In this document: positions 1-64,000 of the stretch, piece by piece
Numbering within the stretch: position 1 is the stretch's first letter
Layout: each line of letters starts with the position of its first letter
DNA from: Fidelibacterota bacterium
Lineage (GTDB): Bacteria > Fidelibacterota > Marinisomatia > Marinisomatales > JACNKV01
Length of the DNA stretch: 64,000 nucleotides
Assembly (NCBI GenBank): GCA_014381855.1
Contig: JACNKV010000035.1
Location: 16,080 to 80,079, forward strand
Reading direction: 5' to 3'
The notes under the pieces: generated by a model
What the model was told of the DNA's origin: nothing
The model's input: only the letters and a program-made list of their open reading frames with translations
Databases searched by the model: none
Translations under genes and position numbers: made by a program

Positions 1-1780
1 TACGGTGAATGCCGGAGGATTGGGGATGATTGCAATTGGTGTCGGCGGAGCAGATGCTGTGGATGTGATGGCAGGAATGCCATGGGAGCTTAAATTCCCA
101 AAACTCATTGGTGTAAAACTCACCGGCAAACTCAACGGATGGGCTGCACCAAAAGATGTCATTTTAAAGGTAGCTGGAATTGTCTCTGCAAAAGGTGGAA
201 CCGGAGCAATCGTTGAATACTTCGGAGAAGGGGCGACTTCCTTGTCTGCGACGGGAAAAGGAACCATCTGTAATATGGGTGCGGAGATTGGTGCAACCAC
301 ATCAACCTTTGGGTATGATGAAAGTATGGAGCGCTATCTAAGAGCGACAGGACGCGAAGAAGTGGCAGATGCTGCCAATAAGATTAAAGAACACCTCACC
401 GGTGATCCGGAAGTTTATGCAAATCCGGAAAAATATTTCGACCAAGTTATCGAAATTAACTTGTCTGAACTTACACCACATTTGAATGGTCCGTTTACGC
501 CGGATTTAGCCACACCGGTAGCGGAGATGAATGCAAAAGCAACCGAAAACGATTGGCCTTTAGACGTAGAATGGGCATTGATTGGCTCATGCACAAATTC
601 GTCGTATGAGGATTTAACACGTGCCGCATCTATCGTCGAAGATGCCGTAAATAAAGGTATAAAACCCAAAGCCGTCTTGGGAATTAATCCCGGTTCAGAG
701 CAAGTCAGATATACGGCAGATAGAGACGGTTTGCTGGATACGTTCAGAAAGTTTGAATCGACGAAGATATTTACAAATGCGTGTGGTCCGTGTATCGGAC
801 AATGGGACAGGGAGGGCTCCGAAAAGGAGAAAAAGAACTCCATTGTACATTCGTTTAATCGAAATTTCGCCAAAAGAGCAGATGGCAATCCAAATACCCA
901 TGCGTTTGTTGCATCGCCGGAAATGGTCGCCGCCATTGCAATCTCCGGGCGGTTGGATTTTAATCCTGTGACCGACACGTTAACCACTGAAAAAGGTGAG
1001 CAGGTCAAACTTACAGAGCCCAGCGGATTTGAATTACCTCCAAACGGTTTTGGTGTGGAAGACAATGGATATCAAGCCCCCGCGGCTGATGGCAGCAATG
1101 TCGAAGTCATCGTAAATCCGAACTCTGAAAGATTGCAATTACTTACACCGTTTGCCCCGTGGAATGGTGAAAATATCCTTGGAGCAAAACTGTTAATTAA
1201 GGCTAAAGGAAAGTGTACCACAGATCATATCTCCATGGCAGGTCCATGGTTAAAATACCGGGGACATTTAGATAATATTTCAAACAACTGTTTGATAGGA
1301 GCTGTAAACGCGTTTGGTGGAAAAACGAATGCAATTATAAGTCAAATAGACAGTTTAACCGATGCTGTACCAAACGTTGCAAGAGCTTACAAAAAAGCAG
1401 GTATTCCGACAGTTGTTGTAGGCGATCATAATTACGGAGAAGGGTCATCAAGAGAGCATGCGGCCATGGAGCCAAGACATCTTGGTGTCGTTGCCGTTAT
1501 TGTTAAGTCTTTCGCAAGAATCCACGAAACGAACCTAAAAAAGCAAGGAATGTTGGGTCTCACGTTTGTCCATGAATCAGATTATGATTTAGTCAAAGAA
1601 GACGACACGTTTAATTTTATCGATTTAAATGCATTTACCGAGGGAAAACCGCTGACATTGAAGATTGTTCACATTGATGGGACATCGGACACTGTTAAAT
1701 TAAATCATACGTACAATGAAGCACAGATCGAATGGTTTAAGTATGGCTCCGCTCTGAATAAAATATCTGAAGAACGTTAA
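1..1780 (+). CDS. acnA: aconitate hydratase, 5' end cut by window edge (C-terminal ~591 aa present)
   Basis: Reading frame is open to the window edge. Aconitase motifs are present: IGSCTNSS and [10 protein letters not shown] (Fe-S cysteine ligands), [11 protein letters not shown], and swivel-domain [15 protein letters not shown]. Confidence 0.93.
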
Positions 1781-1876
1781 TGGAACAGAATACATTTGGA
1801 ATTGTAGTAAAGAAAAAATACTGCATATTTACATGTGTATTCTTTTATAAATTACTAAGTCACAGGGAGTAGAAAT

Positions 1877-2314
1877 ATGACAAAATTATGGAATGATTTG
1901 AAAAAAAATATGCTGGAATGGGGAAGTGTTGCTGTCGAAAAAGCTGAGGAAGTCAGTAAAATCGCCGTTGCAAAAACGGAAGAGTTGACTAAAATCAGCA
2001 AAATTCGACTTGAGACCCATCAGCTTCAACGAGAATTAAATAAAACATTCGAAGACCTTGGGCGGTTTACTGCCCGTGAAGCACAGACGAATAATATGGT
2101 GAATTTCACCGGGAACACGGAGTTTTTCAATTATCTGCAGAAAGCGGGCGATCTGCGAATAGAAATTGATAAGAAAGAATTGGAAATACAGAAGATCAAA
2201 GATGAATACGACTTGAAAGAATCTGACATCATCTTGACAGAGACTGAAGAAAAACCCGAGAATGCAGATATCTCTGAGGATGTGGATGAGCAAGAAAAGG
2301 CTGATAAAGAGTAA
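1877..2314 (+). CDS. hypothetical coiled-coil protein with acidic C-terminus (145 aa)
   Basis: Clean ORF preceded by a GGGAG RBS about 8 nt upstream. Sequence is heptad-like and rich in E/K/L; I recognise no family. Confidence 0.6.
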   Translation: MTKLWNDLKKNMLEWGSVAVEKAEEVSKIAVAKTEELTKISKIRLETHQLQRELNKTFEDLGRFTAREAQTNNMVNFTGNTEFFNYLQKAGDLRIEIDKKELEIQKIKDEYDLKESDIILTETEEKPENADISEDVDEQEKADKE

Positions 2315-2389
2315 TCTATCTTCGGAAAACTCGTTGGAAATCAATGATAAGACATGTAAAATTGACCATTAATTTGGTGTCGTACATCT

Positions 2390-3316
2390 GTGACAGAACA
2401 CAAATATAAATCTTACATCGTTCAAACTGAAAACCGCCATCGGGTAAGACAATGGCATTTCACGTCGAAAACCCTATGGGGAGCTTTAGGGATATCGGTT
2501 ATTTTAGTTGGAACACTTCTCTTTTTTAGCGCTGAATTCCTAACTCAGAGGTTGTACCAAGCCAAGATTCGAGACATCCGAGAAGAATACTCCTCATTGT
2601 CTATTACACTGGCTGAGTTGCAAAATCGGTTAGGTGATATGAGCAACGACATCGATCGAATTGAAGAAAAAGATAAAGCGGTTCGAACCTATGCAAATCT
2701 TCCGGATATAGATAAAGATATTCGTCAGCTTGGTATCGGTGGTATGCGATTGGATCGTTCGAATAGAAATATCGAAACTCAGTCTGCAATCAAATCGAAA
2801 ATATCAAGTATTGAAATGGATGTGGATCAGCTTTCCAGAAAAGTAAAATTGGAACTTGCCAGTTACGAAACCATTTATGATCATGTGCAAGGAAATTCAA
2901 GCCGAATGAGACATATACCGTCTTTAAGGCCGGTTCTGTCAGGATATTTAAATTCCGGGTTTGGCTATCGCCGCGATCCAATGGACTTTACCCGCCGTTT
3001 TCATTATGGGCAAGACATTACTGTTTCCAGAGGAGCACCGGTCGTTGCCCCTGCTGATGGCATTGTTAAACAAGCACGTTATCGGGGCGGAAACGGAAAG
3101 TATATCAAAATTGATCATGGGAACGGTTATTCTACATTATATCTGCATTTGTCTAAGATCCAGGTGAAAAAAGGTCAATCTGTCAAACGTGGCGATATTA
3201 TCGGGAAAACGGGGAATACCGGGAGATCGACTGCTCCACATCTGCATTATGAAGTCCATTATTATGGCACCCCGCAGAACCCGCTAGATTATTTCTTCAG
3301 CGGAGTGGTGAATTAA
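2390..3316 (+). CDS. M23/LytM family metallopeptidase with N-terminal TM helix and coiled coil
   Basis: GTG start. TM segment LWGALGISVILVGTLLFF. Zinc motifs HxxxD (FHYGQD) and HxH (PHLHYEVH) are both intact. Confidence 0.88.
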   Translation: MTEHKYKSYIVQTENRHRVRQWHFTSKTLWGALGISVILVGTLLFFSAEFLTQRLYQAKIRDIREEYSSLSITLAELQNRLGDMSNDIDRIEEKDKAVRTYANLPDIDKDIRQLGIGGMRLDRSNRNIETQSAIKSKISSIEMDVDQLSRKVKLELASYETIYDHVQGNSSRMRHIPSLRPVLSGYLNSGFGYRRDPMDFTRRFHYGQDITVSRGAPVVAPADGIVKQARYRGGNGKYIKIDHGNGYSTLYLHLSKIQVKKGQSVKRGDIIGKTGNTGRSTAPHLHYEVHYYGTPQNPLDYFFSGVVN

Positions 3317-3349
3317 CACCATCCGCCACGATCCCAAAAGTTCCCATCA

Positions 3350-4687
3350 ATGAGCGTGTCGTATTATATCGAAACCTATGGCTGTCAAATGAACGTGGCG
3401 GATTCCGAGCTTATTGAAGGCGTTTTGAAAGAGCAGGGATTAATTCTATCTCATGATATTAATACGGCAGACGTCATTATGGTGAATACTTGTGCAGTGC
3501 GGGATCACGCTGAAGCGAAAGTTCACACCAGACTGGGGCAGTTCCATAAGATTAAACGACAGCGCCCTGACGTTTTAATTGGCGTATTGGGATGTATGGC
3601 ACAGCATTTGAAAAACGATCTTTTAGAAAACAAACCGTATGTTGATATTGTTTTGGGACCAGATTCTTACCGCCGACTTCCTGAAATCCTTCGGAGGAAA
3701 CAAGAGAAAAAACACATTGTTGATACAAAGCTATCAAAATATGAAGTATACGACAACCTTTTCCCGAGTCGAAAAGAAGGCATTAATGCCTGGGTTTCTA
3801 TTATGCGAGGCTGTGATAAATTCTGTACGTTTTGCATCGTTCCATTTACTCGCGGGCGAGAGCGGAGCCGAAGAATAGAAAGTATTGTCCATGAAGTGAC
3901 CAAAGCTGTTGCCGACGGGTTTGTAGAGGTTACATTACTTGGGCAAAATGTAAATTCTTTCAAGACCGGGGATAAACAATTCCCGGATCTGTTGGATAGC
4001 GTTGCACAAGTTCCAGGATTGCAACGGATACGATATACATCACCTCACCCTCAGGATGTGGATTCTGAATTACTGGATGTGATGGCGAAACATAAAAATA
4101 TTTGTAATTCCATCCATTTACCGCTACAAGCAGGATCTGATCGTATACTTAAACGCATGAACAGGACGTATACAAAAAAACACTTTATGGCGTTGGCAGA
4201 CCAAATTCGAAACAACTTACCAGGGGTTGGAATCAGTACAGACATTATTGTCGGTTTCCCCGGTGAAACTGAAGCAGAATTTCAGGAAACACTGGATGTG
4301 ATGCATCACGTGAAGTTTGATTCTGCATTTACGTTCAAGTATTCATCCCGCCCTCATACAAAAGCCGCGGAATATACCGACCACATTTCAGAAGACGTAA
4401 AACAGAATCGATTAGAACGAATGATAACTCTTCAGAAAGAACATACTTTGTTCCGAAATCAGGAAGTTGTCGGAAGTGTTTTATCCGTCATGGTGGAAAA
4501 AGAAAGCAAACGGTCGACGGATCAATGGGCAGGACGAACGGATTCAAATAAGTGGGTATTATTCGACAAAGTGAATGCATCCGTAAAAGAAATTGTATCT
4601 GTCAAAATTAATCGTGCCCATGGCGTAAGCCTGCATGGAAGCCTCGTAAACAAAGGAGTCAATGATGAAGTTGATAAAAATATTTAG
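3350..4687 (+). CDS. miaB: tRNA-2-methylthio-N6-dimethylallyladenosine synthase (radical SAM methylthiotransferase)
   Basis: N-terminal YIETYGCQMNVADSE domain, radical-SAM CxxxCxxC (CDKFCTFC) and a C-terminal TRAM-like segment. Length of 445 aa is typical. Confidence 0.92.
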   Translation: MSVSYYIETYGCQMNVADSELIEGVLKEQGLILSHDINTADVIMVNTCAVRDHAEAKVHTRLGQFHKIKRQRPDVLIGVLGCMAQHLKNDLLENKPYVDIVLGPDSYRRLPEILRRKQEKKHIVDTKLSKYEVYDNLFPSRKEGINAWVSIMRGCDKFCTFCIVPFTRGRERSRRIESIVHEVTKAVADGFVEVTLLGQNVNSFKTGDKQFPDLLDSVAQVPGLQRIRYTSPHPQDVDSELLDVMAKHKNICNSIHLPLQAGSDRILKRMNRTYTKKHFMALADQIRNNLPGVGISTDIIVGFPGETEAEFQETLDVMHHVKFDSAFTFKYSSRPHTKAAEYTDHISEDVKQNRLERMITLQKEHTLFRNQEVVGSVLSVMVEKESKRSTDQWAGRTDSNKWVLFDKVNASVKEIVSVKINRAHGVSLHGSLVNKGVNDEVDKNI

Positions 4688-4982
4688 CGTATTATTCATT
4701 TTATTATTAGCTTTATTCTTTTTGTTAAAGAATACTGCCCTCGTATCGGTGGACTTGATTTTTCAGCAATACGAAAATGTGAGTGTCGCTGTGGTGATGC
4801 TTGTCGCCTTAGGCGTGGGAGTTGTTATCGGATATGCTTCTGCTGTGGGATTATTTTTATCTGCCAAAGCTGATATACGCGCTCTCAACACGAAAAATCG
4901 CAGAGTTACCGATGAGTTGAACGACCTTAGAAATGTCGCCATTGACGAGGGAATTTATATGGTAGAAGACGAGGATAAATAA
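4662..4982 (+). CDS. LapA/DUF1049-like small inner-membrane protein
   Basis: Two TM helices followed by a short coiled coil. Overlaps the miaB end by 26 nt and sits directly upstream of a LapB-like TPR gene, the same pairing as lapA-lapB. Confidence 0.65.
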   Translation: MMKLIKIFSVLFILLLALFFLLKNTALVSVDLIFQQYENVSVAVVMLVALGVGVVIGYASAVGLFLSAKADIRALNTKNRRVTDELNDLRNVAIDEGIYMVEDEDK

Positions 4983-4984
4983 TT

Positions 4985-6037
4985 TTGAGTGGCATGACTA
5001 TCGCATTTATTATTGTTATTCTTGCTATTGCCGGAAGTATAGTGTTCTTTTCCATAAAGCCTAAAAAGAAACGCCGGACAGACTCAATATATACAGATGC
5101 GCTTAATGCAATGATTCGTAATGACCGCAAGACAGCACTCTCACTGCTAAGAGATGTGGTGCGACATGATTCGAACCATGTTGACGCATATTTGCAATTG
5201 GGGAATATTTTAAGAGAGACTCATCCCCAACAAGCCCTCAAAATACATCAATCGCTGACGGTCAGGCCCAATTTATCAAAAACGATGAAAATTGATATTC
5301 ATCAAGCGTTAGCATTGGATTACCAACTTCTTGGCAGACTTCCATTGGCAAAGCGCGAAACAGAGCAAATTCTTAAAATTGAGCGTCGGAATTTAATTGC
5401 GACGGAATTTCTATTATCCATTGCTGTAAGTGAACGTAACTGGACGGAAGCATCTACGTATGCAAAAGTGGTTCAACGGATAACCAATACGCAAGACAAA
5501 CAACAGTTGGCACAGTTCCAAGTGTATGAAGGTATGGATAAACTTGAACAGGGGGACAGGAATGGTGCACGATCCTCTTTTAAAAAAGCATTAAAGATTG
5601 CACCGGATTTTGGGGAACCTAATCGACACTTAGGTGACTTGCTTGAGGACGAAAGAGATTTGGTGAAGGCAATTGAACATTGGGAAAAATATGCTACGTT
5701 ATCTCCGAATGGTGCTAAAGGAGTGTTTAATAAAATTGAAACGGCACTCTTTGATTTAGGTCGGTTTGGTGAAGTAGAGAACTTTTACAGACGAATTCTT
5801 GAAAAAGATCCCGCCAACTTAGAAGCGCTGTCGAAGTTGGCAAATGTCATGGAAGAAAAAGGTGACAGGCAAACAGGTTTGGAATTGGTAGATAACGCAT
5901 TGGCGCGTAATGAGTCATCATTGCATATCAGGCTGATGAAATTAAAATTGTCTCTGACACTGAAACCACCTCACGAATTAGCACATCAGATTGATACATT
6001 AAGAACTCTCATTGCAGAAATCGAAAAAGAGCATTAG
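4985..6037 (+). CDS. LapB/YciM-like TPR protein with N-terminal TM anchor and no C-terminal Cys motif
   Basis: N-terminal TM IAFIIVILAIAGSIVFF followed by TPR repeats (YLQLGNILRETHPQQALKIHQSL resembles LapB). The protein contains no cysteine. The ORF-track start is TTG at 4985; an ATG at 4994 is equally possible. Confidence 0.7.
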   Translation: MSGMTIAFIIVILAIAGSIVFFSIKPKKKRRTDSIYTDALNAMIRNDRKTALSLLRDVVRHDSNHVDAYLQLGNILRETHPQQALKIHQSLTVRPNLSKTMKIDIHQALALDYQLLGRLPLAKRETEQILKIERRNLIATEFLLSIAVSERNWTEASTYAKVVQRITNTQDKQQLAQFQVYEGMDKLEQGDRNGARSSFKKALKIAPDFGEPNRHLGDLLEDERDLVKAIEHWEKYATLSPNGAKGVFNKIETALFDLGRFGEVENFYRRILEKDPANLEALSKLANVMEEKGDRQTGLELVDNALARNESSLHIRLMKLKLSLTLKPPHELAHQIDTLRTLIAEIEKEH

Positions 6038-6071
6038 GAGAGACGGTGAATGGGTAAAGAGGAGTAGTGGA

Positions 6072-6950
6072 GTGGTAAATAAAAGGGTGTATCTTGTATG
6101 TGGTTTTCTGATGATTGCCGGTATGATAAGCCCTGTTGTTGCTCAGAATACCGAACTTTACTTTTCATTGATTCAAGAAGGACGAATTCAGGAAGTTCGT
6201 CAAAACCTTCCGGAGCTCGTATCAAAACACCCCAATAATGACGGTGTCCATTTTCTTGTCGCTTTAACAACTGTTGATGGTGCGTCATCTGTTGAAAAAT
6301 TCAAAGAATTTATTGAGCGGTTTCCGGACTCCCGCTGGGCGGATGATGCACAAATGAAGATTGGAGAATATTTGTACGCGCGTGGATTATACAGTCAGGC
6401 GAGTGTACAATTTAGGCTTATCCCTCTTCGATATCCCAGTTCAGCACACATTCAGCGGGCGATGAATCTCATGGTACAGAGTTATGATGCTACCGGAGAA
6501 GCTGATAGTTCGCATTATTATCTGAAGGTTTTTAAGCATTATTATCCTGATTTAAGTTATGACCAATACGGCTATACGGATTTAGACATAAATCCAAGAA
6601 CATCGTTGGTGAGAATTCCGAATGAGCAGGCAAAAAAGAAACTGGCATCGGTGAAGAAAATGAAATCTTTGCCAAAAAAGACTACTGTAGCACCTCTTAT
6701 TAATCCAAAAGAAAGGCCCTGGGTTATCCAAGTCGGAGCGTTTGGAATGTATAATAATGCTAAGAAACTAAAAATGAACCTTAGCCAAAATGGTTATACA
6801 GTCGCGATTGATGAAATTATTTCCAATGGAAAACGACTCCATACAGTTCGAGTATTACGATTTTCTACGAAAGCGGAAGCGAATCGTGTCGGTAAAGAAT
6901 TACATCGAAAATTTTCCTTAAATTATCGGGTGTTAAATAAGCCATATTAA
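6072..6950 (+). CDS. SPOR-domain protein with signal peptide and YbgF/TPR-like region
   Basis: C-terminal SPOR-like segment WVIQVGAFGMYNNAKKLKMNLSQNGY..HTVRVLRFSTKAEANRVGKEL. Probable GTG start at 6072 after a GAGGAG RBS gives the signal peptide VNKRVYLVCGFLMIAGMISPVVAQ. The ORF-track start at 6012 would overlap the upstream gene. Confidence 0.75.
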   Translation: MVNKRVYLVCGFLMIAGMISPVVAQNTELYFSLIQEGRIQEVRQNLPELVSKHPNNDGVHFLVALTTVDGASSVEKFKEFIERFPDSRWADDAQMKIGEYLYARGLYSQASVQFRLIPLRYPSSAHIQRAMNLMVQSYDATGEADSSHYYLKVFKHYYPDLSYDQYGYTDLDINPRTSLVRIPNEQAKKKLASVKKMKSLPKKTTVAPLINPKERPWVIQVGAFGMYNNAKKLKMNLSQNGYTVAIDEIISNGKRLHTVRVLRFSTKAEANRVGKELHRKFSLNYRVLNKPY

Positions 6951-6978
6951 CAGTTTTCGTCCAACCATATTGGAAATT

Positions 6979-7071
6979 GGGAATGATTGCGAGGCTGGTG
7001 CCCGCCGCGGTCTTCAAAACCGTTGTCCCCGGTATTCCCGGGGAGCTGGGTTCGATTCCCAGGCGTTCCCG
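6979..7071 (+). tRNA. selC: tRNA-Sec (anticodon UCA)
   Basis: Hand fold. Acceptor GGGAATGA pairs with GCGTTCCC (7 pairs plus 1 mismatch). Anticodon loop CTTCAAA at 7012-7018 carries TCA at 7014-7016. Long variable arm CCCCGG/CCGGGG spans 7027-7043. T arm is CTGGG-TTCGATT-CCCAG, with discriminator G at 7071. CCA is not encoded. Confidence 0.8.
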
Positions 7072-7206
7072 CATAGTCCTGCAACCGACCGAAGTGGAGG
7101 GCGGGCAGGTAGCCCAAATTGACCTTTTCGGAGTGGACTCACCAATGTTTTATCAGTAATTCAACCGGATACACCGCCTGCCGACTCTCTTATGTCCGAG
7201 GTGGGC

Positions 7207-9534
7207 TTATTTCAACAATAACACCTTCCGTGTATTGGAGTGATTTCCTATAATTATCTGTACAAAATACACGCCGCTGGAGTGCTGTGAAGCATCCCAC
7301 TTTACAGTGTGATTCCCACACACAACTTCACCGCTCACCAATATTTCCACCAAACGACCTGTGATATCGTAAACTTGTATTGTCACGTTACTGATAACTG
7401 ATAACTGGTAACTGATAACTGTTTTCGGATTAAACGGGTTTGGATAAACAGAGAGTTCGAATTTGGTAGGGTGTGTATTATCGTCGATCGATAAACCTAC
7501 GTTTCCTTCTGATGGGCTTGGTGTCATTTGCATCCAAGTCTCTGTTCCGTCAGGCATTCTGCCAAAGGATATATCAGCTGATTGTGTAGCAAAAGTGATA
7601 GAATCCAACACCGTAACACCATCGTCGGCGGTGAGAGCAATAAATTCACCTCCAGCGGATAATTTGAAGTTAGTGTGAAGTAACCCCTGCTCTTGGTCTT
7701 CATCGCACCAGATTAACAGATGCTCTCCTGCTTCTAGTATGACACCGCCAAAAGGAAATTGCCATTTGGTTAAATTATCAGGTTTGTCGGTCAAATACAT
7801 TCCGCTCAAATTTAAATCCTCATCGGAGCTATTGTATAACTCAATCCAATCATCATATTCCCCGGCTTCGTCAGTGTTTACGGCATCATTTTTAGCAAGG
7901 AATTCATTGATGAACAGCATCGGGATTATGTCTGTTGGTGTTTGAAGAGTGATTTTTTGTTGCCGTGGATATGTCTGAGTTTGTCCGATATTATCTTCAA
8001 CAAAAATATCAAAATATCCTGTAACCCCGGTACCAAGAGGAGGAATGACTCCCGTCCACCGATCGGTGTTTTCAACGATTTTAGTATCGGTGATTGGATT
8101 AAAAATCATTGGATATTCCGTCCATTCCGGGACAGGTGCGTCAAAATACCGTATAGTTACTTGGCTCAATCCATTGCTTCCGAATGCGGCGATGGTTACG
8201 TAAATGCTGTCTTCCGGTTGTGGATGTTTTGGATTCCAGTCGATAGCATAAACAATGGGTGCTGCTCCGGTAAAAGGCGGATTCCCGGAAAAGGAATTTA
8301 CACGTGCGTTTACAAATTCTTTTATTCCACGTTTTACATGTTGGTTTTCGTAGTGATTTGAGGAATAAGACTGAAAAAAGTCGTTGAGAGTAAATCCATA
8401 GTCGTATGTGCGATACTCATCAATTTGCGCCCACGGAAAAGCAGTGTTGTATAATGCATCAATTCGTTCTTCCCAAATAGGTAATGGGTAAACATTTTCG
8501 AGGAAATACTGAATAAAGTGGCTGTAAAGATCACGATATTGATTATTCCCCATTATTCGCTCAGCCAGTGGACGAGGTCCGTCATCGATAATCGGGAAGT
8601 CGTAAGGATTGGTGGTTGTCCAGTCAATACCAAACCAATCGATGCCAAACGTATTGTCATAATCATACGGAATCCAATGGAAGCGATTTTCATTCGGTTC
8701 ATGGTAGAGATAGTAATTATTCATCAAAAACCAATAGTCGTCCCATCCTCCAACAAGGATATTCATGGCAAAGTATTTGAGTACTTCCTCCACGTGTAAA
8801 ACCTTTTCCAGTGAGTCAGCAAGGAGTCCATCCGGTGTTTGGTTAATAATTCTTATGAGTCTAGCAAGCTGAGTAAAATCATATTCATCTTTATTGGTTT
8901 TTAGGCTATATGGGCGTTCTTCATCGTGGTAAGGGTGATAAGCCTCAGCGTCGTCTCCACGATAGGTTAAATCCGCCGGCCAAATGCATTTCCAAAGATT
9001 ACCGCTGTCGTCGGAATAATTTTTCTCTAAGAACGTATCATCGATATGTTCAACAGAGATATACAACCCGTAATAATTTCCGTTGACATACACAGCGGCA
9101 TGCGTTGCTCTTGATACGACCATGTGAATATCTTGGTATAAATCCCAGCAAAGTTTACTTCGGACGATAGAAGGATCATTATGCTCACCATTAAGATTGA
9201 TTTTCTCTACACCATGAAAGTCACGCCCTGAGACGAAATGATTAAAATCCAGTTTGAATGACTTTTTTACCGCCGTTCTGGATGTATTGCCACGAAGGCG
9301 AAAACCGACATCTTCGATTATTTCATCAAACCACTCATTGGAGTAATGAACAGTAGCAAGATGCAGAGAGTCACTTTCGACGTGTGCATAAATCCACTCA
9401 AGATCATCGGCGTCGACGGTAATTTCGATAACATCAACTTGAGTATCATCGTAGAGTTTCCAACTGTCGTCAGCACTTGACGTATTGAAAAAAAGAAGTA
9501 AGGCTAAGAGGGTGGAAGAAATAAAATTTCTCAT
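7207..9534 (-). CDS. CotH-family protein with lamin-tail (LTD) domain and T9SS C-terminal sorting domain
   Basis: CotH-like core (GFRLRGNTSR, KKSFKLDF, HWIPYDYDNTFG). LTD-like segment INEFLAKNDAVNTDEAGEYDDWIELYNSSDEDLNLSGMYLTDK. CTD runs YPNPFNPKTVISY..GVYFVQII..RKVLLLK. Signal peptide present. Its start overlaps the upstream GH13 stop (ATGA at 9531-9534). Confidence 0.85.
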   Translation of the reverse strand: MRNFISSTLLALLLFFNTSSADDSWKLYDDTQVDVIEITVDADDLEWIYAHVESDSLHLATVHYSNEWFDEIIEDVGFRLRGNTSRTAVKKSFKLDFNHFVSGRDFHGVEKINLNGEHNDPSIVRSKLCWDLYQDIHMVVSRATHAAVYVNGNYYGLYISVEHIDDTFLEKNYSDDSGNLWKCIWPADLTYRGDDAEAYHPYHDEERPYSLKTNKDEYDFTQLARLIRIINQTPDGLLADSLEKVLHVEEVLKYFAMNILVGGWDDYWFLMNNYYLYHEPNENRFHWIPYDYDNTFGIDWFGIDWTTTNPYDFPIIDDGPRPLAERIMGNNQYRDLYSHFIQYFLENVYPLPIWEERIDALYNTAFPWAQIDEYRTYDYGFTLNDFFQSYSSNHYENQHVKRGIKEFVNARVNSFSGNPPFTGAAPIVYAIDWNPKHPQPEDSIYVTIAAFGSNGLSQVTIRYFDAPVPEWTEYPMIFNPITDTKIVENTDRWTGVIPPLGTGVTGYFDIFVEDNIGQTQTYPRQQKITLQTPTDIIPMLFINEFLAKNDAVNTDEAGEYDDWIELYNSSDEDLNLSGMYLTDKPDNLTKWQFPFGGVILEAGEHLLIWCDEDQEQGLLHTNFKLSAGGEFIALTADDGVTVLDSITFATQSADISFGRMPDGTETWMQMTPSPSEGNVGLSIDDNTHPTKFELSVYPNPFNPKTVISYQLSVISNVTIQVYDITGRLVEILVSGEVVCGNHTVKWDASQHSSGVYFVQIIIGNHSNTRKVLLLK

Positions 9535-11897
9535 CGGGTTCCTTTGAAGAAGCCGTACGAATATGGAGGTAATCCCAACATCGTTAGCGAGTCATCAACC
9601 GTAGTATTATATTGATTATTTATTCCTACCCATTTCGTTACTGAGGAGCTGTTCTTGAAGGAAACTGTTTGTTGTTTTGCACTATGATTGAATGCAACAA
9701 GAACGATCTCATCAAAATATATTTTTTCGTATACCATAATGGATTTATCAACCGTTAACAATTGAAAATCGCCTAATGCCAGAGATGGATACATTGCCCG
9801 CAATTTATTTATTTCAGAAAAACGTTTGTGTAGCTTTCGTTCGTGTTTTGTTGTTTTTTCGTTAAACCTCATTGGGCGTCTGTTGCCGGGGTCACCTGAG
9901 CCCATCAATCCAATTTCTTCTCCGTAGTACACGACTGGGATGCCCGGAATAGAAATGTTGAACGCATGAAACGCCACCAGCTTATCATAACTGGAAATAT
10001 GAATTACCGGTTTTGGCGGGTCGGAGAATGTGCGTTCAGTCCCGTTATCACTAAAAGAAACTTGCCCGTCTGCGAGCCCGATAAACCGGAGTTGGTCATG
10101 ATTGGACGTGATATTCCCCATCAGATTTACCGGTTGGTACGTCTTGAAGTTTTCTATCATAACATTCGACAAAAATGAGAAATCTGCTTCTTCTGAAGCA
10201 AACGGTCCGCGGGCATTAAAATAAATTCCAAAATTGAACTGCGCATCTAACTCTGCCGGATTCACATAATCCAGGATGAGTTCATCAGAACCAAATGTTT
10301 CGCCAATTTGGTAAACGTGTTTTTCAGGGAAGCATATTTTCATCTGTGAGGTGAGTTTTTTCCAAAAACTATGTGGCACATGCTTAACGGCATCTTGCCT
10401 GAATCCGTCTAAATTGTATGTGTCTAGCCACCAGCACGCATCGTTGACAACTTGGTCAATTGCTTCCGGCGCGGAAAGATAATCAAAAGACGGAATGAAT
10501 TCATCAAACCATGTTGTCAACCGGGTTTCTTCACTCCAGTTTCGGATATTCATTGAGCCATCGTCCATTTTTACTTTTCCGAACCAGTCTCTGTGCTCAC
10601 TCACATAAGGATGTTCCTGATGAACATGATTACTGACAAAGTCCAAAATGACCTTTATCCCTTTTTGATGAGCAAGATTGACCAATGTTTTTAATTCGGT
10701 ATCTGTTCCGTATCGCGGATCGATTGTGCGCGGAGCAATAGGCCAATATCCGTGGTAGCCGGTAAACTTACGGTTTGGTGGAATCCATTCTGTGTACGCA
10801 CGCTCCGGCTGAAGCTGAACGGGGGAAAGCCAGATTGAGGTAATTCCCAAATCAGAAAAATAGCCTTCTTCAAGTTTTTGGATAATCCCGGCAAAATCAC
10901 CCCCATGAAAATTTGCCAAAGGATGCAGGTTCTCAGCGTCAGCTCGTTGTGTGTTTCCATGATTACCGTCCAAAAAGCGATCAACCATTAAGTTATACAA
11001 GACTGCAAAATGCCAATCATGGGGTAGGTCAGAAGGATGAAGTGGCTTGCCATTTTTTATTATCGTGTGATTTTCGGTAATGGCTCTGCCTTCAGTGTCG
11101 ATTCCGGTAATACGAAGAAGTCCGTTTTCACATTTTGAGATATTAACCATTAAGCTGCCATCCGGTTTTGGATCAAAATCATCGTTATGCAGTACTCGAT
11201 TATTGAAAAGCACAAAGACATCAATCGGGAGTGCTCCATCACTGGGGTAAACAAAATTAAAGTATAGACGAGGTCCGTTTGTCGATGATTTTATCCACTG
11301 CCCCCCCGGTGGTTTTTTGTGAGAGGATAAATCCAAAATGGAATTCCAACCCCCAATATTGTTAGAAATAAAGATTGGATTATCAGGGTCGATCAGCTCT
11401 TGTCCATCCACAACAAATTTGTATTCATGCCGTTCCGGTTTTAGATAAACAATGCGCTCAAGAATCCCGTCTCCATCTGCATCGTGAAGTGGCAATGCAG
11501 TACGCGACCAGTCATTGAATCCGCCCATGACGACAACTAATTGCGATGGTGATTCTGATGCGAACGTAAATGTATGTTTCACCAAGGGTTTTGTCACAAC
11601 AAGAATGTCGTGAGGAATATCATTTGCGATGCAATGTATTTTGGTTAACGAAGGTGTCTTAGGTGTTGACTCTATGTAAAGACTGTCCGAACCCGAAACA
11701 AGCCTTAGGTTTAAATCCCGACTTTCTACCATTGAAATATTTATCGATGAATCTTTTTTATATTTCGCTAAGTCAAATCCTCGAACTTCTCCTTCCCGCA
11801 GGATTAATGTAGGTATTCGCTCAAGCGAAGGATTTTCATCGATACCAGAACAAGAAAGTAAAAGTATCGAAGAAAATAATATGAACCAATTCATCAT
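9531..11897 (-). CDS. GH13 alpha-amylase-family lipoprotein with N-terminal CBM48/E-set-like module
   Basis: Lipobox LLLSC. CBM48-like VVVMGGFNDWSRTALPLHDADGDGILERIVYLKPERHEYKFVVDG. GH13 regions DFVSNHV, GFRQDAVKH, IGETFG and SNHDQ. Confidence 0.88.
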   Translation of the reverse strand: MMNWFILFSSILLLSCSGIDENPSLERIPTLILREGEVRGFDLAKYKKDSSINISMVESRDLNLRLVSGSDSLYIESTPKTPSLTKIHCIANDIPHDILVVTKPLVKHTFTFASESPSQLVVVMGGFNDWSRTALPLHDADGDGILERIVYLKPERHEYKFVVDGQELIDPDNPIFISNNIGGWNSILDLSSHKKPPGGQWIKSSTNGPRLYFNFVYPSDGALPIDVFVLFNNRVLHNDDFDPKPDGSLMVNISKCENGLLRITGIDTEGRAITENHTIIKNGKPLHPSDLPHDWHFAVLYNLMVDRFLDGNHGNTQRADAENLHPLANFHGGDFAGIIQKLEEGYFSDLGITSIWLSPVQLQPERAYTEWIPPNRKFTGYHGYWPIAPRTIDPRYGTDTELKTLVNLAHQKGIKVILDFVSNHVHQEHPYVSEHRDWFGKVKMDDGSMNIRNWSEETRLTTWFDEFIPSFDYLSAPEAIDQVVNDACWWLDTYNLDGFRQDAVKHVPHSFWKKLTSQMKICFPEKHVYQIGETFGSDELILDYVNPAELDAQFNFGIYFNARGPFASEEADFSFLSNVMIENFKTYQPVNLMGNITSNHDQLRFIGLADGQVSFSDNGTERTFSDPPKPVIHISSYDKLVAFHAFNISIPGIPVVYYGEEIGLMGSGDPGNRRPMRFNEKTTKHERKLHKRFSEINKLRAMYPSLALGDFQLLTVDKSIMVYEKIYFDEIVLVAFNHSAKQQTVSFKNSSSVTKWVGINNQYNTTVDDSLTMLGLPPYSYGFFKGTR

Positions 11898-11926
11898 GAT
11901 ATGTATCTCCGTTAGTGTCTAAATTT

Positions 11927-11948
11927 AGTAACTCATAACAGAGTTAAT
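11927..11948. promoter_or_regulatory. candidate operator, copy A of the palindrome GTAACTC-N6-GAGTTAC
   Basis: AGTAACTCATAACAGAGTTAAT lies in the 60-bp divergent gap between the GH13 lipoprotein (-) and the pullulanase (+). Read on the minus strand it is ATTAACTC-TGTTAT-GAGTTACT followed by AAATTTA, 29 nt before the ATG at 11897. Confidence 0.55.
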
Positions 11949-11957
11949 AAGGAAAAT

Positions 11958-13979
11958 ATGACCATGATTACAAAAAATATTTCCAGAGGACTATTCGTCT
12001 CTTCTTTTTTCTTAACCCTTTTTTCCGGATGCAATAAAATGGAAAATACACATCTTTCTTACGGTGCGTTTGTCGATAATAACGGGGCAGAGTTTCGTCT
12101 CTTAGCACCAAAAGCTGAAAAAGTGTACTTAGTTATCTTTGAAAAATACACTGATAAAACCGGTAAAGAATATCTGATGAATAAAACAGAAGAGGGTGTC
12201 TGGCATCAGAGAATAGAAAACACAGGATACGGTACTCTGTACGGATATCGGCTGGAAGGTGAGTATCCGGGAAACAATCCAAGCGTCATCGTTGCGGATC
12301 CATATTCCAAAGCTGCCGTAACACAAAATACGTACAGTCACGTGGCAAAATCCCTCGTAATAAATACGTCTTATGATTGGGAAGGTGATCAATGGATGGC
12401 GATTGATGGGAGAGATTTAATCATCTATGAAATGCATGTCAGGGATATGACTGCTCATTCCAGTGCAGAATCTAAATTGCCGGGCAGCTATCGTGGTTTA
12501 ATCGATTCGGCGCAGAAAGGTGGAATTGCCCATCTTAAGGATATGGGTATCAATGCCGTTCAGATTCTCCCGGTGCAAGATTTTGCGAATGTTGAAGTCC
12601 CGTACAAAGATGACACGACGCCAGTTTACAACACGTGGAATCCGTATGCACGAAATCATTGGGGATACATGACGACATTTTTCTTCGCCCCGGAAACGTA
12701 CTATGCCACAGATGGAACAAACGCCCCCGGTGAATGGAATGGCACAGACGGTCGTGCTGTGAAAGAGTTTAAGGATGTTGTAAAAGCGTTACACCGTGAA
12801 GACATTGCCGTAATAATGGACGTTGTGTATAACCACGTGTCGAATTATGACTTTCATCCCTTCAAATATATCGACAGAGAAATGTATTTTCGATTGGATA
12901 AAGAAGGAAATTACATCGCTCACAGTGGTTGCGGGAATGACACTCAAACCGAACATCCTGCCATGCGGCAACTCATATTAGAAAGCGTAAAATACTGGAT
13001 GATGGAATATCACATTGACGGATTTCGGTTTGACCTCGGAAATTTGATTGATGCCAAAACGCGTGATCTAATCATCGCAGAATTGAAAACTATCAATCCC
13101 AATGTGATTATTCTTGCAGAACCATGGGGTAACGGATATGACCCTTCAGGATTTTCGGATATGGGTTGGGCATCATTCAACGACCAATTCAGAAATGGTG
13201 TAAAAGGGCAAAATCCAAAAGACGCACTTGGCTTCATCTTTGGAAAATGGCAGGGTGATAATTCAAGGAAGAGCCTGCGGCGATTTGTTACAGGCTCCTT
13301 GCGGAAGAGTGGAGGGCAATATGTCGAGACAGCTCACAGTGTCAATTATTTGGAAAGTCATGACGACCATACATTTGGCGATTTTATCCGCATCGGCACG
13401 AACCAAGTAAAAAACGGTGAACCAATAAAGAGTCGCGAACAAAATGCTCAAATAACAGGAAAGCAATTGGCGATGAATAAACTTGGAGCGTTATACTTGC
13501 TCACCAGTCAGGGGATTACATTCATTCATCAAGGGCAAGAGTGGGGGCGTAGTAAGATTATTGCCAAAACGGATGTGCCGGATACCCATGTCGGGCAGAT
13601 TGACCATAATTCCTACGAAAAGGACAATGAAACTAACTGGCTGAATTGGAATGAAAAAGATACGAATAGGGAATTGGTTGATTACTATCGCGGGTTAATT
13701 CAACTTCGAAAAATTACTTCCGAATTCAGAAATTCTACACCGGAAGATTTCACGTTTTTACCGATGGCAAATAATGTAGCAGTGGGATATTTATTAGCCG
13801 ATAAATTTCTTGTCTATATGAATGGCGATCAAGAAGCTCCATTGAAAATAGCCTTACCAAAAGGTGATTGGAAAATATTAGTGGATGAACATCGTGTAAA
13901 AAGTGACAGTGATATTATTATCAACCATACACTATCGATTCCACCAATAAGCGGAGTTATTCTGAAGAAAATGGATTAA
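11958..13979 (+). CDS. pulA: type I pullulanase-like GH13 lipoprotein
   Basis: Lipobox LFSGC. CBM48-like N-domain (GAEFRLLAPKAEKVYLVIF). Motifs NHWGYMTTFFFAPE, MDVVYNHV, GFRFDLGNL, LAEPWG and YLESHDDHT. Confidence 0.85.
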   Translation: MTMITKNISRGLFVSSFFLTLFSGCNKMENTHLSYGAFVDNNGAEFRLLAPKAEKVYLVIFEKYTDKTGKEYLMNKTEEGVWHQRIENTGYGTLYGYRLEGEYPGNNPSVIVADPYSKAAVTQNTYSHVAKSLVINTSYDWEGDQWMAIDGRDLIIYEMHVRDMTAHSSAESKLPGSYRGLIDSAQKGGIAHLKDMGINAVQILPVQDFANVEVPYKDDTTPVYNTWNPYARNHWGYMTTFFFAPETYYATDGTNAPGEWNGTDGRAVKEFKDVVKALHREDIAVIMDVVYNHVSNYDFHPFKYIDREMYFRLDKEGNYIAHSGCGNDTQTEHPAMRQLILESVKYWMMEYHIDGFRFDLGNLIDAKTRDLIIAELKTINPNVIILAEPWGNGYDPSGFSDMGWASFNDQFRNGVKGQNPKDALGFIFGKWQGDNSRKSLRRFVTGSLRKSGGQYVETAHSVNYLESHDDHTFGDFIRIGTNQVKNGEPIKSREQNAQITGKQLAMNKLGALYLLTSQGITFIHQGQEWGRSKIIAKTDVPDTHVGQIDHNSYEKDNETNWLNWNEKDTNRELVDYYRGLIQLRKITSEFRNSTPEDFTFLPMANNVAVGYLLADKFLVYMNGDQEAPLKIALPKGDWKILVDEHRVKSDSDIIINHTLSIPPISGVILKKMD

Positions 13980-13981
13980 GC

Positions 13982-16900
13982 TTATTTCAGTAGAATAAGT
14001 TTTCGCACGGAATGTTGATTCCCGCGCGTCAATCTACTAAAATACACCCCGCTTGAAAATCCTGTCGCATCCCATATTACGGAGTGATGACCGGGCTCAA
14101 GTTTTTCATTCACCAATGTTTCTACTAACCGTCCGGTGAGGTCATACACCATTAGAGACGTTGCCCCGTTCTTATCGGGATCTCCGACACGCAACGTCTC
14201 TACGTTGTTTTGATGTATCGAAAACGAAATCGTCGTCGTTGGATTGAATGGGTTAGGATAATTTGGTTCGAGGCTAAATTCAGTTGGATGAATATTCTCC
14301 AAGTCATCAACAGCTAAATCTTCCCAGTTTTTATAGTTTGTGTACACTCGAGCAGTCGAAGCCGGAATTTCATAATTTACATAATTACCATCATCAATAT
14401 GGAGGGATTCATCTTGTGTGAATTCGAACCAATCACCTGAATAAGGAAACGCAAGGTTAGAGATAGTCTGATCAGAACTGTTGAAATTCATGACAATAAA
14501 TACGGTTTGTCCAAGGGAGTCATCATGCCGTTTCACTGCAATGACTTTTTGTGAATTACCGGTAAGTGTAGTTTCAAAATTTGGTCCGCGAATTACGTCC
14601 CAATTATTCCGGAGCCAGATTATCCGTTTGTATAGGGTGAAAATGTCATTTCCCCAGTCAGAGTTCAACTTTTCCCACTGCAGAGGTTGTGGAATGATAT
14701 GTCCGCTTGGATCACGGCTCGTTCCATTCTGCCCGAATTCCTGACCGTGGTACAGCATTGGAGTTCCTGTCCCTGTGAACAAGGCAACCGCACCAAGTTT
14801 TGATTTTAATGCAGCTTCGTTGATTGTCATTCCTTGATAGTGAGTTGCTTCATAAATTAATCGTGGTTCATCATGGCTTACGGTATAATTTAATGGACCG
14901 GTATGCGTTGAATAACTTTGGCTCCACCACTGTAAATGGTTTTGTAAATTGTACATACTCAAATAGATTTCCATAAGATTATCAAAAATTGTATGATGGT
15001 AAGAATAATCCCAGCCGGAATCAAAATCAGTAGTGTTAATTTTACTTGGATTATCTTCTTCGGCTATCAAAATGATGGTGGGGTCAATGTCATCCAGTAA
15101 GTCAGCATAATATGAAGCTCCGTTTGAGTCCCCGCCCCAACCCATTCCTGCAGTATGGTCGAAGCGAAAACCGTCCATGTGATAATCATTTACCCATGTG
15201 AGAAGTACATCTGAAATATGTTTCCAAGAACGATACGAACGTCCGTTTACCTCATGCCAATGTTCAAGTTTATATCCCCATTGAGATTCTTGATTGTGAA
15301 AATACGGACATTGGTCGTAGTTGTGATCCTCAAAATCATAGTTATCAATAGGTTGGTAAAGCTGAAACAGAGGGGCTGATCCCCACAGATGATTGAAAAC
15401 CACATCCATCAGTACTGCAATTCCGTGCTGATGAGCGGTATTGACAAGATTTTTTAATTCCTCCGGTGTACCGTAAGTAGATTCCGGAGCCATGTAAAAT
15501 GTGGGGTTGTATCCCCATGAATTACTTCCCTCAAACTCATTTACCGGCATAAGTTCAATCGCAGTAATTCCCAGCTCGGTGAAATATCCATCGTTCAATT
15601 TCTGGATGATATCTTGATAAGTCCCAATTTCACCATCCACTCCATGGAAATCCCCCACATGAAGTTCATAAACTAAGACATCCTGTTGAGCCGGTCGATT
15701 GAAGTTATTGTCAGTCCAATAATATGGAACGGCACCTACTTCAAATACTGTTTTGGCATGTTGATAATTACCACTTTCCCAGCCACCACCCGGGTCTACC
15801 CATGTTACATCTTTAGACCACGGATCTGCGATGGTTTTTTCACCGTCCAAATTATATTGATACGAATAAACTCCGTCAGGCAATTCTGTTTGATACCACC
15901 AGAGTGTATCCCCGGAAAGTTTCATTAACTCCCCGTTTGGATGTTCCATATTCCAGCTTCCTTTAATCGCAACAAAACTTTTATATGGAGCAAAAAGTGT
16001 TACCGTTACTATATTCCCGTTGATGTTTACTCCATCAGAAACTCCAGATGGGACAGGCTCTTCTACAATCTCGTGTAGGATATTTACATGTCTGAATAAA
16101 TAGGTTACGGTACCACCTGATCCGTGCGCAATTGCAAAGATAGTTGCATTCCCAAATTCTGACGATTCTGGTGTCCATGATTCCTCAAACGGAGAGGAAT
16201 TATCTGAACCTAAGTTGTCACCGTTTGCCCAAAATTCCACAGATTCAGCGTCCCCTGTTACTGCGATATTAATCGTCCCGTTTACATTTTCGCCTTCATT
16301 GGGAGTCGGTTCTATAAAAAACACATAAGGATCACCGGGCGAGTAATCATAGTCGATATAAATATCGTAATACATAACCTGCCCATTCGTCCCGACATCC
16401 CAGTTGCCGTCATCCCAGCGAATCTTAAATTTAATCGATTGTACGACTTGCTCACCGGAGAGAAATGGACCTAGGTCAATCATGAGACTGTTCAAACCAT
16501 TATCTTCTAAAGGGGAAAAAACCAACCCGTCCTCGAGATAGGAATCCGCCGGCCAATAATCCTGAATAGGAGGGACATGCCCATATCCCTCATCGACTGT
16601 CCATGCAATTTTACCGCCTTGAGTGACATTGTTTAAGACAATCGTAACGGATTCTTCAGGACCGGGATGGTAGGGTGTCCAATAGTAGTTCAGACTGATA
16701 TGCCAGTCAATTCCTATCCCGCCGTTATTATCCCAGTTACCTTGCAGATCGGTGAATACAAAATCAATGGTTTCTGCATTTTGCGGAATAGCGTAAATGT
16801 ACTTCCACCAACCAGCACCAATATCGGGAGCTAGATTCATCGTGTAATCATTGGTGTTTTCCCAACCATTGTAGCCTAAATGTATGTAAACCGGATTAGT

Positions 16901-17044
16901 GTCATCAGGCAGTGTTCCGTCAACAACATTGTAGTAGATTGTAATATCACCGCCCGGCACCGGGATTTCGGGTTCCCAAAACACCCTGTCCTGCGCCCAT
17001 ATCTGCGAGAGTAAAATTATCAGTGGAAATAATTTGCACTTCAT
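13982..17044 (-). CDS. large secreted GH13 enzyme with CBM25/53-like and CBM48-like modules and T9SS CTD
   Basis: N-terminal starch-binding-like module ending FVFTDLQGNWDNNGG. CBM48-like VTLFAPYKSFVAIKGSWN. Catalytic SWGYNPTFYMAPE, MDVVFNHL, GFRFDHTAG, IAEEDN and VSHDEPR. CTD runs YPNPFNPTTTISF..GVYFSRL..RKLILLK. Confidence 0.88.
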   Translation of the reverse strand: MKCKLFPLIILLSQIWAQDRVFWEPEIPVPGGDITIYYNVVDGTLPDDTNPVYIHLGYNGWENTNDYTMNLAPDIGAGWWKYIYAIPQNAETIDFVFTDLQGNWDNNGGIGIDWHISLNYYWTPYHPGPEESVTIVLNNVTQGGKIAWTVDEGYGHVPPIQDYWPADSYLEDGLVFSPLEDNGLNSLMIDLGPFLSGEQVVQSIKFKIRWDDGNWDVGTNGQVMYYDIYIDYDYSPGDPYVFFIEPTPNEGENVNGTINIAVTGDAESVEFWANGDNLGSDNSSPFEESWTPESSEFGNATIFAIAHGSGGTVTYLFRHVNILHEIVEEPVPSGVSDGVNINGNIVTVTLFAPYKSFVAIKGSWNMEHPNGELMKLSGDTLWWYQTELPDGVYSYQYNLDGEKTIADPWSKDVTWVDPGGGWESGNYQHAKTVFEVGAVPYYWTDNNFNRPAQQDVLVYELHVGDFHGVDGEIGTYQDIIQKLNDGYFTELGITAIELMPVNEFEGSNSWGYNPTFYMAPESTYGTPEELKNLVNTAHQHGIAVLMDVVFNHLWGSAPLFQLYQPIDNYDFEDHNYDQCPYFHNQESQWGYKLEHWHEVNGRSYRSWKHISDVLLTWVNDYHMDGFRFDHTAGMGWGGDSNGASYYADLLDDIDPTIILIAEEDNPSKINTTDFDSGWDYSYHHTIFDNLMEIYLSMYNLQNHLQWWSQSYSTHTGPLNYTVSHDEPRLIYEATHYQGMTINEAALKSKLGAVALFTGTGTPMLYHGQEFGQNGTSRDPSGHIIPQPLQWEKLNSDWGNDIFTLYKRIIWLRNNWDVIRGPNFETTLTGNSQKVIAVKRHDDSLGQTVFIVMNFNSSDQTISNLAFPYSGDWFEFTQDESLHIDDGNYVNYEIPASTARVYTNYKNWEDLAVDDLENIHPTEFSLEPNYPNPFNPTTTISFSIHQNNVETLRVGDPDKNGATSLMVYDLTGRLVETLVNEKLEPGHHSVIWDATGFSSGVYFSRLTRGNQHSVRKLILLK

Positions 17045-17047
17045 TTT

Positions 17048-18859
17048 TTATTCCTCAATATTTACGGTTGTTGAAAGGTGTTTAAACCAAGTGAAATATA
17101 GCGCTACCGACAGTATTACCAGTGTGATGCCAAGCACAGCGACATTGCCCCATGTTTTGAATATCAGACTCATCATGAAAAGGAAGAAAACCACCTGCCA
17201 CGGTACCGCCAGGAATGTTGAAAATATATCCCTGCGGTTTTCAGCATCGATGTCAGCAATATCTTTACTGGATAACTGTGCCTTAAACCTGCCCCATGAC
17301 CCAAACGGTCTTGTATTGCGATAGAAGCGTGAGAGTGTTTCATCATCAGTCGGTTCTGTCAGCAGTGTACCCATTATCGTTCCCATGAGCGAGAACCCGG
17401 TTGCAACGGTGAACATTGTGTATTCAGTAACACCTTCAGGAGCAATTGCCTTGAAAATGATTGCAGAAGCCATCCCTGCAAAAGTACCCCAGACAAACCC
17501 CCAGCCATTCATTCGACTCCAGTACCAACGAAGTAACATTGGAATTAGGAGTCCTGAGCCGATACTCATTGTAATCCAGCCCCAGATAGAATTGATATTT
17601 TTGAAGACCAGCATAAGTCCTAGCCCAGCTAAGACAATCAGAACAGAAGCCATGTAACTATGGAGCATCATTTTCTTTTCCGTAGCTTTAGGATTAATGT
17701 ACAGCTTGTAAATATCTTTCACCCAGTAAGCGGCACCGGCGTTTACAGTCGAGTCAAATGTTGACATTCCGGCTGCCATCAGTCCGGCAATTAAAAAGCC
17801 TTTAATGCCGACGGGCAATGTTTCTACCACGGCTGGCAGAACAAGCTCGGGATCTGTTATTTGTGTTCCCAAGGATATGCCAATAACGGCAATTGCCCCG
17901 ATAAACACCCATCGGAAGGAAAGCAAGAACACCCAAAATGCACTTAACAATCCGGCTTCTCGGTCATCTTTTGCGGCGAAGAAACGCTGAAGCATATAGT
18001 TTCCTGTTCCTCCTGAGCCTTCAAGTATCACCTTCATCAAGTAAAACATAATTGCTACTCCGAATAAATTATAAATGGAATACTGTGAATATTGATCTAT
18101 GGATAGGTTTGATGATGGCCAAATACTCGTCCATTCTTTGAGTGTTGTCGAGAATCGATGAAATCCTCCGCCAGCACTTTCCATCATCGGAAGTGAAATT
18201 GTAAATTCATCCGGAAGTGTAATCCCATACGCTTTTACAGCCATGTATGCAATCGCAGAAAAGATTAGAAAGCCTTGAAATACGTCCGTCCACACAACAC
18301 CGTACAAACCGGAAGCAACGGTATAAATCATGGCAACGGAAATTAACAGCGTGGCTGCCCAGAATTCAGATGGCAGTCCAAGATAATTTTCGATACCAAG
18401 AAATGTGTCCAGGAATTTTCCACCGCCAAGAGCAAAATATGTAACCATCGCAATAGTCATAATGATGGAGGATATCGCCGCCACAAGACGTGCAGCTCGT
18501 CCCTGAGTCTCTTTTCCGAAGCGTAGTTCCATCCATTCGGCTAGAGTCATCGCGCCGGAACGCCGGTTCCATTTCCCCATGTAGATCATAAGAAACGCCA
18601 TGATTAGAGTTACACCGCCGCGGATTTCGATGTAAAATCCCTTGGCACCGAGCGCATAGATCAATGCGGCAATAATCATCGTTCCGCTAATATCCAAATT
18701 AGATGACATTCCGGATGAAGCTAATGCCCACCAAGGAAGGTTGCGGTTGCCTAAAAAATAGGAATCAATTCCGCGTGAAGCTTTCCGTTGCATATATAAT
18801 CCGATAAAGACAATAGCAGTTAAATAAACTCCGATTATGGTAAAATCAATTGGGCTCAT
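17048..18859 (-). CDS. sodium:solute symporter (SSS) family transporter
   Basis: 603 aa and polytopic. N-terminus IIGVYLTAIVFIGLYMQRKASRGIDSYFLGNRNLPWWALASSGMSSNL is typical of the SSS family. It is embedded in the alpha-glucan operon. Confidence 0.85.
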   Translation of the reverse strand: MSPIDFTIIGVYLTAIVFIGLYMQRKASRGIDSYFLGNRNLPWWALASSGMSSNLDISGTMIIAALIYALGAKGFYIEIRGGVTLIMAFLMIYMGKWNRRSGAMTLAEWMELRFGKETQGRAARLVAAISSIIMTIAMVTYFALGGGKFLDTFLGIENYLGLPSEFWAATLLISVAMIYTVASGLYGVVWTDVFQGFLIFSAIAYMAVKAYGITLPDEFTISLPMMESAGGGFHRFSTTLKEWTSIWPSSNLSIDQYSQYSIYNLFGVAIMFYLMKVILEGSGGTGNYMLQRFFAAKDDREAGLLSAFWVFLLSFRWVFIGAIAVIGISLGTQITDPELVLPAVVETLPVGIKGFLIAGLMAAGMSTFDSTVNAGAAYWVKDIYKLYINPKATEKKMMLHSYMASVLIVLAGLGLMLVFKNINSIWGWITMSIGSGLLIPMLLRWYWSRMNGWGFVWGTFAGMASAIIFKAIAPEGVTEYTMFTVATGFSLMGTIMGTLLTEPTDDETLSRFYRNTRPFGSWGRFKAQLSSKDIADIDAENRRDIFSTFLAVPWQVVFFLFMMSLIFKTWGNVAVLGITLVILSVALYFTWFKHLSTTVNIEE

Positions 18860-18914
18860 GATATTTCCTTTTTATTAAGTGTTAGTGTGTTAAAATGTTC
18901 ATGTGTGAAGTGTT

Positions 18915-21900
18915 CTACTTTTTAATTTCTTCTAATATTCCCAGAATTTCTTCCGGTTTATCGACAACGAATTTTGCACCGCTGTTCCATAATTCTTTTT
19001 CACATCGAAACCCCCATTTGACTCCTACAGCCGTCATTCCGGCATTATTTGCCGTTTTCATATCAATATTGGTGTCTCCAATGTACAAACAATCTTCCGG
19101 CTCTGCCCCGAGTCGCTTTGCGATATCCAAAACGCCTGCTGTATCCGGTTTAGGTGGGTATTTTTCATTTACGCCATTTACTTCAAAATCCCATTTTGAC
19201 AAAAATTCAGCATCACATTCTAAGGCAAATTGATGCGGTTTGTTGGTGAAAACTCCAAGTACAATATTACGTTTAGTAAGCTTGTCAAGAAGTTTAGGAA
19301 TCCCGTCATACAATTTTGATTTTGTATTTAAATTGCCTCGATATACAACTTTTAGTTCGGTTAAATATTTTTCTACAGATGCTTTGTCGCGTAATTCTTC
19401 CGGTAATGCTATTTCCATCAAATGTTCAATCCCGCTTCCAACAAAATAACGGTATTGTTCAATAGTGTGCGTAGGTAGTTTATATTTTTTCAGGACTGTA
19501 TTTACCGAATCACCTATATCTTCAAGAGTATTTAGCAGTGTTCCGTCCATATCAAAAATGACGGCTTTTTTTCTCAGCAGGGAATTCACTTGTTTATTAA
19601 TCAACGATTCGATGTTGCCGGTGCCGGAACCACGGAGCGATTTATGAATTGAAGAATAGAGACCATCTGAATCTTGCACAATTCGTATATTCATAAATAC
19701 TTGAGTTTGGTAGCCTTGAAGCTGAATAAATAATCCGTCACGACAAAATTCTGTAGCATGCCGTATGTATTCCAGACCTGAAATCGTATCTGAAAAAATG
19801 ATATAAGTATTTTCATTATTAGGGATGTTTAGTGCTTTATAAATAGATACAGTTTGATTATTATTGGTTTTTGACGGTTCTGATTTATTAATCCAACCAG
19901 CCGTATTTTTGATTGAATTATTGTATATCACTAAGGTAGATGTTTCATGCCGTCTGTTCGAGTAAACAAAAACACTTTCGTCAATGCTTTTATCCTGTTT
20001 TATTAAGGGAAATAAGGAAAAATGATCGACACCTGAAAACAGATGCCGGTGTTTTAATAGTGGAGTGATAATCCGATAATGATGGTCAATAAATCCCTGA
20101 TCAGGATTTTCTTCCCGGTACGCTTTACGAAACTCCATTCCATATTTTTCTTCAAATCCTTCAATTTGACCATGACCAAACATTGGCAATCCGGGCAAGG
20201 TACACATCATGATGGTAACACCAAAATACTTATCCGCTTTTCCAAACTGTGCCACAGCTGTATCTTCATCCGGATTATTTAAGAAGTTAACATAACGTTT
20301 CAGGATTTGCGGGTCATACTCAAGCGTTTTTTTGATTAACTCACGGTATTCTGAATTTCGCTCAATTTTCAGCATATTCATAAAAGCACTGTTATAGACT
20401 CTGTGCATACCCAATGTGCGCACAAAATAACCCTCCATCATCCAAAATGCTTCGGCAAGTAGTAATGTGTCCGGAACTTCCTCAGCGACCCGATCAACAA
20501 CTTCCCTCCAAAATTCTTTTGGAATGGCAGATTGAAAATCACGATCAGACATCGCATACTGCCATCGAGAAGGAATTCCGCCGCCTTCACCAGGTGGAGG
20601 AAACCAAAGTCGCTGAATATGCTTTTTTGCTAGTGTCATGGCGGCATCAAATCGAATAATCTGGAAGGTTTTGGCTATCTTGATAATTGTTTGAATCACA
20701 GTCTCACGTAATTCGGGATTCAGATAATTTAATTGAGCTGTGTCATTCCACGGCATGGATGTTCCGTCATTCCCATGATAGATGTATTTTACATTGCCAT
20801 CTATTTTATCAACCAGTTTAAATGTAACAGCAGCATCGCTGTGATTGAAGTAATGGTCTTCTAAATATACCTCAATTTTATCATGAGAAGAAATATTTTG
20901 ATTTGTATAACGGTAAGAAGGAAACGATGGTTGGTCAGCGGAGATATACCAGTCGGGATGTTTTGCGAGCCAGGGGGAGTCTAATCCAGTGTGGTTTGGT
21001 ACTATATCGCCGGCAAGACGAACCCCCCTTTTTAAGCAACGATCTTTTAAGTTATTCAACGCATCCCATCCACCCAATTCATCAGAAATATCATATTCAC
21101 TCAACGAATAGGCAGAAGCCTCAGCTTCGGAATTGCCCATTATGTTTTTTATGGTTTTTGAAGCTGGGCTGCGTTTCCAAATACCGATTAACCATATTGC
21201 ATTGAATCCAAAATCCACTAATTTTTCTATTTCTTTATCCGGAATATGATCGAGACGAGTAATATTACGGTTGTAAAATTTTGATAGCTGATTCATCCAA
21301 ACAAGAGCATTTTTCGCTATCATAACCACATTAGGCATCCAATCTAAATCATGGCTAAAACCTTCAATGTCATTCAAATTACTAAAGTCGGGTAGCTCCT
21401 GAACACCTGAACCTGTTCCACGGAATTTCATTTCTTCAGCGGATTGATCTAAACCCTGCTTTATTTGAGAGGAAAAATCACCTAAGAATTGAGACCAATT
21501 TTTCAAAATGAACCGCAATTGTTTCTCCAAACTATTTGGATACAAGGAAATTGGCTCATATAAAAAAGCCGGTAAAGTTAAGTCTGTATTTCCAACCGGC
21601 TTCTCACCTTTATAAGTCTTGTTCAACAAATCAATCATCGTTTGAAAATCTTGGTCGTTGCTCCATTCTGTATAGTCAAAAAAGGGATATAATGCTTTTG
21701 AAGCAGGATTAACATTTTCGAGCCAGAGTAAGAGAATGTCTTGTTTGGAAATATGACCTTCAATATTAAATTTAATTTTAATAGGGGATGAGATATTCTG
21801 AAAAATATCTGAAAAGTTATCGATATCTTTATGATAATCGTTGAAAATTCGTTCGACTGCCGTAACAATCAATGAAAACAGCCAAATATCAGATGGAATA

Positions 21901-22043
21901 ATTCCTTCAATTTTATCTTTAACTATCTCGGAGAAGCGGTAATAATCAACGTGAGAGGGGAAAGAAATTTTTCCATGTTCATCGTATTGAAACTTTTCCA
22001 ATCCATACGTTTTACGTTTTTGAGTTATAATATGAAATCCCAT
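18915..22043 (-). CDS. fusion protein: large GH13-like alpha-amylase-family domain plus C-terminal HAD-IA phosphatase domain
   Basis: GH13 regions GDIVPNHTG, IIRFDAAMTLAKKH, LLAEAFW and FLNNPDED. The HAD domain occupies the last ~220 aa (about 18918-19570) with motif I FDMDGTLL, motif II VFTNK, a Lys in PPKPD and motif IV GDTNIDMKTA. No signal peptide, so predicted cytoplasmic. Confidence 0.8.
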   Translation of the reverse strand: MGFHIITQKRKTYGLEKFQYDEHGKISFPSHVDYYRFSEIVKDKIEGIIPSDIWLFSLIVTAVERIFNDYHKDIDNFSDIFQNISSPIKIKFNIEGHISKQDILLLWLENVNPASKALYPFFDYTEWSNDQDFQTMIDLLNKTYKGEKPVGNTDLTLPAFLYEPISLYPNSLEKQLRFILKNWSQFLGDFSSQIKQGLDQSAEEMKFRGTGSGVQELPDFSNLNDIEGFSHDLDWMPNVVMIAKNALVWMNQLSKFYNRNITRLDHIPDKEIEKLVDFGFNAIWLIGIWKRSPASKTIKNIMGNSEAEASAYSLSEYDISDELGGWDALNNLKDRCLKRGVRLAGDIVPNHTGLDSPWLAKHPDWYISADQPSFPSYRYTNQNISSHDKIEVYLEDHYFNHSDAAVTFKLVDKIDGNVKYIYHGNDGTSMPWNDTAQLNYLNPELRETVIQTIIKIAKTFQIIRFDAAMTLAKKHIQRLWFPPPGEGGGIPSRWQYAMSDRDFQSAIPKEFWREVVDRVAEEVPDTLLLAEAFWMMEGYFVRTLGMHRVYNSAFMNMLKIERNSEYRELIKKTLEYDPQILKRYVNFLNNPDEDTAVAQFGKADKYFGVTIMMCTLPGLPMFGHGQIEGFEEKYGMEFRKAYREENPDQGFIDHHYRIITPLLKHRHLFSGVDHFSLFPLIKQDKSIDESVFVYSNRRHETSTLVIYNNSIKNTAGWINKSEPSKTNNNQTVSIYKALNIPNNENTYIIFSDTISGLEYIRHATEFCRDGLFIQLQGYQTQVFMNIRIVQDSDGLYSSIHKSLRGSGTGNIESLINKQVNSLLRKKAVIFDMDGTLLNTLEDIGDSVNTVLKKYKLPTHTIEQYRYFVGSGIEHLMEIALPEELRDKASVEKYLTELKVVYRGNLNTKSKLYDGIPKLLDKLTKRNIVLGVFTNKPHQFALECDAEFLSKWDFEVNGVNEKYPPKPDTAGVLDIAKRLGAEPEDCLYIGDTNIDMKTANNAGMTAVGVKWGFRCEKELWNSGAKFVVDKPEEILGILEEIKK

Positions 22044-22067
22044 AAGGTGATACAGTTCAAATGTTGA

Positions 22068-23744
22068 TCATTTTTTACTATAGTACCGTTCGTTATAATC
22101 TTGAATCATCCTATGCGCTGTGTACTGTACACTTGTTTTGATGGACTCCCGCATGAGGTTTAGCCAAATATCGTGATCGGAATAATAAGCAGGGATGACC
22201 TCCTTCTCAAGCGTGTTGTACAATGATGCGGCATCACGTTCATCATCAGCCTTGTCAGGATTACCAATCGCCCATCCGTTCTCACCATGTCGACAGGCTT
22301 CTGCCCACCAACCATCAAGGATAGACAGGTTCGGAATCCCGTTAAGTGCTGCTTTCATTCCGCTGGTTCCGGACGCTTCATTGGGACGAAGAGGAGTGTT
22401 TACCCAGACATCCACTCCGGAAGTGATAAGTTTCCCGAGCCACATATTGTAATTTTCCAGAAAGACCACTTTAACTTTCCCAAAAAGACGGTTGGCATCT
22501 TCTACAATGTTTTGAATTATCTGCTTTCCTCCTCTGTCATTTGGATGAGCTTTTCCAGCAAACACAATTTGGAGTTTTCCTTCACTAATTTCGATTAATC
22601 GTTCTAAATCATGAAAAATTAATCGAGCTCGTTTGTATTCTGCTGCACGTCTGGCGAATCCGAGGGTGAGCACGTCTTCCGATAAGGCTTTTCCGGTTTG
22701 AGAGTTCGCATATCCTAATAAAAAGTGTTTATGAGATTGATGCATATACAAAAGTTCTTTGTCAGGAATCTCATCTATGTTTAGCAGCTGTTGGGGGTTT
22801 TCTTTCCAGTCGGGAAAATATTTTGTGTATAGTTCTCTGAATTCTTTTCCGACCCAGTATGGATGATATACTCCATTTGTGATTGCACCGATATTAAATT
22901 CAGGAAATTGCTCCTGAGCAACGCCACCGTGAAGCTTAGACACTCCGTTTGCTGACCGACTGAAATACAGTCCTAATTCTGTCATGTGCCAACGACTGTT
23001 TTGTACTAAAGACGGGAGATTTAAATTGTCAGGCAGTAAGTTGTGCAGCAACTTGTCACACCGTTTTTTCGCAAAATGATCGTGACCAGCTTCAACGGGT
23101 GTATGGGTAGTAAAATGACAGTGCTGACGTACGATTTCTTCGTTATTGTTAAATTTATCCAATAAACCTAATGTCAAAAAAGAACAATGTCCCTCATTCA
23201 TGTGATAGGTTTCAATACTTCCGTTTATACCTAACTTTTCAAGTAATTGAATTCCGCCAAAGCCAAGGATTGCTTCCTGAAGTATTCTGTGATCTTTGTC
23301 CCCTGAATAAAGCCGAAGTGTGATGACTCGGTCATCATGGAAATTGTCAGCGACGTCGGTATCAAGAAAATAGATGGGAATTTCATGTCCGGTAATTCCT
23401 TTAAACCTATACTCAAAAGCTTGAATCCACACATCTCTATTTCGTAGTTTGAGCGTGAACATAACCGGAAGTTTTTTCAGCATTGGATATGGGTCGAACC
23501 TTGGAAACGTTTCTGACTGATTTCCTTCTTCATCAATCCGTTGTTTAAAGTATCCTTCTTTATACAATAAGGTAACGGCACACATATTCAATCCGGCATC
23601 TGCAGATGATTTTATGTGATCACCTGCTAATACACCTAATCCGCCGCTATAAGTCGGTAACTGTGATGAAATGCCGATTTCTGCACTAAAATAGGCAATG
23701 GTGAAATCTGTATTTTTTGCGAGACGTGAATCACTGTTTGTCAT
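22068..23744 (-). CDS. glgP: alpha-glucan phosphorylase (GT35, short maltodextrin-phosphorylase type)
   Basis: SGGLGVLAGDHIKSSADAGL N-terminal signature and EASGTSGMKAALNG pyridoxal-phosphate Lys region. Overlaps the malQ stop by 4 nt. Confidence 0.9.
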   Translation of the reverse strand: MTNSDSRLAKNTDFTIAYFSAEIGISSQLPTYSGGLGVLAGDHIKSSADAGLNMCAVTLLYKEGYFKQRIDEEGNQSETFPRFDPYPMLKKLPVMFTLKLRNRDVWIQAFEYRFKGITGHEIPIYFLDTDVADNFHDDRVITLRLYSGDKDHRILQEAILGFGGIQLLEKLGINGSIETYHMNEGHCSFLTLGLLDKFNNNEEIVRQHCHFTTHTPVEAGHDHFAKKRCDKLLHNLLPDNLNLPSLVQNSRWHMTELGLYFSRSANGVSKLHGGVAQEQFPEFNIGAITNGVYHPYWVGKEFRELYTKYFPDWKENPQQLLNIDEIPDKELLYMHQSHKHFLLGYANSQTGKALSEDVLTLGFARRAAEYKRARLIFHDLERLIEISEGKLQIVFAGKAHPNDRGGKQIIQNIVEDANRLFGKVKVVFLENYNMWLGKLITSGVDVWVNTPLRPNEASGTSGMKAALNGIPNLSILDGWWAEACRHGENGWAIGNPDKADDERDAASLYNTLEKEVIPAYYSDHDIWLNLMRESIKTSVQYTAHRMIQDYNERYYSKK

Positions 23745-25255
23745 TTTGTCCTGTTATATTTATTGGTTAGGTGTTTTAAACGGGTAATCATTTTGTCTGA
23801 GAGCATATCCCATGTGAATCTCCATGTCCAATTTCCATTGGCTGTCCCCGGGATGTTCATTCGTGCCTTTGAATCAAGACCCATTACATCTTGTAAAGGA
23901 ATAATGGTCGTGTTGGCAGGTGTCTGTAACGCAAGATCAATCATATCCCAATGAATTTCAGAACCGTCTGTCTCAAAATACTCCAATACGTTTTTTCTTT
24001 CAGCAGAAATTTCATCTTCTGTTTGGGCTCGTCCCTGTCCTGAGTGCATTGTAAACCAGCCCTTGGTGGTGTCATTATCGTGAGTTCCAGTGTAAACGAC
24101 GCAGGATTTAGGATAATCCATTGGGTCTTCATTTTCTCCAAAGGCAAACTGTAGAATCTTTAATCCTGGGAATTCAAATATTTTACGAACAGGCTCGGCC
24201 TCTTTTGATGCTTCACCCAAATCTTCAGCAATGATGGGCAACGGACCTAATTCTTGAGTGATAACGTTGAAAAAGTCTTCACCAGGACCTTGTATCCAGC
24301 GACCATTTTTTGCATTTTTTGAATTCGCTGGGACTTCCCAATATTTTACAAATCCATTAAAATGATCAATGCGGACTATATCGACCATTGTAAACAATTT
24401 TTTTATCTGAGATACCCACCATTTGTATCTGGTCTTTTTGTGAACATCCCAGTTGTAGATTGGATTTCCCCAAAGCTGCCCGGTTTCACTAAAATAACAC
24501 GGTGGGGCTCCAGATAGTCTGTCCATTTTTCCATCACAATCAAGATGGAACAATGATTGATTTGCCCAGACATCCACACTGTCATAGGCAACGTAAATCG
24601 GAATATCCCCAATGATTCGCACATTACGTTTGTGGGCATAATCGATTAAACTATGCCATTGATCATGAAAAAGGAACTGAAGAATTTTTACTTTTAGTAT
24701 GTCAGATTTATATTTTTCTGCGATTTCAGATAATGCATCAGGATTTCTATGTTTATACTCCCATTTCCAGTCAGCCCAAGCTTGGTTATTATGTAATTCT
24801 TTTAAAGTGATAAACAGGGCAAAATCATCTAACCACACACTATTTGTCGAACAAAATTCACGGAAATTTTCGATGAACTCTTTAGAAGCTCGGGACTGAA
24901 AATTTTCCGCCACGATATTTAATATAGATGAGCGTAAAGAAAATACGGAATTGGAGTCTATATGGATTTCGGAGAGAGTATTTAAGGTTTGTACTTCACT
25001 TGTTTTTAGATATCCATTTTTAATGAGCAACTCAAAGCTGATAAGTAAAGGATTACCTGCAAATGATGAAAGTGATTGATATGGTGAGGCACTAAGGCCT
25101 GTAGGACCAATGGGAAGAATTTGCCATAAATGCTGCCCCATTGTTTTTAATCGGTCAATGAATGTATAGGCATGCGGACCAATTTCTCCGATTCCGTATT
25201 GCCCGGGAAGAGATGTAATATGCAGTAAAATACCGCTTGAACGATGGAATACCAT
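23741..25255 (-). CDS. malQ: 4-alpha-glucanotransferase (amylomaltase, GH77)
   Basis: SSGILLHITSLPGQYGIGEIG start, VRIDHFNGF, IAEDLG and GTHDNDT motifs. Length is 504 aa. Confidence 0.92.
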   Translation of the reverse strand: MVFHRSSGILLHITSLPGQYGIGEIGPHAYTFIDRLKTMGQHLWQILPIGPTGLSASPYQSLSSFAGNPLLISFELLIKNGYLKTSEVQTLNTLSEIHIDSNSVFSLRSSILNIVAENFQSRASKEFIENFREFCSTNSVWLDDFALFITLKELHNNQAWADWKWEYKHRNPDALSEIAEKYKSDILKVKILQFLFHDQWHSLIDYAHKRNVRIIGDIPIYVAYDSVDVWANQSLFHLDCDGKMDRLSGAPPCYFSETGQLWGNPIYNWDVHKKTRYKWWVSQIKKLFTMVDIVRIDHFNGFVKYWEVPANSKNAKNGRWIQGPGEDFFNVITQELGPLPIIAEDLGEASKEAEPVRKIFEFPGLKILQFAFGENEDPMDYPKSCVVYTGTHDNDTTKGWFTMHSGQGRAQTEDEISAERKNVLEYFETDGSEIHWDMIDLALQTPANTTIIPLQDVMGLDSKARMNIPGTANGNWTWRFTWDMLSDKMITRLKHLTNKYNRTK

Positions 25256-25286
25256 TTGAAAAATGCTTTCTAATAAAGAAGGTTAA

Positions 25287-25487
25287 TTATTCTGTTTTAT
25301 TTAATAGTGAAATAAAATCTAATTCGAGAGTTTGGATTTTACCATCTACATCCTCACGATATAACGTCAATTTAGTGTCAGGATTTTCTGCAACTGTCCA
25401 TTCGATTTCATTTAAAATGACAGAATCGCCAACCGCAATGGATTTGATTTCTGGTTTTGTTCCTGTGTCCAAGTTTATTATCTTCAT
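25287..25487 (-). CDS. small acidic hypothetical protein (66 aa from the ATG; the ORF track gives 72 aa from a TTG)
   Basis: The ATG at 25487 is preceded by an AGGAG RBS. The gene lies between the TrmB-like regulator and malQ on the same strand. I recognise no family. Confidence 0.5.
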   Translation of the reverse strand: MKIINLDTGTKPEIKSIAVGDSVILNEIEWTVAENPDTKLTLYREDVDGKIQTLELDFISLLNKTE

Positions 25488-25501
25488 GAGAGTGCTCCTA
25501 T

Positions 25502-26311
25502 TCAAATGTCTGCCAATAAACTGTCTAAACGAATATCCGGTCTCCGCATAATTTTTTTCACAATCGGATTCGGGTCAAAATCTAACCTTTGTCCGGCTAG
25601 GGTGATGTCAAGGATGATATGATTTGTAGCAATTTCAGTGATTGCTTTATTTTTTGTAAATATCGTTCTGCTGTCATTATGTTCAACCGTGCTACCCATT
25701 ATCGTCGTGGTTTGGTCGGCAACTAAAATAATTTTTGGATTCCATACTTTTAAAAGATCGACTTCATCTAAACTATAACTGACGGTTGTCCCAATATCTT
25801 CTTTAAGTTTGCAGAAAGAAAATAGCGTAATATCAACATCTCTATTCACAGCATCTTTTAATTCTCTTCCCAACGTAGTAACTTCTTGTCGCCATGCGCT
25901 TAGGATAATTTTACCTTGAGCATGATTAATAATTTCTTTCGCTTTCATGATTAGGTTACGATACCCGTGTAGGTGCCAAAAATCGAAGGCTTCTTCACTG
26001 GTGTTTAAATGGTCAAAAGCCTCGGTAATTTGTTGTACACGGTCTATATGTAAATTATTCATGTGTTCAATCATTGAAGAAGGCGATAGAGCGATATATT
26101 TTTTTGGATTTTCTCCCACAGAATTTATCAAACCTAAGGCCGTTAAGCGATTCAGTACGGAGTAAATAGCCGATCGTGGAACCCCGGAATATGTGCTGAT
26201 TTCATATCCGGTTGCCGGATTATTTTTCAGTAAAGCCAAATATGCCTTACCGGCATTGGAGGGAAGTCCAAATTCCGCAAGTAAATCAATAATTGTTTTT
26301 TCAGTATTCAT
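25502..26311 (-). CDS. TrmB-family sugar-responsive transcriptional regulator
   Basis: N-terminal winged HTH LLAEFGLPSNAGKAYLALLKNNPATGYEISTYSGVPRSAIYSVLNRLTALGLI, followed by a C-terminal TrmB-type sensing domain of appropriate length. It heads the minus-strand malQ-glgP operon. Confidence 0.82.
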   Translation of the reverse strand: MNTEKTIIDLLAEFGLPSNAGKAYLALLKNNPATGYEISTYSGVPRSAIYSVLNRLTALGLINSVGENPKKYIALSPSSMIEHMNNLHIDRVQQITEAFDHLNTSEEAFDFWHLHGYRNLIMKAKEIINHAQGKIILSAWRQEVTTLGRELKDAVNRDVDITLFSFCKLKEDIGTTVSYSLDEVDLLKVWNPKIILVADQTTTIMGSTVEHNDSRTIFTKNKAITEIATNHIILDITLAGQRLDFDPNPIVKKIMRRPDIRLDSLLADI

Positions 26312-26345
26312 AATTTTGTGTGCGTAGTTAATAATTATGTAAAAT

Positions 26346-26360
26346 ATTCATTTGATGAAT
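26346..26360. promoter_or_regulatory. 15-bp perfect palindrome ATTCATTTGATGAAT in the divergent regulatory region
   Basis: ATTCAT-TTG-ATGAAT read directly from the sequence, 35 nt upstream of the TrmB-like start on the minus strand. Function unknown. Confidence 0.3.
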
Positions 26361-26386
26361 TGCAATATTTACTCTAATATCCCAAC

Positions 26387-26408
26387 CGTAACTCACAACA
26401 GAGTTACT
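26387..26408. promoter_or_regulatory. candidate operator, copy B of the palindrome GTAACTC-N6-GAGTTAC
   Basis: CGTAACTC-ACAACA-GAGTTACT followed by AAATTTA, 25 nt before the ATG at 26434. It lies in the gap between the TrmB-like gene (-) and the GH13/receptor operon (+). Confidence 0.6.
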
Positions 26409-26433
26409 AAATTTAATAGAATTTGCCAATTGG

Positions 26434-28299
26434 ATGAAACAAATTAAATTAATAATTAAAGTCCTGCTATTAATCGTAGTTATTGAATCAAACCTCTTCG
26501 GTAACGTACTTCCCGATTGGGCGACGGATGCTGTGTGGTATCAGATATTTCCTGAGAGGTTTAATAATGGAGATCACGCAAACGATCCAACGTTAGCAAG
26601 TACCGTAGGAACATGGCCTTGGCAACATTCTGAGACGTGGAACGTATCACCGTGGACATCTGATTGGTACACCTTTCAGCAATGGGAGGTAGAAAATGGG
26701 AAAGATTTTCGGTACCAATTCCAGCTCCGGCGATACGGAGGTGATTTACAGGGGATCATTGAAAAATTGGATTATCTCCAAGAGTTAGGTGTCAATGCGA
26801 TTTATTTAAATCCGGTATTTGATTCGCCTTCATCTCATAAATACGGAGCGGCAACCTATCATCATATTGATCGACATTTTGGCCCGGACCCTGAAGGTGA
26901 TACCAACATTATTCAATCAGAAAGTCCAAATGACCCATCAACCTGGAAATGGACTTCAGCTGATAAATTATTTCTGCAGCTCGTCGAAGAGGTGCATCGC
27001 CGGGAAATGCATATCATTATAGATGGTGTATTTAATCATGCAGGATTAACATTTTGGGCATTTCAAGATGTCATAGAGAATCGGGAAAAAAGTTCGTACT
27101 ATCATTGGTACTCCATTGATGGAAATGGAATGGAAGACCATTCACATTTGAATGATTATAGAGACTTGCCATCTCAATTTAATCCGGATGGATATCCTCC
27201 TTTACGATATAAAGGGTACGTAGAAGATCTTCCTGCTTTTCGTCAGAACGAAGACGGTCCGGTTAAACCTGTTCGTGAGCACTTTAAGGAAATTGTTCGT
27301 CGTTGGATGGATCCGAACAATGATGGAGATACTTCTGATGGTATTGATGGATGGCGTTTAGATGTCGCCGAACGAATACAAATGTCGTTTTGGGATGAAT
27401 TTTGCGGCTGGGTGAAAGTGATAAACCCGAATGCATACATTACCGGGGAAGTCTGGTGGGAAGACTGGTGGAATAACAAACAATTTAATGCGTCTCCTTG
27501 GCTGAAAGACGGTCGTTTTGATGCCGTGATGAATTATCGATTTGGTGATGCAATGTTCAAGTATTTTATTGACCGGAAAAACCAGATTACTCCATTTGAA
27601 CTGGATATATTGCTTCAACAGGTCAGGGATGAATATCCCCCAAATACGGCTTACGTCTTGCAAAATTGTCTTGGAAGCCATGACATGGAAAGACTTGCCT
27701 CAGCGGTTGTAAATCCAGACAGATTGATAGACCATGCAAACAATACATGGTGGAATAAGGAATTTGACATCCGAAAGCCAAACTCCAAGCAGCAACAGAT
27801 TCAAAAGACAATCATTCTGTTTCAGTTTTCGTATTTGGGAGCACCCTATATCTATTATGGAGATGAAGTAGGAATGTGGGGAGCAGATGACCCGGATTGT
27901 CGCAAACCCATGGTGTGGTCTGAATTTTCTTATGAAAATGAAACCGCACATCCTTGCGACTATTTGGCATGTATTGAAACTAGGCCTGAAGATCGTGTGA
28001 TGGTTGACAAAGATTTATGGAAATATTATCATGATTTGATTGACCTTCGCCATAAACATCCATCCTTGAGACGAGGGAATTACAAGACAGTTTATACAAA
28101 TAGTGAAGGTCTCTTCGTCTTTCAGAGACAGCAGGATAATGAAATAATTATATGCGCATTTAATGGCTCAAACATTCAACAAACAATCCCAAATATTGTT
28201 TTTGAGGGCAAATTTGAAAATTGGTCCATGATATTTGGGGATGATTTTAATAAACAACTTCAAGCAAAATCAGGAAAACTATTTAAAAAGAAATTATGA
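26434..28299 (+). CDS. secreted GH13 enzyme (neopullulanase/cyclomaltodextrinase-like)
   Basis: Signal peptide present. AVWYQIFPERFNNGD, GGDLQGIIEKLDYLQELGVNAIYLNPVF, IIDGVFNHAG, GWRLDVAERI, TGEVWWED and LGSHDMER motifs. Confidence 0.9.
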   Translation: MKQIKLIIKVLLLIVVIESNLFGNVLPDWATDAVWYQIFPERFNNGDHANDPTLASTVGTWPWQHSETWNVSPWTSDWYTFQQWEVENGKDFRYQFQLRRYGGDLQGIIEKLDYLQELGVNAIYLNPVFDSPSSHKYGAATYHHIDRHFGPDPEGDTNIIQSESPNDPSTWKWTSADKLFLQLVEEVHRREMHIIIDGVFNHAGLTFWAFQDVIENREKSSYYHWYSIDGNGMEDHSHLNDYRDLPSQFNPDGYPPLRYKGYVEDLPAFRQNEDGPVKPVREHFKEIVRRWMDPNNDGDTSDGIDGWRLDVAERIQMSFWDEFCGWVKVINPNAYITGEVWWEDWWNNKQFNASPWLKDGRFDAVMNYRFGDAMFKYFIDRKNQITPFELDILLQQVRDEYPPNTAYVLQNCLGSHDMERLASAVVNPDRLIDHANNTWWNKEFDIRKPNSKQQQIQKTIILFQFSYLGAPYIYYGDEVGMWGADDPDCRKPMVWSEFSYENETAHPCDYLACIETRPEDRVMVDKDLWKYYHDLIDLRHKHPSLRRGNYKTVYTNSEGLFVFQRQQDNEIIICAFNGSNIQQTIPNIVFEGKFENWSMIFGDDFNKQLQAKSGKLFKKKL

Positions 28300-31200
28300 A
28301 GAATATAACGAAACTTATTTTAATGTTATCCATTATGTTGATTTCTAGCATATATGCAGGAACAACAGGAAAAATTTCCGGAACGGTAAAAGACAAAAAA
28401 ACAGGTGAATTCTTGGTTGGGTGTAATATAATGATTGATGGAACCAGTTTGGGAGCAGCAACTGATATCCATGGTAATTATTATATCTTAAATGTCCCTC
28501 CGGGGAAATATACAGTTCGTTCAATGATGATTGGATTTACTACGGTACGAATGACCGAAGTTGATGTTGCAGTAGATTTGACAACACGCATTAATTTTTC
28601 AATGAGTATGGAAGCCATTGAAGGAGAAGAGGTTGTGGTTGTGGCGAAAAGGCAAACCGTTCGGTTGGATCAGACATCCATGGCTTCGATAATGGATGCA
28701 AAAACATTAGAAAATCTTCCTGTGGCAGAAGTAATCGATGCAATTAGTCTCCAAGCCGGAATTGTACGGGACGGAGGTGGTTTACACGTCCGGGGAGGTA
28801 GAAGCGGTGAAGTCTCATTTTGGGTGGACGGTATCTCAACAACAGATTCTTACGATGGAAGTAGTGTCGGAGAAGAGATTCAAAATAGTTCTATACAAGA
28901 GCTTCAGGTTATCAGTGGAACTTTTAATGCGGAATATGGAAATGCAATGTCCGGCATTGTCAACATTGTTACAAAAGATGGGCAGGATCATTTAGAAGGT
29001 GGCTTGGAAATATATGGGGGTGGGTTTCATACGTTAAAATCAGATATATACACGATCTCGTCACCTTTTTCGATTTGGAAATCTTATGAAGACTTAAATG
29101 GAGATGGTCAATGGGATAGCCCTGAATGGTTTAATGATTTGAACGGAAATCTACAATGGGATTATAATGAACCTTATGATGATGCTAATGAGAATGGGAT
29201 ATTTGATGCAGGTGAACCCCTTAATAATGATTTAGGAACGGATGGTCTTGCCGGTGATCCAATGGATAATGGTTCAATGATTCCTTCATATTTTAGCAAT
29301 AATAACGGGCAAAAGAACGAACCCAGTTTAGGTGAAGGAGACGGACAACCTCAGTGGGGAGAACATCGTTTTTCGTTAGATAATGATGGGTTTGTGGATA
29401 AATTAAATGTAGTGCTGAATCCGTTTCAAATAAAAAACATCAATGCCCATTTGAGTGGGCCGGTTCCTTTTCTAAATGATTGGGTTACGTTTTACACAAA
29501 TATTCGTTACTTTAATACAACAAATAAGTACTATGGTAAACGACTATTCCAATCAAATGGTATGATGTTTGGAGATCAAAAGATTGTACCATTAGCACCG
29601 TTCTCAAAATTAACCGCTCAATTTAAATTTACTATAAAACCAACCCCAAAAATGAAGTTTGCTTACAGCTCTTTCAGCGCAGAAAAACAATATAAAAATT
29701 ATGATGCTGACTACAAATATATTCCGGATGGTTTGATGAATCGATATGAAAAAGATTTGTCTCATATCCTTACTTTCACGCATAGTATCTCATCAAAAAC
29801 CTTTTATGAATTAAAATTTATTGATTTTTCATCTGCTTACTGGGAACATCTTTACAAAGATGTCAACAACGTACCGTTTGAATCACAGATTATGGATAAT
29901 TTGTCTTGGCAAGCTGATTCAATTCAGATATACAATGGAGTAGAATGGGAAACTATTCCACAATATTATGAGGTGGGTACCTACCAAACTCAGGACTCAA
30001 CTTGGCATTACATAGTTGTAGATCTTGATGATTCAGAAGGCTATGTTGATCCGGTTATTATGAACCGACCGGCTTGGTCATTTGCGTCAGGAGGAACTCA
30101 AGGAGGTCGTTACGAACGAGAAACAAACTATCGTATGTTAAAATTTGATATTTCCAGTCAAATCAATTCTGTTCATCAAGTAAAAACCGGTTTTGCTTTC
30201 AAACGATATGACCTTTGGGCAAATGATAAACACGTAGAATATCTGATGGAAGGAAGTTACGGATTTACAGCGGAAGGAGATACGATTGGTTACAACCCTA
30301 TTTCAGGATCAAAAATCTTTCCTTATACACCAACAATTTATCCAACGTATACATCAGCACACAGCTATTTTCGTACAAATCCAATTGAGTTTTCTGCCTA
30401 TGTTCAGGATAAATTAGAGCTTGAGGATTTGATAGTAAATTTTGGTCTGCGATTTGATTATTTTGATCCGGATTGGGTTGTTCCCACAGATGACCGATTC
30501 CCGGGGAACCGTAAGTATTATTTAGCAGAGACCGCCAATGATACAGTTGTATTTTATCAATATGATTACCCGGAGCTTCATTCAGGTGTCGTTTTAATTG
30601 ATTCGTTAACGGCAGAAGGTGCCGTGAAAGCACAAAATCTACTAACCTCAGGAATGAATGAAGATTCGTTATGGACAGCCATGCGTGAGGATTATCAATG
30701 GAAGAACGGATATAAACCTGCTTGCAAATCATACCAACTTAGTCCTAGAATAGGATTGTCATACCCTGTTTCTGATAAAGGAGCAATTCATGTATCTTAT
30801 GGCTATTTTTTCCAGATTCCTAATTTCTCATATTTGTATTCAAACCCGGAATTTGAAATAGGGGAATCCAATTTTGCAGGAATTCTTGGGAATGCATCGC
30901 TAAAACCAGAGCGAACAGTGATGTATGAAGTTGGGTTTAAACAAGAAATAGCCATGTTGACATCTTTTGATCTTACTCTTTTCTACAGAGATACAAGAGA
31001 CTGGGTTGGAATGAGTGCTCCAATTCGTAAATATCCTGTAGGAACGTATTTTAAATATGAGAATAAAGACTATGCAAATACCCGTGGATATACTATTGCA
31101 ATTAATCGAGCATTTTATAATGGCTTAGGAGCCTCATTAGATTATTCTTGGATGGTTGCGGAAGGGACATACTCTAACCCGGACGATGCCTATCATAGCG

Positions 31201-31688
31201 CACAATCTGACCAAGAACCTTTACAGAGTTTAATTCCATTGGATTGGGATCAAACCCATACTCTAAATGGATCAATTACTTATGGAAAAAGAAATTGGTC
31301 TGTCTCAATGATTGGAAAATTATGGAGCGGCACTCCATATACACCGGAATTTAAAGTAGGTTCAGTCTCCGGTTCGAGTGCCTTTGCCGGGTTCTCAGAG
31401 AATAGTGATAGAATTCCAAATTATTATGAATTGGATTTTCGTTCTTCATATCGTTTAAATCTATTTGGCTTACATACAACACTGTTTTGTAACATATATA
31501 ATTTGTTGGATATTCAAAATGAACGTACAGTTTGGGGAGATACCGGCAGAGGAACCTATACACTTACCGCAAAAGATACACCAGACGCTACAACGGATCG
31601 TATTGGGCACATAGATGAGCACCTATTAAAACCTGATTGGTTTTCTGATCCACGTAAAATTAATGTAGGCATCCATGTCAAATTCTAG
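28296..31688 (+). CDS. TonB-dependent receptor (SusC-like architecture) with an Asp-rich insertion
   Basis: Signal peptide and carboxypeptidase-regulatory-like N-domain (GKISGTVKDKKTGEFLVGCNIMIDGTSLGAATDIHGNYYILNVPPGKYTV). Plug region LHVRGGRSGEVSFWVDGI. Long barrel ending GIHVKF. Its start overlaps the GH13 stop (ATGA). Confidence 0.88.
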   Translation: MKNITKLILMLSIMLISSIYAGTTGKISGTVKDKKTGEFLVGCNIMIDGTSLGAATDIHGNYYILNVPPGKYTVRSMMIGFTTVRMTEVDVAVDLTTRINFSMSMEAIEGEEVVVVAKRQTVRLDQTSMASIMDAKTLENLPVAEVIDAISLQAGIVRDGGGLHVRGGRSGEVSFWVDGISTTDSYDGSSVGEEIQNSSIQELQVISGTFNAEYGNAMSGIVNIVTKDGQDHLEGGLEIYGGGFHTLKSDIYTISSPFSIWKSYEDLNGDGQWDSPEWFNDLNGNLQWDYNEPYDDANENGIFDAGEPLNNDLGTDGLAGDPMDNGSMIPSYFSNNNGQKNEPSLGEGDGQPQWGEHRFSLDNDGFVDKLNVVLNPFQIKNINAHLSGPVPFLNDWVTFYTNIRYFNTTNKYYGKRLFQSNGMMFGDQKIVPLAPFSKLTAQFKFTIKPTPKMKFAYSSFSAEKQYKNYDADYKYIPDGLMNRYEKDLSHILTFTHSISSKTFYELKFIDFSSAYWEHLYKDVNNVPFESQIMDNLSWQADSIQIYNGVEWETIPQYYEVGTYQTQDSTWHYIVVDLDDSEGYVDPVIMNRPAWSFASGGTQGGRYERETNYRMLKFDISSQINSVHQVKTGFAFKRYDLWANDKHVEYLMEGSYGFTAEGDTIGYNPISGSKIFPYTPTIYPTYTSAHSYFRTNPIEFSAYVQDKLELEDLIVNFGLRFDYFDPDWVVPTDDRFPGNRKYYLAETANDTVVFYQYDYPELHSGVVLIDSLTAEGAVKAQNLLTSGMNEDSLWTAMREDYQWKNGYKPACKSYQLSPRIGLSYPVSDKGAIHVSYGYFFQIPNFSYLYSNPEFEIGESNFAGILGNASLKPERTVMYEVGFKQEIAMLTSFDLTLFYRDTRDWVGMSAPIRKYPVGTYFKYENKDYANTRGYTIAINRAFYNGLGASLDYSWMVAEGTYSNPDDAYHSAQSDQEPLQSLIPLDWDQTHTLNGSITYGKRNWSVSMIGKLWSGTPYTPEFKVGSVSGSSAFAGFSENSDRIPNYYELDFRSSYRLNLFGLHTTLFCNIYNLLDIQNERTVWGDTGRGTYTLTAKDTPDATTDRIGHIDEHLLKPDWFSDPRKINVGIHVKF

Positions 31689-34600
31689 AAATAAGTTGGG
31701 AAACATTATGAAAATAAACTCGTCATTTAATCATATACTTTTTATCGGGATTATGATTGTTAATACATCTCTAATGGCCGTCAATCCGCATGGTACAACG
31801 TTAGCAAGAGGAAAAAATGTACACTCCGGGAATAAGGTGAGAACAACTTTTTACAATTATGGTTTATTAGGGCGATGGATGGATGAGCCGGATGATATAG
31901 GAGGTGAATGGCCAATTAATTCTACTCATGAATATATTGGAGACGTTGGAATATTGGTAGGATCTGAAATTATGGATCAAAATGATGTACTACGTCACAG
32001 TGTCGTTACTACTTATAGTCCCCGCGGAAGTGAAATGAATTTAGATGATCACTGGGGCTGGGAACCACTCATGGGGTATTTCAATGATGATTCCAACTTG
32101 GTGGCGATGAGTCACATGGGTCCTCCGGTAGATCCCTCAAATCCAAGGCATCCGAATACTTGGCCAAATCAATGGCCGGACAAGCTTACCGATGCACTAG
32201 ATCCAGGTTGGTCCGAAAGTTGGAATGGCTATTTTGGAAAAAATCAAAAAAATGCGGAACAGGAAAGTTACTTTATCATGGATGATGCCAATGATGAGGA
32301 ATTTAGTTTTTTCCCGGATACTACAGATATGGAACGAAAAGGACTTGGTTTGAATGCAACAGTCCGAGGATTACAATGGAATCATATCATGGCAGAGGAC
32401 GTGCTTTTTTGGCTTTATGATATAAAAAATATTGGACATAAAGATCATCATAAGATGATTTTTGGAGCTATTGTAGGCACGATAACAGGTGGGGATGGAG
32501 ACAGCCAGGATGATTATGCGGATTTTGATAAAAATGACGATATTGCGTATTCCTATGACCATGGGACAAATCTTGACACTGGACTAGGTGGTGTTGGTGC
32601 ACAGGGTTGGTCTCCGGTAGGTTTAGCGGGTTATGCCTTTCTTGAAAGTCCGGGGAATTCGATAGACGGGATTGACAACGATGGCGATGGTAGTGATGGC
32701 TCAGGAGAGATTATCACAGAAAGTTTATTTGACCCGGTGATATTTTCTGTCGGTGATACAATTGTAGTAATAGATTATTATAATGGTTATGAGAGAACCA
32801 TTACAACAATGCCTGCAAACGGAATTGAAATCGTTCAAAACGGAAATATTTATACATTTGTTCCGGGGATTCCCTATGAAGAAATTGAACGAAATTTGAT
32901 TGATGATAACCTAAATGGTATTATTGACGAAAACAACGGCTATTCCATAGAGGTTGCTCCTGGTTATTTTGAAGATATATATTTGAATGTTGGGCAAAAA
33001 TACATTGATTATTTAACTAATGAAGGAATAGATAATCTGCTGATTGATGAGTCACGGAGTGATGGTATTGATAATGACGGTGACTGGGATTTTGAAAAGG
33101 ACGATGTAGGTCTAGACGGTGCTCCCGGAAGCGGAGACACATTTTATGGCGAAGGTGATGGACAGCCGACATCCGGCTTTGAGTTGATGGGTGATGAATG
33201 GGTGGATACAGGATTCCCGGGTGAACCAAATATTGATAAAACAGATATTGATGAGTCTGATCAGATAGGACTATCAAGTTTTTACTATTTTGCTTTTGGT
33301 CAGTTTTCAGATATGGGATGTGATGATTGTCTATGGAATAAAATGGCCCCGGGATATTTTAATAAGTCTGTGCAAAATGTTGATGCTGACTTTCTTTTCG
33401 GATCCGGGTATTTCCCGTTACCGGTGGGCGAAACAGAACGCTTTTCTATAGCCATGTTATTTGGTGATAATCTCCCTGATCTAATCAGAAACAAACAAAC
33501 CGTACAGACAATCTATAATCAGAATTATAATTTTGCAAAAGCACCAGATTTACCGACAGTTTGGGCTTTTGAAGGAGACGGATATATCACAATTTATTGG
33601 GATGACCGTTCTGAAAATTCATATGATAGACTGTCCGGCTATGATTTTGAAGGATACAAAATATATAAAGCAACCGATACCGAATTTACGGATTCCGGGA
33701 GCATTACGGATGCCTTTGGATCGCATAAATTTAATGTGGCGGAAAAGCAGTTCGACTTAGTCAATGAATATGAAGGGTTTTTTCCGATTGATATAGATGG
33801 GATTCTTTACGATCTAGGAGATAATTCAGGACTTGTTCATGCATGGACAGATACAAATGTGTTAAATGGCCATCGTTACTATTATGCTGTTACTGCATAC
33901 GACCATGGAAATTTAGATAAAGAGATACTCCCGGCTGAAACATCCAAATTTGTTACTATTGATAAAAGCGGTAAAATTCAAACTGCTCAAAATGTTATTT
34001 CAATAGTTCCTGAAGCCCACGCCGCAGGATATGTTATCCCTCCTGCAAATGAGGAAGTATATCCCTTGCACAAACCCAGAGGAACTGGTAGTATTGTTTT
34101 GAATAATATTGATCCCTCCCAAATACCTGAAAACCACAACTATCAAATTTATTTTAAAGATTCAAGATTGAATGGATTGGATGATGATGGCGATTGGGTT
34201 CAAGTGGATGATAGTTACGCGAATAATCGATGGGATTCAACGGAAGTCTATTTTGATTTTGGGCTCGATGGTTTACCGAATACGGAAGACGAAGGTGAGG
34301 GAAATGGTGAAATTGATTGGTTGGATTATGGTGTTGATGGAACGCGAAATCAAGATGAACCGGGATTTAATCCGTGGAATAACCCGGACCCAAGTCATGA
34401 TAATTACGTAGACTCCGGGGCAAATGAAAATTGCTCTGACGGTTGGGATAATGACGGAGATGGAGAAATTGACGAATTAGAAAATGGTGAGTGCGCTGAT
34501 TGGGGCACAGAAAATGATGGAATATATCAACTTGCAGAACTTGGTGAACCTATTATTGACGGAAATGCACTTTTTGACAAGGATGTTGGTAGCGATGGTT

Positions 34601-35907
34601 GCAGAGATGAATTTGAGGATGGTTTTGGGGGATGCCTAAGTGAACAAAATCCTTCTTGGTCCGAAGGAATGGATCCAAACTCTGATAACTACAATATCCT
34701 TACAAATCCAAGTGGGACTGAAGGAAATCAACAACCTGATCTGGGAGAACCGGATGTAGACTTAAATGATTTGGAAGAGATGGTCCCGATTACTTCACAC
34801 TTTATGGTTGTTGATGTTACAGAGTCGTCTAAATATGATACGGTCGTAACATGGACGCAGGCATTGGAAGATGATAAAACCATCTTTAATGGTATGCAGT
34901 TGCTGTTCGATAATCATAGAATCATTCAAAAACAATCATCAAGATTTATACCAAAATATGATAAAGAATATTACGTCTTGGTTGACTCTTTTAGCTATGG
35001 TGGAATTGCGACCATCGGAGTGAAATATCCAAGGGATATGAAATTTATTTTTTCAGATTCTACGGAATTTCAAACGGAAGCACAAGAATTAATCAGAACA
35101 ACAGGAGATACAATAACTTTTGAAAGTATAAATGTGAATTATTCAATAGTGGATCCTTATGATGATTCTCCGATATCTTTTGCGGTGTTTGATCAGACTT
35201 GGGAATATACAATGCCTGATTCGGAATTATTTGTTGATCAACATGATTATATCTCAATTGAAGAACAGAAAATCGGTTATTATGATGCAGAAGGTTTTCA
35301 TGAACACCCAGACAGTACATTATACGATATTGTTACATTCGCTAAACCCGGTCATTTTTCCTTTGGAGATCGCATCATAATTTTGGAATCTATGGGTGGA
35401 ACAACTCTTGTGACTTGGGGAGTCAGCACTGATAGTGACGATTCTTCACCATATATTCACATTCCGGTAACAGGTGACACGTTAGATATCAGAGTTACCA
35501 AACCATTTAGTTCTGAAGATAAATTTGGTTTTGTATCAAATGCGCCATATTTGGACCAACAAAAAATGAAGCAGGAAATTCACAATGTCAAAGTTGTGCC
35601 GAACCCTTATATCGCTGGCGCAAGTTGGGAAGGGCAAAATCCTTACGCTACAGGGCGAGGTCCGCGGGCAATCCATTTTAATCATTTACCATCACAATGT
35701 AAAATTACAATATTTAATCTTGCCGGTGAATTGGTAGATGTTTTATTCCATGATACAGTGATCGAAGATGGCTCCGCAGAGTGGGATATGCTAACAAAAG
35801 AAAACCTATCAATTGCCTATGGAATTTATCTCTATTACATAGAGCCAATATCAGGAGGCCAAAATGATTTTGAACCTATACAGGGAAAGTTTGCGGTGAT
35901 AAAATGA
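31675..35907 (+). CDS. very large secreted protein of unknown function with Asp-rich Ca-binding-type repeats and a divergent T9SS-CTD-like C-terminus
   Basis: 1,410-aa uninterrupted ORF. The alternative ATG at 31708 gives the signal-like N-terminus MKINSSFNHILFIGIMIVNTSLMA. Repeated DxDxDG motifs (IDNDGDGSDG, GIDNDGDWD, GLDDDGDW, GWDNDGDGEID). C-terminus is VVPNPY..ITIFNLAGELV..GIYLYYIEP..KFAVIK. Confidence 0.8.
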   Translation: MSNSRNKLGNIMKINSSFNHILFIGIMIVNTSLMAVNPHGTTLARGKNVHSGNKVRTTFYNYGLLGRWMDEPDDIGGEWPINSTHEYIGDVGILVGSEIMDQNDVLRHSVVTTYSPRGSEMNLDDHWGWEPLMGYFNDDSNLVAMSHMGPPVDPSNPRHPNTWPNQWPDKLTDALDPGWSESWNGYFGKNQKNAEQESYFIMDDANDEEFSFFPDTTDMERKGLGLNATVRGLQWNHIMAEDVLFWLYDIKNIGHKDHHKMIFGAIVGTITGGDGDSQDDYADFDKNDDIAYSYDHGTNLDTGLGGVGAQGWSPVGLAGYAFLESPGNSIDGIDNDGDGSDGSGEIITESLFDPVIFSVGDTIVVIDYYNGYERTITTMPANGIEIVQNGNIYTFVPGIPYEEIERNLIDDNLNGIIDENNGYSIEVAPGYFEDIYLNVGQKYIDYLTNEGIDNLLIDESRSDGIDNDGDWDFEKDDVGLDGAPGSGDTFYGEGDGQPTSGFELMGDEWVDTGFPGEPNIDKTDIDESDQIGLSSFYYFAFGQFSDMGCDDCLWNKMAPGYFNKSVQNVDADFLFGSGYFPLPVGETERFSIAMLFGDNLPDLIRNKQTVQTIYNQNYNFAKAPDLPTVWAFEGDGYITIYWDDRSENSYDRLSGYDFEGYKIYKATDTEFTDSGSITDAFGSHKFNVAEKQFDLVNEYEGFFPIDIDGILYDLGDNSGLVHAWTDTNVLNGHRYYYAVTAYDHGNLDKEILPAETSKFVTIDKSGKIQTAQNVISIVPEAHAAGYVIPPANEEVYPLHKPRGTGSIVLNNIDPSQIPENHNYQIYFKDSRLNGLDDDGDWVQVDDSYANNRWDSTEVYFDFGLDGLPNTEDEGEGNGEIDWLDYGVDGTRNQDEPGFNPWNNPDPSHDNYVDSGANENCSDGWDNDGDGEIDELENGECADWGTENDGIYQLAELGEPIIDGNALFDKDVGSDGCRDEFEDGFGGCLSEQNPSWSEGMDPNSDNYNILTNPSGTEGNQQPDLGEPDVDLNDLEEMVPITSHFMVVDVTESSKYDTVVTWTQALEDDKTIFNGMQLLFDNHRIIQKQSSRFIPKYDKEYYVLVDSFSYGGIATIGVKYPRDMKFIFSDSTEFQTEAQELIRTTGDTITFESINVNYSIVDPYDDSPISFAVFDQTWEYTMPDSELFVDQHDYISIEEQKIGYYDAEGFHEHPDSTLYDIVTFAKPGHFSFGDRIIILESMGGTTLVTWGVSTDSDDSSPYIHIPVTGDTLDIRVTKPFSSEDKFGFVSNAPYLDQQKMKQEIHNVKVVPNPYIAGASWEGQNPYATGRGPRAIHFNHLPSQCKITIFNLAGELVDVLFHDTVIEDGSAEWDMLTKENLSIAYGIYLYYIEPISGGQNDFEPIQGKFAVIK

Positions 35908-36950
35908 AGCATCCATCTATAAGACAAAAGAGACTGTTTCTTCCGATAATTTCAATGTTCATAGTTTTTGCGTGGACAAATCCTTTATTATCTCAATCAG
36001 TTTCTAAAGTAGGCACAACTGCCAGTCAGTTTTTGAAAATTGGCGTGAGTTCACGTCCACTATCCATGGGCGGAGCATTTACTGCCGTTGCAGATGATGT
36101 GTCTGCTTTGTACTGGAATCCCGCAGGGATTGCCGGACTTGATAAAGTGCAAGTGTTGTTCGATCATACTGAATGGTTTCAAGATATAGATTATGAATTT
36201 GTTGGCGGGTTAATTAATCTTGGGACATACGGATCAATCGGAGCAACGATTTCCTATCTTCATATGAAAGAAATGGACGTAACGACGACACATCAGCCGG
36301 AAGGCACAGGAGAATCTTTCGATGCCGGATGCTATTCAGCCACGTTTACTTATGGGAAAAGAATCACAGATCGGTTCTCACTTGGATTGACGACAAAATA
36401 TGTAAATGAATTCATCTATAACTCCAGTGCATCCGGTTTTGCGATGGATATTGGAACAAAGTATAATACGCGGGTTGAGGGCTTAGCTTTAGGAATGAGT
36501 ATATCCAATTTTGGGACTAAAATGCAGATGTCAGGGAGAGATTTAATTATCCAAACTGATTTGGACCCAACATTAGAATCAGACCCCGAGCATGTAAATG
36601 CTTATTTAGACACTGATGAGTTTGATCTCCCTCTCCTTTTTCGGTTTGGCATTGCATACAAATTTCAATTATTGCACCGTAATTTGAATATTACGTTAGC
36701 AGCAGATGCCAATCATCCAAATGATAATACTGAAAGTTTAAATATTGGGACAGAAATAAATATAGCAAACATGGTGTTTTTACGCGGTGGAATCCAACAT
36801 TTATTCCAACGAGACGCTGAAGAACAATTTGCATTAGGTGCTGGAATTAAAATCCACATGGGTGGTTTCATTATGGTTGTTGATTATGCTTATCATGAAT
36901 TTGGCAGATTAGGCTCACCCCAGAAAATCACTATTTCTCTTATCCAATAA
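35904..36950 (+). CDS. PorV/PorQ-family outer-membrane beta-barrel protein
   Basis: Signal peptide followed by TASQFLKIGVSSRPLSMGGAFTAVADDVSALYWNPAGIAG, which I recognise as the PorV/PorQ-type N-terminal signature. The remainder has an alternating beta-strand pattern. Its start overlaps the giant ORF stop (ATGA). Confidence 0.75.
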   Translation: MKHPSIRQKRLFLPIISMFIVFAWTNPLLSQSVSKVGTTASQFLKIGVSSRPLSMGGAFTAVADDVSALYWNPAGIAGLDKVQVLFDHTEWFQDIDYEFVGGLINLGTYGSIGATISYLHMKEMDVTTTHQPEGTGESFDAGCYSATFTYGKRITDRFSLGLTTKYVNEFIYNSSASGFAMDIGTKYNTRVEGLALGMSISNFGTKMQMSGRDLIIQTDLDPTLESDPEHVNAYLDTDEFDLPLLFRFGIAYKFQLLHRNLNITLAADANHPNDNTESLNIGTEINIANMVFLRGGIQHLFQRDAEEQFALGAGIKIHMGGFIMVVDYAYHEFGRLGSPQKITISLIQ

Positions 36951-37019
36951 TTTATTTTATCACGATAAGAATTATTATTGTAGAATTCCCGAATAAAGAG
37001 TAAATTTCCTGCACTTATT

Positions 37020-37041
37020 AGTAACTCTGATGTGAGTTACT
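37020..37041. promoter_or_regulatory. candidate operator, copy C of the palindrome GTAACTC-N6-GAGTTAC
   Basis: AGTAACTC-TGATGT-GAGTTACT is a perfect 8+8 inverted repeat followed by AAAATTA. It lies 70 nt upstream of the ATG at 37112. Confidence 0.6.
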
Positions 37042-37046
37042 AAAAT

Positions 37047-37054
37047 TACTTTTG
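37047..37054 (+). promoter_or_regulatory. possible Bacteroidota-type -7 promoter box (TAnnTTTG)
   Basis: TACTTTTG sits immediately downstream of operator copy C. This is only a consensus match, with no transcript data. Confidence 0.3.
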
Positions 37055-37059
37055 AGAGA

Positions 37060-37077
37060 GAATACATAGAAGTATTC
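37060..37077. promoter_or_regulatory. inverted repeat GAATAC-N6-GTATTC in the putative 5' leader
   Basis: GAATACATAGAAGTATTC read directly from the sequence, between the putative -7 box and the AAGGAG RBS (37097-37102). Confidence 0.25.
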
Positions 37078-37111
37078 CTAATTTAATAATACAAACAAGG
37101 AGAATAATGAG

Positions 37112-40100
37112 ATGAAGAAAGCTATCATTTTAGCACTGACTCTTTCGTTATCATTCTTATTCGCAACAAATGTCACATTTCAATTAGACATGAGCAATGA
37201 GGATGTAAGTGTAGATGGTGTACACATAGCCGGTGGTATGCAGGGTTGGGATCCTGCAGCATCAGAGCTTACGGACGCCGATGCAGACGGGATCTATGAG
37301 ATCACGTTTGATTTGACAGCCGGAGACACAGTCCAGTATACATTTCTAAATGGAAATAGCTGGGGTGGTCAGGAAGATAACACAGGTTTAGCAGAATGTG
37401 GTGTAGACAATGGATGGGGTGCATACAATCGTGTTTATATTGTTGGTGAAGTAGATGAGACAGTAGGTCCGGTTTGTTTTTCAAGTTGTATTACCTGTGA
37501 TCAGGTTTATGTAACATTCCAAGTTGACATGCAGAATGAAGAAGTTTCAGCGGAGGGTGTTCACATTGCCGGTAGCATGCAGGGCTGGGATCCTAGTGCA
37601 TCCGCTATGACGGACGAAGATGCAGATGGTGTATATGAAGCCACATTTGCATTGACAACAGGTGAGACCGCTTACTACAAGTATGTAAATGGTAATGCAT
37701 GGGGTTCTGAGGAGATTGTTCCTTCAGACTGTGCAGATGGTGGAAACCGTTTTTATGTTGTTGGTGAGATGGATGAGACACTTCCAGTTGTATGTTTCAG
37801 CGGTTGTTCAACATGTGAGCCGCCGAACATTGTAACGGCTGTTGTGACTTTCCAGGCAGATATGACCAATTTTGTAGGGTTTGATCCTTCGGTACATACA
37901 TTAGAAGTCCGTGGCAGTTTTAATGGTTGGGGCGGCGGAGATGCATTGCAGGCAGATTTGGTTGATCCGAACCTATATGTTCTTGATGTTGAGATCACAG
38001 AGAATGTCGGCAATGAAGTCTTTTGGAAGTTCAAGGCCAATCCTGATGAAGACTGGAATAACACCGGTTGGGAGACAGGAGATAATAAGGTATTTGATTG
38101 GACAGGAGAGGCTATTATTCTTGAAGCTCTTCAGCCGGACATTTTACCGGCTGGAGCTCCACTTACGAATGATGTCACCTTTACGTTTGCAGTTCAGTGG
38201 GTAGATGGTGTGCTGAATGTCAATAGTGGTGAGCCTTTCGTACAGAAGCCTGAAGTGATTGTATTCAACGGTTCATACCTGAATGGTTGGTACACATGGG
38301 GTGATTGTATTGGTGATGGGTGCGAGACACCGGCTAGTACCGATATGCCACATTTAACGGATGACGATGGAGATAACATCTTTACCGGAACATTATCCTT
38401 ACCTGCGGGTCATGATAATTTATTCATGGCGAAGTTTGGTGGATGGTATTCCGGGATTGAAATTGATGCTCCGGGAACGAATGGTGCGATAGATAACGAA
38501 GCCGGGTTTGGTCAAGATCGTGTGATTTTGATCCCTGTAGATGCAACAGAGTTTGCATATGAAACTATCTTCGGTATCAATAACCCGGATAATGAATTTC
38601 CTGAGGATCCTGTAGGCGTCCTGGTCACATTTCAATTAGACATGAGCAATGAGGATGTAAGTGTAGATGGTGTACACATAGCCGGTGGTATGCAGGGTTG
38701 GGATCCTGCAGCATCAGAGCTTACGGACGCCGATGCAGACGGGATCTATGAGATCACGTTTGATTTGACAGCCGGAGACACAGTCCAGTATACATTTCTA
38801 AATGGAAATAGCTGGGGTGGTCAGGAAGATAACACAGGTTTAGCAGAATGTGGTGTAGACAATGGATGGGGTGCATACAATCGTGTTTATATTGTTGGTG
38901 AAGTAGATGAGACAGTAGGTCCGGTTTGTTTTTCAAGTTGTATTACCTGTGATCAGGTTTATGTAACATTCCAAGTTGACATGCAGAATGAAGAAGTTTC
39001 AGCGGAGGGTGTTCACATTGCCGGTAGCATGCAGGGCTGGGATCCTAGTGCATCCGCTATGACGGACGAAGATGCAGATGGTGTATATGAAGCCACATTT
39101 GCATTGACAACAGGTGAGACCGCTTACTACAAGTATGTAAATGGTAATGCATGGGGTTCTGAGGAGATTGTTCCTTCAGACTGTGCAGATGGTGGAAACC
39201 GTTTTTATGTTGTTGGTGAGATGGATGAGACACTTCCAGTTGTATGTTTCAGCGGTTGTTCAACATGTGAGCCGCCGAACATTGTAACGGCTGTTGTGAC
39301 TTTCCAGGCAGATATGACCAATTTTGTAGGGTTTGATCCTTCGGTACATACATTAGAAGTCCGTGGCAGTTTTAATGGTTGGGGCGGCGGAGATGCATTG
39401 CAGGCAGATTTGGTTGATCCGAACCTATATGTTCTTGATGTTGAGATCACAGAGAATGTCGGCAATGAAGTCTTTTGGAAGTTCAAGGCCAATCCTGATG
39501 AAGACTGGAATAACACCGGTTGGGAGACAGGAGATAATAAGGTATTTGATTGGACAGGAGAGGCTATTATTCTTGAAGCTCTTCAGCCGGACATTTTACC
39601 GGCTGGAGCTCCACTTACGAATGATGTCACCTTTACGTTTGCAGTTCAGTGGGTAGATGGTGTGCTGAATGTCAATAGTGGTGAGCCTTTCGTACAGAAG
39701 CCTGAAGTGATTGTATTCAACGGTTCATACCTGAATGGTTGGTACACATGGGGTGATTGTATTGGTGATGGGTGCGAGACACCGGCTAGTACCGATATGC
39801 CACATTTAACGGATGACGATGGAGATAACATCTTTACCGGAACATTATCCTTACCTGCGGGTCATGATAATTTATTCATGGCGAAGTTTGGTGGATGGTA
39901 TTCCGGGATTGAAATTGATGCTCCGGGAACGAATGGTGCGATAGATAACGAAGCCGGGTTTGGTCAAGATCGTGTGATTTTGATCCCTGTAGATGCAACA
40001 GAGTTTGCATATGAAACTATCTTCGGTATCAATAACCCGGATAATGAATTAAGTGTTGTCAATCTGGAAATGATTCCTGATGAGTTCGCACTTAAAGGAA

Positions 40101-40357
40101 ATTTTCCGAATCCGTTCAACCCTGAAACGAGTATCATGTTTGATCTGGATATCACGTCCAATGTAACGGTAAAGATTTACTCTCTCTTAGGAGAAGAAGT
40201 CATTACACTTTACAATGGACAAGCAGATCCTGGGGTGTATTCCATTAAATGGAATGCAACAAACTCCATGGGACGTGAAGTTCCTTCAGGTGTATATCTG
40301 TATAGTGTTATTTCAGATAAACGCATGCATACTGGTAAAATGTTATTGTTGAAATAA
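37112..40357 (+). CDS. multi-module (CBM-like) surface protein with T9SS CTD, containing an internal 484-codon tandem duplication
   Basis: AAGGAG RBS and signal peptide. Repeated modules of type VTFQxDM..GVHIAGxMQGWDP..TDxDADGxYE..Y.F.NGN.WG..CFSxCxTC, plus GSFNGWGGG-type modules. CTD runs FPNPFNPETSIMF..GVYLYSV..GKMLLLK. Confidence 0.85.
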   Translation: MKKAIILALTLSLSFLFATNVTFQLDMSNEDVSVDGVHIAGGMQGWDPAASELTDADADGIYEITFDLTAGDTVQYTFLNGNSWGGQEDNTGLAECGVDNGWGAYNRVYIVGEVDETVGPVCFSSCITCDQVYVTFQVDMQNEEVSAEGVHIAGSMQGWDPSASAMTDEDADGVYEATFALTTGETAYYKYVNGNAWGSEEIVPSDCADGGNRFYVVGEMDETLPVVCFSGCSTCEPPNIVTAVVTFQADMTNFVGFDPSVHTLEVRGSFNGWGGGDALQADLVDPNLYVLDVEITENVGNEVFWKFKANPDEDWNNTGWETGDNKVFDWTGEAIILEALQPDILPAGAPLTNDVTFTFAVQWVDGVLNVNSGEPFVQKPEVIVFNGSYLNGWYTWGDCIGDGCETPASTDMPHLTDDDGDNIFTGTLSLPAGHDNLFMAKFGGWYSGIEIDAPGTNGAIDNEAGFGQDRVILIPVDATEFAYETIFGINNPDNEFPEDPVGVLVTFQLDMSNEDVSVDGVHIAGGMQGWDPAASELTDADADGIYEITFDLTAGDTVQYTFLNGNSWGGQEDNTGLAECGVDNGWGAYNRVYIVGEVDETVGPVCFSSCITCDQVYVTFQVDMQNEEVSAEGVHIAGSMQGWDPSASAMTDEDADGVYEATFALTTGETAYYKYVNGNAWGSEEIVPSDCADGGNRFYVVGEMDETLPVVCFSGCSTCEPPNIVTAVVTFQADMTNFVGFDPSVHTLEVRGSFNGWGGGDALQADLVDPNLYVLDVEITENVGNEVFWKFKANPDEDWNNTGWETGDNKVFDWTGEAIILEALQPDILPAGAPLTNDVTFTFAVQWVDGVLNVNSGEPFVQKPEVIVFNGSYLNGWYTWGDCIGDGCETPASTDMPHLTDDDGDNIFTGTLSLPAGHDNLFMAKFGGWYSGIEIDAPGTNGAIDNEAGFGQDRVILIPVDATEFAYETIFGINNPDNELSVVNLEMIPDEFALKGNFPNPFNPETSIMFDLDITSNVTVKIYSLLGEEVITLYNGQADPGVYSIKWNATNSMGREVPSGVYLYSVISDKRMHTGKMLLLK
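37172..38598 (+). repeat. tandem direct repeat, copy 1 (1,427 bp)
   Basis: By-eye comparison shows it identical to 38624-40050. Four antisense ORF-track peptides recur with an exact 1,452-nt offset (for example 37302-37484 vs 38754-38936). Confidence 0.9.
38624..40050 (+). repeat. tandem direct repeat, copy 2 (1,427 bp)
   Basis: Period is 1,452 bp (484 codons, in frame). The copies are joined by the unique 25-bp linker 38599-38623. Identity stops at 37171/38623 on the left and 38599/40051 on the right. Confidence 0.9.
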
Positions 40358-40384
40358 ACACACTTTACTAAAGTAATGTTGTAC

Positions 40385-40419
40385 AAAGTGCCGCAGAATT
40401 CTGCGGCACTTTGTTTATT
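40385..40419 (+). terminator. rho-independent terminator
   Basis: AAAGTGCCGCAG-AATT-CTGCGGCACTTT is a perfect 12-bp stem followed by GTTTATT. It lies 28 nt after the stop of the CDS at 37112-40357. Confidence 0.85.
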
Positions 40420-40501
40420 GGCATACATAAATAAAGAAGCTGTAATTTCTATTTGCCAATGAACCAAAGAATTATCGCAGACGAACTAAATAATTCATTC
40501 A

Positions 40502-41806
40502 ATGAATAGAATACTAACCATTACCCTAATTACTATTTTGTTATTAAACGGTTGCTCCGATAAAGAGAATACTGACCCATATATTGCTAAAGTTGGATCA
40601 AGCATAGTATCTTTAGACCAATTTTTGAATAGTTATAAAAAGATCATTCGATTATCAAATCTGTCTGACTCCCCGGAGTTGCGAAAAATGCATGCAGAAA
40701 AATTAGTTGAAAAAAAACTATTAGCTATAGCTGCAAGAAATAAAAACTTAAATTTAGATAATCATGCAAGGCAACAGGTTGAATTAGCAAAAGAAGATAT
40801 TATGAGAGAGTTATTGTATGAACGTAAGATAGCTCAAGCAGATGTAACAATCCCCGACTCAATGTTGCGAAAACATTACCGTTGGAAAAATACAGAAGTA
40901 AAACTCCGCCATATTTTTCATCAAGAATATAGTTTTATTGATTCACTGTCAAAAATAATTAAGCAGGATACGGTAAAATTTATTCATGAAGCAAAACTTC
41001 ATTTAAAGAATATAGAGTTGAAAAATTCAGGAGGGAATTTGGGTTGGATTCCATATGATGCTTTAGATCCTAACTTAGAAGAACATGCATTTTCAATGTC
41101 TATTGGTAAAATAGCAGAACCGGTACAATCATCATATGGATGGCATATCTTATATAAAGAAAATGAAAAATACCAACTTTTTATCGATGAGAACCTATTT
41201 CAATCCCAAAAGGAAAAACTCAGAATAAGAATTCTTCAAAAAAAACGTCAAATAATTGCAGATCAATATGTAAACAACCTAATCCAAGATAAAGAGATAA
41301 GTATTAATGATTCACTGTTCTATTATATCTCGGCTCTAATTGGATATGCCATCAATTCTAAAGAGTCAAAGTCAATAACAGAGACACAACAGGAATCAAT
41401 TTATGCTAAACTTACGGATGTTAAGAAAGAAGTGTTGGCTAATATTGAAGGAAAATCATTGACTGTTGATGACTTTATCATACGATTACAAACCCAACCT
41501 CCTAATATTATCAATGGCAATTTGACAACCGGGTTGTACAGAATAATTAGAGATATTATCTTAGCCAAAGAAGCAAAAGATCTAAGTATGAATAAACATA
41601 CGAGAGTTAAGCAAAGAATTACCGACGTCCAGGATAATTATTATACATCACTTTTTTTGAAAACAGTGTTACCAAGAGATAGTACTCATATTCAAAATAC
41701 AGATTTAAAGAAAATTGCTGATAGTCTAGCAAATATATATACGGTAAAATATAACGATGCTCTGTTAGACACATTCGTATTATATTTGAAACAAATCAAT
41801 AAATAA
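40502..41806 (+). CDS. SurA-like peptidyl-prolyl cis-trans isomerase lipoprotein (parvulin/PpiC type)
   Basis: Lipobox LLNGC. Rotamase domain VKLRHIF..GGNLGWIPYDALDPNLEEHAFSMSIGKIAEPVQSSYGWHILY. Confidence 0.82.
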   Translation: MNRILTITLITILLLNGCSDKENTDPYIAKVGSSIVSLDQFLNSYKKIIRLSNLSDSPELRKMHAEKLVEKKLLAIAARNKNLNLDNHARQQVELAKEDIMRELLYERKIAQADVTIPDSMLRKHYRWKNTEVKLRHIFHQEYSFIDSLSKIIKQDTVKFIHEAKLHLKNIELKNSGGNLGWIPYDALDPNLEEHAFSMSIGKIAEPVQSSYGWHILYKENEKYQLFIDENLFQSQKEKLRIRILQKKRQIIADQYVNNLIQDKEISINDSLFYYISALIGYAINSKESKSITETQQESIYAKLTDVKKEVLANIEGKSLTVDDFIIRLQTQPPNIINGNLTTGLYRIIRDIILAKEAKDLSMNKHTRVKQRITDVQDNYYTSLFLKTVLPRDSTHIQNTDLKKIADSLANIYTVKYNDALLDTFVLYLKQINK

Positions 41807-41809
41807 AAT

Positions 41810-43771
41810 GTGGTTAAGATGAACACGAAACAGACCCCTGTAAAGCGAATCTTGTTCAAGGCAATATTAGTGTCTATACCTATTATATTTCTATTATTGA
41901 CTGAAGGATTATTAAGGTTCATAGATGTCGGTAATGACCTGCAGCTTTTTCATACTTATCATGAAAATTCTGATTTACTTGTTGCTAACTCAGATGTGAG
42001 CCTTCGATATTTTTCCAAAAAAGGGATGACGGGTTTTGGAACGGTAGACTCCTTTTGGAAAAATAAAAAGACTGATAGTAAACGAATATTTGTTCTGGGT
42101 GGTTCCACAACTGCAGGGTATCCATATTTTTTTAATGGTGGATTCCCTTCGATGTTAAAGACTCAATTGGAATCCGTATATCCAAATACTGAATTTGAAA
42201 TGATTAACTTAGGAATGACCGCAGTTAATTCTTATACAGTGCGAGATCTTGCAAAAGAATGCTTAGAGTATGAACCGGATTTATTGATTATTTATACTGG
42301 ACATAATGAATTTTATGGTGCTCTTGGGGCAGGCTCAAGCCAAGGCGCATTTGGAATATATTTAGGTGGCAGGCCTTTTATCTTAACGCTTATACAGTTG
42401 AAGCAGTGGAAACTATATCAGGTTGTCAGATTTTTGATTGAGAAAATAAAACCAACCCCCAAAATAACAGAGAGGGGCACTGAAACCTTGATGTCGCGAC
42501 TTGCAAAGGAGCAAGAAATATCATGGGGCTCATCACTATATTGGAATACAATTGATGTATTTGAGAAGAATATTAGGGATATCATTTTATGGGGGGAAGA
42601 ACGAAATGTACCTGTACTTATTGGGACTGTAGCATCAAATGTACGTGATCAAAAACCGTATGTGTCAATTCATAGTTCTGAAGTAGATGTGCCGTCGATA
42701 GAAAAAACAATTCTGAATATTCGATCCTTGATGATGAAAAATGAGTTTAATAAATCATTATTAGAAATAAAAGAAGCGATTAAAACAGATCCAAAATATG
42801 CACTATTATATTTTTATGCAGGGAGATGTAACGAGTATCTTAAGAATTATGAAGAAGCTAATTTGCAGTATGAATTAGCAAGAGATTATGACGGACTTCG
42901 ATTCAGAGCGTCAAGTGATTTAAATGAGAGTATAAAGGCGTTTCAAGTGTATAGTAACATGTATTTATCAGACATTGAATATTACCTAGCAGAATCGGCA
43001 ACAAACGGTTTAGTTGGATATGATTATATGTTAGAACATCTACATCCTAATGAAGAGGGTAATAATCGTATTGCGGAGTCGTTTTACACGTCAATTATTG
43101 AAAATGATCTTTTAAACATGGATATAATAGACCCCAGTACTAAAATTGAAAAATATCAGGTCTGGATGACTCAATTAGACAGAACTATTGCGGATTATCG
43201 AATAAAGATATTGACTTCAGGATGGCCTTTTTCTCCAAATAACAGATTTATTACCGTGGCAGAACTTCAACAAAATAATATGGTTGATTCTGTAGCAGTA
43301 TACATGCTTCAAAATAAATTATCTTATTGGGAGGCGCACATAAAAATGGCAGAATATTATCGAAAGATATTGGATGTTGGTAGAGCTGAGAGGGAGTATC
43401 TTGCTTTGATTTCAGCATTTTCAAATGTTTGGAAGAGTTATAAAGCAATTGCAGAATTTTATATTGAATTTGAGTTGTATGATAAAGCTTTAGTACACCT
43501 GATTCAGGCAATAAATCTTGGGGGTGATTCATATTGTTACAAAATGGCGGGAAGTATTTTTGTCCAAAACGATAAGCCTAAAGAGGCAATAAACTATCTG
43601 GAAGTGGCTTGTGAACTTTCTCCGGGAGATGCTCAGGCACTATATAATTTAAGTGGTGCATACTATTTAACCGATAATGTAGATGGTGCAATTGAATTAT
43701 TGGAGAGAATTATCAAAGAATTTCCCCATTACGACCAGGCGAAAATATTTTATAACCAGATTAAGGAATAG
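41810..43771 (+). CDS. membrane-anchored SGNH/GDSL-like hydrolase domain fused to C-terminal TPR repeats
   Basis: N-terminal TM helix. Block I-like RIFVLGGSTTAGYPY, IIYTGHNEF, and block V-like EHLHPNEEGNNRIAESF. TPR-like C-terminus. GTG start at 41810, with an alternative ATG at 41819. Confidence 0.65.
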   Translation: MVKMNTKQTPVKRILFKAILVSIPIIFLLLTEGLLRFIDVGNDLQLFHTYHENSDLLVANSDVSLRYFSKKGMTGFGTVDSFWKNKKTDSKRIFVLGGSTTAGYPYFFNGGFPSMLKTQLESVYPNTEFEMINLGMTAVNSYTVRDLAKECLEYEPDLLIIYTGHNEFYGALGAGSSQGAFGIYLGGRPFILTLIQLKQWKLYQVVRFLIEKIKPTPKITERGTETLMSRLAKEQEISWGSSLYWNTIDVFEKNIRDIILWGEERNVPVLIGTVASNVRDQKPYVSIHSSEVDVPSIEKTILNIRSLMMKNEFNKSLLEIKEAIKTDPKYALLYFYAGRCNEYLKNYEEANLQYELARDYDGLRFRASSDLNESIKAFQVYSNMYLSDIEYYLAESATNGLVGYDYMLEHLHPNEEGNNRIAESFYTSIIENDLLNMDIIDPSTKIEKYQVWMTQLDRTIADYRIKILTSGWPFSPNNRFITVAELQQNNMVDSVAVYMLQNKLSYWEAHIKMAEYYRKILDVGRAEREYLALISAFSNVWKSYKAIAEFYIEFELYDKALVHLIQAINLGGDSYCYKMAGSIFVQNDKPKEAINYLEVACELSPGDAQALYNLSGAYYLTDNVDGAIELLERIIKEFPHYDQAKIFYNQIKE

Positions 43772-43779
43772 CCCTCACA

Positions 43780-44961
43780 TTATTTAAGAAGGATAATTTT
43801 CTGCACACCTTGCCTTCCCAATGATCTCAGTGTGATAAAGTAAACCCCTGAGGCTACCTGTTGCTTATCATCATCTAATCCGTCCCAATTAATTATATGT
43901 TTTCCGGGCGCCAATTTTCTATTACAGAGTGTACGGATATTTTTTCCGGTAATATCATTTATCGTTATGACCAATAATAATTGATCCTTATGAATCATTA
44001 TCGGAATTGAGATTGTTGCGTTAAACGGATTGGGATAGGCGGGTTGTAGTACATATGTTTCCGGTAACGAAGGTGATTGGAGGTTGGTAGTTAATGGGGT
44101 ATCACTGGTCGAAAGAATTGTGAGGAGTCCATAATGGTCTGATGGATAGTGTTGTCCATTGTACGGTGTGTTTATGACAATATAGGATGTATCAATTATA
44201 ATATAACTAGAATTTTTTATAAAGTTGTAATCTATCTTTTTATAAGGATCTCCGGCAGGATATGTGTAGCCGGAAGAATTAGAGTGGGAATAAGCATAAG
44301 CACCGGTAAATCCTACTCCGCTTTCTGGGTTTGTTAAGGCGGACACGGGATCAGAAGATGGGGTGCAATTTAAATCCCCGACTAAAATGGAACCGATTCC
44401 GTTCCAACTGGATTCCTTAGATGTAACAAACTCTTTTATCTCGTTTACTTGTTGTAAACGGATTGCATTATGCTCTGTAAGATAAGATAGATGTGTGTTA
44501 AAAAAGTGCAAGTAACCAATGGGCGTTTGAAGATAAGTCCATACCACTTTCCTTGGAAATACGCCCGGGGTTAGATTGTCATAACCATTGCTAATTATTG
44601 GATGTTTGCTAATTATTCCAATACTTTCGTCAAATTGGCTCCAGGAAGTATGAGTCACTTGTTGGTAAACAAAGTAGTACTGATTGAAATGGACTCCAAG
44701 TGAATCAGCTATCTCTTCTGCCATATTGATTCCACCCCCACCGCCTTGGGGCTCATTTATCTCCTGTAATCCAATAATATCAGGGTTAATGGTTTTTAAA
44801 TGTTGGATGGTATGATGTAGACGTGTCTGCCAATCTGTATTTGGTTTCATTCCCATAAGATTATAGGTCATAATCTTTATTGAGTCCTGAGCAATTAGAC
44901 CGGAAATACTAATAGTAAATACCCAAATGCATTGACATATTTTTGTTTTAGAGAAATTCAT
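43780..44961 (-). CDS. endonuclease/exonuclease/phosphatase (EEP) family protein with T9SS CTD
   Basis: IKIMTYNLMGMK..NPDIIGLQEI N-terminal EEP motifs, GDLNC and SDHYG. CTD runs YPNPFNATISIP..GVYFITL..QKIILLK. Confidence 0.85.
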   Translation of the reverse strand: MNFSKTKICQCIWVFTISISGLIAQDSIKIMTYNLMGMKPNTDWQTRLHHTIQHLKTINPDIIGLQEINEPQGGGGGINMAEEIADSLGVHFNQYYFVYQQVTHTSWSQFDESIGIISKHPIISNGYDNLTPGVFPRKVVWTYLQTPIGYLHFFNTHLSYLTEHNAIRLQQVNEIKEFVTSKESSWNGIGSILVGDLNCTPSSDPVSALTNPESGVGFTGAYAYSHSNSSGYTYPAGDPYKKIDYNFIKNSSYIIIDTSYIVINTPYNGQHYPSDHYGLLTILSTSDTPLTTNLQSPSLPETYVLQPAYPNPFNATISIPIMIHKDQLLLVITINDITGKNIRTLCNRKLAPGKHIINWDGLDDDKQQVASGVYFITLRSLGRQGVQKIILLK

Positions 44962-44980
44962 GGTCGGTAATTGGGTTGGT

Positions 44981-45139
44981 TTAAAATAAGGTGTAGATAA
45001 ACGGGGCCAGCGCAGAACCCTCTGCGAAAATAATGATGAATCCTAAAAGAAATAGAAAAATAAAGATAGGAGCTAACCACCACTTTTTCCTGATTTTCAT
45101 GTAGATCCATATTTCACTGAAAATACTAAGTTTACTCAT
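44981..45139 (-). CDS. DUF5989-like small membrane protein (52 aa, below the ORF-track cut-off)
   Basis: My own translation is MSKLSIFSEIWIYMKIRKKWWLAPIFIFLFLLGFIIIFAEGSALAPFIYTLF. Its ATG shares one base with the SxtJ-like stop (TAATG). The KKWWL..GSALAPFIYTLF pattern matches the small protein I recall accompanying carbamoyltransferase/SxtJ pairs. Confidence 0.75.
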   Translation of the reverse strand: MSKLSIFSEIWIYMKIRKKWWLAPIFIFLFLLGFIIIFAEGSALAPFIYTLF

Positions 45140-45555
45140 TAGAACATCCTTTCCATTGAGGGTTTTTTATCATCTTTTTTTAACCAATAAGAATTACTAC
45201 CGTTAGAATTATTTTTTTGTCTTCGCAACAAACCAAGAGTATTTTTTATTAAACCATATGGTGTAATAATTACTATGTAAAATAATGTGAGGATGAATCG
45301 AGTAACAATAGATCCGATTAAAAGGGCAAGTATCATCCACGGAATATAAAGATATTTAATTAGAGATGGGAATACAATGGAGATTCCGGATAAAATTATT
45401 GTAGAAATGAGAATGTACAAGTATGTATTTCCTGTGCGATAATAAATGAAAAGCAAAATACCATAGATTATTCCCGTTAGGATTAATCCAAATTTCCTTA
45501 AGATATGTTTATCATAAAGAACCGTGTTCGTGCCTAGTGAATTAATCAAGCGCAT
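45139..45555 (-). CDS. SxtJ-family small membrane protein
   Basis: 138 aa with about 3 TM helices. Its start overlaps the carbamoyltransferase stop by 14 nt. Position and topology match the SxtJ-like partner of NodU/CmcH carbamoyltransferases. Confidence 0.65.
   Translation of the reverse strand: MRLINSLGTNTVLYDKHILRKFGLILTGIIYGILLFIYYRTGNTYLYILISTIILSGISIVFPSLIKYLYIPWMILALLIGSIVTRFILTLFYIVIITPYGLIKNTLGLLRRQKNNSNGSNSYWLKKDDKKPSMERMF

Positions 45556-64000: not shown

What the first reader, a model, noticed from the sequence alone, without database searches (positions are those of the whole stretch)
18915..22043. Cytoplasmic GH13-like enzyme fused to a HAD phosphatase, inside the malQ-glgP operon
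A single 1,042-aa ORF joins an ~800-aa alpha-amylase-family domain to a complete HAD-IA domain. The GH13 part has regions DIVPNHTG, RFDAAMTLAKKH and AEAFW, with region IV reading NNPDED rather than the usual NHD. The HAD part has FDMDGTLL, VFTNK, PPKPD and GDTNIDMKTA. The protein has no signal peptide and follows the GT35 phosphorylase and GH77 amylomaltase genes on the same strand. Phosphorolysis yields glucose-1-phosphate, so a phosphatase or phosphomutase-like domain tethered to a glucanase-like domain could couple chain processing with sugar-phosphate turnover, or could act on phosphorylated glucans. The substrates of both domains are unknown to me.
Basis: partly seen in the sequence, partly recalled or inferred. 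Interest (0 to 1): 0.6.

Follow-up and report, generated by a model that had tools for sequence, protein, structure and literature searches.

The report
Deletion-made amylase-like/phosphatase fusion protein
The GH13-like/HAD phosphatase fusion is real but found in only one Marinimicrobia lineage, where a ~2.7-kb in-frame deletion removed a glycogen-synthase domain and the glgC gene and welded two formerly separate enzymes together, so it looks like a deletion scar rather than a designed bifunctional enzyme.

Summary
The 1,042-aa ORF exists at 18915-22043, on the minus strand. All eight quoted motifs are present. It lies in the operon TrmB, small ORF, MalQ (GH77), short phosphorylase, this gene, SSF symporter, secreted GH13. 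It is not an artefact: at least 21 contigs from many samples, in six sequence variants, carry the same 1,042-aa frame and junction.

Syntenic operons in the closest relatives read MalQ, phosphorylase, [GH13-like::GT5 glycogen synthase, ~1,310 aa], GlgC, standalone HAD, SSF. The window lacks exactly the GT5 domain and glgC (~2.7 kb). Homology to the GH13-like part ends at aa 815 and homology to the HAD gene resumes at its codon 10. The junction is the only segment of the model with pLDDT below 50.

No other GH13-like/HAD fusion ranks in the best 150 hits of an exhaustive search of 1.84 billion representative proteins. Both modules keep their catalytic residues and family-conserved positions.

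Best reading: two independently acting enzymes tethered by accident, with the fusion keeping the HAD translated. The GH13-like module belongs to a large, uncharacterised, divergent GH13-clan family (region IV His replaced by Pro). That family and its GlgA fusion are the more interesting lead. Substrates remain unknown.

The parts
18915..22043 (-). GH13-like::HAD fusion gene (1,042 aa plus stop). The protein is identical to NCBI MBC8215044.1, annotated 'HAD-IA family hydrolase', Candidatus Marinimicrobia.
   Evidence: ORF; identity to P0241; source name
21339..22043 (-). N-terminal helical domain of the GH13-like module (aa 1-235). No Pfam family. Conserved within the GH13-like family.
   Evidence: AF2 secondary structure; family alignment; Pfam
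20094..21338 (-). GH13-type (beta/alpha)8 catalytic barrel (aa ~236-650). Region I D346/N350/H351; nucleophile D466 (nt 20646-20648); H475; acid/base E531 (20451-20453); N590-P591-D592 (D592 at 20268-20270).
   Evidence: Pfam PF00128; residues invariant in 44 family members; Foldseek matches to GH13 structures; coordinates
19629..20093 (-). C-terminal beta-sandwich domain of the GH13-like module (aa 651-805).
   Evidence: AF2 model; aligns to P0002 through aa 815
19569..19628 (-). Linker and deletion junction (aa 806-825). Homology to GH13-like::GT5 proteins ends at aa 815 and homology to the standalone HAD gene resumes at aa 826. Residues 816-825 (nt 19569-19598) are the junction proper.
   Evidence: BLASTP; DNA alignment; only model segments with pLDDT below 50 are 806-810 and 812-823
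19566..19572 (-). A7 homopolymer at the junction. It is the only obvious place where a length error could change the frame. It is identical in all 8 independent assemblies checked.
18918..19568 (-). HAD-IA (Gph/COG0546-type) phosphatase module (aa 826-1042). Motif I D831/D833, motif II T933, motif III K965, motif IV D990/D994.
   Evidence: Pfam and NCBIfam; 60% identity to standalone P0121; 48 of 49 conserved columns kept; TM 0.84 to PDB 2hi0
22068..23744 (-). Short (558 aa) alpha-glucan phosphorylase (GT35, TIGR02094), immediately upstream with a 24-nt gap.
23741..25255 (-). MalQ 4-alpha-glucanotransferase (GH77).
25287..25487 (-). Small conserved ORF (66 aa from the ATG) between TrmB and MalQ. 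Also called in sister loci at 62-66 aa. No Pfam family.
25502..26311 (-). TrmB-family sugar-responsive transcriptional regulator, first gene of the operon.
17048..18859 (-). Sodium:solute symporter (SSF), immediately downstream with a 55-nt gap. It is the most conserved operon gene (90-95% identity to sisters).
13982..17044 (-). Secreted GH13 with CBM53 and a T9SS sorting tail, last gene of the operon.

Best explanation
The protein is a chimera created by one in-frame deletion of about 2.7 kb.

Origin. The ancestral operon, still intact in the closest Marinimicrobia relatives, encoded a ~1,310-aa GH13-like::GT5 (GlgA) protein, then GlgC, then a standalone ~235-aa HAD-IA phosphatase. The deletion ran from the inter-domain linker about 8 residues before the GT5 domain to the first codons of the HAD gene. 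It removed the glycogen-synthase domain and all of glgC, and joined the GH13-like module to the HAD through a ~20-residue flexible linker.

Shown here: the event, its polarity, its uniqueness, and the intactness of both modules.

Inferred function:
1. The two modules act independently, as they did when separate.
2. The GH13-like module is a retaining alpha-glucan-active enzyme (nucleophile D466, acid/base E531, transition-state stabiliser D592). It works on cytoplasmic maltodextrins beside MalQ and the phosphorylase.
3. The HAD module is a Mg2+-dependent phosphomonoesterase for a small substrate. It is most plausibly a sugar-phosphate (G1P/G6P-type) relief valve.
4. The in-frame join was retained because the deletion also removed the sequence directly upstream of the HAD start codon. 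Translation from the GH13-like start keeps the HAD expressed.
5. The lineage converted a mixed glycogen-synthesis and starch-catabolism operon into a purely catabolic one.
For: Synteny:
- Sister loci L087, L088-L090 and L099/L100 carry TrmB, small ORF, MalQ, phosphorylase, GH13-like::GT5, GlgC, HAD, SSF, GH13-CBM53.
- More distant loci L101/L102 and L091/L092 carry GH13-like::GT5, GlgC, SSF without HAD.
- The window and its allele L095 carry GH13-like::HAD, SSF.

Polarity: the Phos+SSF tree nests the window inside the HAD-bearing clade as sister to L099 (bootstrap 1.0), so the GT5 and GlgC absence is a loss.

Junction:
- Window aa 1-815 align to P0002 aa 1-827 (61%), and the Pfam GT5 match on P0002 starts at aa 836.
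- Window aa 826-1040 align to HAD P0121 aa 10-224 (60%).
- DNA homology resumes at HAD codon 10.
- The missing segment is about 2,710 bp in L087 coordinates.
- No GT5 or GlgC remnant is found anywhere in the window (tblastn, all E > 0.1), and no glgA/glgC/glgB appears among the window's ORFs.

Uniqueness:
- In the phmmer search of 1.84 billion representatives, only P0001 spans 1-1042. The best matched stretch of every other listed hit ends by query residue ~911.
- In the 5.8-billion-protein search, no other listed hit covers more than 85% of the query.

Reality of the ORF: six variants, all 1,042 aa; 13 contigs read for P0001 and 8 for P0242; identical junction.

Intactness:
- The GH13 catalytic residues are invariant in the family.
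- The window deviates at 19 of 261 family-conserved columns, against 22 and 23 for its intact sisters.
- The HAD keeps 48 of 49 conserved columns and has allele-level dN/dS of 0.135.

Linker: the only model segments with pLDDT below 50 are 806-810 and 812-823.

HAD expression: in L087 the HAD ATG follows the glgC stop by 6 nt, so its initiation region lay inside the deleted DNA.
Against: - Independence of the two modules is inferred, not shown. No activity data exist for any member of the GH13-like family or for this HAD subgroup.
- The GH13-like module has 136 window-unique against 46 L099-unique substitutions (p = 2.5e-11). Its gene tree places the window outside L087+L099. So something more than a simple deletion happened to it: adaptation to the new context, relaxed surface constraint, or import of a divergent allele.
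- Between the two alleles the GH13-like module shows 2 synonymous and 7 nonsynonymous changes.
- An ancestral physical link to GlgA suggests a biosynthetic role, for example chain remodelling. That fits awkwardly with the module being kept after GlgA was lost.
- Whole-genome absence of glgA/glgC in this lineage was not verified.
Confidence: 0.8

Rival explanations
1. The fusion is a purposeful bifunctional enzyme in which the tethered HAD phosphatase or mutase handles a sugar phosphate made or used next to the GH13-like site (G1P, maltose-1-phosphate, phosphoglucan), giving substrate channelling.
For: - Both modules are catalytically intact.
- The gene sits next to a G1P-producing phosphorylase.
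- HAD has been kept in this operon in three lineages.
- The in-frame junction has been maintained across two alleles.
- The fast evolution of the GH13-like module in the window lineage could reflect adaptation to a new partner.
Against: - The fusion is unique to one 90%-identity cluster among billions of proteins.
- The same two modules are separate genes, with a gene between them, in all close relatives.
- The join is a ~20-residue low-confidence linker exactly at a deletion scar.
- The HAD is a generic Gph/COG0546 type. It falls below every NCBIfam equivalog cut-off, including beta-PGM.
- Its next-closest relatives lie in unrelated contexts.
- Known glucan phosphatases use a DSP fold with a CBM, not a HAD fold (established knowledge).
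Confidence: 0.1
2. The GH13-like module is a decaying passenger. After GlgA and GlgC were lost it has no job, and it survives only as the translated leader that supplies a start codon for the HAD. The protein is in effect just a phosphatase.
For: - Allele-level dN/dS is about 0.9 for the GH13-like part (2 synonymous, 7 nonsynonymous), against 0.135 for HAD and 0.10-0.19 for TrmB, MalQ, the phosphorylase and SSF.
- There is a three-fold excess of window-unique substitutions in the GH13-like part, including the barrel at 49 vs 10.
- NCBI's pipeline names the protein only 'HAD-IA family hydrolase'.
Against: - No stop codons or frameshifts occur in 2.4 kb across six variants.
- All ~155 family-invariant residues are kept, including the catalytic triad.
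- Deviations at family-conserved columns are no more frequent than in intact sisters: 19 vs 22 and 23 of 261, and 45 vs 51 and 54 of 346.
- The allele differences lie in variable columns, and several move toward the family consensus.
- The allele dN/dS rests on only 9 changes.
Confidence: 0.07
3. This concerns origin and does not exclude the best explanation. The chimeric central segment did not arise in situ in the L099-like ancestor. It was imported by homologous recombination from a more divergent relative in which the deletion had already happened, making the operon a mosaic.
For: - The tree from the flanking phosphorylase and SSF genes puts the window next to L099 with bootstrap 1.0. The GH13-like tree puts it outside L087+L099, also with bootstrap 1.0.
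- Window-L099 divergence at four-fold sites is 0.69±0.035 for the GH13-like part and 0.655±0.064 for HAD, against about 0.53 pooled for the flanks. That equals the level seen against L087.
- NG86 pS is 0.79 and 0.74 against 0.53-0.69.
- Window-L099 and window-L087 nonsynonymous distances for the GH13-like part are equal (0.243 vs 0.246).
Against: - Four-fold sites are near saturation in all comparisons (0.59-0.74), and windows within the phosphorylase already reach 0.67-0.77, so the contrast is weak.
- No donor lineage with the fusion or a closer GH13-like allele was found.
- Accelerated evolution at variable sites explains the same tree artefactually through long-branch effects.
Confidence: 0.3
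4. The single ORF is a sequencing or assembly artefact, either a frameshift error in the A7 run or a chimeric contig. In reality there are two genes.
For: A homopolymer (A7, nt 19566-19572) lies exactly at the junction.
Against: - The same frame and the same A7 are present in 8 assemblies from different runs and projects, including a diverged allele with a substitution two codons away.
- At least 21 contigs encode full-length 1,042-aa variants.
- Synteny on both sides is continuous.
- Even if the frame were broken, the GT5 domain and glgC would still be missing.
Confidence: 0.02

Closest known systems
GH13-like::GT5 (GlgA) fusion proteins of Marinimicrobia/FCB bacteria (e.g. P0002, P0003, P0005; ~1,310-1,377 aa; uncharacterised)
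   Same: - The GH13-like module is orthologous (61-63% identity over aa 1-815).
- The operon position is the same, between the phosphorylase and the SSF symporter.
- The catalytic signature is the same, including N-P-D in region IV.
   Different: The C-terminal GT5 glycogen-synthase domain and the following glgC gene are absent, and a HAD phosphatase occupies the C-terminus instead. The window's GH13-like module sits on a roughly three-fold longer branch.
Glycoside hydrolase family 13 (alpha-amylase family, clan GH-H), e.g. T. neapolitana AmyB (4gkl), G. thermoleovorans GTA (4e2o), TreS, GlgE
   Same: It has a (beta/alpha)8 barrel with an Asp/Glu/Asp triad, a region I DxxxNH motif, a C-terminal beta-sandwich, and a Pfam PF00128 hit above threshold. 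Foldseek probability is 1.0.
   Different: - Identity to any solved structure is only 12-17%, and sequence matches are confined mostly to region I.
- The region IV His is replaced by an invariant Pro.
- The region II His lies 9 rather than 4 residues after the nucleophile.
- There is an extra ~235-aa N-terminal helical domain.
- No NCBIfam equivalog comes near its cut-off.
- The substrate and the reaction type (hydrolase or transferase) are unknown.
Gph/COG0546-type HAD-IA phosphatases (e.g. PDB 2hi0, 2hsz, 2nyv; TM_1254 sugar-phosphate phosphatase 3kbb; PpaX)
   Same: It has all four HAD motifs and a Rossmann-like core plus cap. It reaches TM 0.84 and 28% identity to 2hi0, and it exceeds the HAD_2 and TIGR01509/TIGR01549 cut-offs.
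   Different: It is not an equivalog of phosphoglycolate phosphatase, PpaX, MupP or beta-PGM, falling below every cut-off. The substrate is unknown. Here it is C-terminally fused to a large glycosidase-like module, whereas all 120 closest relatives listed are standalone proteins of 205-282 aa.
Conserved bifunctional alpha-glucan/disaccharide fusions (TreS-Mak/Pep2, GlgB-MalQ of Neisseria; PMC11046441), and TPS-TPP type GT-HAD fusions (from general knowledge)
   Same: Two carbohydrate-metabolism enzymes from neighbouring genes are joined in one polypeptide.
   Different: Those fusions recur across many taxa and join consecutive pathway steps. This one is confined to a single species-level cluster and joins modules that were not even adjacent genes before the deletion.

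Membership tests
GH13 / clan GH-H alpha-amylase family | Significant match to the family's catalytic-domain profile | tested here: met
   PF00128 at 42.4 bits against a gathering score of 22, aa 273-632. The match is weak but above threshold, and the same holds for all family members tested.
GH13 / clan GH-H alpha-amylase family | (beta/alpha)8 barrel fold with a C-terminal beta-sandwich | tested here: met
   AF2 model with mean pLDDT 86.6. Foldseek probability 1.0 to many GH13 structures, with target-normalised TM 0.67-0.76 for 4e2o and 4gkl.
GH13 / clan GH-H alpha-amylase family | Catalytic Asp nucleophile, Glu acid/base and Asp transition-state stabiliser in regions II, III and IV | tested here: met
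   D466, E531 and D592 are invariant in 44 diverse family members. The region IV alignment to 4gkl places N-P-D on N-H-D.
GH13 / clan GH-H alpha-amylase family | Canonical histidines of regions II (nucleophile +4) and IV (preceding the Asp) | tested here: not met
   Region IV reads N590-P591-D592, with Pro invariant in the family. In region II, H475 lies 9 residues after D466 (RFDAAMTLAKKH). The region I His351 is present.
GH13 / clan GH-H alpha-amylase family | Assignment to a defined CAZy GH13 subfamily or a characterised specificity | not testable with these tools
   No CAZy subfamily models are available. The best NCBIfam GH13 hit (MalA_Halo) scores 35 bits against a cut-off of 875. No solved relative exceeds 17% identity.
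HAD superfamily, subfamily IA phosphatases | Motifs I (DxDGT), II (S/T), III (K) and IV (GDxxxD) | tested here: met
   D831-M-D833-G-T, T933, K965 and G989-D990-x3-D994 are present. 48 of 49 columns conserved at 90% or more in 25 standalone homologues are retained.
HAD superfamily, subfamily IA phosphatases | Profile scores above curated cut-offs, and the HAD fold | tested here: met
   HAD_2 scores 111 bits (cut-off 23.8). TIGR01509 scores 45.9 (29.4) and TIGR01549 scores 33.7 (23.3). TM 0.84 to 2hi0.
Phosphoglycolate phosphatase (Gph) equivalogs | Score above the NCBIfam equivalog cut-off | tested here: not met
   NF009695 scores 129.3 against 225. TIGR01449 scores 104.9 against 180. All other equivalogs are lower.
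Beta-phosphoglucomutase (phosphomutase reading) | Score above the TIGR01990 cut-off | tested here: not met
   38.5 bits against 189.4.
Conserved 'Rosetta-stone' bifunctional enzymes | The same two-module architecture recurs in independent lineages | tested here: not met
   Only P0001 (the window's own 50%-identity cluster) spans both modules among 1.84 billion representatives. No other listed hit covers more than 85% of the query in the 5.8-billion-protein search.
Conserved 'Rosetta-stone' bifunctional enzymes | The modules catalyse consecutive or coupled reactions | not testable with these tools
   The substrates of both modules are unknown, so enzymology is needed.
GH13-like::GT5 (GlgA) fusion family | GT5 glycogen-synthase domain (PF08323 plus PF00534) C-terminal to the GH13-like module | tested here: not met
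   No GT5 match in the protein or anywhere in the window. The GH13-like module itself is orthologous and syntenic.
Glucan phosphatases (laforin/SEX4/LSF2 type) | Dual-specificity phosphatase fold plus a carbohydrate-binding module | tested here: not met
   The phosphatase module is a HAD, and Pfam finds no DSP domain or CBM in the protein.

The most novel reading that the evidence does not exclude
The GH13-like module represents a very large, uncharacterised GH13-clan family. 2,068 representative proteins match the full-length query at E <= 1e-30, though this count may include some HAD-only matches. The family occurs in Spirochaetota, Anaerolineae, KSB1, Marinimicrobia and others, and has region IV N-P-D and a private N-terminal helical domain.

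In Marinimicrobia it is the covalent partner of GlgA, in operons that contain GlgC and GlgA but no recognisable branching enzyme. It could therefore be a non-canonical glucan-remodelling enzyme (branching or priming).

The window would then be a natural experiment. After GlgA was lost, the module evolved about three times faster while keeping its core, and it acquired a tethered phosphatase. That would be consistent with neofunctionalisation into a new, possibly phosphate-coupled, catabolic activity.
Probability: 0.1. Interest if true: 0.7.

Novelty: new variant of a known kind. Interest (0 to 1): 0.3.

Why it matters
For annotation: this protein is in NCBI as 'HAD-IA family hydrolase', which hides an 800-aa glycosidase-like module. 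The architecture should not be propagated as a functional 'GH13-phosphatase' family.

For evolution: it is a clean, datable example of a new multidomain protein made by a single deletion across an operon. All the intermediate operon states are still present in relatives. It also marks the loss of the ADP-glucose glycogen-synthesis module from a starch-utilisation operon in a marine Marinimicrobia lineage.

For enzymology: the real unknown is the parent GH13-like family. It is widespread, highly conserved and cytoplasmic, it is fused to GlgA in one clade, and it has no characterised or solved member. The window's GT5-less version offers a ready-made construct for studying that module on its own.

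Tried and rejected
- Plus-strand translation of the stated coordinates gave only stops, because the gene is on the minus strand.
- Sequence searches of the PDB, with the single sequence and with a 44-member profile, gave matches mostly confined to GH13 region I. No subfamily could be named.
- A local hhalign run failed to produce output. It was meant to test whether the unannotated ~250-380-aa C-terminal extension of the ~1,100-aa family members is a degenerate GT5 or HAD. By eye the extension looks all-helical. This was not pursued.
- Sigma-70 promoter and terminator scans were at chance level (51 vs 40±6.6, and 11 vs 10.3±3.2) and in any case do not suit FCB-group promoters.
- Relative-rate tests with distant outgroups (L091/L092) showed no acceleration. 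This was a false negative caused by saturation. With the close outgroup L087 the GH13-like acceleration is strong.
- Allele-level dN/dS rests on too few changes (16 in the fusion gene) to be conclusive.
- NG86 pS and four-fold-site divergence were used to separate acceleration from recombination, but the sites are near saturation.
- Contexts of the next-closest standalone HADs were unrelated genes and gave no substrate clue.
- I searched for a relocated glgC in the window lineage. Three of the four GlgC proteins at 73% identity or more map to intact operons of other lineages, and P0393's context was not checked. A divergent paralogue elsewhere in the genome cannot be excluded.
- Six literature searches found no paper on a GH13-HAD fusion, on the GH13-like::GT5 architecture or on this family. 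PMC11046441 lists other alpha-glucan fusions (TreS-Mak, GlgB-MalQ) but not this one.

Full report
OBSERVATION. The coordinates hold a real ORF, but on the minus strand: 18915-22043, ATG to stop, 1,042 aa. The plus strand is full of stops. Pfam finds a weak but supra-threshold Alpha-amylase match (PF00128, 42.4 bits, aa 273-632) and a strong HAD_2 match (111 bits, aa 828-1008). NCBIfam places the C-terminus in HAD subfamily IA, but below every equivalog cut-off: phosphoglycolate phosphatase 129 vs 225, PpaX 81 vs 218, beta-PGM 38.5 vs 189. The N-terminus has no signal-like hydrophobic stretch.

The gene lies in a tightly packed minus-strand operon: TrmB regulator, a 66-aa ORF, MalQ (GH77), a short TIGR02094 phosphorylase, this gene, an SSF symporter, and a secreted GH13 with CBM53 and a T9SS tail. 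This operon sits inside a larger starch-utilisation locus with a TonB-dependent receptor, several more GH13s and T9SS-tailed starch binders. The protein is identical to NCBI MBC8215044.1, 'HAD-IA family hydrolase', from a Candidatus Marinimicrobia MAG.

NOT AN ARTEFACT. The 90%-identity cluster holds six sequence variants, all exactly 1,042 aa. Variant P0001 was read on 13 contigs and P0242 on 8, from different projects and samples. An A7 run lies right at the domain junction (nt 19566-19572). It is identical in all eight assemblies I compared, including an allele that differs at 16-18 nt and carries a substitution two codons away.

WHAT IT IS. The N-terminal ~815 aa belong to a very large family: 7,998 proteins passed E <= 0.001 among the 8,000 candidates scored, and 2,068 representatives matched at E <= 1e-30. 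Members are typically 1,100-1,350 aa and come from Spirochaetota, Anaerolineae, KSB1, Calditrichota, Kiritimatiellia and Marinimicrobia.

The closest relatives (61-63% identity) are ~1,310-aa proteins in which the same module is followed by a complete GT5 glycogen synthase (PF08323 plus PF00534). Their loci are syntenic with the window gene for gene, except that they read GH13-like::GT5, then GlgC, then a standalone 232-244-aa HAD, then SSF (L087, L088-L090, L099/L100). The standalone HADs are the best matches to the window's HAD module (60-64% identity).

The window protein aligns to P0002 over aa 1-815 (P0002 aa 1-827, with its GT5 Pfam match starting at aa 836). It aligns to the HAD P0121 over aa 826-1040 (P0121 aa 10-224). 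At the DNA level, homology resumes exactly at HAD codon 10. The ten residues between (816-825, nt 19569-19598) loosely resemble the HAD's own first nine codons, which I take as inference only. The segment missing from the window corresponds to about 2,710 bp of L087. No trace of GT5 or GlgC remains anywhere in the 64 kb (Pfam on all large ORFs).

POLARITY AND HISTORY. More distant relatives have MalQ (or a GH57 glucanotransferase), phosphorylase, GH13-like::GT5, GlgC and SSF, with no HAD (L101/L102, L091/L092). A tree from the two flanking genes shared by all loci (phosphorylase plus SSF) gives (L091, L092), L101, (L087, (L099, window)) with bootstrap 1.0 for the key nodes.

The order of events is therefore as follows. 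First, there was an ancestral GH13-like::GlgA, GlgC operon. Second, a HAD gene was inserted between glgC and the symporter. Third, in the window lineage only, a deletion ran from the GH13-like/GT5 linker to the HAD start. Both alleles of the window lineage share the junction, so the deletion predates their split.

UNIQUENESS. In the exhaustive phmmer search of 1.84 billion cluster representatives, only the window's own cluster spans residues 1-1042. The best matched stretch of every other hit among the top 150 ends by query residue ~911, and most end at 805-830. A second GH13-like::HAD fusion would have outscored all GH13-only relatives. The word-indexed search of 5.8 billion proteins agrees: no other listed hit covers more than 85% of the query. 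All 120 best HAD relatives are standalone proteins of 205-282 aa, although that search oddly did not return the fusion protein itself.

ARE THE MODULES ALIVE? For the GH13-like module, the residues D346/N350/H351, R464/D466/H475, E531 and N590-P591-D592 are invariant across 44 diverse members. At columns conserved in at least 90% of 41 other members, the window deviates at 19 of 261, against 22 and 23 for its two intact sisters. At the 80% level the figures are 45 of 346 against 51 and 54.

For the HAD module, all four motifs are present and 48 of 49 conserved columns are retained, the one change being T909S. Allele-level dN/dS is 0.135, like most of the neighbouring genes.

The AF2 model is confident (mean pLDDT 86.6). 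The only segments with pLDDT below 50 are 806-810 and 812-823, which together form the junction. The HAD part superposes on Gph-type phosphatases (TM 0.84 to 2hi0). The GH13-like part matches many GH13 structures only generically, at 12-17% identity.

AN UNEXPECTED WRINKLE. With the close outgroup L087, the flanking genes show equal window and L099 branches. The GH13-like module, by contrast, has 136 window-unique against 46 L099-unique substitutions (p = 2.5e-11). This holds in every sub-domain (barrel 49 vs 10). The HAD shows 27 vs 17, which is not significant. The GH13-like gene tree even places the window outside L087+L099.

Either the module evolved about three times faster after losing its GT5 partner, or the central segment has a deeper history through recombination with a divergent allele. 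Synonymous measures are higher in the centre, with four-fold sites at 0.69 against about 0.53 in the flanks. However, all are close to saturation, so I cannot decide between the two. Because the extra changes avoid family-conserved positions, degeneration is unlikely.

HOW IT MOST LIKELY WORKS. Shown: the chimera's origin, its uniqueness, its intact catalytic machinery and its flexible joint.

Inferred: the modules act independently. The GH13-like part is a retaining alpha-glucan-active enzyme in the cytoplasm beside MalQ and the phosphorylase, a trio reminiscent of E. coli MalQ/MalP/MalZ (established knowledge, analogy only). The HAD is a small-substrate Mg2+-dependent phosphatase, plausibly a sugar-phosphate valve. 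E. coli YihX is a HAD G1P phosphatase, which I cite from my own knowledge as a precedent and did not test.

In L087 the HAD start codon lies 6 nt after the glgC stop, so the deletion removed the HAD's initiation region. An in-frame join to the upstream ORF is the simplest way the HAD could stay expressed. An internal GTG at codon 819 is a possible alternative start, which is speculative.

The loss of the GlgA domain and GlgC implies the operon switched from mixed synthesis and catabolism to catabolism only. No glgC attributable to this lineage was found: three of the four GlgC proteins at 73% identity or more belong to other lineages' intact operons, and the fourth was not checked. Whole-genome absence is unverified.

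COMPARISON WITH THE KNOWN. The barrel passes the GH13 tests of profile, fold and triad. It fails the canonical histidine pattern, with region IV His replaced by Pro and the region II His displaced. It cannot be assigned to a subfamily here. The C-terminus is a bona fide HAD-IA phosphatase but not an equivalog of any named enzyme.

The fusion is not a member of the conserved bifunctional class (TreS-Mak, GlgB-MalQ; PMC11046441), because it does not recur. It is unrelated to DSP-type glucan phosphatases. No paper on this architecture or on the parent family was found.

VERDICT. This is a new but lineage-restricted domain architecture produced by a deletion, which makes it a new variant of a known kind of event. 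Interest is modest (0.3). The more promising lead is the uncharacterised GH13-like family and its covalent partnership with GlgA.

Noticed in passing
Loci L087 10001-13933, L099 5073-9008, L101 4875-9008, L091/L092 8001-12047: A GH13-like::GT5 (GlgA) fusion protein of 1,310-1,377 aa, followed by GlgC, is conserved across several Marinimicrobia/FCB lineages. It sits in operons with a phosphorylase and a 4-alpha-glucanotransferase, but no recognisable branching enzyme is in the locus. The GH13-like family is large, strongly conserved across phyla (44% mean column identity) and apparently uncharacterised.
   Followed up: partly
window 31675-35907 (+): A 1,410-aa ORF lies directly downstream of the TonB-dependent receptor (28296-31688) and has no Pfam match at E <= 1e-4. 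A counterpart of 1,316-1,399 aa occupies the same position in sister loci. It may be a novel surface glycan-binding partner in a SusC/D-like pair.
   Followed up: no
window 7207-9534 (-): A CotH kinase-like protein with a lamin-tail domain and a T9SS sorting tail is encoded directly downstream of a 788-aa GH13 in the starch locus. This is an odd companion for amylases.
   Followed up: no
window 25287-25487 (-): A small 66-aa ORF lies between the TrmB regulator and malQ. It is called at 62-66 aa in the same position in sister loci L001, L087, L095 and L099. It has no Pfam family.
   Followed up: no
window 25502-26311 (-): A TrmB-family sugar regulator, best known from Thermococcales and haloarchaea, heads this bacterial starch/maltodextrin operon and is conserved in most of the related loci.
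   Followed up: no
window 38342-38440 and 39794-39892 (+), inside ORF 37112-40357: Two stretches 1,452 nt apart gave identical weak tblastn hits. This implies an internal duplication in the 1,081-aa T9SS-tailed starch-binding protein (X25/CBM48/CBM20 modules).
   Followed up: no
L102 1634-3172: In one relative the GH77 malQ is split into two ORFs (181 and 310 aa), whereas it is intact (512 aa) in the near-identical locus L101. This may be a pseudogene or an assembly frameshift.
   Followed up: no
Protein variant P0243 (Logan, one contig): One variant of the fusion protein carries E447K at a residue that is invariant in all 44 aligned family members. It is either a sequencing error or a damaging polymorphism.
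   Followed up: no
~1,100-1,200-aa family members, e.g. P0101, P0110, P0113 (C-terminal ~250-380 aa): Most members of the GH13-like family carry neither GT5 nor HAD. Instead they have an unannotated C-terminal extension that looks all-helical (conserved W/L-rich motifs, no Pfam match). Their genomic contexts are uninformative (L093, L094).
   Followed up: partly
window 52161-63806 (-): A standard division and cell-wall (dcw) cluster fills the right end of the window: ftsZ, ftsA, ftsQ, murB, murC, murG, ftsW, murD, mraY, murF. It is ordinary and useful only as a taxonomic and housekeeping anchor.
   Followed up: no
HAD genes of window, L099 and L087: The HAD is unusually fast-evolving in all three lineages, with 36-41% pairwise amino-acid divergence and near-equal branch lengths. 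The adjacent symporter differs by only 5-10%.
   Followed up: partly

Follow-up and report, generated by a model that had tools for sequence, protein, structure and literature searches.

The alpha-glucan region and its three palindromes

The window (the whole 64-kb stretch of DNA that was analysed) contains, between 7.2 and 51.6 kb, a single large alpha-glucan utilisation region, as judged from Pfam matches. At its left end lies a minus-strand unit (7207-11897) encoding a GH13 protein with a CBM48-like module (GH13_A) and a CotH-T9SS protein, next to a plus-strand GH13/CBM48 gene (11958-13979) whose product is GlgB- or pullulanase-like by Pfam match and sequence. A string of minus-strand genes follows (13982-25487; Pfam assignments), comprising a 66-aa small open reading frame (sORF) and the genes for a GH77 protein, a phosphorylase-like protein, a GH13-HAD protein, an SSF transporter and a GH13-CBM53-T9SS protein, all located 3' of trmB, the gene for a 269-aa TrmB-like regulator (25502-26311, minus strand). 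Divergently from trmB runs the GH13_B unit (26434-36950, plus strand; Pfam), in which the genes for GH13_B, a TonB-dependent receptor, a 1410-aa protein without Pfam match and a PorV-like protein overlap or abut. Downstream are the plus-strand gene for a multi-CBM (X25/CBM48/CBM20) T9SS surface protein (37112-40357; Pfam) and a giant GH13 gene (47382-51632).

By Pfam, the TrmB-like protein is the sole regulator in the locus; a scan of the locus proteins revealed no SusR-like, hybrid two-component or ECF-sigma gene. SusR and similar PUL regulators, which control TonB-receptor-based alpha-glucan loci of Bacteroidota (FCB group), belong to a different regulator family. An Rfam scan of the window yields a tRNA-Sec only, with nothing at the three sites described below.

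The window contains exactly three matches to the inverted repeat TAACTC-N6-GAGTTA (11929-11946, 26389-26406 and 37022-37039), whereas 100 dinucleotide-preserving shuffles gave 0.00 on average, and the same three copies alone are recovered when up to two mismatches are allowed. With a 26-nt weight matrix built from related sites in the comparative loci, copies A, B and C score 30.0, 31.8 and 35.5 bits, respectively, and the runner-up in the 64-kb window scores 6.4 bits, so that the scores are bimodal; having been trained and scored on the same loci, the matrix is circular for scores, although not for locations.

Copy A (11925-11950, core 11928-11947) occupies the 60-nt divergent gap between the GH13_A-CotH unit (ATG 11897, minus strand) and the GH13/CBM48 gene (ATG 11958, plus strand). 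On the minus strand, it reads ATTAACTC-TGTTAT-GAGTTACT-AAATTTA, with ATG 11897 located 27-29 nt downstream; on the other side, it stands directly upstream of the AAGGA Shine-Dalgarno sequence of the GH13/CBM48 gene, the ATG of which is 7 nt from the matrix end and 11 nt from the TAACTC-N6-GAGTTA core. Copy B (26385-26410, core GTAACTCACAACAGAGTTAC at 26388-26407) stands between the divergently transcribed genes trmB (ATG 26311, minus strand) and GH13_B (ATG 26434, plus strand), and reads CGTAACTC-ACAACA-GAGTTACT-AAATTTA, with ATG 26434 located 23-25 nt downstream. Copy C (37018-37043) is situated between the PorV-like gene, 67 nt past the stop codon, and the multi-CBM T9SS protein gene, with ATG 37112 located 68-70 nt downstream; it reads AGTAACTC-TGATGT-GAGTTACT-AAAATTA and is a perfect palindrome with 10-bp arms (TTAGTAACTC-N6-GAGTTACTAA). 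The likeness among the three copies is confined to the ~26 bp of the motif.

These are the three copies that an earlier note on this DNA had described, and the coordinates, the sequences, the ATG distances of 29, 25 and 70 nt and the intergenic location of all three are exactly as it had them. The repeat that it wrote as GTAACTC-N6-GAGTTAC is real, whereas the half-site needs redrawing. Because the first and last positions of the supposed spacer are constrained (A/T) in the comparative data, the half-site is 8 bp long (GTAACTCA) and the free spacer only 4 nt, with a weak outer TTA flank, giving the refined consensus ttaGTAACTCA-N4-TGAGTTACtaa. The note had also counted three transcription units served by the sites; given that copies A and B sit in divergent gaps, the number is five, and these five units jointly span all the contiguous alpha-glucan genes (7.2-40.4 kb). 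The long string of minus-strand genes (13982-25487) is separated by short intergenic gaps, and the window scans show no terminator-like site and no further operator between trmB and GH77, so these genes are probably co-transcribed with trmB, as an operon driven from its promoter. The region upstream of the giant GH13 gene is without a site, the best weight-matrix score there being -3.2 bits.

The TrmB-like protein and the operators of its archaeal relatives

The TrmB-like protein, the presumed binder of the palindrome, consists of a winged HTH, a linker helix and a PLD-like C-terminal domain. Residues 11-77 match the TrmB-type winged HTH of Pfam (PF01978; E 1.1e-17, 64.1 bits versus a cut-off of 25.6). 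The TrmB effector-binding domain (PF11495) is matched at 27.5 bits (cut-off 22.2), and only over profile positions 2-111 of 233: the first, PLD-like subdomain is present, and the protein ends ~50 residues past the matched half. Residues 8-164 of PDB 3QPH align with it (phmmer, E 3.2e-9). The AF2 model (pLDDT 84) finds its best full-length fold match in TrmBL2, followed by TrmB (3QPH), and its C-terminal domain has a PLD/Nuc-like fold that matches the first part of 2F5T, with only 132 columns aligning to the 233-residue chain. Both Pfam and the comparison of the AF2 model thus indicate that the C-terminal sugar-binding subdomain of Pyrococcus TrmB (2F5T) is absent, and for this reason the sensing of maltose or maltodextrin cannot be transferred from the Pyrococcus protein. 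Several residues of the C-terminal domain, three tryptophans among them, are invariant across phyla, which would be compatible with a ligand or partner surface, although this is speculation.

In the DNA-binding part, the tyrosine Y50 aligns with Tyr50 of Pyrococcus TrmB (phmmer), the DNA-recognition tyrosine of that protein (PMC4158304), and is invariant in 36 of 36 homologues as well as in the cross-phylum alignment. The surrounding HTH segment, TGYE..SG(I/V)PRSA(I/V)Y, does not vary in any of the homologues linked to a site, even where overall identity is as low as 28%; at the same helix position, Pyrococcus TrmB has IPYNRVYD, compared to VPRSAIYS in the TrmB-like protein. An invariant recognition helix, together with an invariant ACTC/GAGT core, is what would be expected of a cognate pair.

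The placement of the palindrome is that of TrmB-type operators, that is, an inverted repeat at or next to the inferred core promoters of sugar-utilisation genes and of the regulator gene itself. The TrmB proteins of Pyrococcus furiosus and Thermococcus litoralis share a homologous N-terminal domain with the protein described here, are likewise encoded in an alpha-glucoside cluster, and act as core-promoter repressors on a palindromic operator. They differ in size and architecture (338 aa with a C-terminal sugar-binding subdomain in Pyrococcus, 269 aa without it here) and in the operator, TACT-N3-AGTA in the trehalose/maltose operon, where the half-site centres are 7 bp apart rather than 12 bp. 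The earlier note had drawn its archaeal parallel to TACT-N3-AGTA, which does not match the palindrome in sequence; the parallel survives in a better form in Halobacterium salinarum, where the cis-element of TrmB (VNG1451C) is TACT-N7-8-GAGTA (PMC2710871). Read palindromically as TACTC-N6-GAGTA (our own reading), this element has the same ACTC-N6-GAGT core and spacing as the palindrome here, and its half-site TACTC differs from TAACTC by the extra A of the latter. Both proteins contain a TrmB-family winged HTH, and the Halobacterium protein regulates sugar metabolism, as is proposed for the one studied here. Unlike the latter, Halobacterium TrmB is archaeal, works on TBP/TFB promoters, is global (113 promoters), both activates and represses, and is reported to retain the sugar-binding residues, which belong to the subdomain that the TrmB-like protein lacks.

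Two further archaeal systems are informative. The Thermococcales glycolytic motif (TGM), TATCAC-N5-GTGATA, is bound by TrmBL1/Tgr, and whether it mediates activation or repression depends on where it lies with respect to the promoter (PMC4158304). Like the palindrome, the TGM is an inverted repeat near sugar-catabolic promoters, bound by a dimer of the TrmB family; its sequence is unrelated and does not match, its spacer is 5 nt, and its promoter context is archaeal. TrmBL2 (PDB 5BPD/5BOX) has the same short architecture as the TrmB-like protein (wHTH, helix and PLD-like domain, ~260 aa). Its PDB title describes a chromatin protein with a novel mode of DNA binding, and a review table gives its targets as 'coding and intergenic regions' (PMC4158304), in contrast to the sharply defined, exclusively intergenic palindrome considered here.

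Conservation of the site in Marinimicrobia and other phyla

The motif is real, and comparative analysis in silico finds it beside the TrmB-like family in Marinimicrobia and in other phyla. A search of the genome collection with the TrmB protein retrieved 37 loci (identity 51-90%, plus one match at 32%), and those with taxon-titled records are nearly all Marinimicrobia (Neomarinimicrobiota/Fidelibacterota) MAGs. The exact motif is present in 25 of the 37 trmB loci, almost always ~80-120 nt before trmB, and a site of at least 12 bits lies within ~260 nt upstream of trmB in 35 of the 36 loci that include the 5' flank of the gene. Alignment of the GH13_B-trmB gaps on the site shows the operator to be far better conserved than any other block, and the site orthologous to copy B is kept in the same gap in ~30 genome loci. 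Equivalents of copy A are found upstream of GH13/CBM48 homologues in L035, L058 and L124, and the position of copy C, after the PorV-like gene, is kept in L014, L028, L030, L031, L042, L064, L081, L101, L102, L112, L115 and L141. Other conserved classes of sites are located in the gap between the trmB stop codon and GH77 (or a 700-aa gene) and upstream of the TonB receptor. In the window and the loci combined (642 kb, 92% coding by our own ORF calls), all 59 matrix matches of at least 12 bits are intergenic. Thus, both the matrix scan, with frequent occurrence in coding DNA as the outcome that would speak against an operator, and the comparative footprinting that the earlier note proposed come out in favour of its claim, within the DNA covered here. 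Two side observations concern the same loci: a conserved 66-aa sORF adjoins trmB in Marinimicrobia, and a partial match to the protein (L033) comes from a record titled Dehalococcoidia.

A profile of distant homologues extends the ~270-aa family to MAGs of Myxococcota, Polyangia, Delta- and Alphaproteobacteria, and Pseudomonadota. Nine trmB-homologue loci (13-21 kb each, GC 0.64-0.73) were chosen by protein alone. In seven of these, trmB or the operon containing it is immediately preceded by a site that scores 13 bits or more, and such sites account for every ACTC-N6-GAGT core in the respective 13-21 kb locus; the other two, L152 and L157, have no site. In several of the nine, the genes that follow trmB encode alpha-amylases, a LamB porin or a sugar ABC transporter, and in L153, another site precedes a glgB-like gene by 38 nt. 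In Alphaproteobacteria, a Ser/Thr kinase gene adjoins trmB.

Metagenomes were scanned with the DNA pattern alone (TAGTNACTCWNNNNWGAGTTACTA, chosen to favour sites outside the trmB-GH13 gap). Among the 112 loci returned, 51 encode a TrmB homologue and 68 a homologue of any gene of the alpha-glucan locus within 1.5 kb of the site. The GC content is at least 0.5 in 41 loci and ~0.63 or more in ~25, and at the latter composition, this AT-rich pattern is expected ~0.3-1.4 times per 10^12 bases. On the high-GC contigs, where ORFs were called with a GC3 filter, the site adjoins distant TrmB homologues (28-39% identity, 13 loci), and the other neighbours include a sugar-binding protein and proteins of the GH13, GH13-HAD, phosphorylase-like, CBM20 and CBM48 types, as well as, on some contigs, PFK, a DeoC/LacD aldolase or an Edd/IlvD dehydratase. 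The context of ~20 low-GC matches is uninformative, and some of these may be due to chance, given that a composition of this kind should yield ~80-100 matches per 10^12 bases.

These comparisons dispose of the notion that the three copies arose as a chance repeat or are left over from a mobile or REP-like element. It has the repetition itself in its favour and nothing more, against 0.00 copies expected, the lack of similarity outside ~26 bp and the retention of sites at orthologous positions across phyla; the comparative data refute it, and we assign it next to no probability. Scarcely more credible is the possibility that the palindrome works as an RNA hairpin (a terminator, an attenuator or a 5'-UTR stem-loop) rather than as a DNA operator. 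The palindromes do fold, at -6.4 to -12.4 kcal/mol, and copy C, the most stable (-12.4), lying past a stop codon and followed by T-rich DNA, is flagged as terminator-like by a simple scan. However, only 21 of 211 departures from the consensus (eight core pairs, 167 distinct sites) are compensated, so it is the sequence that is conserved and not the pairing; the equivalents of copy C elsewhere likewise keep the sequence. Furthermore, the stems are AT-rich with no adjacent U-run, Rfam has no match, the site is found in both orientations relative to genes, and copies A and B, lying between divergent start codons, cannot terminate transcription. We reject the hairpin reading on covariation and position.

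A more serious question is whether another transcription factor, encoded elsewhere, binds the palindrome, with trmB merely a member of the regulon. The two site-less loci among the nine from other phyla would fit such an arrangement, as would the many metagenome matches on contigs too short to show the regulator. Against it, TrmB is the sole regulator in the locus, the site stays beside trmB across several phyla while the neighbours change, the invariance of the recognition helix coincides exactly with that of the motif, and the core resembles an experimentally derived TrmB motif (PMC2710871). We therefore regard a different factor as quite improbable. That the palindrome is the operator of a dimeric HTH protein, namely the TrmB-like regulator, as the earlier note had proposed, is supported in silico by the conserved linkage, the intergenic matches and the invariant helix.

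Probable promoter overlap, proposed mode of action and biological meaning

The distance from the end of the site to the nearest start codon has a median of 42 nt; it is 3-47 nt where the site faces a structural gene and 58-96 nt where it faces trmB. In front of many structural genes, the site is thus too close to the start codon for a promoter to fit in between. On the GH13_B side, copy B is abutted by a -10-like A/T box (TAAATT / TTTAAT, 26408-26417, plus strand) that could serve as a promoter element, and similar boxes can be read from the sequence at copy A (TAAATT, 11927-11922, minus strand) and copy C (TAAAAT, 37041-37046, plus strand); the flank TtAAAt is conserved in the orthologous GH13_B-trmB gaps. 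On the trmB side, a putative -10-like TATTAG (26374-26379, minus strand) lies 8 nt beyond the operator core; if it serves trmB, the operator would cover the -35 region and the spacer of that promoter. An 'aATATTAg' or 'TATATT' block is conserved 8-14 nt from the operator in the orthologous gaps. The earlier note had seen in TAAAWTTA, abutting the right half, a promoter box resembling the FCB '-7 box'. The exact box occurs at only 10 of 115 oriented sites, is peculiar to the source genome and its closest relatives, and includes a CTAA part that belongs to the palindrome, so the '-7 box' reading is abandoned; what remains of the claim is a looser TAnnnT abutting the operator, present in Marinimicrobia at 32 of 69 sites that face structural genes versus 6 of 46 that face trmB. 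In Marinimicrobia, overlap with the promoter is therefore likely, as judged from the -10-like boxes and the short distances.

Outside Marinimicrobia, some organisms of the protein-selected set have known promoter rules. In the alphaproteobacterial locus L150, the site lies inside a canonical sigma-70 promoter, TTGACC-17-TAGAGT, the -10 hexamer of which is the operator's own half-site (shuffled sequences yield 0.0 such promoters). L156 has the same layout, with TTGATC (our own reading), and in L151 and L158, a TTGACG hexamer is located 10 nt upstream of the site. Because the sites lie within or adjoin likely core promoter elements, repression is the probable mode of action, and promoter occlusion, autorepression included, is most likely its form.

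Archaeal TrmB-family proteins can also activate, so the sign of regulation may differ, especially at the trmB promoter. The site might indeed belong to the TrmB-like protein and yet be used for activation, or for dual action, at some or all promoters, in which case the protein would be no simple sugar-released repressor. Dual action as repressor and activator is documented in the family for archaeal TrmBL1/Tgr and Halobacterium TrmB (PMC4158304, PMC2710871), the trmB-side site, 58-96 nt from the start codon, could occupy the position of an upstream activator, and the PFK, aldolase and Edd genes beside the motif on high-GC contigs suggest a global regulator. The structural-gene sites, with no room for a promoter behind them, argue against activation, as do the -10 hexamer contained in the L150 site and the TTGACG hexamers upstream of the L151 and L158 sites. 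On balance, activation or dual action is an unlikely alternative.

The explanation that we favour, and consider likely, is that the three palindromes are operators of the locus-encoded TrmB-like regulator, which would occlude the promoters of five units, regulate its own gene and be released by a sugar signal. Under this scheme, a dimer would place its two recognition helices (..SGVPRSAIYSVLNRL..) on the 8-bp half-sites GTAACTCA and TGAGTTAC, the centres of which are 12 bp apart. The bound dimer would block RNA polymerase, keeping the five units of the 7.2-40.4 kb stretch repressed, and at copy B, this would amount to autoregulation of trmB's own operon. A signal derived from alpha-glucan would be expected to free the protein from the operator. 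An autoregulated palindromic operator over a promoter is a textbook mechanism. Its value lies in offering a regulon that can be tested in an abundant, uncultured marine lineage and a motif that can be used across phyla. Almost all TrmB proteins characterised so far are archaeal, and the literature searched holds no full-length bacterial example.

That search returned no operator described for full-length bacterial TrmB-like regulators, no match for the motif strings apart from primers and unrelated text, and nothing on Marinimicrobia TrmB or its regulation; the bacterial MmtA1 (bioRxiv 2025.04.03.647061) is an HTH-only protein with a different motif. No earlier operator consensus thus seems to exist for TrmB-like regulators of full length in bacteria, and the palindrome is very probably the cognate operator of a little-studied bacterial branch of TrmB, conserved from Marinimicrobia to Proteobacteria and Myxococcota.

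A broader reading, which we put forward tentatively and regard as rather doubtful as a whole, is that the ~270-aa bacterial TrmB-like clade is an ancient, cross-phylum regulator of sugar metabolism that has the ACTC-N6-GAGT core in common with haloarchaeal TrmB, a new way of sensing its signal and, in some lineages, glycolytic targets. If so, a regulator-operator pair would be conserved across the divide between bacteria and archaea; sensing would proceed via the Trp-rich PLD-like domain or via a partner (the 66-aa sORF or the Ser/Thr kinase); and PFK, aldolase and Edd would be controlled besides the alpha-glucan enzymes in some lineages.

For Marinimicrobia (SAR406), which are abundant and uncultured and whose regulation of carbon use is little known, the motif offers a concrete, testable regulon for an outer-membrane alpha-glucan system: five units that include a TonB receptor, T9SS-secreted enzymes and a binding protein. 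It would also help in the design of binding experiments with the heterologously expressed protein and, given that it recurs in MAGs of Proteobacteria and Myxococcota, may be used for regulon prediction from metagenomes.

Operator number and layout around trmB

In many Marinimicrobia loci, the gap upstream of trmB, the gene for the TrmB-like regulator, and of its divergent neighbour contains two operators about 125-150 bp apart, one near the structural gene and the other near trmB, and often a third operator lies 3' of trmB. The gaps with two operators are those of the comparative loci L024, L026, L038, L054, L058, L062, L066, L070, L072, L102, L111 and L130, whereas the divergent gap in the window has a single operator. 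Near-identical operator regions occur at L037 (2986-3011) and L014 (9914-9939), which are two contigs of one MAG (CAVQSL01). The trmB of L037 is degraded, with a match of only 32%, and this region is a duplicate produced by the assembly or else a paralogue that has decayed.

A different layout is found in two Alphaproteobacteria MAGs, in loci chosen by the TrmB protein rather than by the motif, where tandem operators with a start-to-start distance of 27 bp (L150, 9279-9331; L156, 4224-4276) precede an operon of the form orf219-trmB-Ser/Thr protein kinase-GH13(-GH13-LamB-GH13). That the kinase gene neighbours trmB in each of the two loci suggests control by phosphorylation.

Additional genes of the alpha-glucan locus

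A 66-aa ORF (25287-25487, minus strand) with its own Shine-Dalgarno sequence separates the stop codon of trmB from the start of GH77. This ORF is kept directly 3' of trmB in ten related loci (L001-4, 8, 9, 15, 17, 34 and 52), with an operator copy on its 5' side in L003, L004 and L008, and its product might be a partner of the TrmB-like regulator.

The gene for a 1410-aa protein without a match in the Pfam search (31675-35907, plus strand) is flanked by those for the TonB-dependent receptor and the PorV-like protein, and is retained in the same interval in many Marinimicrobia loci (e.g., L056, L064, L101, L102, L118, L119 and L126). SusD/E/F-type surface components are absent from the alpha-glucan locus of the window, and the 1410-aa protein may substitute for them.

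A protein that combines CotH kinase and lamin-tail domains with a T9SS sorting signal (7207-9534, minus strand) is apparently encoded by a gene co-transcribed with a GH13 gene. The pairing of such a protein with an amylase is unusual. The nearby selenocysteine tRNA gene (6979-7070, plus strand; Rfam RF01852, 65.6 bits, E 4e-11) implies that the source Marinimicrobia genome uses selenoproteins.

Extent of the proposed operator regulon

The 1416-aa GH13 (47382-51632, minus strand), which has CBM48/X25/SusE-F-like modules as well as a T9SS tail, appears to be outside the operator regulon; the 528-nt gap upstream of it (51633-52160) contains no operator, the top score of the operator weight matrix being -3.2 bits.

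In lineages other than Marinimicrobia, the operator palindrome adjoins genes of central sugar metabolism, those for PFK, a DeoC/LacD-type aldolase and an Edd/IlvD dehydratase (L044, 10688; L136, 1214; L047, 1744; L060, 974; L053, 61). These locations hint at a sugar-metabolism regulon that is wider than the alpha-glucan genes, similar to the one described for the archaeal TrmB and TrmBL1.

Follow-up and report, generated by a model that had tools for sequence, protein, structure and literature searches.

SusE and SusF of Bacteroides thetaiotaomicron are lipoproteins of the outer cell surface that consist of two or three tandem starch-binding beta-sandwich domains of the CBM-like type. Their genes lie next to those of a TonB-dependent transporter and of GH13 enzymes, and the proteins capture alpha-glucan multivalently through several binding sites. 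Repeats of a different kind are found in the surface proteins alpha C and Rib of group B streptococci and in Aap/SasG, Esp and Bap. These repeats are in frame, identical at the nucleotide level, homogenised by recombination and variable in copy number between strains; their units of 79-128 aa are present in many copies and serve immune evasion or biofilm spacing. Concerted evolution by RecA-dependent gene conversion is also known for tufA/tufB and for the rRNA operons, where it acts on dispersed whole genes.

The gene described here lies in a 64,000-nucleotide stretch of contig JACNKV010000035.1 from a Marinimicrobia metagenome-assembled genome; this whole stretch is called the window. The lineage of this contig is denoted W, its sister species R, and a group of more distant relatives the P0008 clade. 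The 1081-aa product resembles SusE and SusF, as far as can be seen from the sequence and a model, in having tandem starch-type CBM domains and a TonB receptor and GH13 enzymes as neighbours. It differs from them in lacking a lipobox cysteine and in carrying a T9SS type A sorting domain. It has eight modules, arranged as two near-identical four-module units, compared with two or three modules in SusE and SusF, and the place beside the receptor is taken by a 1410-aa protein without recognised domains, no SusD-family gene being recognised there.

Multi-CBM T9SS proteins of marine Flavobacteriales and Marinimicrobia (P0002-P0120) have the same CBM48/CBM20/X25-type modules followed by a C-terminal sorting domain. 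They are often named automatically as '1,4-alpha-glucan branching enzyme' or 'T9SS type A sorting domain-containing protein', and their number of modules varies widely. Most of them contain repeats of ~110 aa that have diverged individually, whereas the repeat in the window is a composite four-module block of 484 codons that is identical in DNA. The gene shares with the Gram-positive proteins the presence of in-frame, nucleotide-identical repeats in a surface protein, but its unit is 484 aa long, occurs twice and belongs to a putative nutrient-capture protein of a free-living marine bacterium. The likeness to tufA/tufB is that paralogues within a genome are closer than orthologues between species and that exact tracts are patchy, for example in L028. 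Here, however, the paralogues are adjacent halves of one reading frame only 25 bp apart, so that one unit is also frequently deleted. The homogenised two-unit gene is a known kind of phenomenon. A literature search gave no publications dealing specifically with this protein family or with alpha-glucan loci of Marinimicrobia.

Architecture of the surface protein

The gene (37112..40357, plus strand) was delineated from its open reading frame and translation and from Pfam and NCBIfam matches, and encodes a putative T9SS-secreted alpha-glucan-binding surface protein of 1081 aa. The product is identical to NCBI entry MBC8215053.1, 'T9SS type A sorting domain-containing protein [Candidatus Marinimicrobia bacterium]'. 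It is composed of a predicted signal peptide, a 475-aa unit of four beta-sandwiches, the linker FPEDPVGVL, a second identical unit and the T9SS type A sorting domain, in this order. The signal peptide region MKKAIILALTLSLSFLFATN (37112..37171, plus strand) is predicted from the translation, in which the N terminus MKKAIILALTLSLSFLFA is seen to be hydrophobic. Residues 1-95 contain no cysteine. The region is therefore not a lipoprotein signal, and the protein is presumably anchored via its T9SS CTD in place of a lipid.

All further elements of the gene are on the plus strand. The first unit copy (37172..38598) was defined by the exact repeat, and its four beta-sandwich modules by module homology, AlphaFold and Foldseek. 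Module A occupies about 37172-37504 (unit aa 1-111) and module B about 37505-37837 (unit aa 112-222); modules C and D follow at about 37838-38170 and about 38171-38596. The identity is 58% between modules A and B and about 27-33% between these two and modules C and D, in line with an earlier observation, made from the sequence alone, that each unit contains older, diverged internal repeats. The linker (38599..38623), whose 25 bp encode FPEDPVGVL together with flanking bases, is unique in the window; its homology to linkers in relatives marks it as the putative ancestral duplication junction. The second copy of the unit (38624..40050) is identical to the first in this contig. It is followed by the C-terminal tail (40051..40357), which contains the sorting domain (aa 998-1077, about 40103-40342).

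The same sequence-only reading had described the product as a T9SS surface protein with glycan-binding modules, and both parts of this description are supported by profile searches. The sorting domain scores 32.4 bits with the NCBIfam profile TIGR04183 over aa 998-1077 (cutoff 23). The tail also matches Pfam FlgD_ig (29.8 bits, cutoff 27), and Por_Secre_tail (PF18962) is under its cutoff of 27 with 21.6 bits. The modules are of the starch-binding type, since X25_BaPul_like (55.9 bits, cutoff 27), CBM_48 (49.0, cutoff 22.4) and CBM_20 (36.9, cutoff 23.3) exceed their gathering scores; these are scores of the whole protein, no individual domain stretch passing alone. Faint matches to PF26120 (CBM_1st_SusF) are also on record for the protein, and invariant Trp, Tyr and Gly columns are present in the alignment.

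The AlphaFold model of the unit is all-beta and has a pLDDT of 83. Its fold, as modelled, is superposable on solved starch-binding CBMs: Foldseek matched CBM26 (6b15) with an E value of 1.2e-5, the CBM20 of STBD1 (8x8k) with an E value of 7e-5 (TM score on the target 0.71, rmsd 3.2) and many CBM20 domains of CGTases. The fold evidence is limited to these single-domain CBM20 and CBM26 matches. Multi-Ig pilins and adhesins, the top matches to the whole unit, were rejected as generic strings of beta-sandwiches (rmsd >20 Å, TM ~0.15). The CBM families and fold matches together make alpha-glucan binding the putative function of the protein.

The alpha-glucan locus

The two-unit gene sits in an alpha-glucan utilisation locus. 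A block of catabolic genes recognised by Pfam (9531..28299) comprises GH13 genes at 9531-11897 (minus strand) and 11958-13979 (plus), a GH13 gene with CBM53 and a T9SS CTD at 13982-17044 (minus), an SSF symporter at 17048-18859 (minus), a GH13 gene fused to HAD at 18915-22043 (minus), a phosphorylase at 22068-23744 (minus), a GH77 gene at 23741-25255 (minus) and a further GH13 gene at 26434-28299 (plus). It is followed by a TonB-dependent receptor (28296..31688, plus strand) with CarboxypepD_reg, Plug and barrel matches in Pfam, which is likely to be the importer of the locus and is syntenic in R and in the P0008 locus. The locus thus contains five GH13 genes, one GH77, one phosphorylase, a TonB receptor and a PorV/PorQ paralogue. 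In the P0008 locus, a GH13-CTD amylase adjoins the orthologue of the two-unit gene.

No SusD-family match was obtained beside the receptor when the neighbouring genes were searched with Pfam and NCBIfam. The 1410-aa protein (31675..35907, plus strand), situated between the receptor and the PorV-like gene, has no Pfam family and gave only a sub-threshold repeat match in NCBIfam. Its position is conserved: the counterpart has 1410 aa in R and 1322 aa in the P0008 locus. Directly upstream of the two-unit gene lies a gene for an outer-membrane beta-barrel of the PorV/PorQ family (35904..36950, plus strand), recognised by NF033709 (198 bits, cutoff 90) and by Pfam UPF0164 and PorV, and syntenic in R and in the P0008 lineage. 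This gene, together with other CTD proteins in the window, points to T9SS components in the genome. An inverted-repeat search found a perfect palindrome of 16+16 nt (I3, 40383..40414), 26 nt past the stop codon of the two-unit gene, which by its sequence is probably a transcription terminator hairpin.

Geometry of the repeat

Direct comparison within the window confirmed the segment 37172-38598 to recur at 38624-40050, as had been reported, with a period of 1452 nt and no mismatch over 1427 bp. The count of 0 in 1427 agrees with an earlier comparison by eye, although in this contig it is not an independent measurement of two copies. The exact run is not extendable by a single base at either end, and outside it the identity at an offset of 1452 falls to the background of 18-48 matches per 100. 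The two copies are separated by a spacer of 25 bp, TCCTGAGGATCCTGTAGGCGTCCTG (38599-38623). The period corresponds to 484 codons and is in frame inside the single open reading frame 37112-40357. An exact repeat of this length is far beyond chance. The antisense open reading frames 37753-38064 and 39205-39516, whose peptides had been cited as independent support, do repeat at the 1452-nt offset, but this is a trivial consequence of the repeat itself.

Zero divergence and the assembly graph

The meaning of the zero divergence is clarified by two sibling SPAdes scaffolds, L013 and L014, in which one copy is reduced to a gap of 100 N with exactly 55 bp of the unit left at either edge. These scaffolds run from the upstream sequence through the opening 55 bp of the unit to the 100 N and resume with its final 55 bp, followed by the linker, a unit and the tail. 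As the gap begins exactly 55 bp inside the unit, the unit must have been one edge of a de Bruijn graph (k=55) that was written out twice. The zero divergence was therefore produced by construction and not measured, and the sharp contrast that had been drawn with the diverged internal repeats is not to be taken at face value. In SPAdes, isolated differences between the copies of such a single-edge repeat would be collapsed as bubbles. The graph does resolve the outermost 55 bp at both ends of each copy, and these are truly identical in W. Elsewhere in the unit, every SNP between assemblies is present in both copies; such pairing is equally expected from collapse by the assembler and is not independent evidence for conversion within W.

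The strongest competing explanation retains the two-unit layout and its homogenisation but takes the units to be nearly, not exactly, identical, with up to roughly 1-1.5% isolated differences hidden by the assembler. It is a serious possibility, although it falls clearly short of an even chance. In its favour are the single k=55 edge and the pattern of differences in R. The units of R differ at 6 of 1427 positions, all in the first 97 nt (unit positions 1, 6, 10, 11, 42 and 97), and the remaining 1330 nt are identical. Each of these six differences has its predecessor or unique flank within fewer than 55 nt, and these are precisely the differences that a graph with k=55 is able to tie to unique sequence. 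Moreover, L002 and L016, whose flanks are identical over 13 kb, have different bases at unit position 281, and do so in each copy. Sibling assemblies vary at 7 sites in the 1427 bp of the unit and at 20 sites in 12.4 kb of flank, so that the density of variable sites is about 3 times higher in the unit. This excess is modest, however, and might be no more than ordinary variation between strains; the graph-resolved outer 55 bp, being truly identical, speak against hidden differences.

The same loop in the graph would fit any copy number of two or more, and the 100-N gaps of L013 and L014 are placeholders, so the array might have three or more units of which the assembler took the loop once. This is improbable, because the relatives with diverged, and hence resolvable, units all have exactly two. 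A hypothetical three-unit protein (1565 aa) also had no exact match in a collection of 15 billion proteins, a result of little weight since assemblers rarely emit three units.

Sister species and distant relatives

Concerted evolution of an old pair of units, the preferred reading, is supported by comparison with relatives. R has the same synteny as the window and is 85-87.5% identical to its flanks in DNA. It carries the same two-unit gene, and its linker is identical to that of W at 19 of 25 nt. The units of W and R are 83.8% identical (231 differences in 1427 nt), with a dS of 0.92 and a dN/dS of 0.07. The paralogous units are thus far more alike than the orthologous ones and are under purifying selection. 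In the unit tree, units group by genome in both the W/R and the P0008 clades. Judged from these comparisons, the pattern in W and R is that of concerted evolution by gene conversion or unequal crossover. Ongoing gene conversion, one of four explanations offered at the outset, is the one favoured by the comparative data. Import of foreign DNA as the source of faster divergence in the unit was rejected, the W-R identity of the unit (83.8%) matching that of the flanks.

In more distant relatives, a linker related to that of W joins units that are 52-87% identical, and identities between units of the same protein grade continuously through 100, 99.6, 87, 65-79 and 52-57%. The P0008 clade has an 18-nt linker, TTCCCTGAGAATACACTC, whose DNA is homologous to that of the W/R linker; this homology is based on about 18 nt only. 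The 19 of 25 nt shared by W and R and the aligned P0008 linker indicate that the duplication is old and of single origin, with a shared junction. An origin of the linker as a diverged copy of the pre-unit linker in R (EASEPTGTQ compared with EFPEDPVGTL, about 15 of 30 nt) was considered and found too weak. Apparent conversion tracts are visible in diverged copies: L028 has an exact tract of 568 bp inside units that are otherwise 78% identical, and exact runs of 89 bp and 74 bp occur in L027 and in L025/L017, respectively. Single-unit proteins (P0031, P0050, P0051, P0101 and L019 of the S lineage) are scattered through the tree, and an ancient duplication accordingly needs several secondary losses.

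The junction is found in at least 10 contigs of the W lineage, with coverage from 12x to 1485x, and in at least 19 R contigs from other projects; the W two-unit protein or its two-unit variants come from several assemblies and projects. Between identical flanks, assemblies of R show two units in some contigs and a single unit in many others, which points to true variation of copy number in R. The single unit came from JGI 3300013119, SRR8062351 and SAMN10231891, and the pair from SAMN11854489 and SAMN10231892/912/913. The earlier proposal of a copy-number-variable array finds moderate support here, in R only. For W, the hypothetical one-unit protein (597 aa) was absent from an exact look-up in the 15-billion-protein collection and from the 90% cluster, which makes one-unit assemblies of W less likely. 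Mixed V/A two-unit proteins likewise had no exact match in that collection. A search of metagenome_contigs gave 0 matches to the junction and 5 to a unit-to-tail control, none of them homologous; the collection lacks these lineages and the null is uninformative.

An assembly artefact had also been proposed, and this holds for the zero divergence, a single edge having been traversed twice, but not for the duplication itself. Were the duplication false, the genome would have one unit, and the path through the linker would stem from a chimeric sequence, a paralogue or another strain in the sample. Copy counting is indeed beyond short-read de Bruijn assembly, two sibling assemblies have a gap in place of a copy, and R has one unit in many contigs. 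Nevertheless, the linker has unit sequence on both sides, so that every molecule with the linker must contain two or more units, whole or partial. Its recurrence in the W and R contigs, the private left-edge variants of the R copy after the linker, which are reproduced in 5 assemblies, the same layout in distant relatives with diverged and unambiguously assembled units, and the failure to find a W-type one-unit protein in the cluster or the look-up make a false duplication very improbable.

A very recent tandem duplication in the W lineage, as suggested by the 0 mismatches and by the existence of single-unit relatives (P0031, P0050, L019), can be dismissed almost entirely, because a clean tandem copy would match over the full period of 1452 and not over 1427 with 25 unique nt, and because the junction is shared with R, whose units are at dS 0.92 from those of W, and with much more distant relatives, in which a related linker joins clearly diverged P0008-clade units.

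Origin and maintenance of the two units

The joint explanation, which we consider probable, is that the gene encodes a two-unit alpha-glucan capture protein that arose by an ancient duplication and is homogenised by recombination, and that the absolute zero divergence of the contig is not a measurement. The cell-surface protein would capture alpha-glucan (starch, glycogen or maltodextrin) for a Marinimicrobia bacterium, being exported by the type IX secretion system and acting beside the TonB-dependent receptor and the GH13 enzymes. An ancient in-frame duplication would have doubled the four-domain 475-aa binding unit, and the 25-bp linker junction would have been inherited across species. Recombination between the units, presumably by gene conversion or cycles of unequal crossover, would keep them nearly or fully identical. 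Their high identity would in turn ease further recombination, which may sometimes delete one unit and give rise to one-unit variants. With two units the protein would have twice as many glucan-binding modules and extend twice as far from the cell surface, with a presumed benefit in avidity.

It is conceivable, though on balance unlikely, that the two-unit state is also selected, being maintained by recombination and variable in copy number, such that one-, two- and perhaps three-unit alleles on otherwise identical Marinimicrobia genomes tune the valency of alpha-glucan capture. If so, homogenisation would have continued past a species split with a dS of about 0.9 because matched units are selected for.

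Recency does not follow from a perfect long repeat when the contig was assembled from short metagenome reads. The decisive clues were the N-gaps of sibling assemblies, placed exactly k bases into the repeat, and the sister species. The gene offers a clean case of intragenic concerted evolution in an uncultivated marine phylum, with a dS of ~0 for the paralogous units as against 0.92 for the two species. It also represents a SusE/F-like putative glucan-binding protein that appears to be delivered by T9SS and not lipid-anchored, in a starch-type locus without a recognisable SusD. If the polymorphism between one and two units is real, it would be a simple way for marine heterotrophs to vary the strength of substrate capture.

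Organization of the two-unit gene

Direct comparison showed that positions 37172-38598 and 38624-40050 are identical over 1427 bp, with no mismatches at an offset of 1452. The next base in either direction already breaks the exact run, and around the repeat identity at this offset is at background level only. Both copies and the unique 25-nt linker between them (38599-38623) lie inside a single 1081-aa open reading frame (37112-40357), confirming the perfect in-frame tandem duplication claimed by the sequence-only reading. The encoded protein, identical to MBC8215053.1 (NCBI, Candidatus Marinimicrobia MAG), has a hydrophobic N-terminus of 20 aa, as read from the translation, followed by a 475-aa unit (VTFQLDM...NNPDNE), the linker FPEDPVGVL, a second unit of the same sequence and a C-terminal tail of 102 aa. 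Each unit is composed of four modules. Modules A and B are 58% identical, so the older, diverged internal repeats noticed earlier are real; C and D are more distantly related to these (27-33%). The repeated antisense reading frames are also present, as a trivial by-product of the repeated DNA. A perfect palindrome of 16+16 nt (ACAAAGTGCCGCAGAA/TTCTGCGGCACTTTGT; 40383-40414), situated 26 nt past the stop codon, is probably a bidirectional terminator hairpin.

The gene product and its locus

In the tail, TIGR04183 (32.4 bits; cutoff 23) marks a T9SS type A sorting domain, in agreement with the earlier assignment to T9SS surface proteins, and Pfam FlgD_ig matches above its gathering score. The units match X25_BaPul_like, CBM_48 and CBM_20 in Pfam. 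The AlphaFold model of a single unit (pLDDT 83) is a chain of four beta-sandwiches. The specific hits that Foldseek gave for individual domains are to starch-binding modules, namely CBM26 of Amy13K (6b15), CBM20 of STBD1 with bound maltotetraose (8x8k; TM 0.71) and CBM20 domains of CGTases.

The gene neighborhood is an alpha-glucan utilization locus. Its dense catabolic block (9531-28299) holds five GH13 genes and one gene each for GH77, glucan phosphorylase and an SSF (sodium:solute) symporter. One of the GH13 proteins contains CBM53 and is secreted through its T9SS CTD, and another is fused to a HAD phosphatase domain. Adjoining the glucan genes, a protein encoded at 7207-9534 (- strand) combines CotH kinase, lamin-tail and T9SS sorting domains. 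A TonB-dependent receptor gene is followed by the gene of a 1410-aa protein lacking a recognized domain (31675-35907, + strand) and by that of a PorV/PorQ-family outer-membrane barrel (35904-36950, + strand; 198 bits, cutoff 90), directly upstream of the two-unit gene. The barrel is syntenic across species and might serve this T9SS cargo as a locus-specific shuttle or anchor. The 1322-1410-aa protein lies between the receptor and PorV-like genes in three diverged Marinimicrobia lineages, where it holds the slot expected for a SusD-like partner; no Pfam or NCBIfam family was found for it (window 31675-35907, L003 564-4796, L017 2927-6895). On L017, which carries the locus of the more distant orthologue P0008, a GH13 amylase with a CTD directly follows the two-unit gene.

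From the CBM-family matches, the predicted folds, the T9SS domain and the alpha-glucan locus, the two-unit protein is best read as a putative SusE/F-like surface glucan-binding protein, which would differ from SusE/F in being anchored via T9SS, not lipid. The glycan-binding role proposed previously thus gains support, with binding itself predicted from homology and modeling.

Zero mismatches and the assembly graph

The window lineage has been assembled many times with SPAdes (NODE_..._cov contig names), whose default largest k is 55. Two sibling assemblies (L013, L014) run from upstream sequence 55 bp into the unit, break off in 100 N, and resume 55 bp before the end of the unit, continuing into the linker, a unit and the tail. 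The gap edges thus coincide with k, showing that the unit is a single de Bruijn graph edge. In the window contig this edge was traversed twice: the way the contig was built forces identity on the interior of about 1317 bp, and independent resolution is confined to the outermost 55 bp of the copies. SNPs that separate sibling assemblies inside the unit always come in pairs, one per copy: P0001 has V114A together with V598A, P0126 has three paired substitutions, P0124 has one, and L015 has five paired DNA sites. The zero mismatches are therefore no measurement of true copy identity.

In the sister species (P0122/P0124, contig L003) the two units differ at six sites only (unit positions 1, 6, 10, 11, 42 and 97), the other 1330 nt being identical, and the pattern is shared by five independent assemblies. 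Each difference has either its predecessor or unique flank within less than 55 nt, and the last two are separated by 54 nt. These are exactly the differences that a k=55 graph can keep tied to unique sequence; an isolated one deeper in the unit would form a bubble and be collapsed by the assembler.

There is an appreciable, though minor, chance that the true copies differ at a few sites masked in this way. In favor are the single edge, the paired SNPs, two assemblies (L002 and L016) whose 13-kb flanks are identical although unit position 281 differs between them in both copies, and a density of variable sites among assemblies that is about threefold higher inside the unit than in flanking DNA. 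The divergence cannot be much more than 1-2%, because more divergent copies would assemble separately, as in P0008. With low probability, the real array could also hold more than two units. The duplication itself is not false: unit sequence flanks the linker on both sides, the linker occurs in at least 10 contigs of the window lineage, whose coverage spans 12x to 1485x, as well as in 19 or more sister-species contigs from other projects, the sister-species copy after the linker has private left-edge variants, and relatives with diverged units, unambiguous to assemble, have the same layout. The suspected assembly artefact thus applies to the perfection of the repeat, a single edge written twice, and not to the repeat, whose linker recurs across assemblies.

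Five SNPs within about 100 bp (42432, 42478, 42498, 42529, 42533) lie inside a GDSL/TPR gene (41810-43771). Here the window differs from five of the six siblings compared (L001, L002, L014, L015, L016) and not from L013; the remaining 12-kb flanks show scattered differences only. A small import by recombination could explain this cluster, as could a hypervariable patch.

Age and concerted evolution of the units

The sister species is the second lineage in the 90%-identity cluster of the window protein. Its 1233-aa protein joins two units through the linker FPEDPVGTL and has an additional 152-aa domain at the N-terminus; the gene order is the same. Flanks 85-87.5% identical to those of the window place the two lineages in different species. 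Between the two, the units share 83.8% identity at the DNA level and 89% at the protein level; the dN/dS of 0.07 indicates purifying selection. The 25-nt linkers match at 19 of 25 positions, a likeness that cannot stem from two separate origins and dates the duplication before the species split. This refutes the very recent duplication considered earlier, as the sister-species units differ from those of the window at a dS of 0.92. The units are near-identical inside each species despite this distance between species, and have evolved together within each since the split.

The module ahead of unit 1 is swapped among close species (window 37112-37171, L003 6001-6516, L019 5404-6000): absent in the window lineage, it is the 152-aa domain in the sister species and a lamin-tail domain in the L019 lineage and P0051. 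A three-module paralogue (L023) occurs in the same MAG as L019.

Two-unit proteins are common further out in Marinimicrobia, with within-protein unit identities of 87% (P0008), 65-79% (P0013 to P0030) and 52-57% (P0028, P0034). The units cluster by genome in the clade of the window, the sister species and P0008, and mostly by position in the other clade. The P0008-clade linker TTCCCTGAGAATACACTC (FPENTL) is alignable to the linker of the two close species, TTTCCTGARGAT[CCTGTAGGC]ACATTA. On L028, from the other clade, the units are 78% identical overall, yet their last 568 bp (approximately 5429-5982 and 6875-7443), covering module D, are exact to the unit boundary; outside this tract they are 60-80% identical. 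It stems either from recent conversion or from one more edge collapsed during assembly. In L025/L017 and L027, shorter stretches of 74-89 bp match exactly between the units. The shared linker, the within-genome likeness and the exact tracts together carry the hallmark of repeated gene conversion or unequal crossover between the units, so that ongoing conversion, among the explanations first offered, is supported. Homogenization ranges from patchy to complete across lineages. The single-unit relatives (P0031, P0050, P0051, P0101, L019) are most simply explained as deletions through the same recombination.

Variation in copy number

A one-unit form in the sister species (P0123, 749 aa, equal to P0122 minus 484 aa) is present in 18 contigs. 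Across 12 kb of flanks, L007 with one unit and L003 with two are identical, and in SUTE22-1, a single pipeline and project, one sample has one unit and three others have two. Logan contigs are built without repeat resolution; the Logan contig SRR8062351 (3238 bp) passes straight through the one-unit gene, where a linker branch at normal depth should have broken it. These data moderately support the existence of real one-unit and two-unit alleles in the sister species. For the window lineage, neither the 90%-identity cluster nor exact look-up gave a one-unit form, and the copy-number-variable array suggested earlier is plausible overall.

RecA-type recombination between the direct repeats would homogenize the units and now and then delete one. 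High unit identity would favor more exchange, and lineages that drifted to about 80% unit identity (P0008) may largely have escaped it. DNA-identical in-frame surface-protein repeats maintained by concerted evolution are already well known; what is new, though not surprising, is the setting, a Marinimicrobia T9SS glucan-binding protein whose repeated unit spans 484 codons and four CBMs. Two units would double the number of binding modules and may thereby raise avidity for polymeric glucan.
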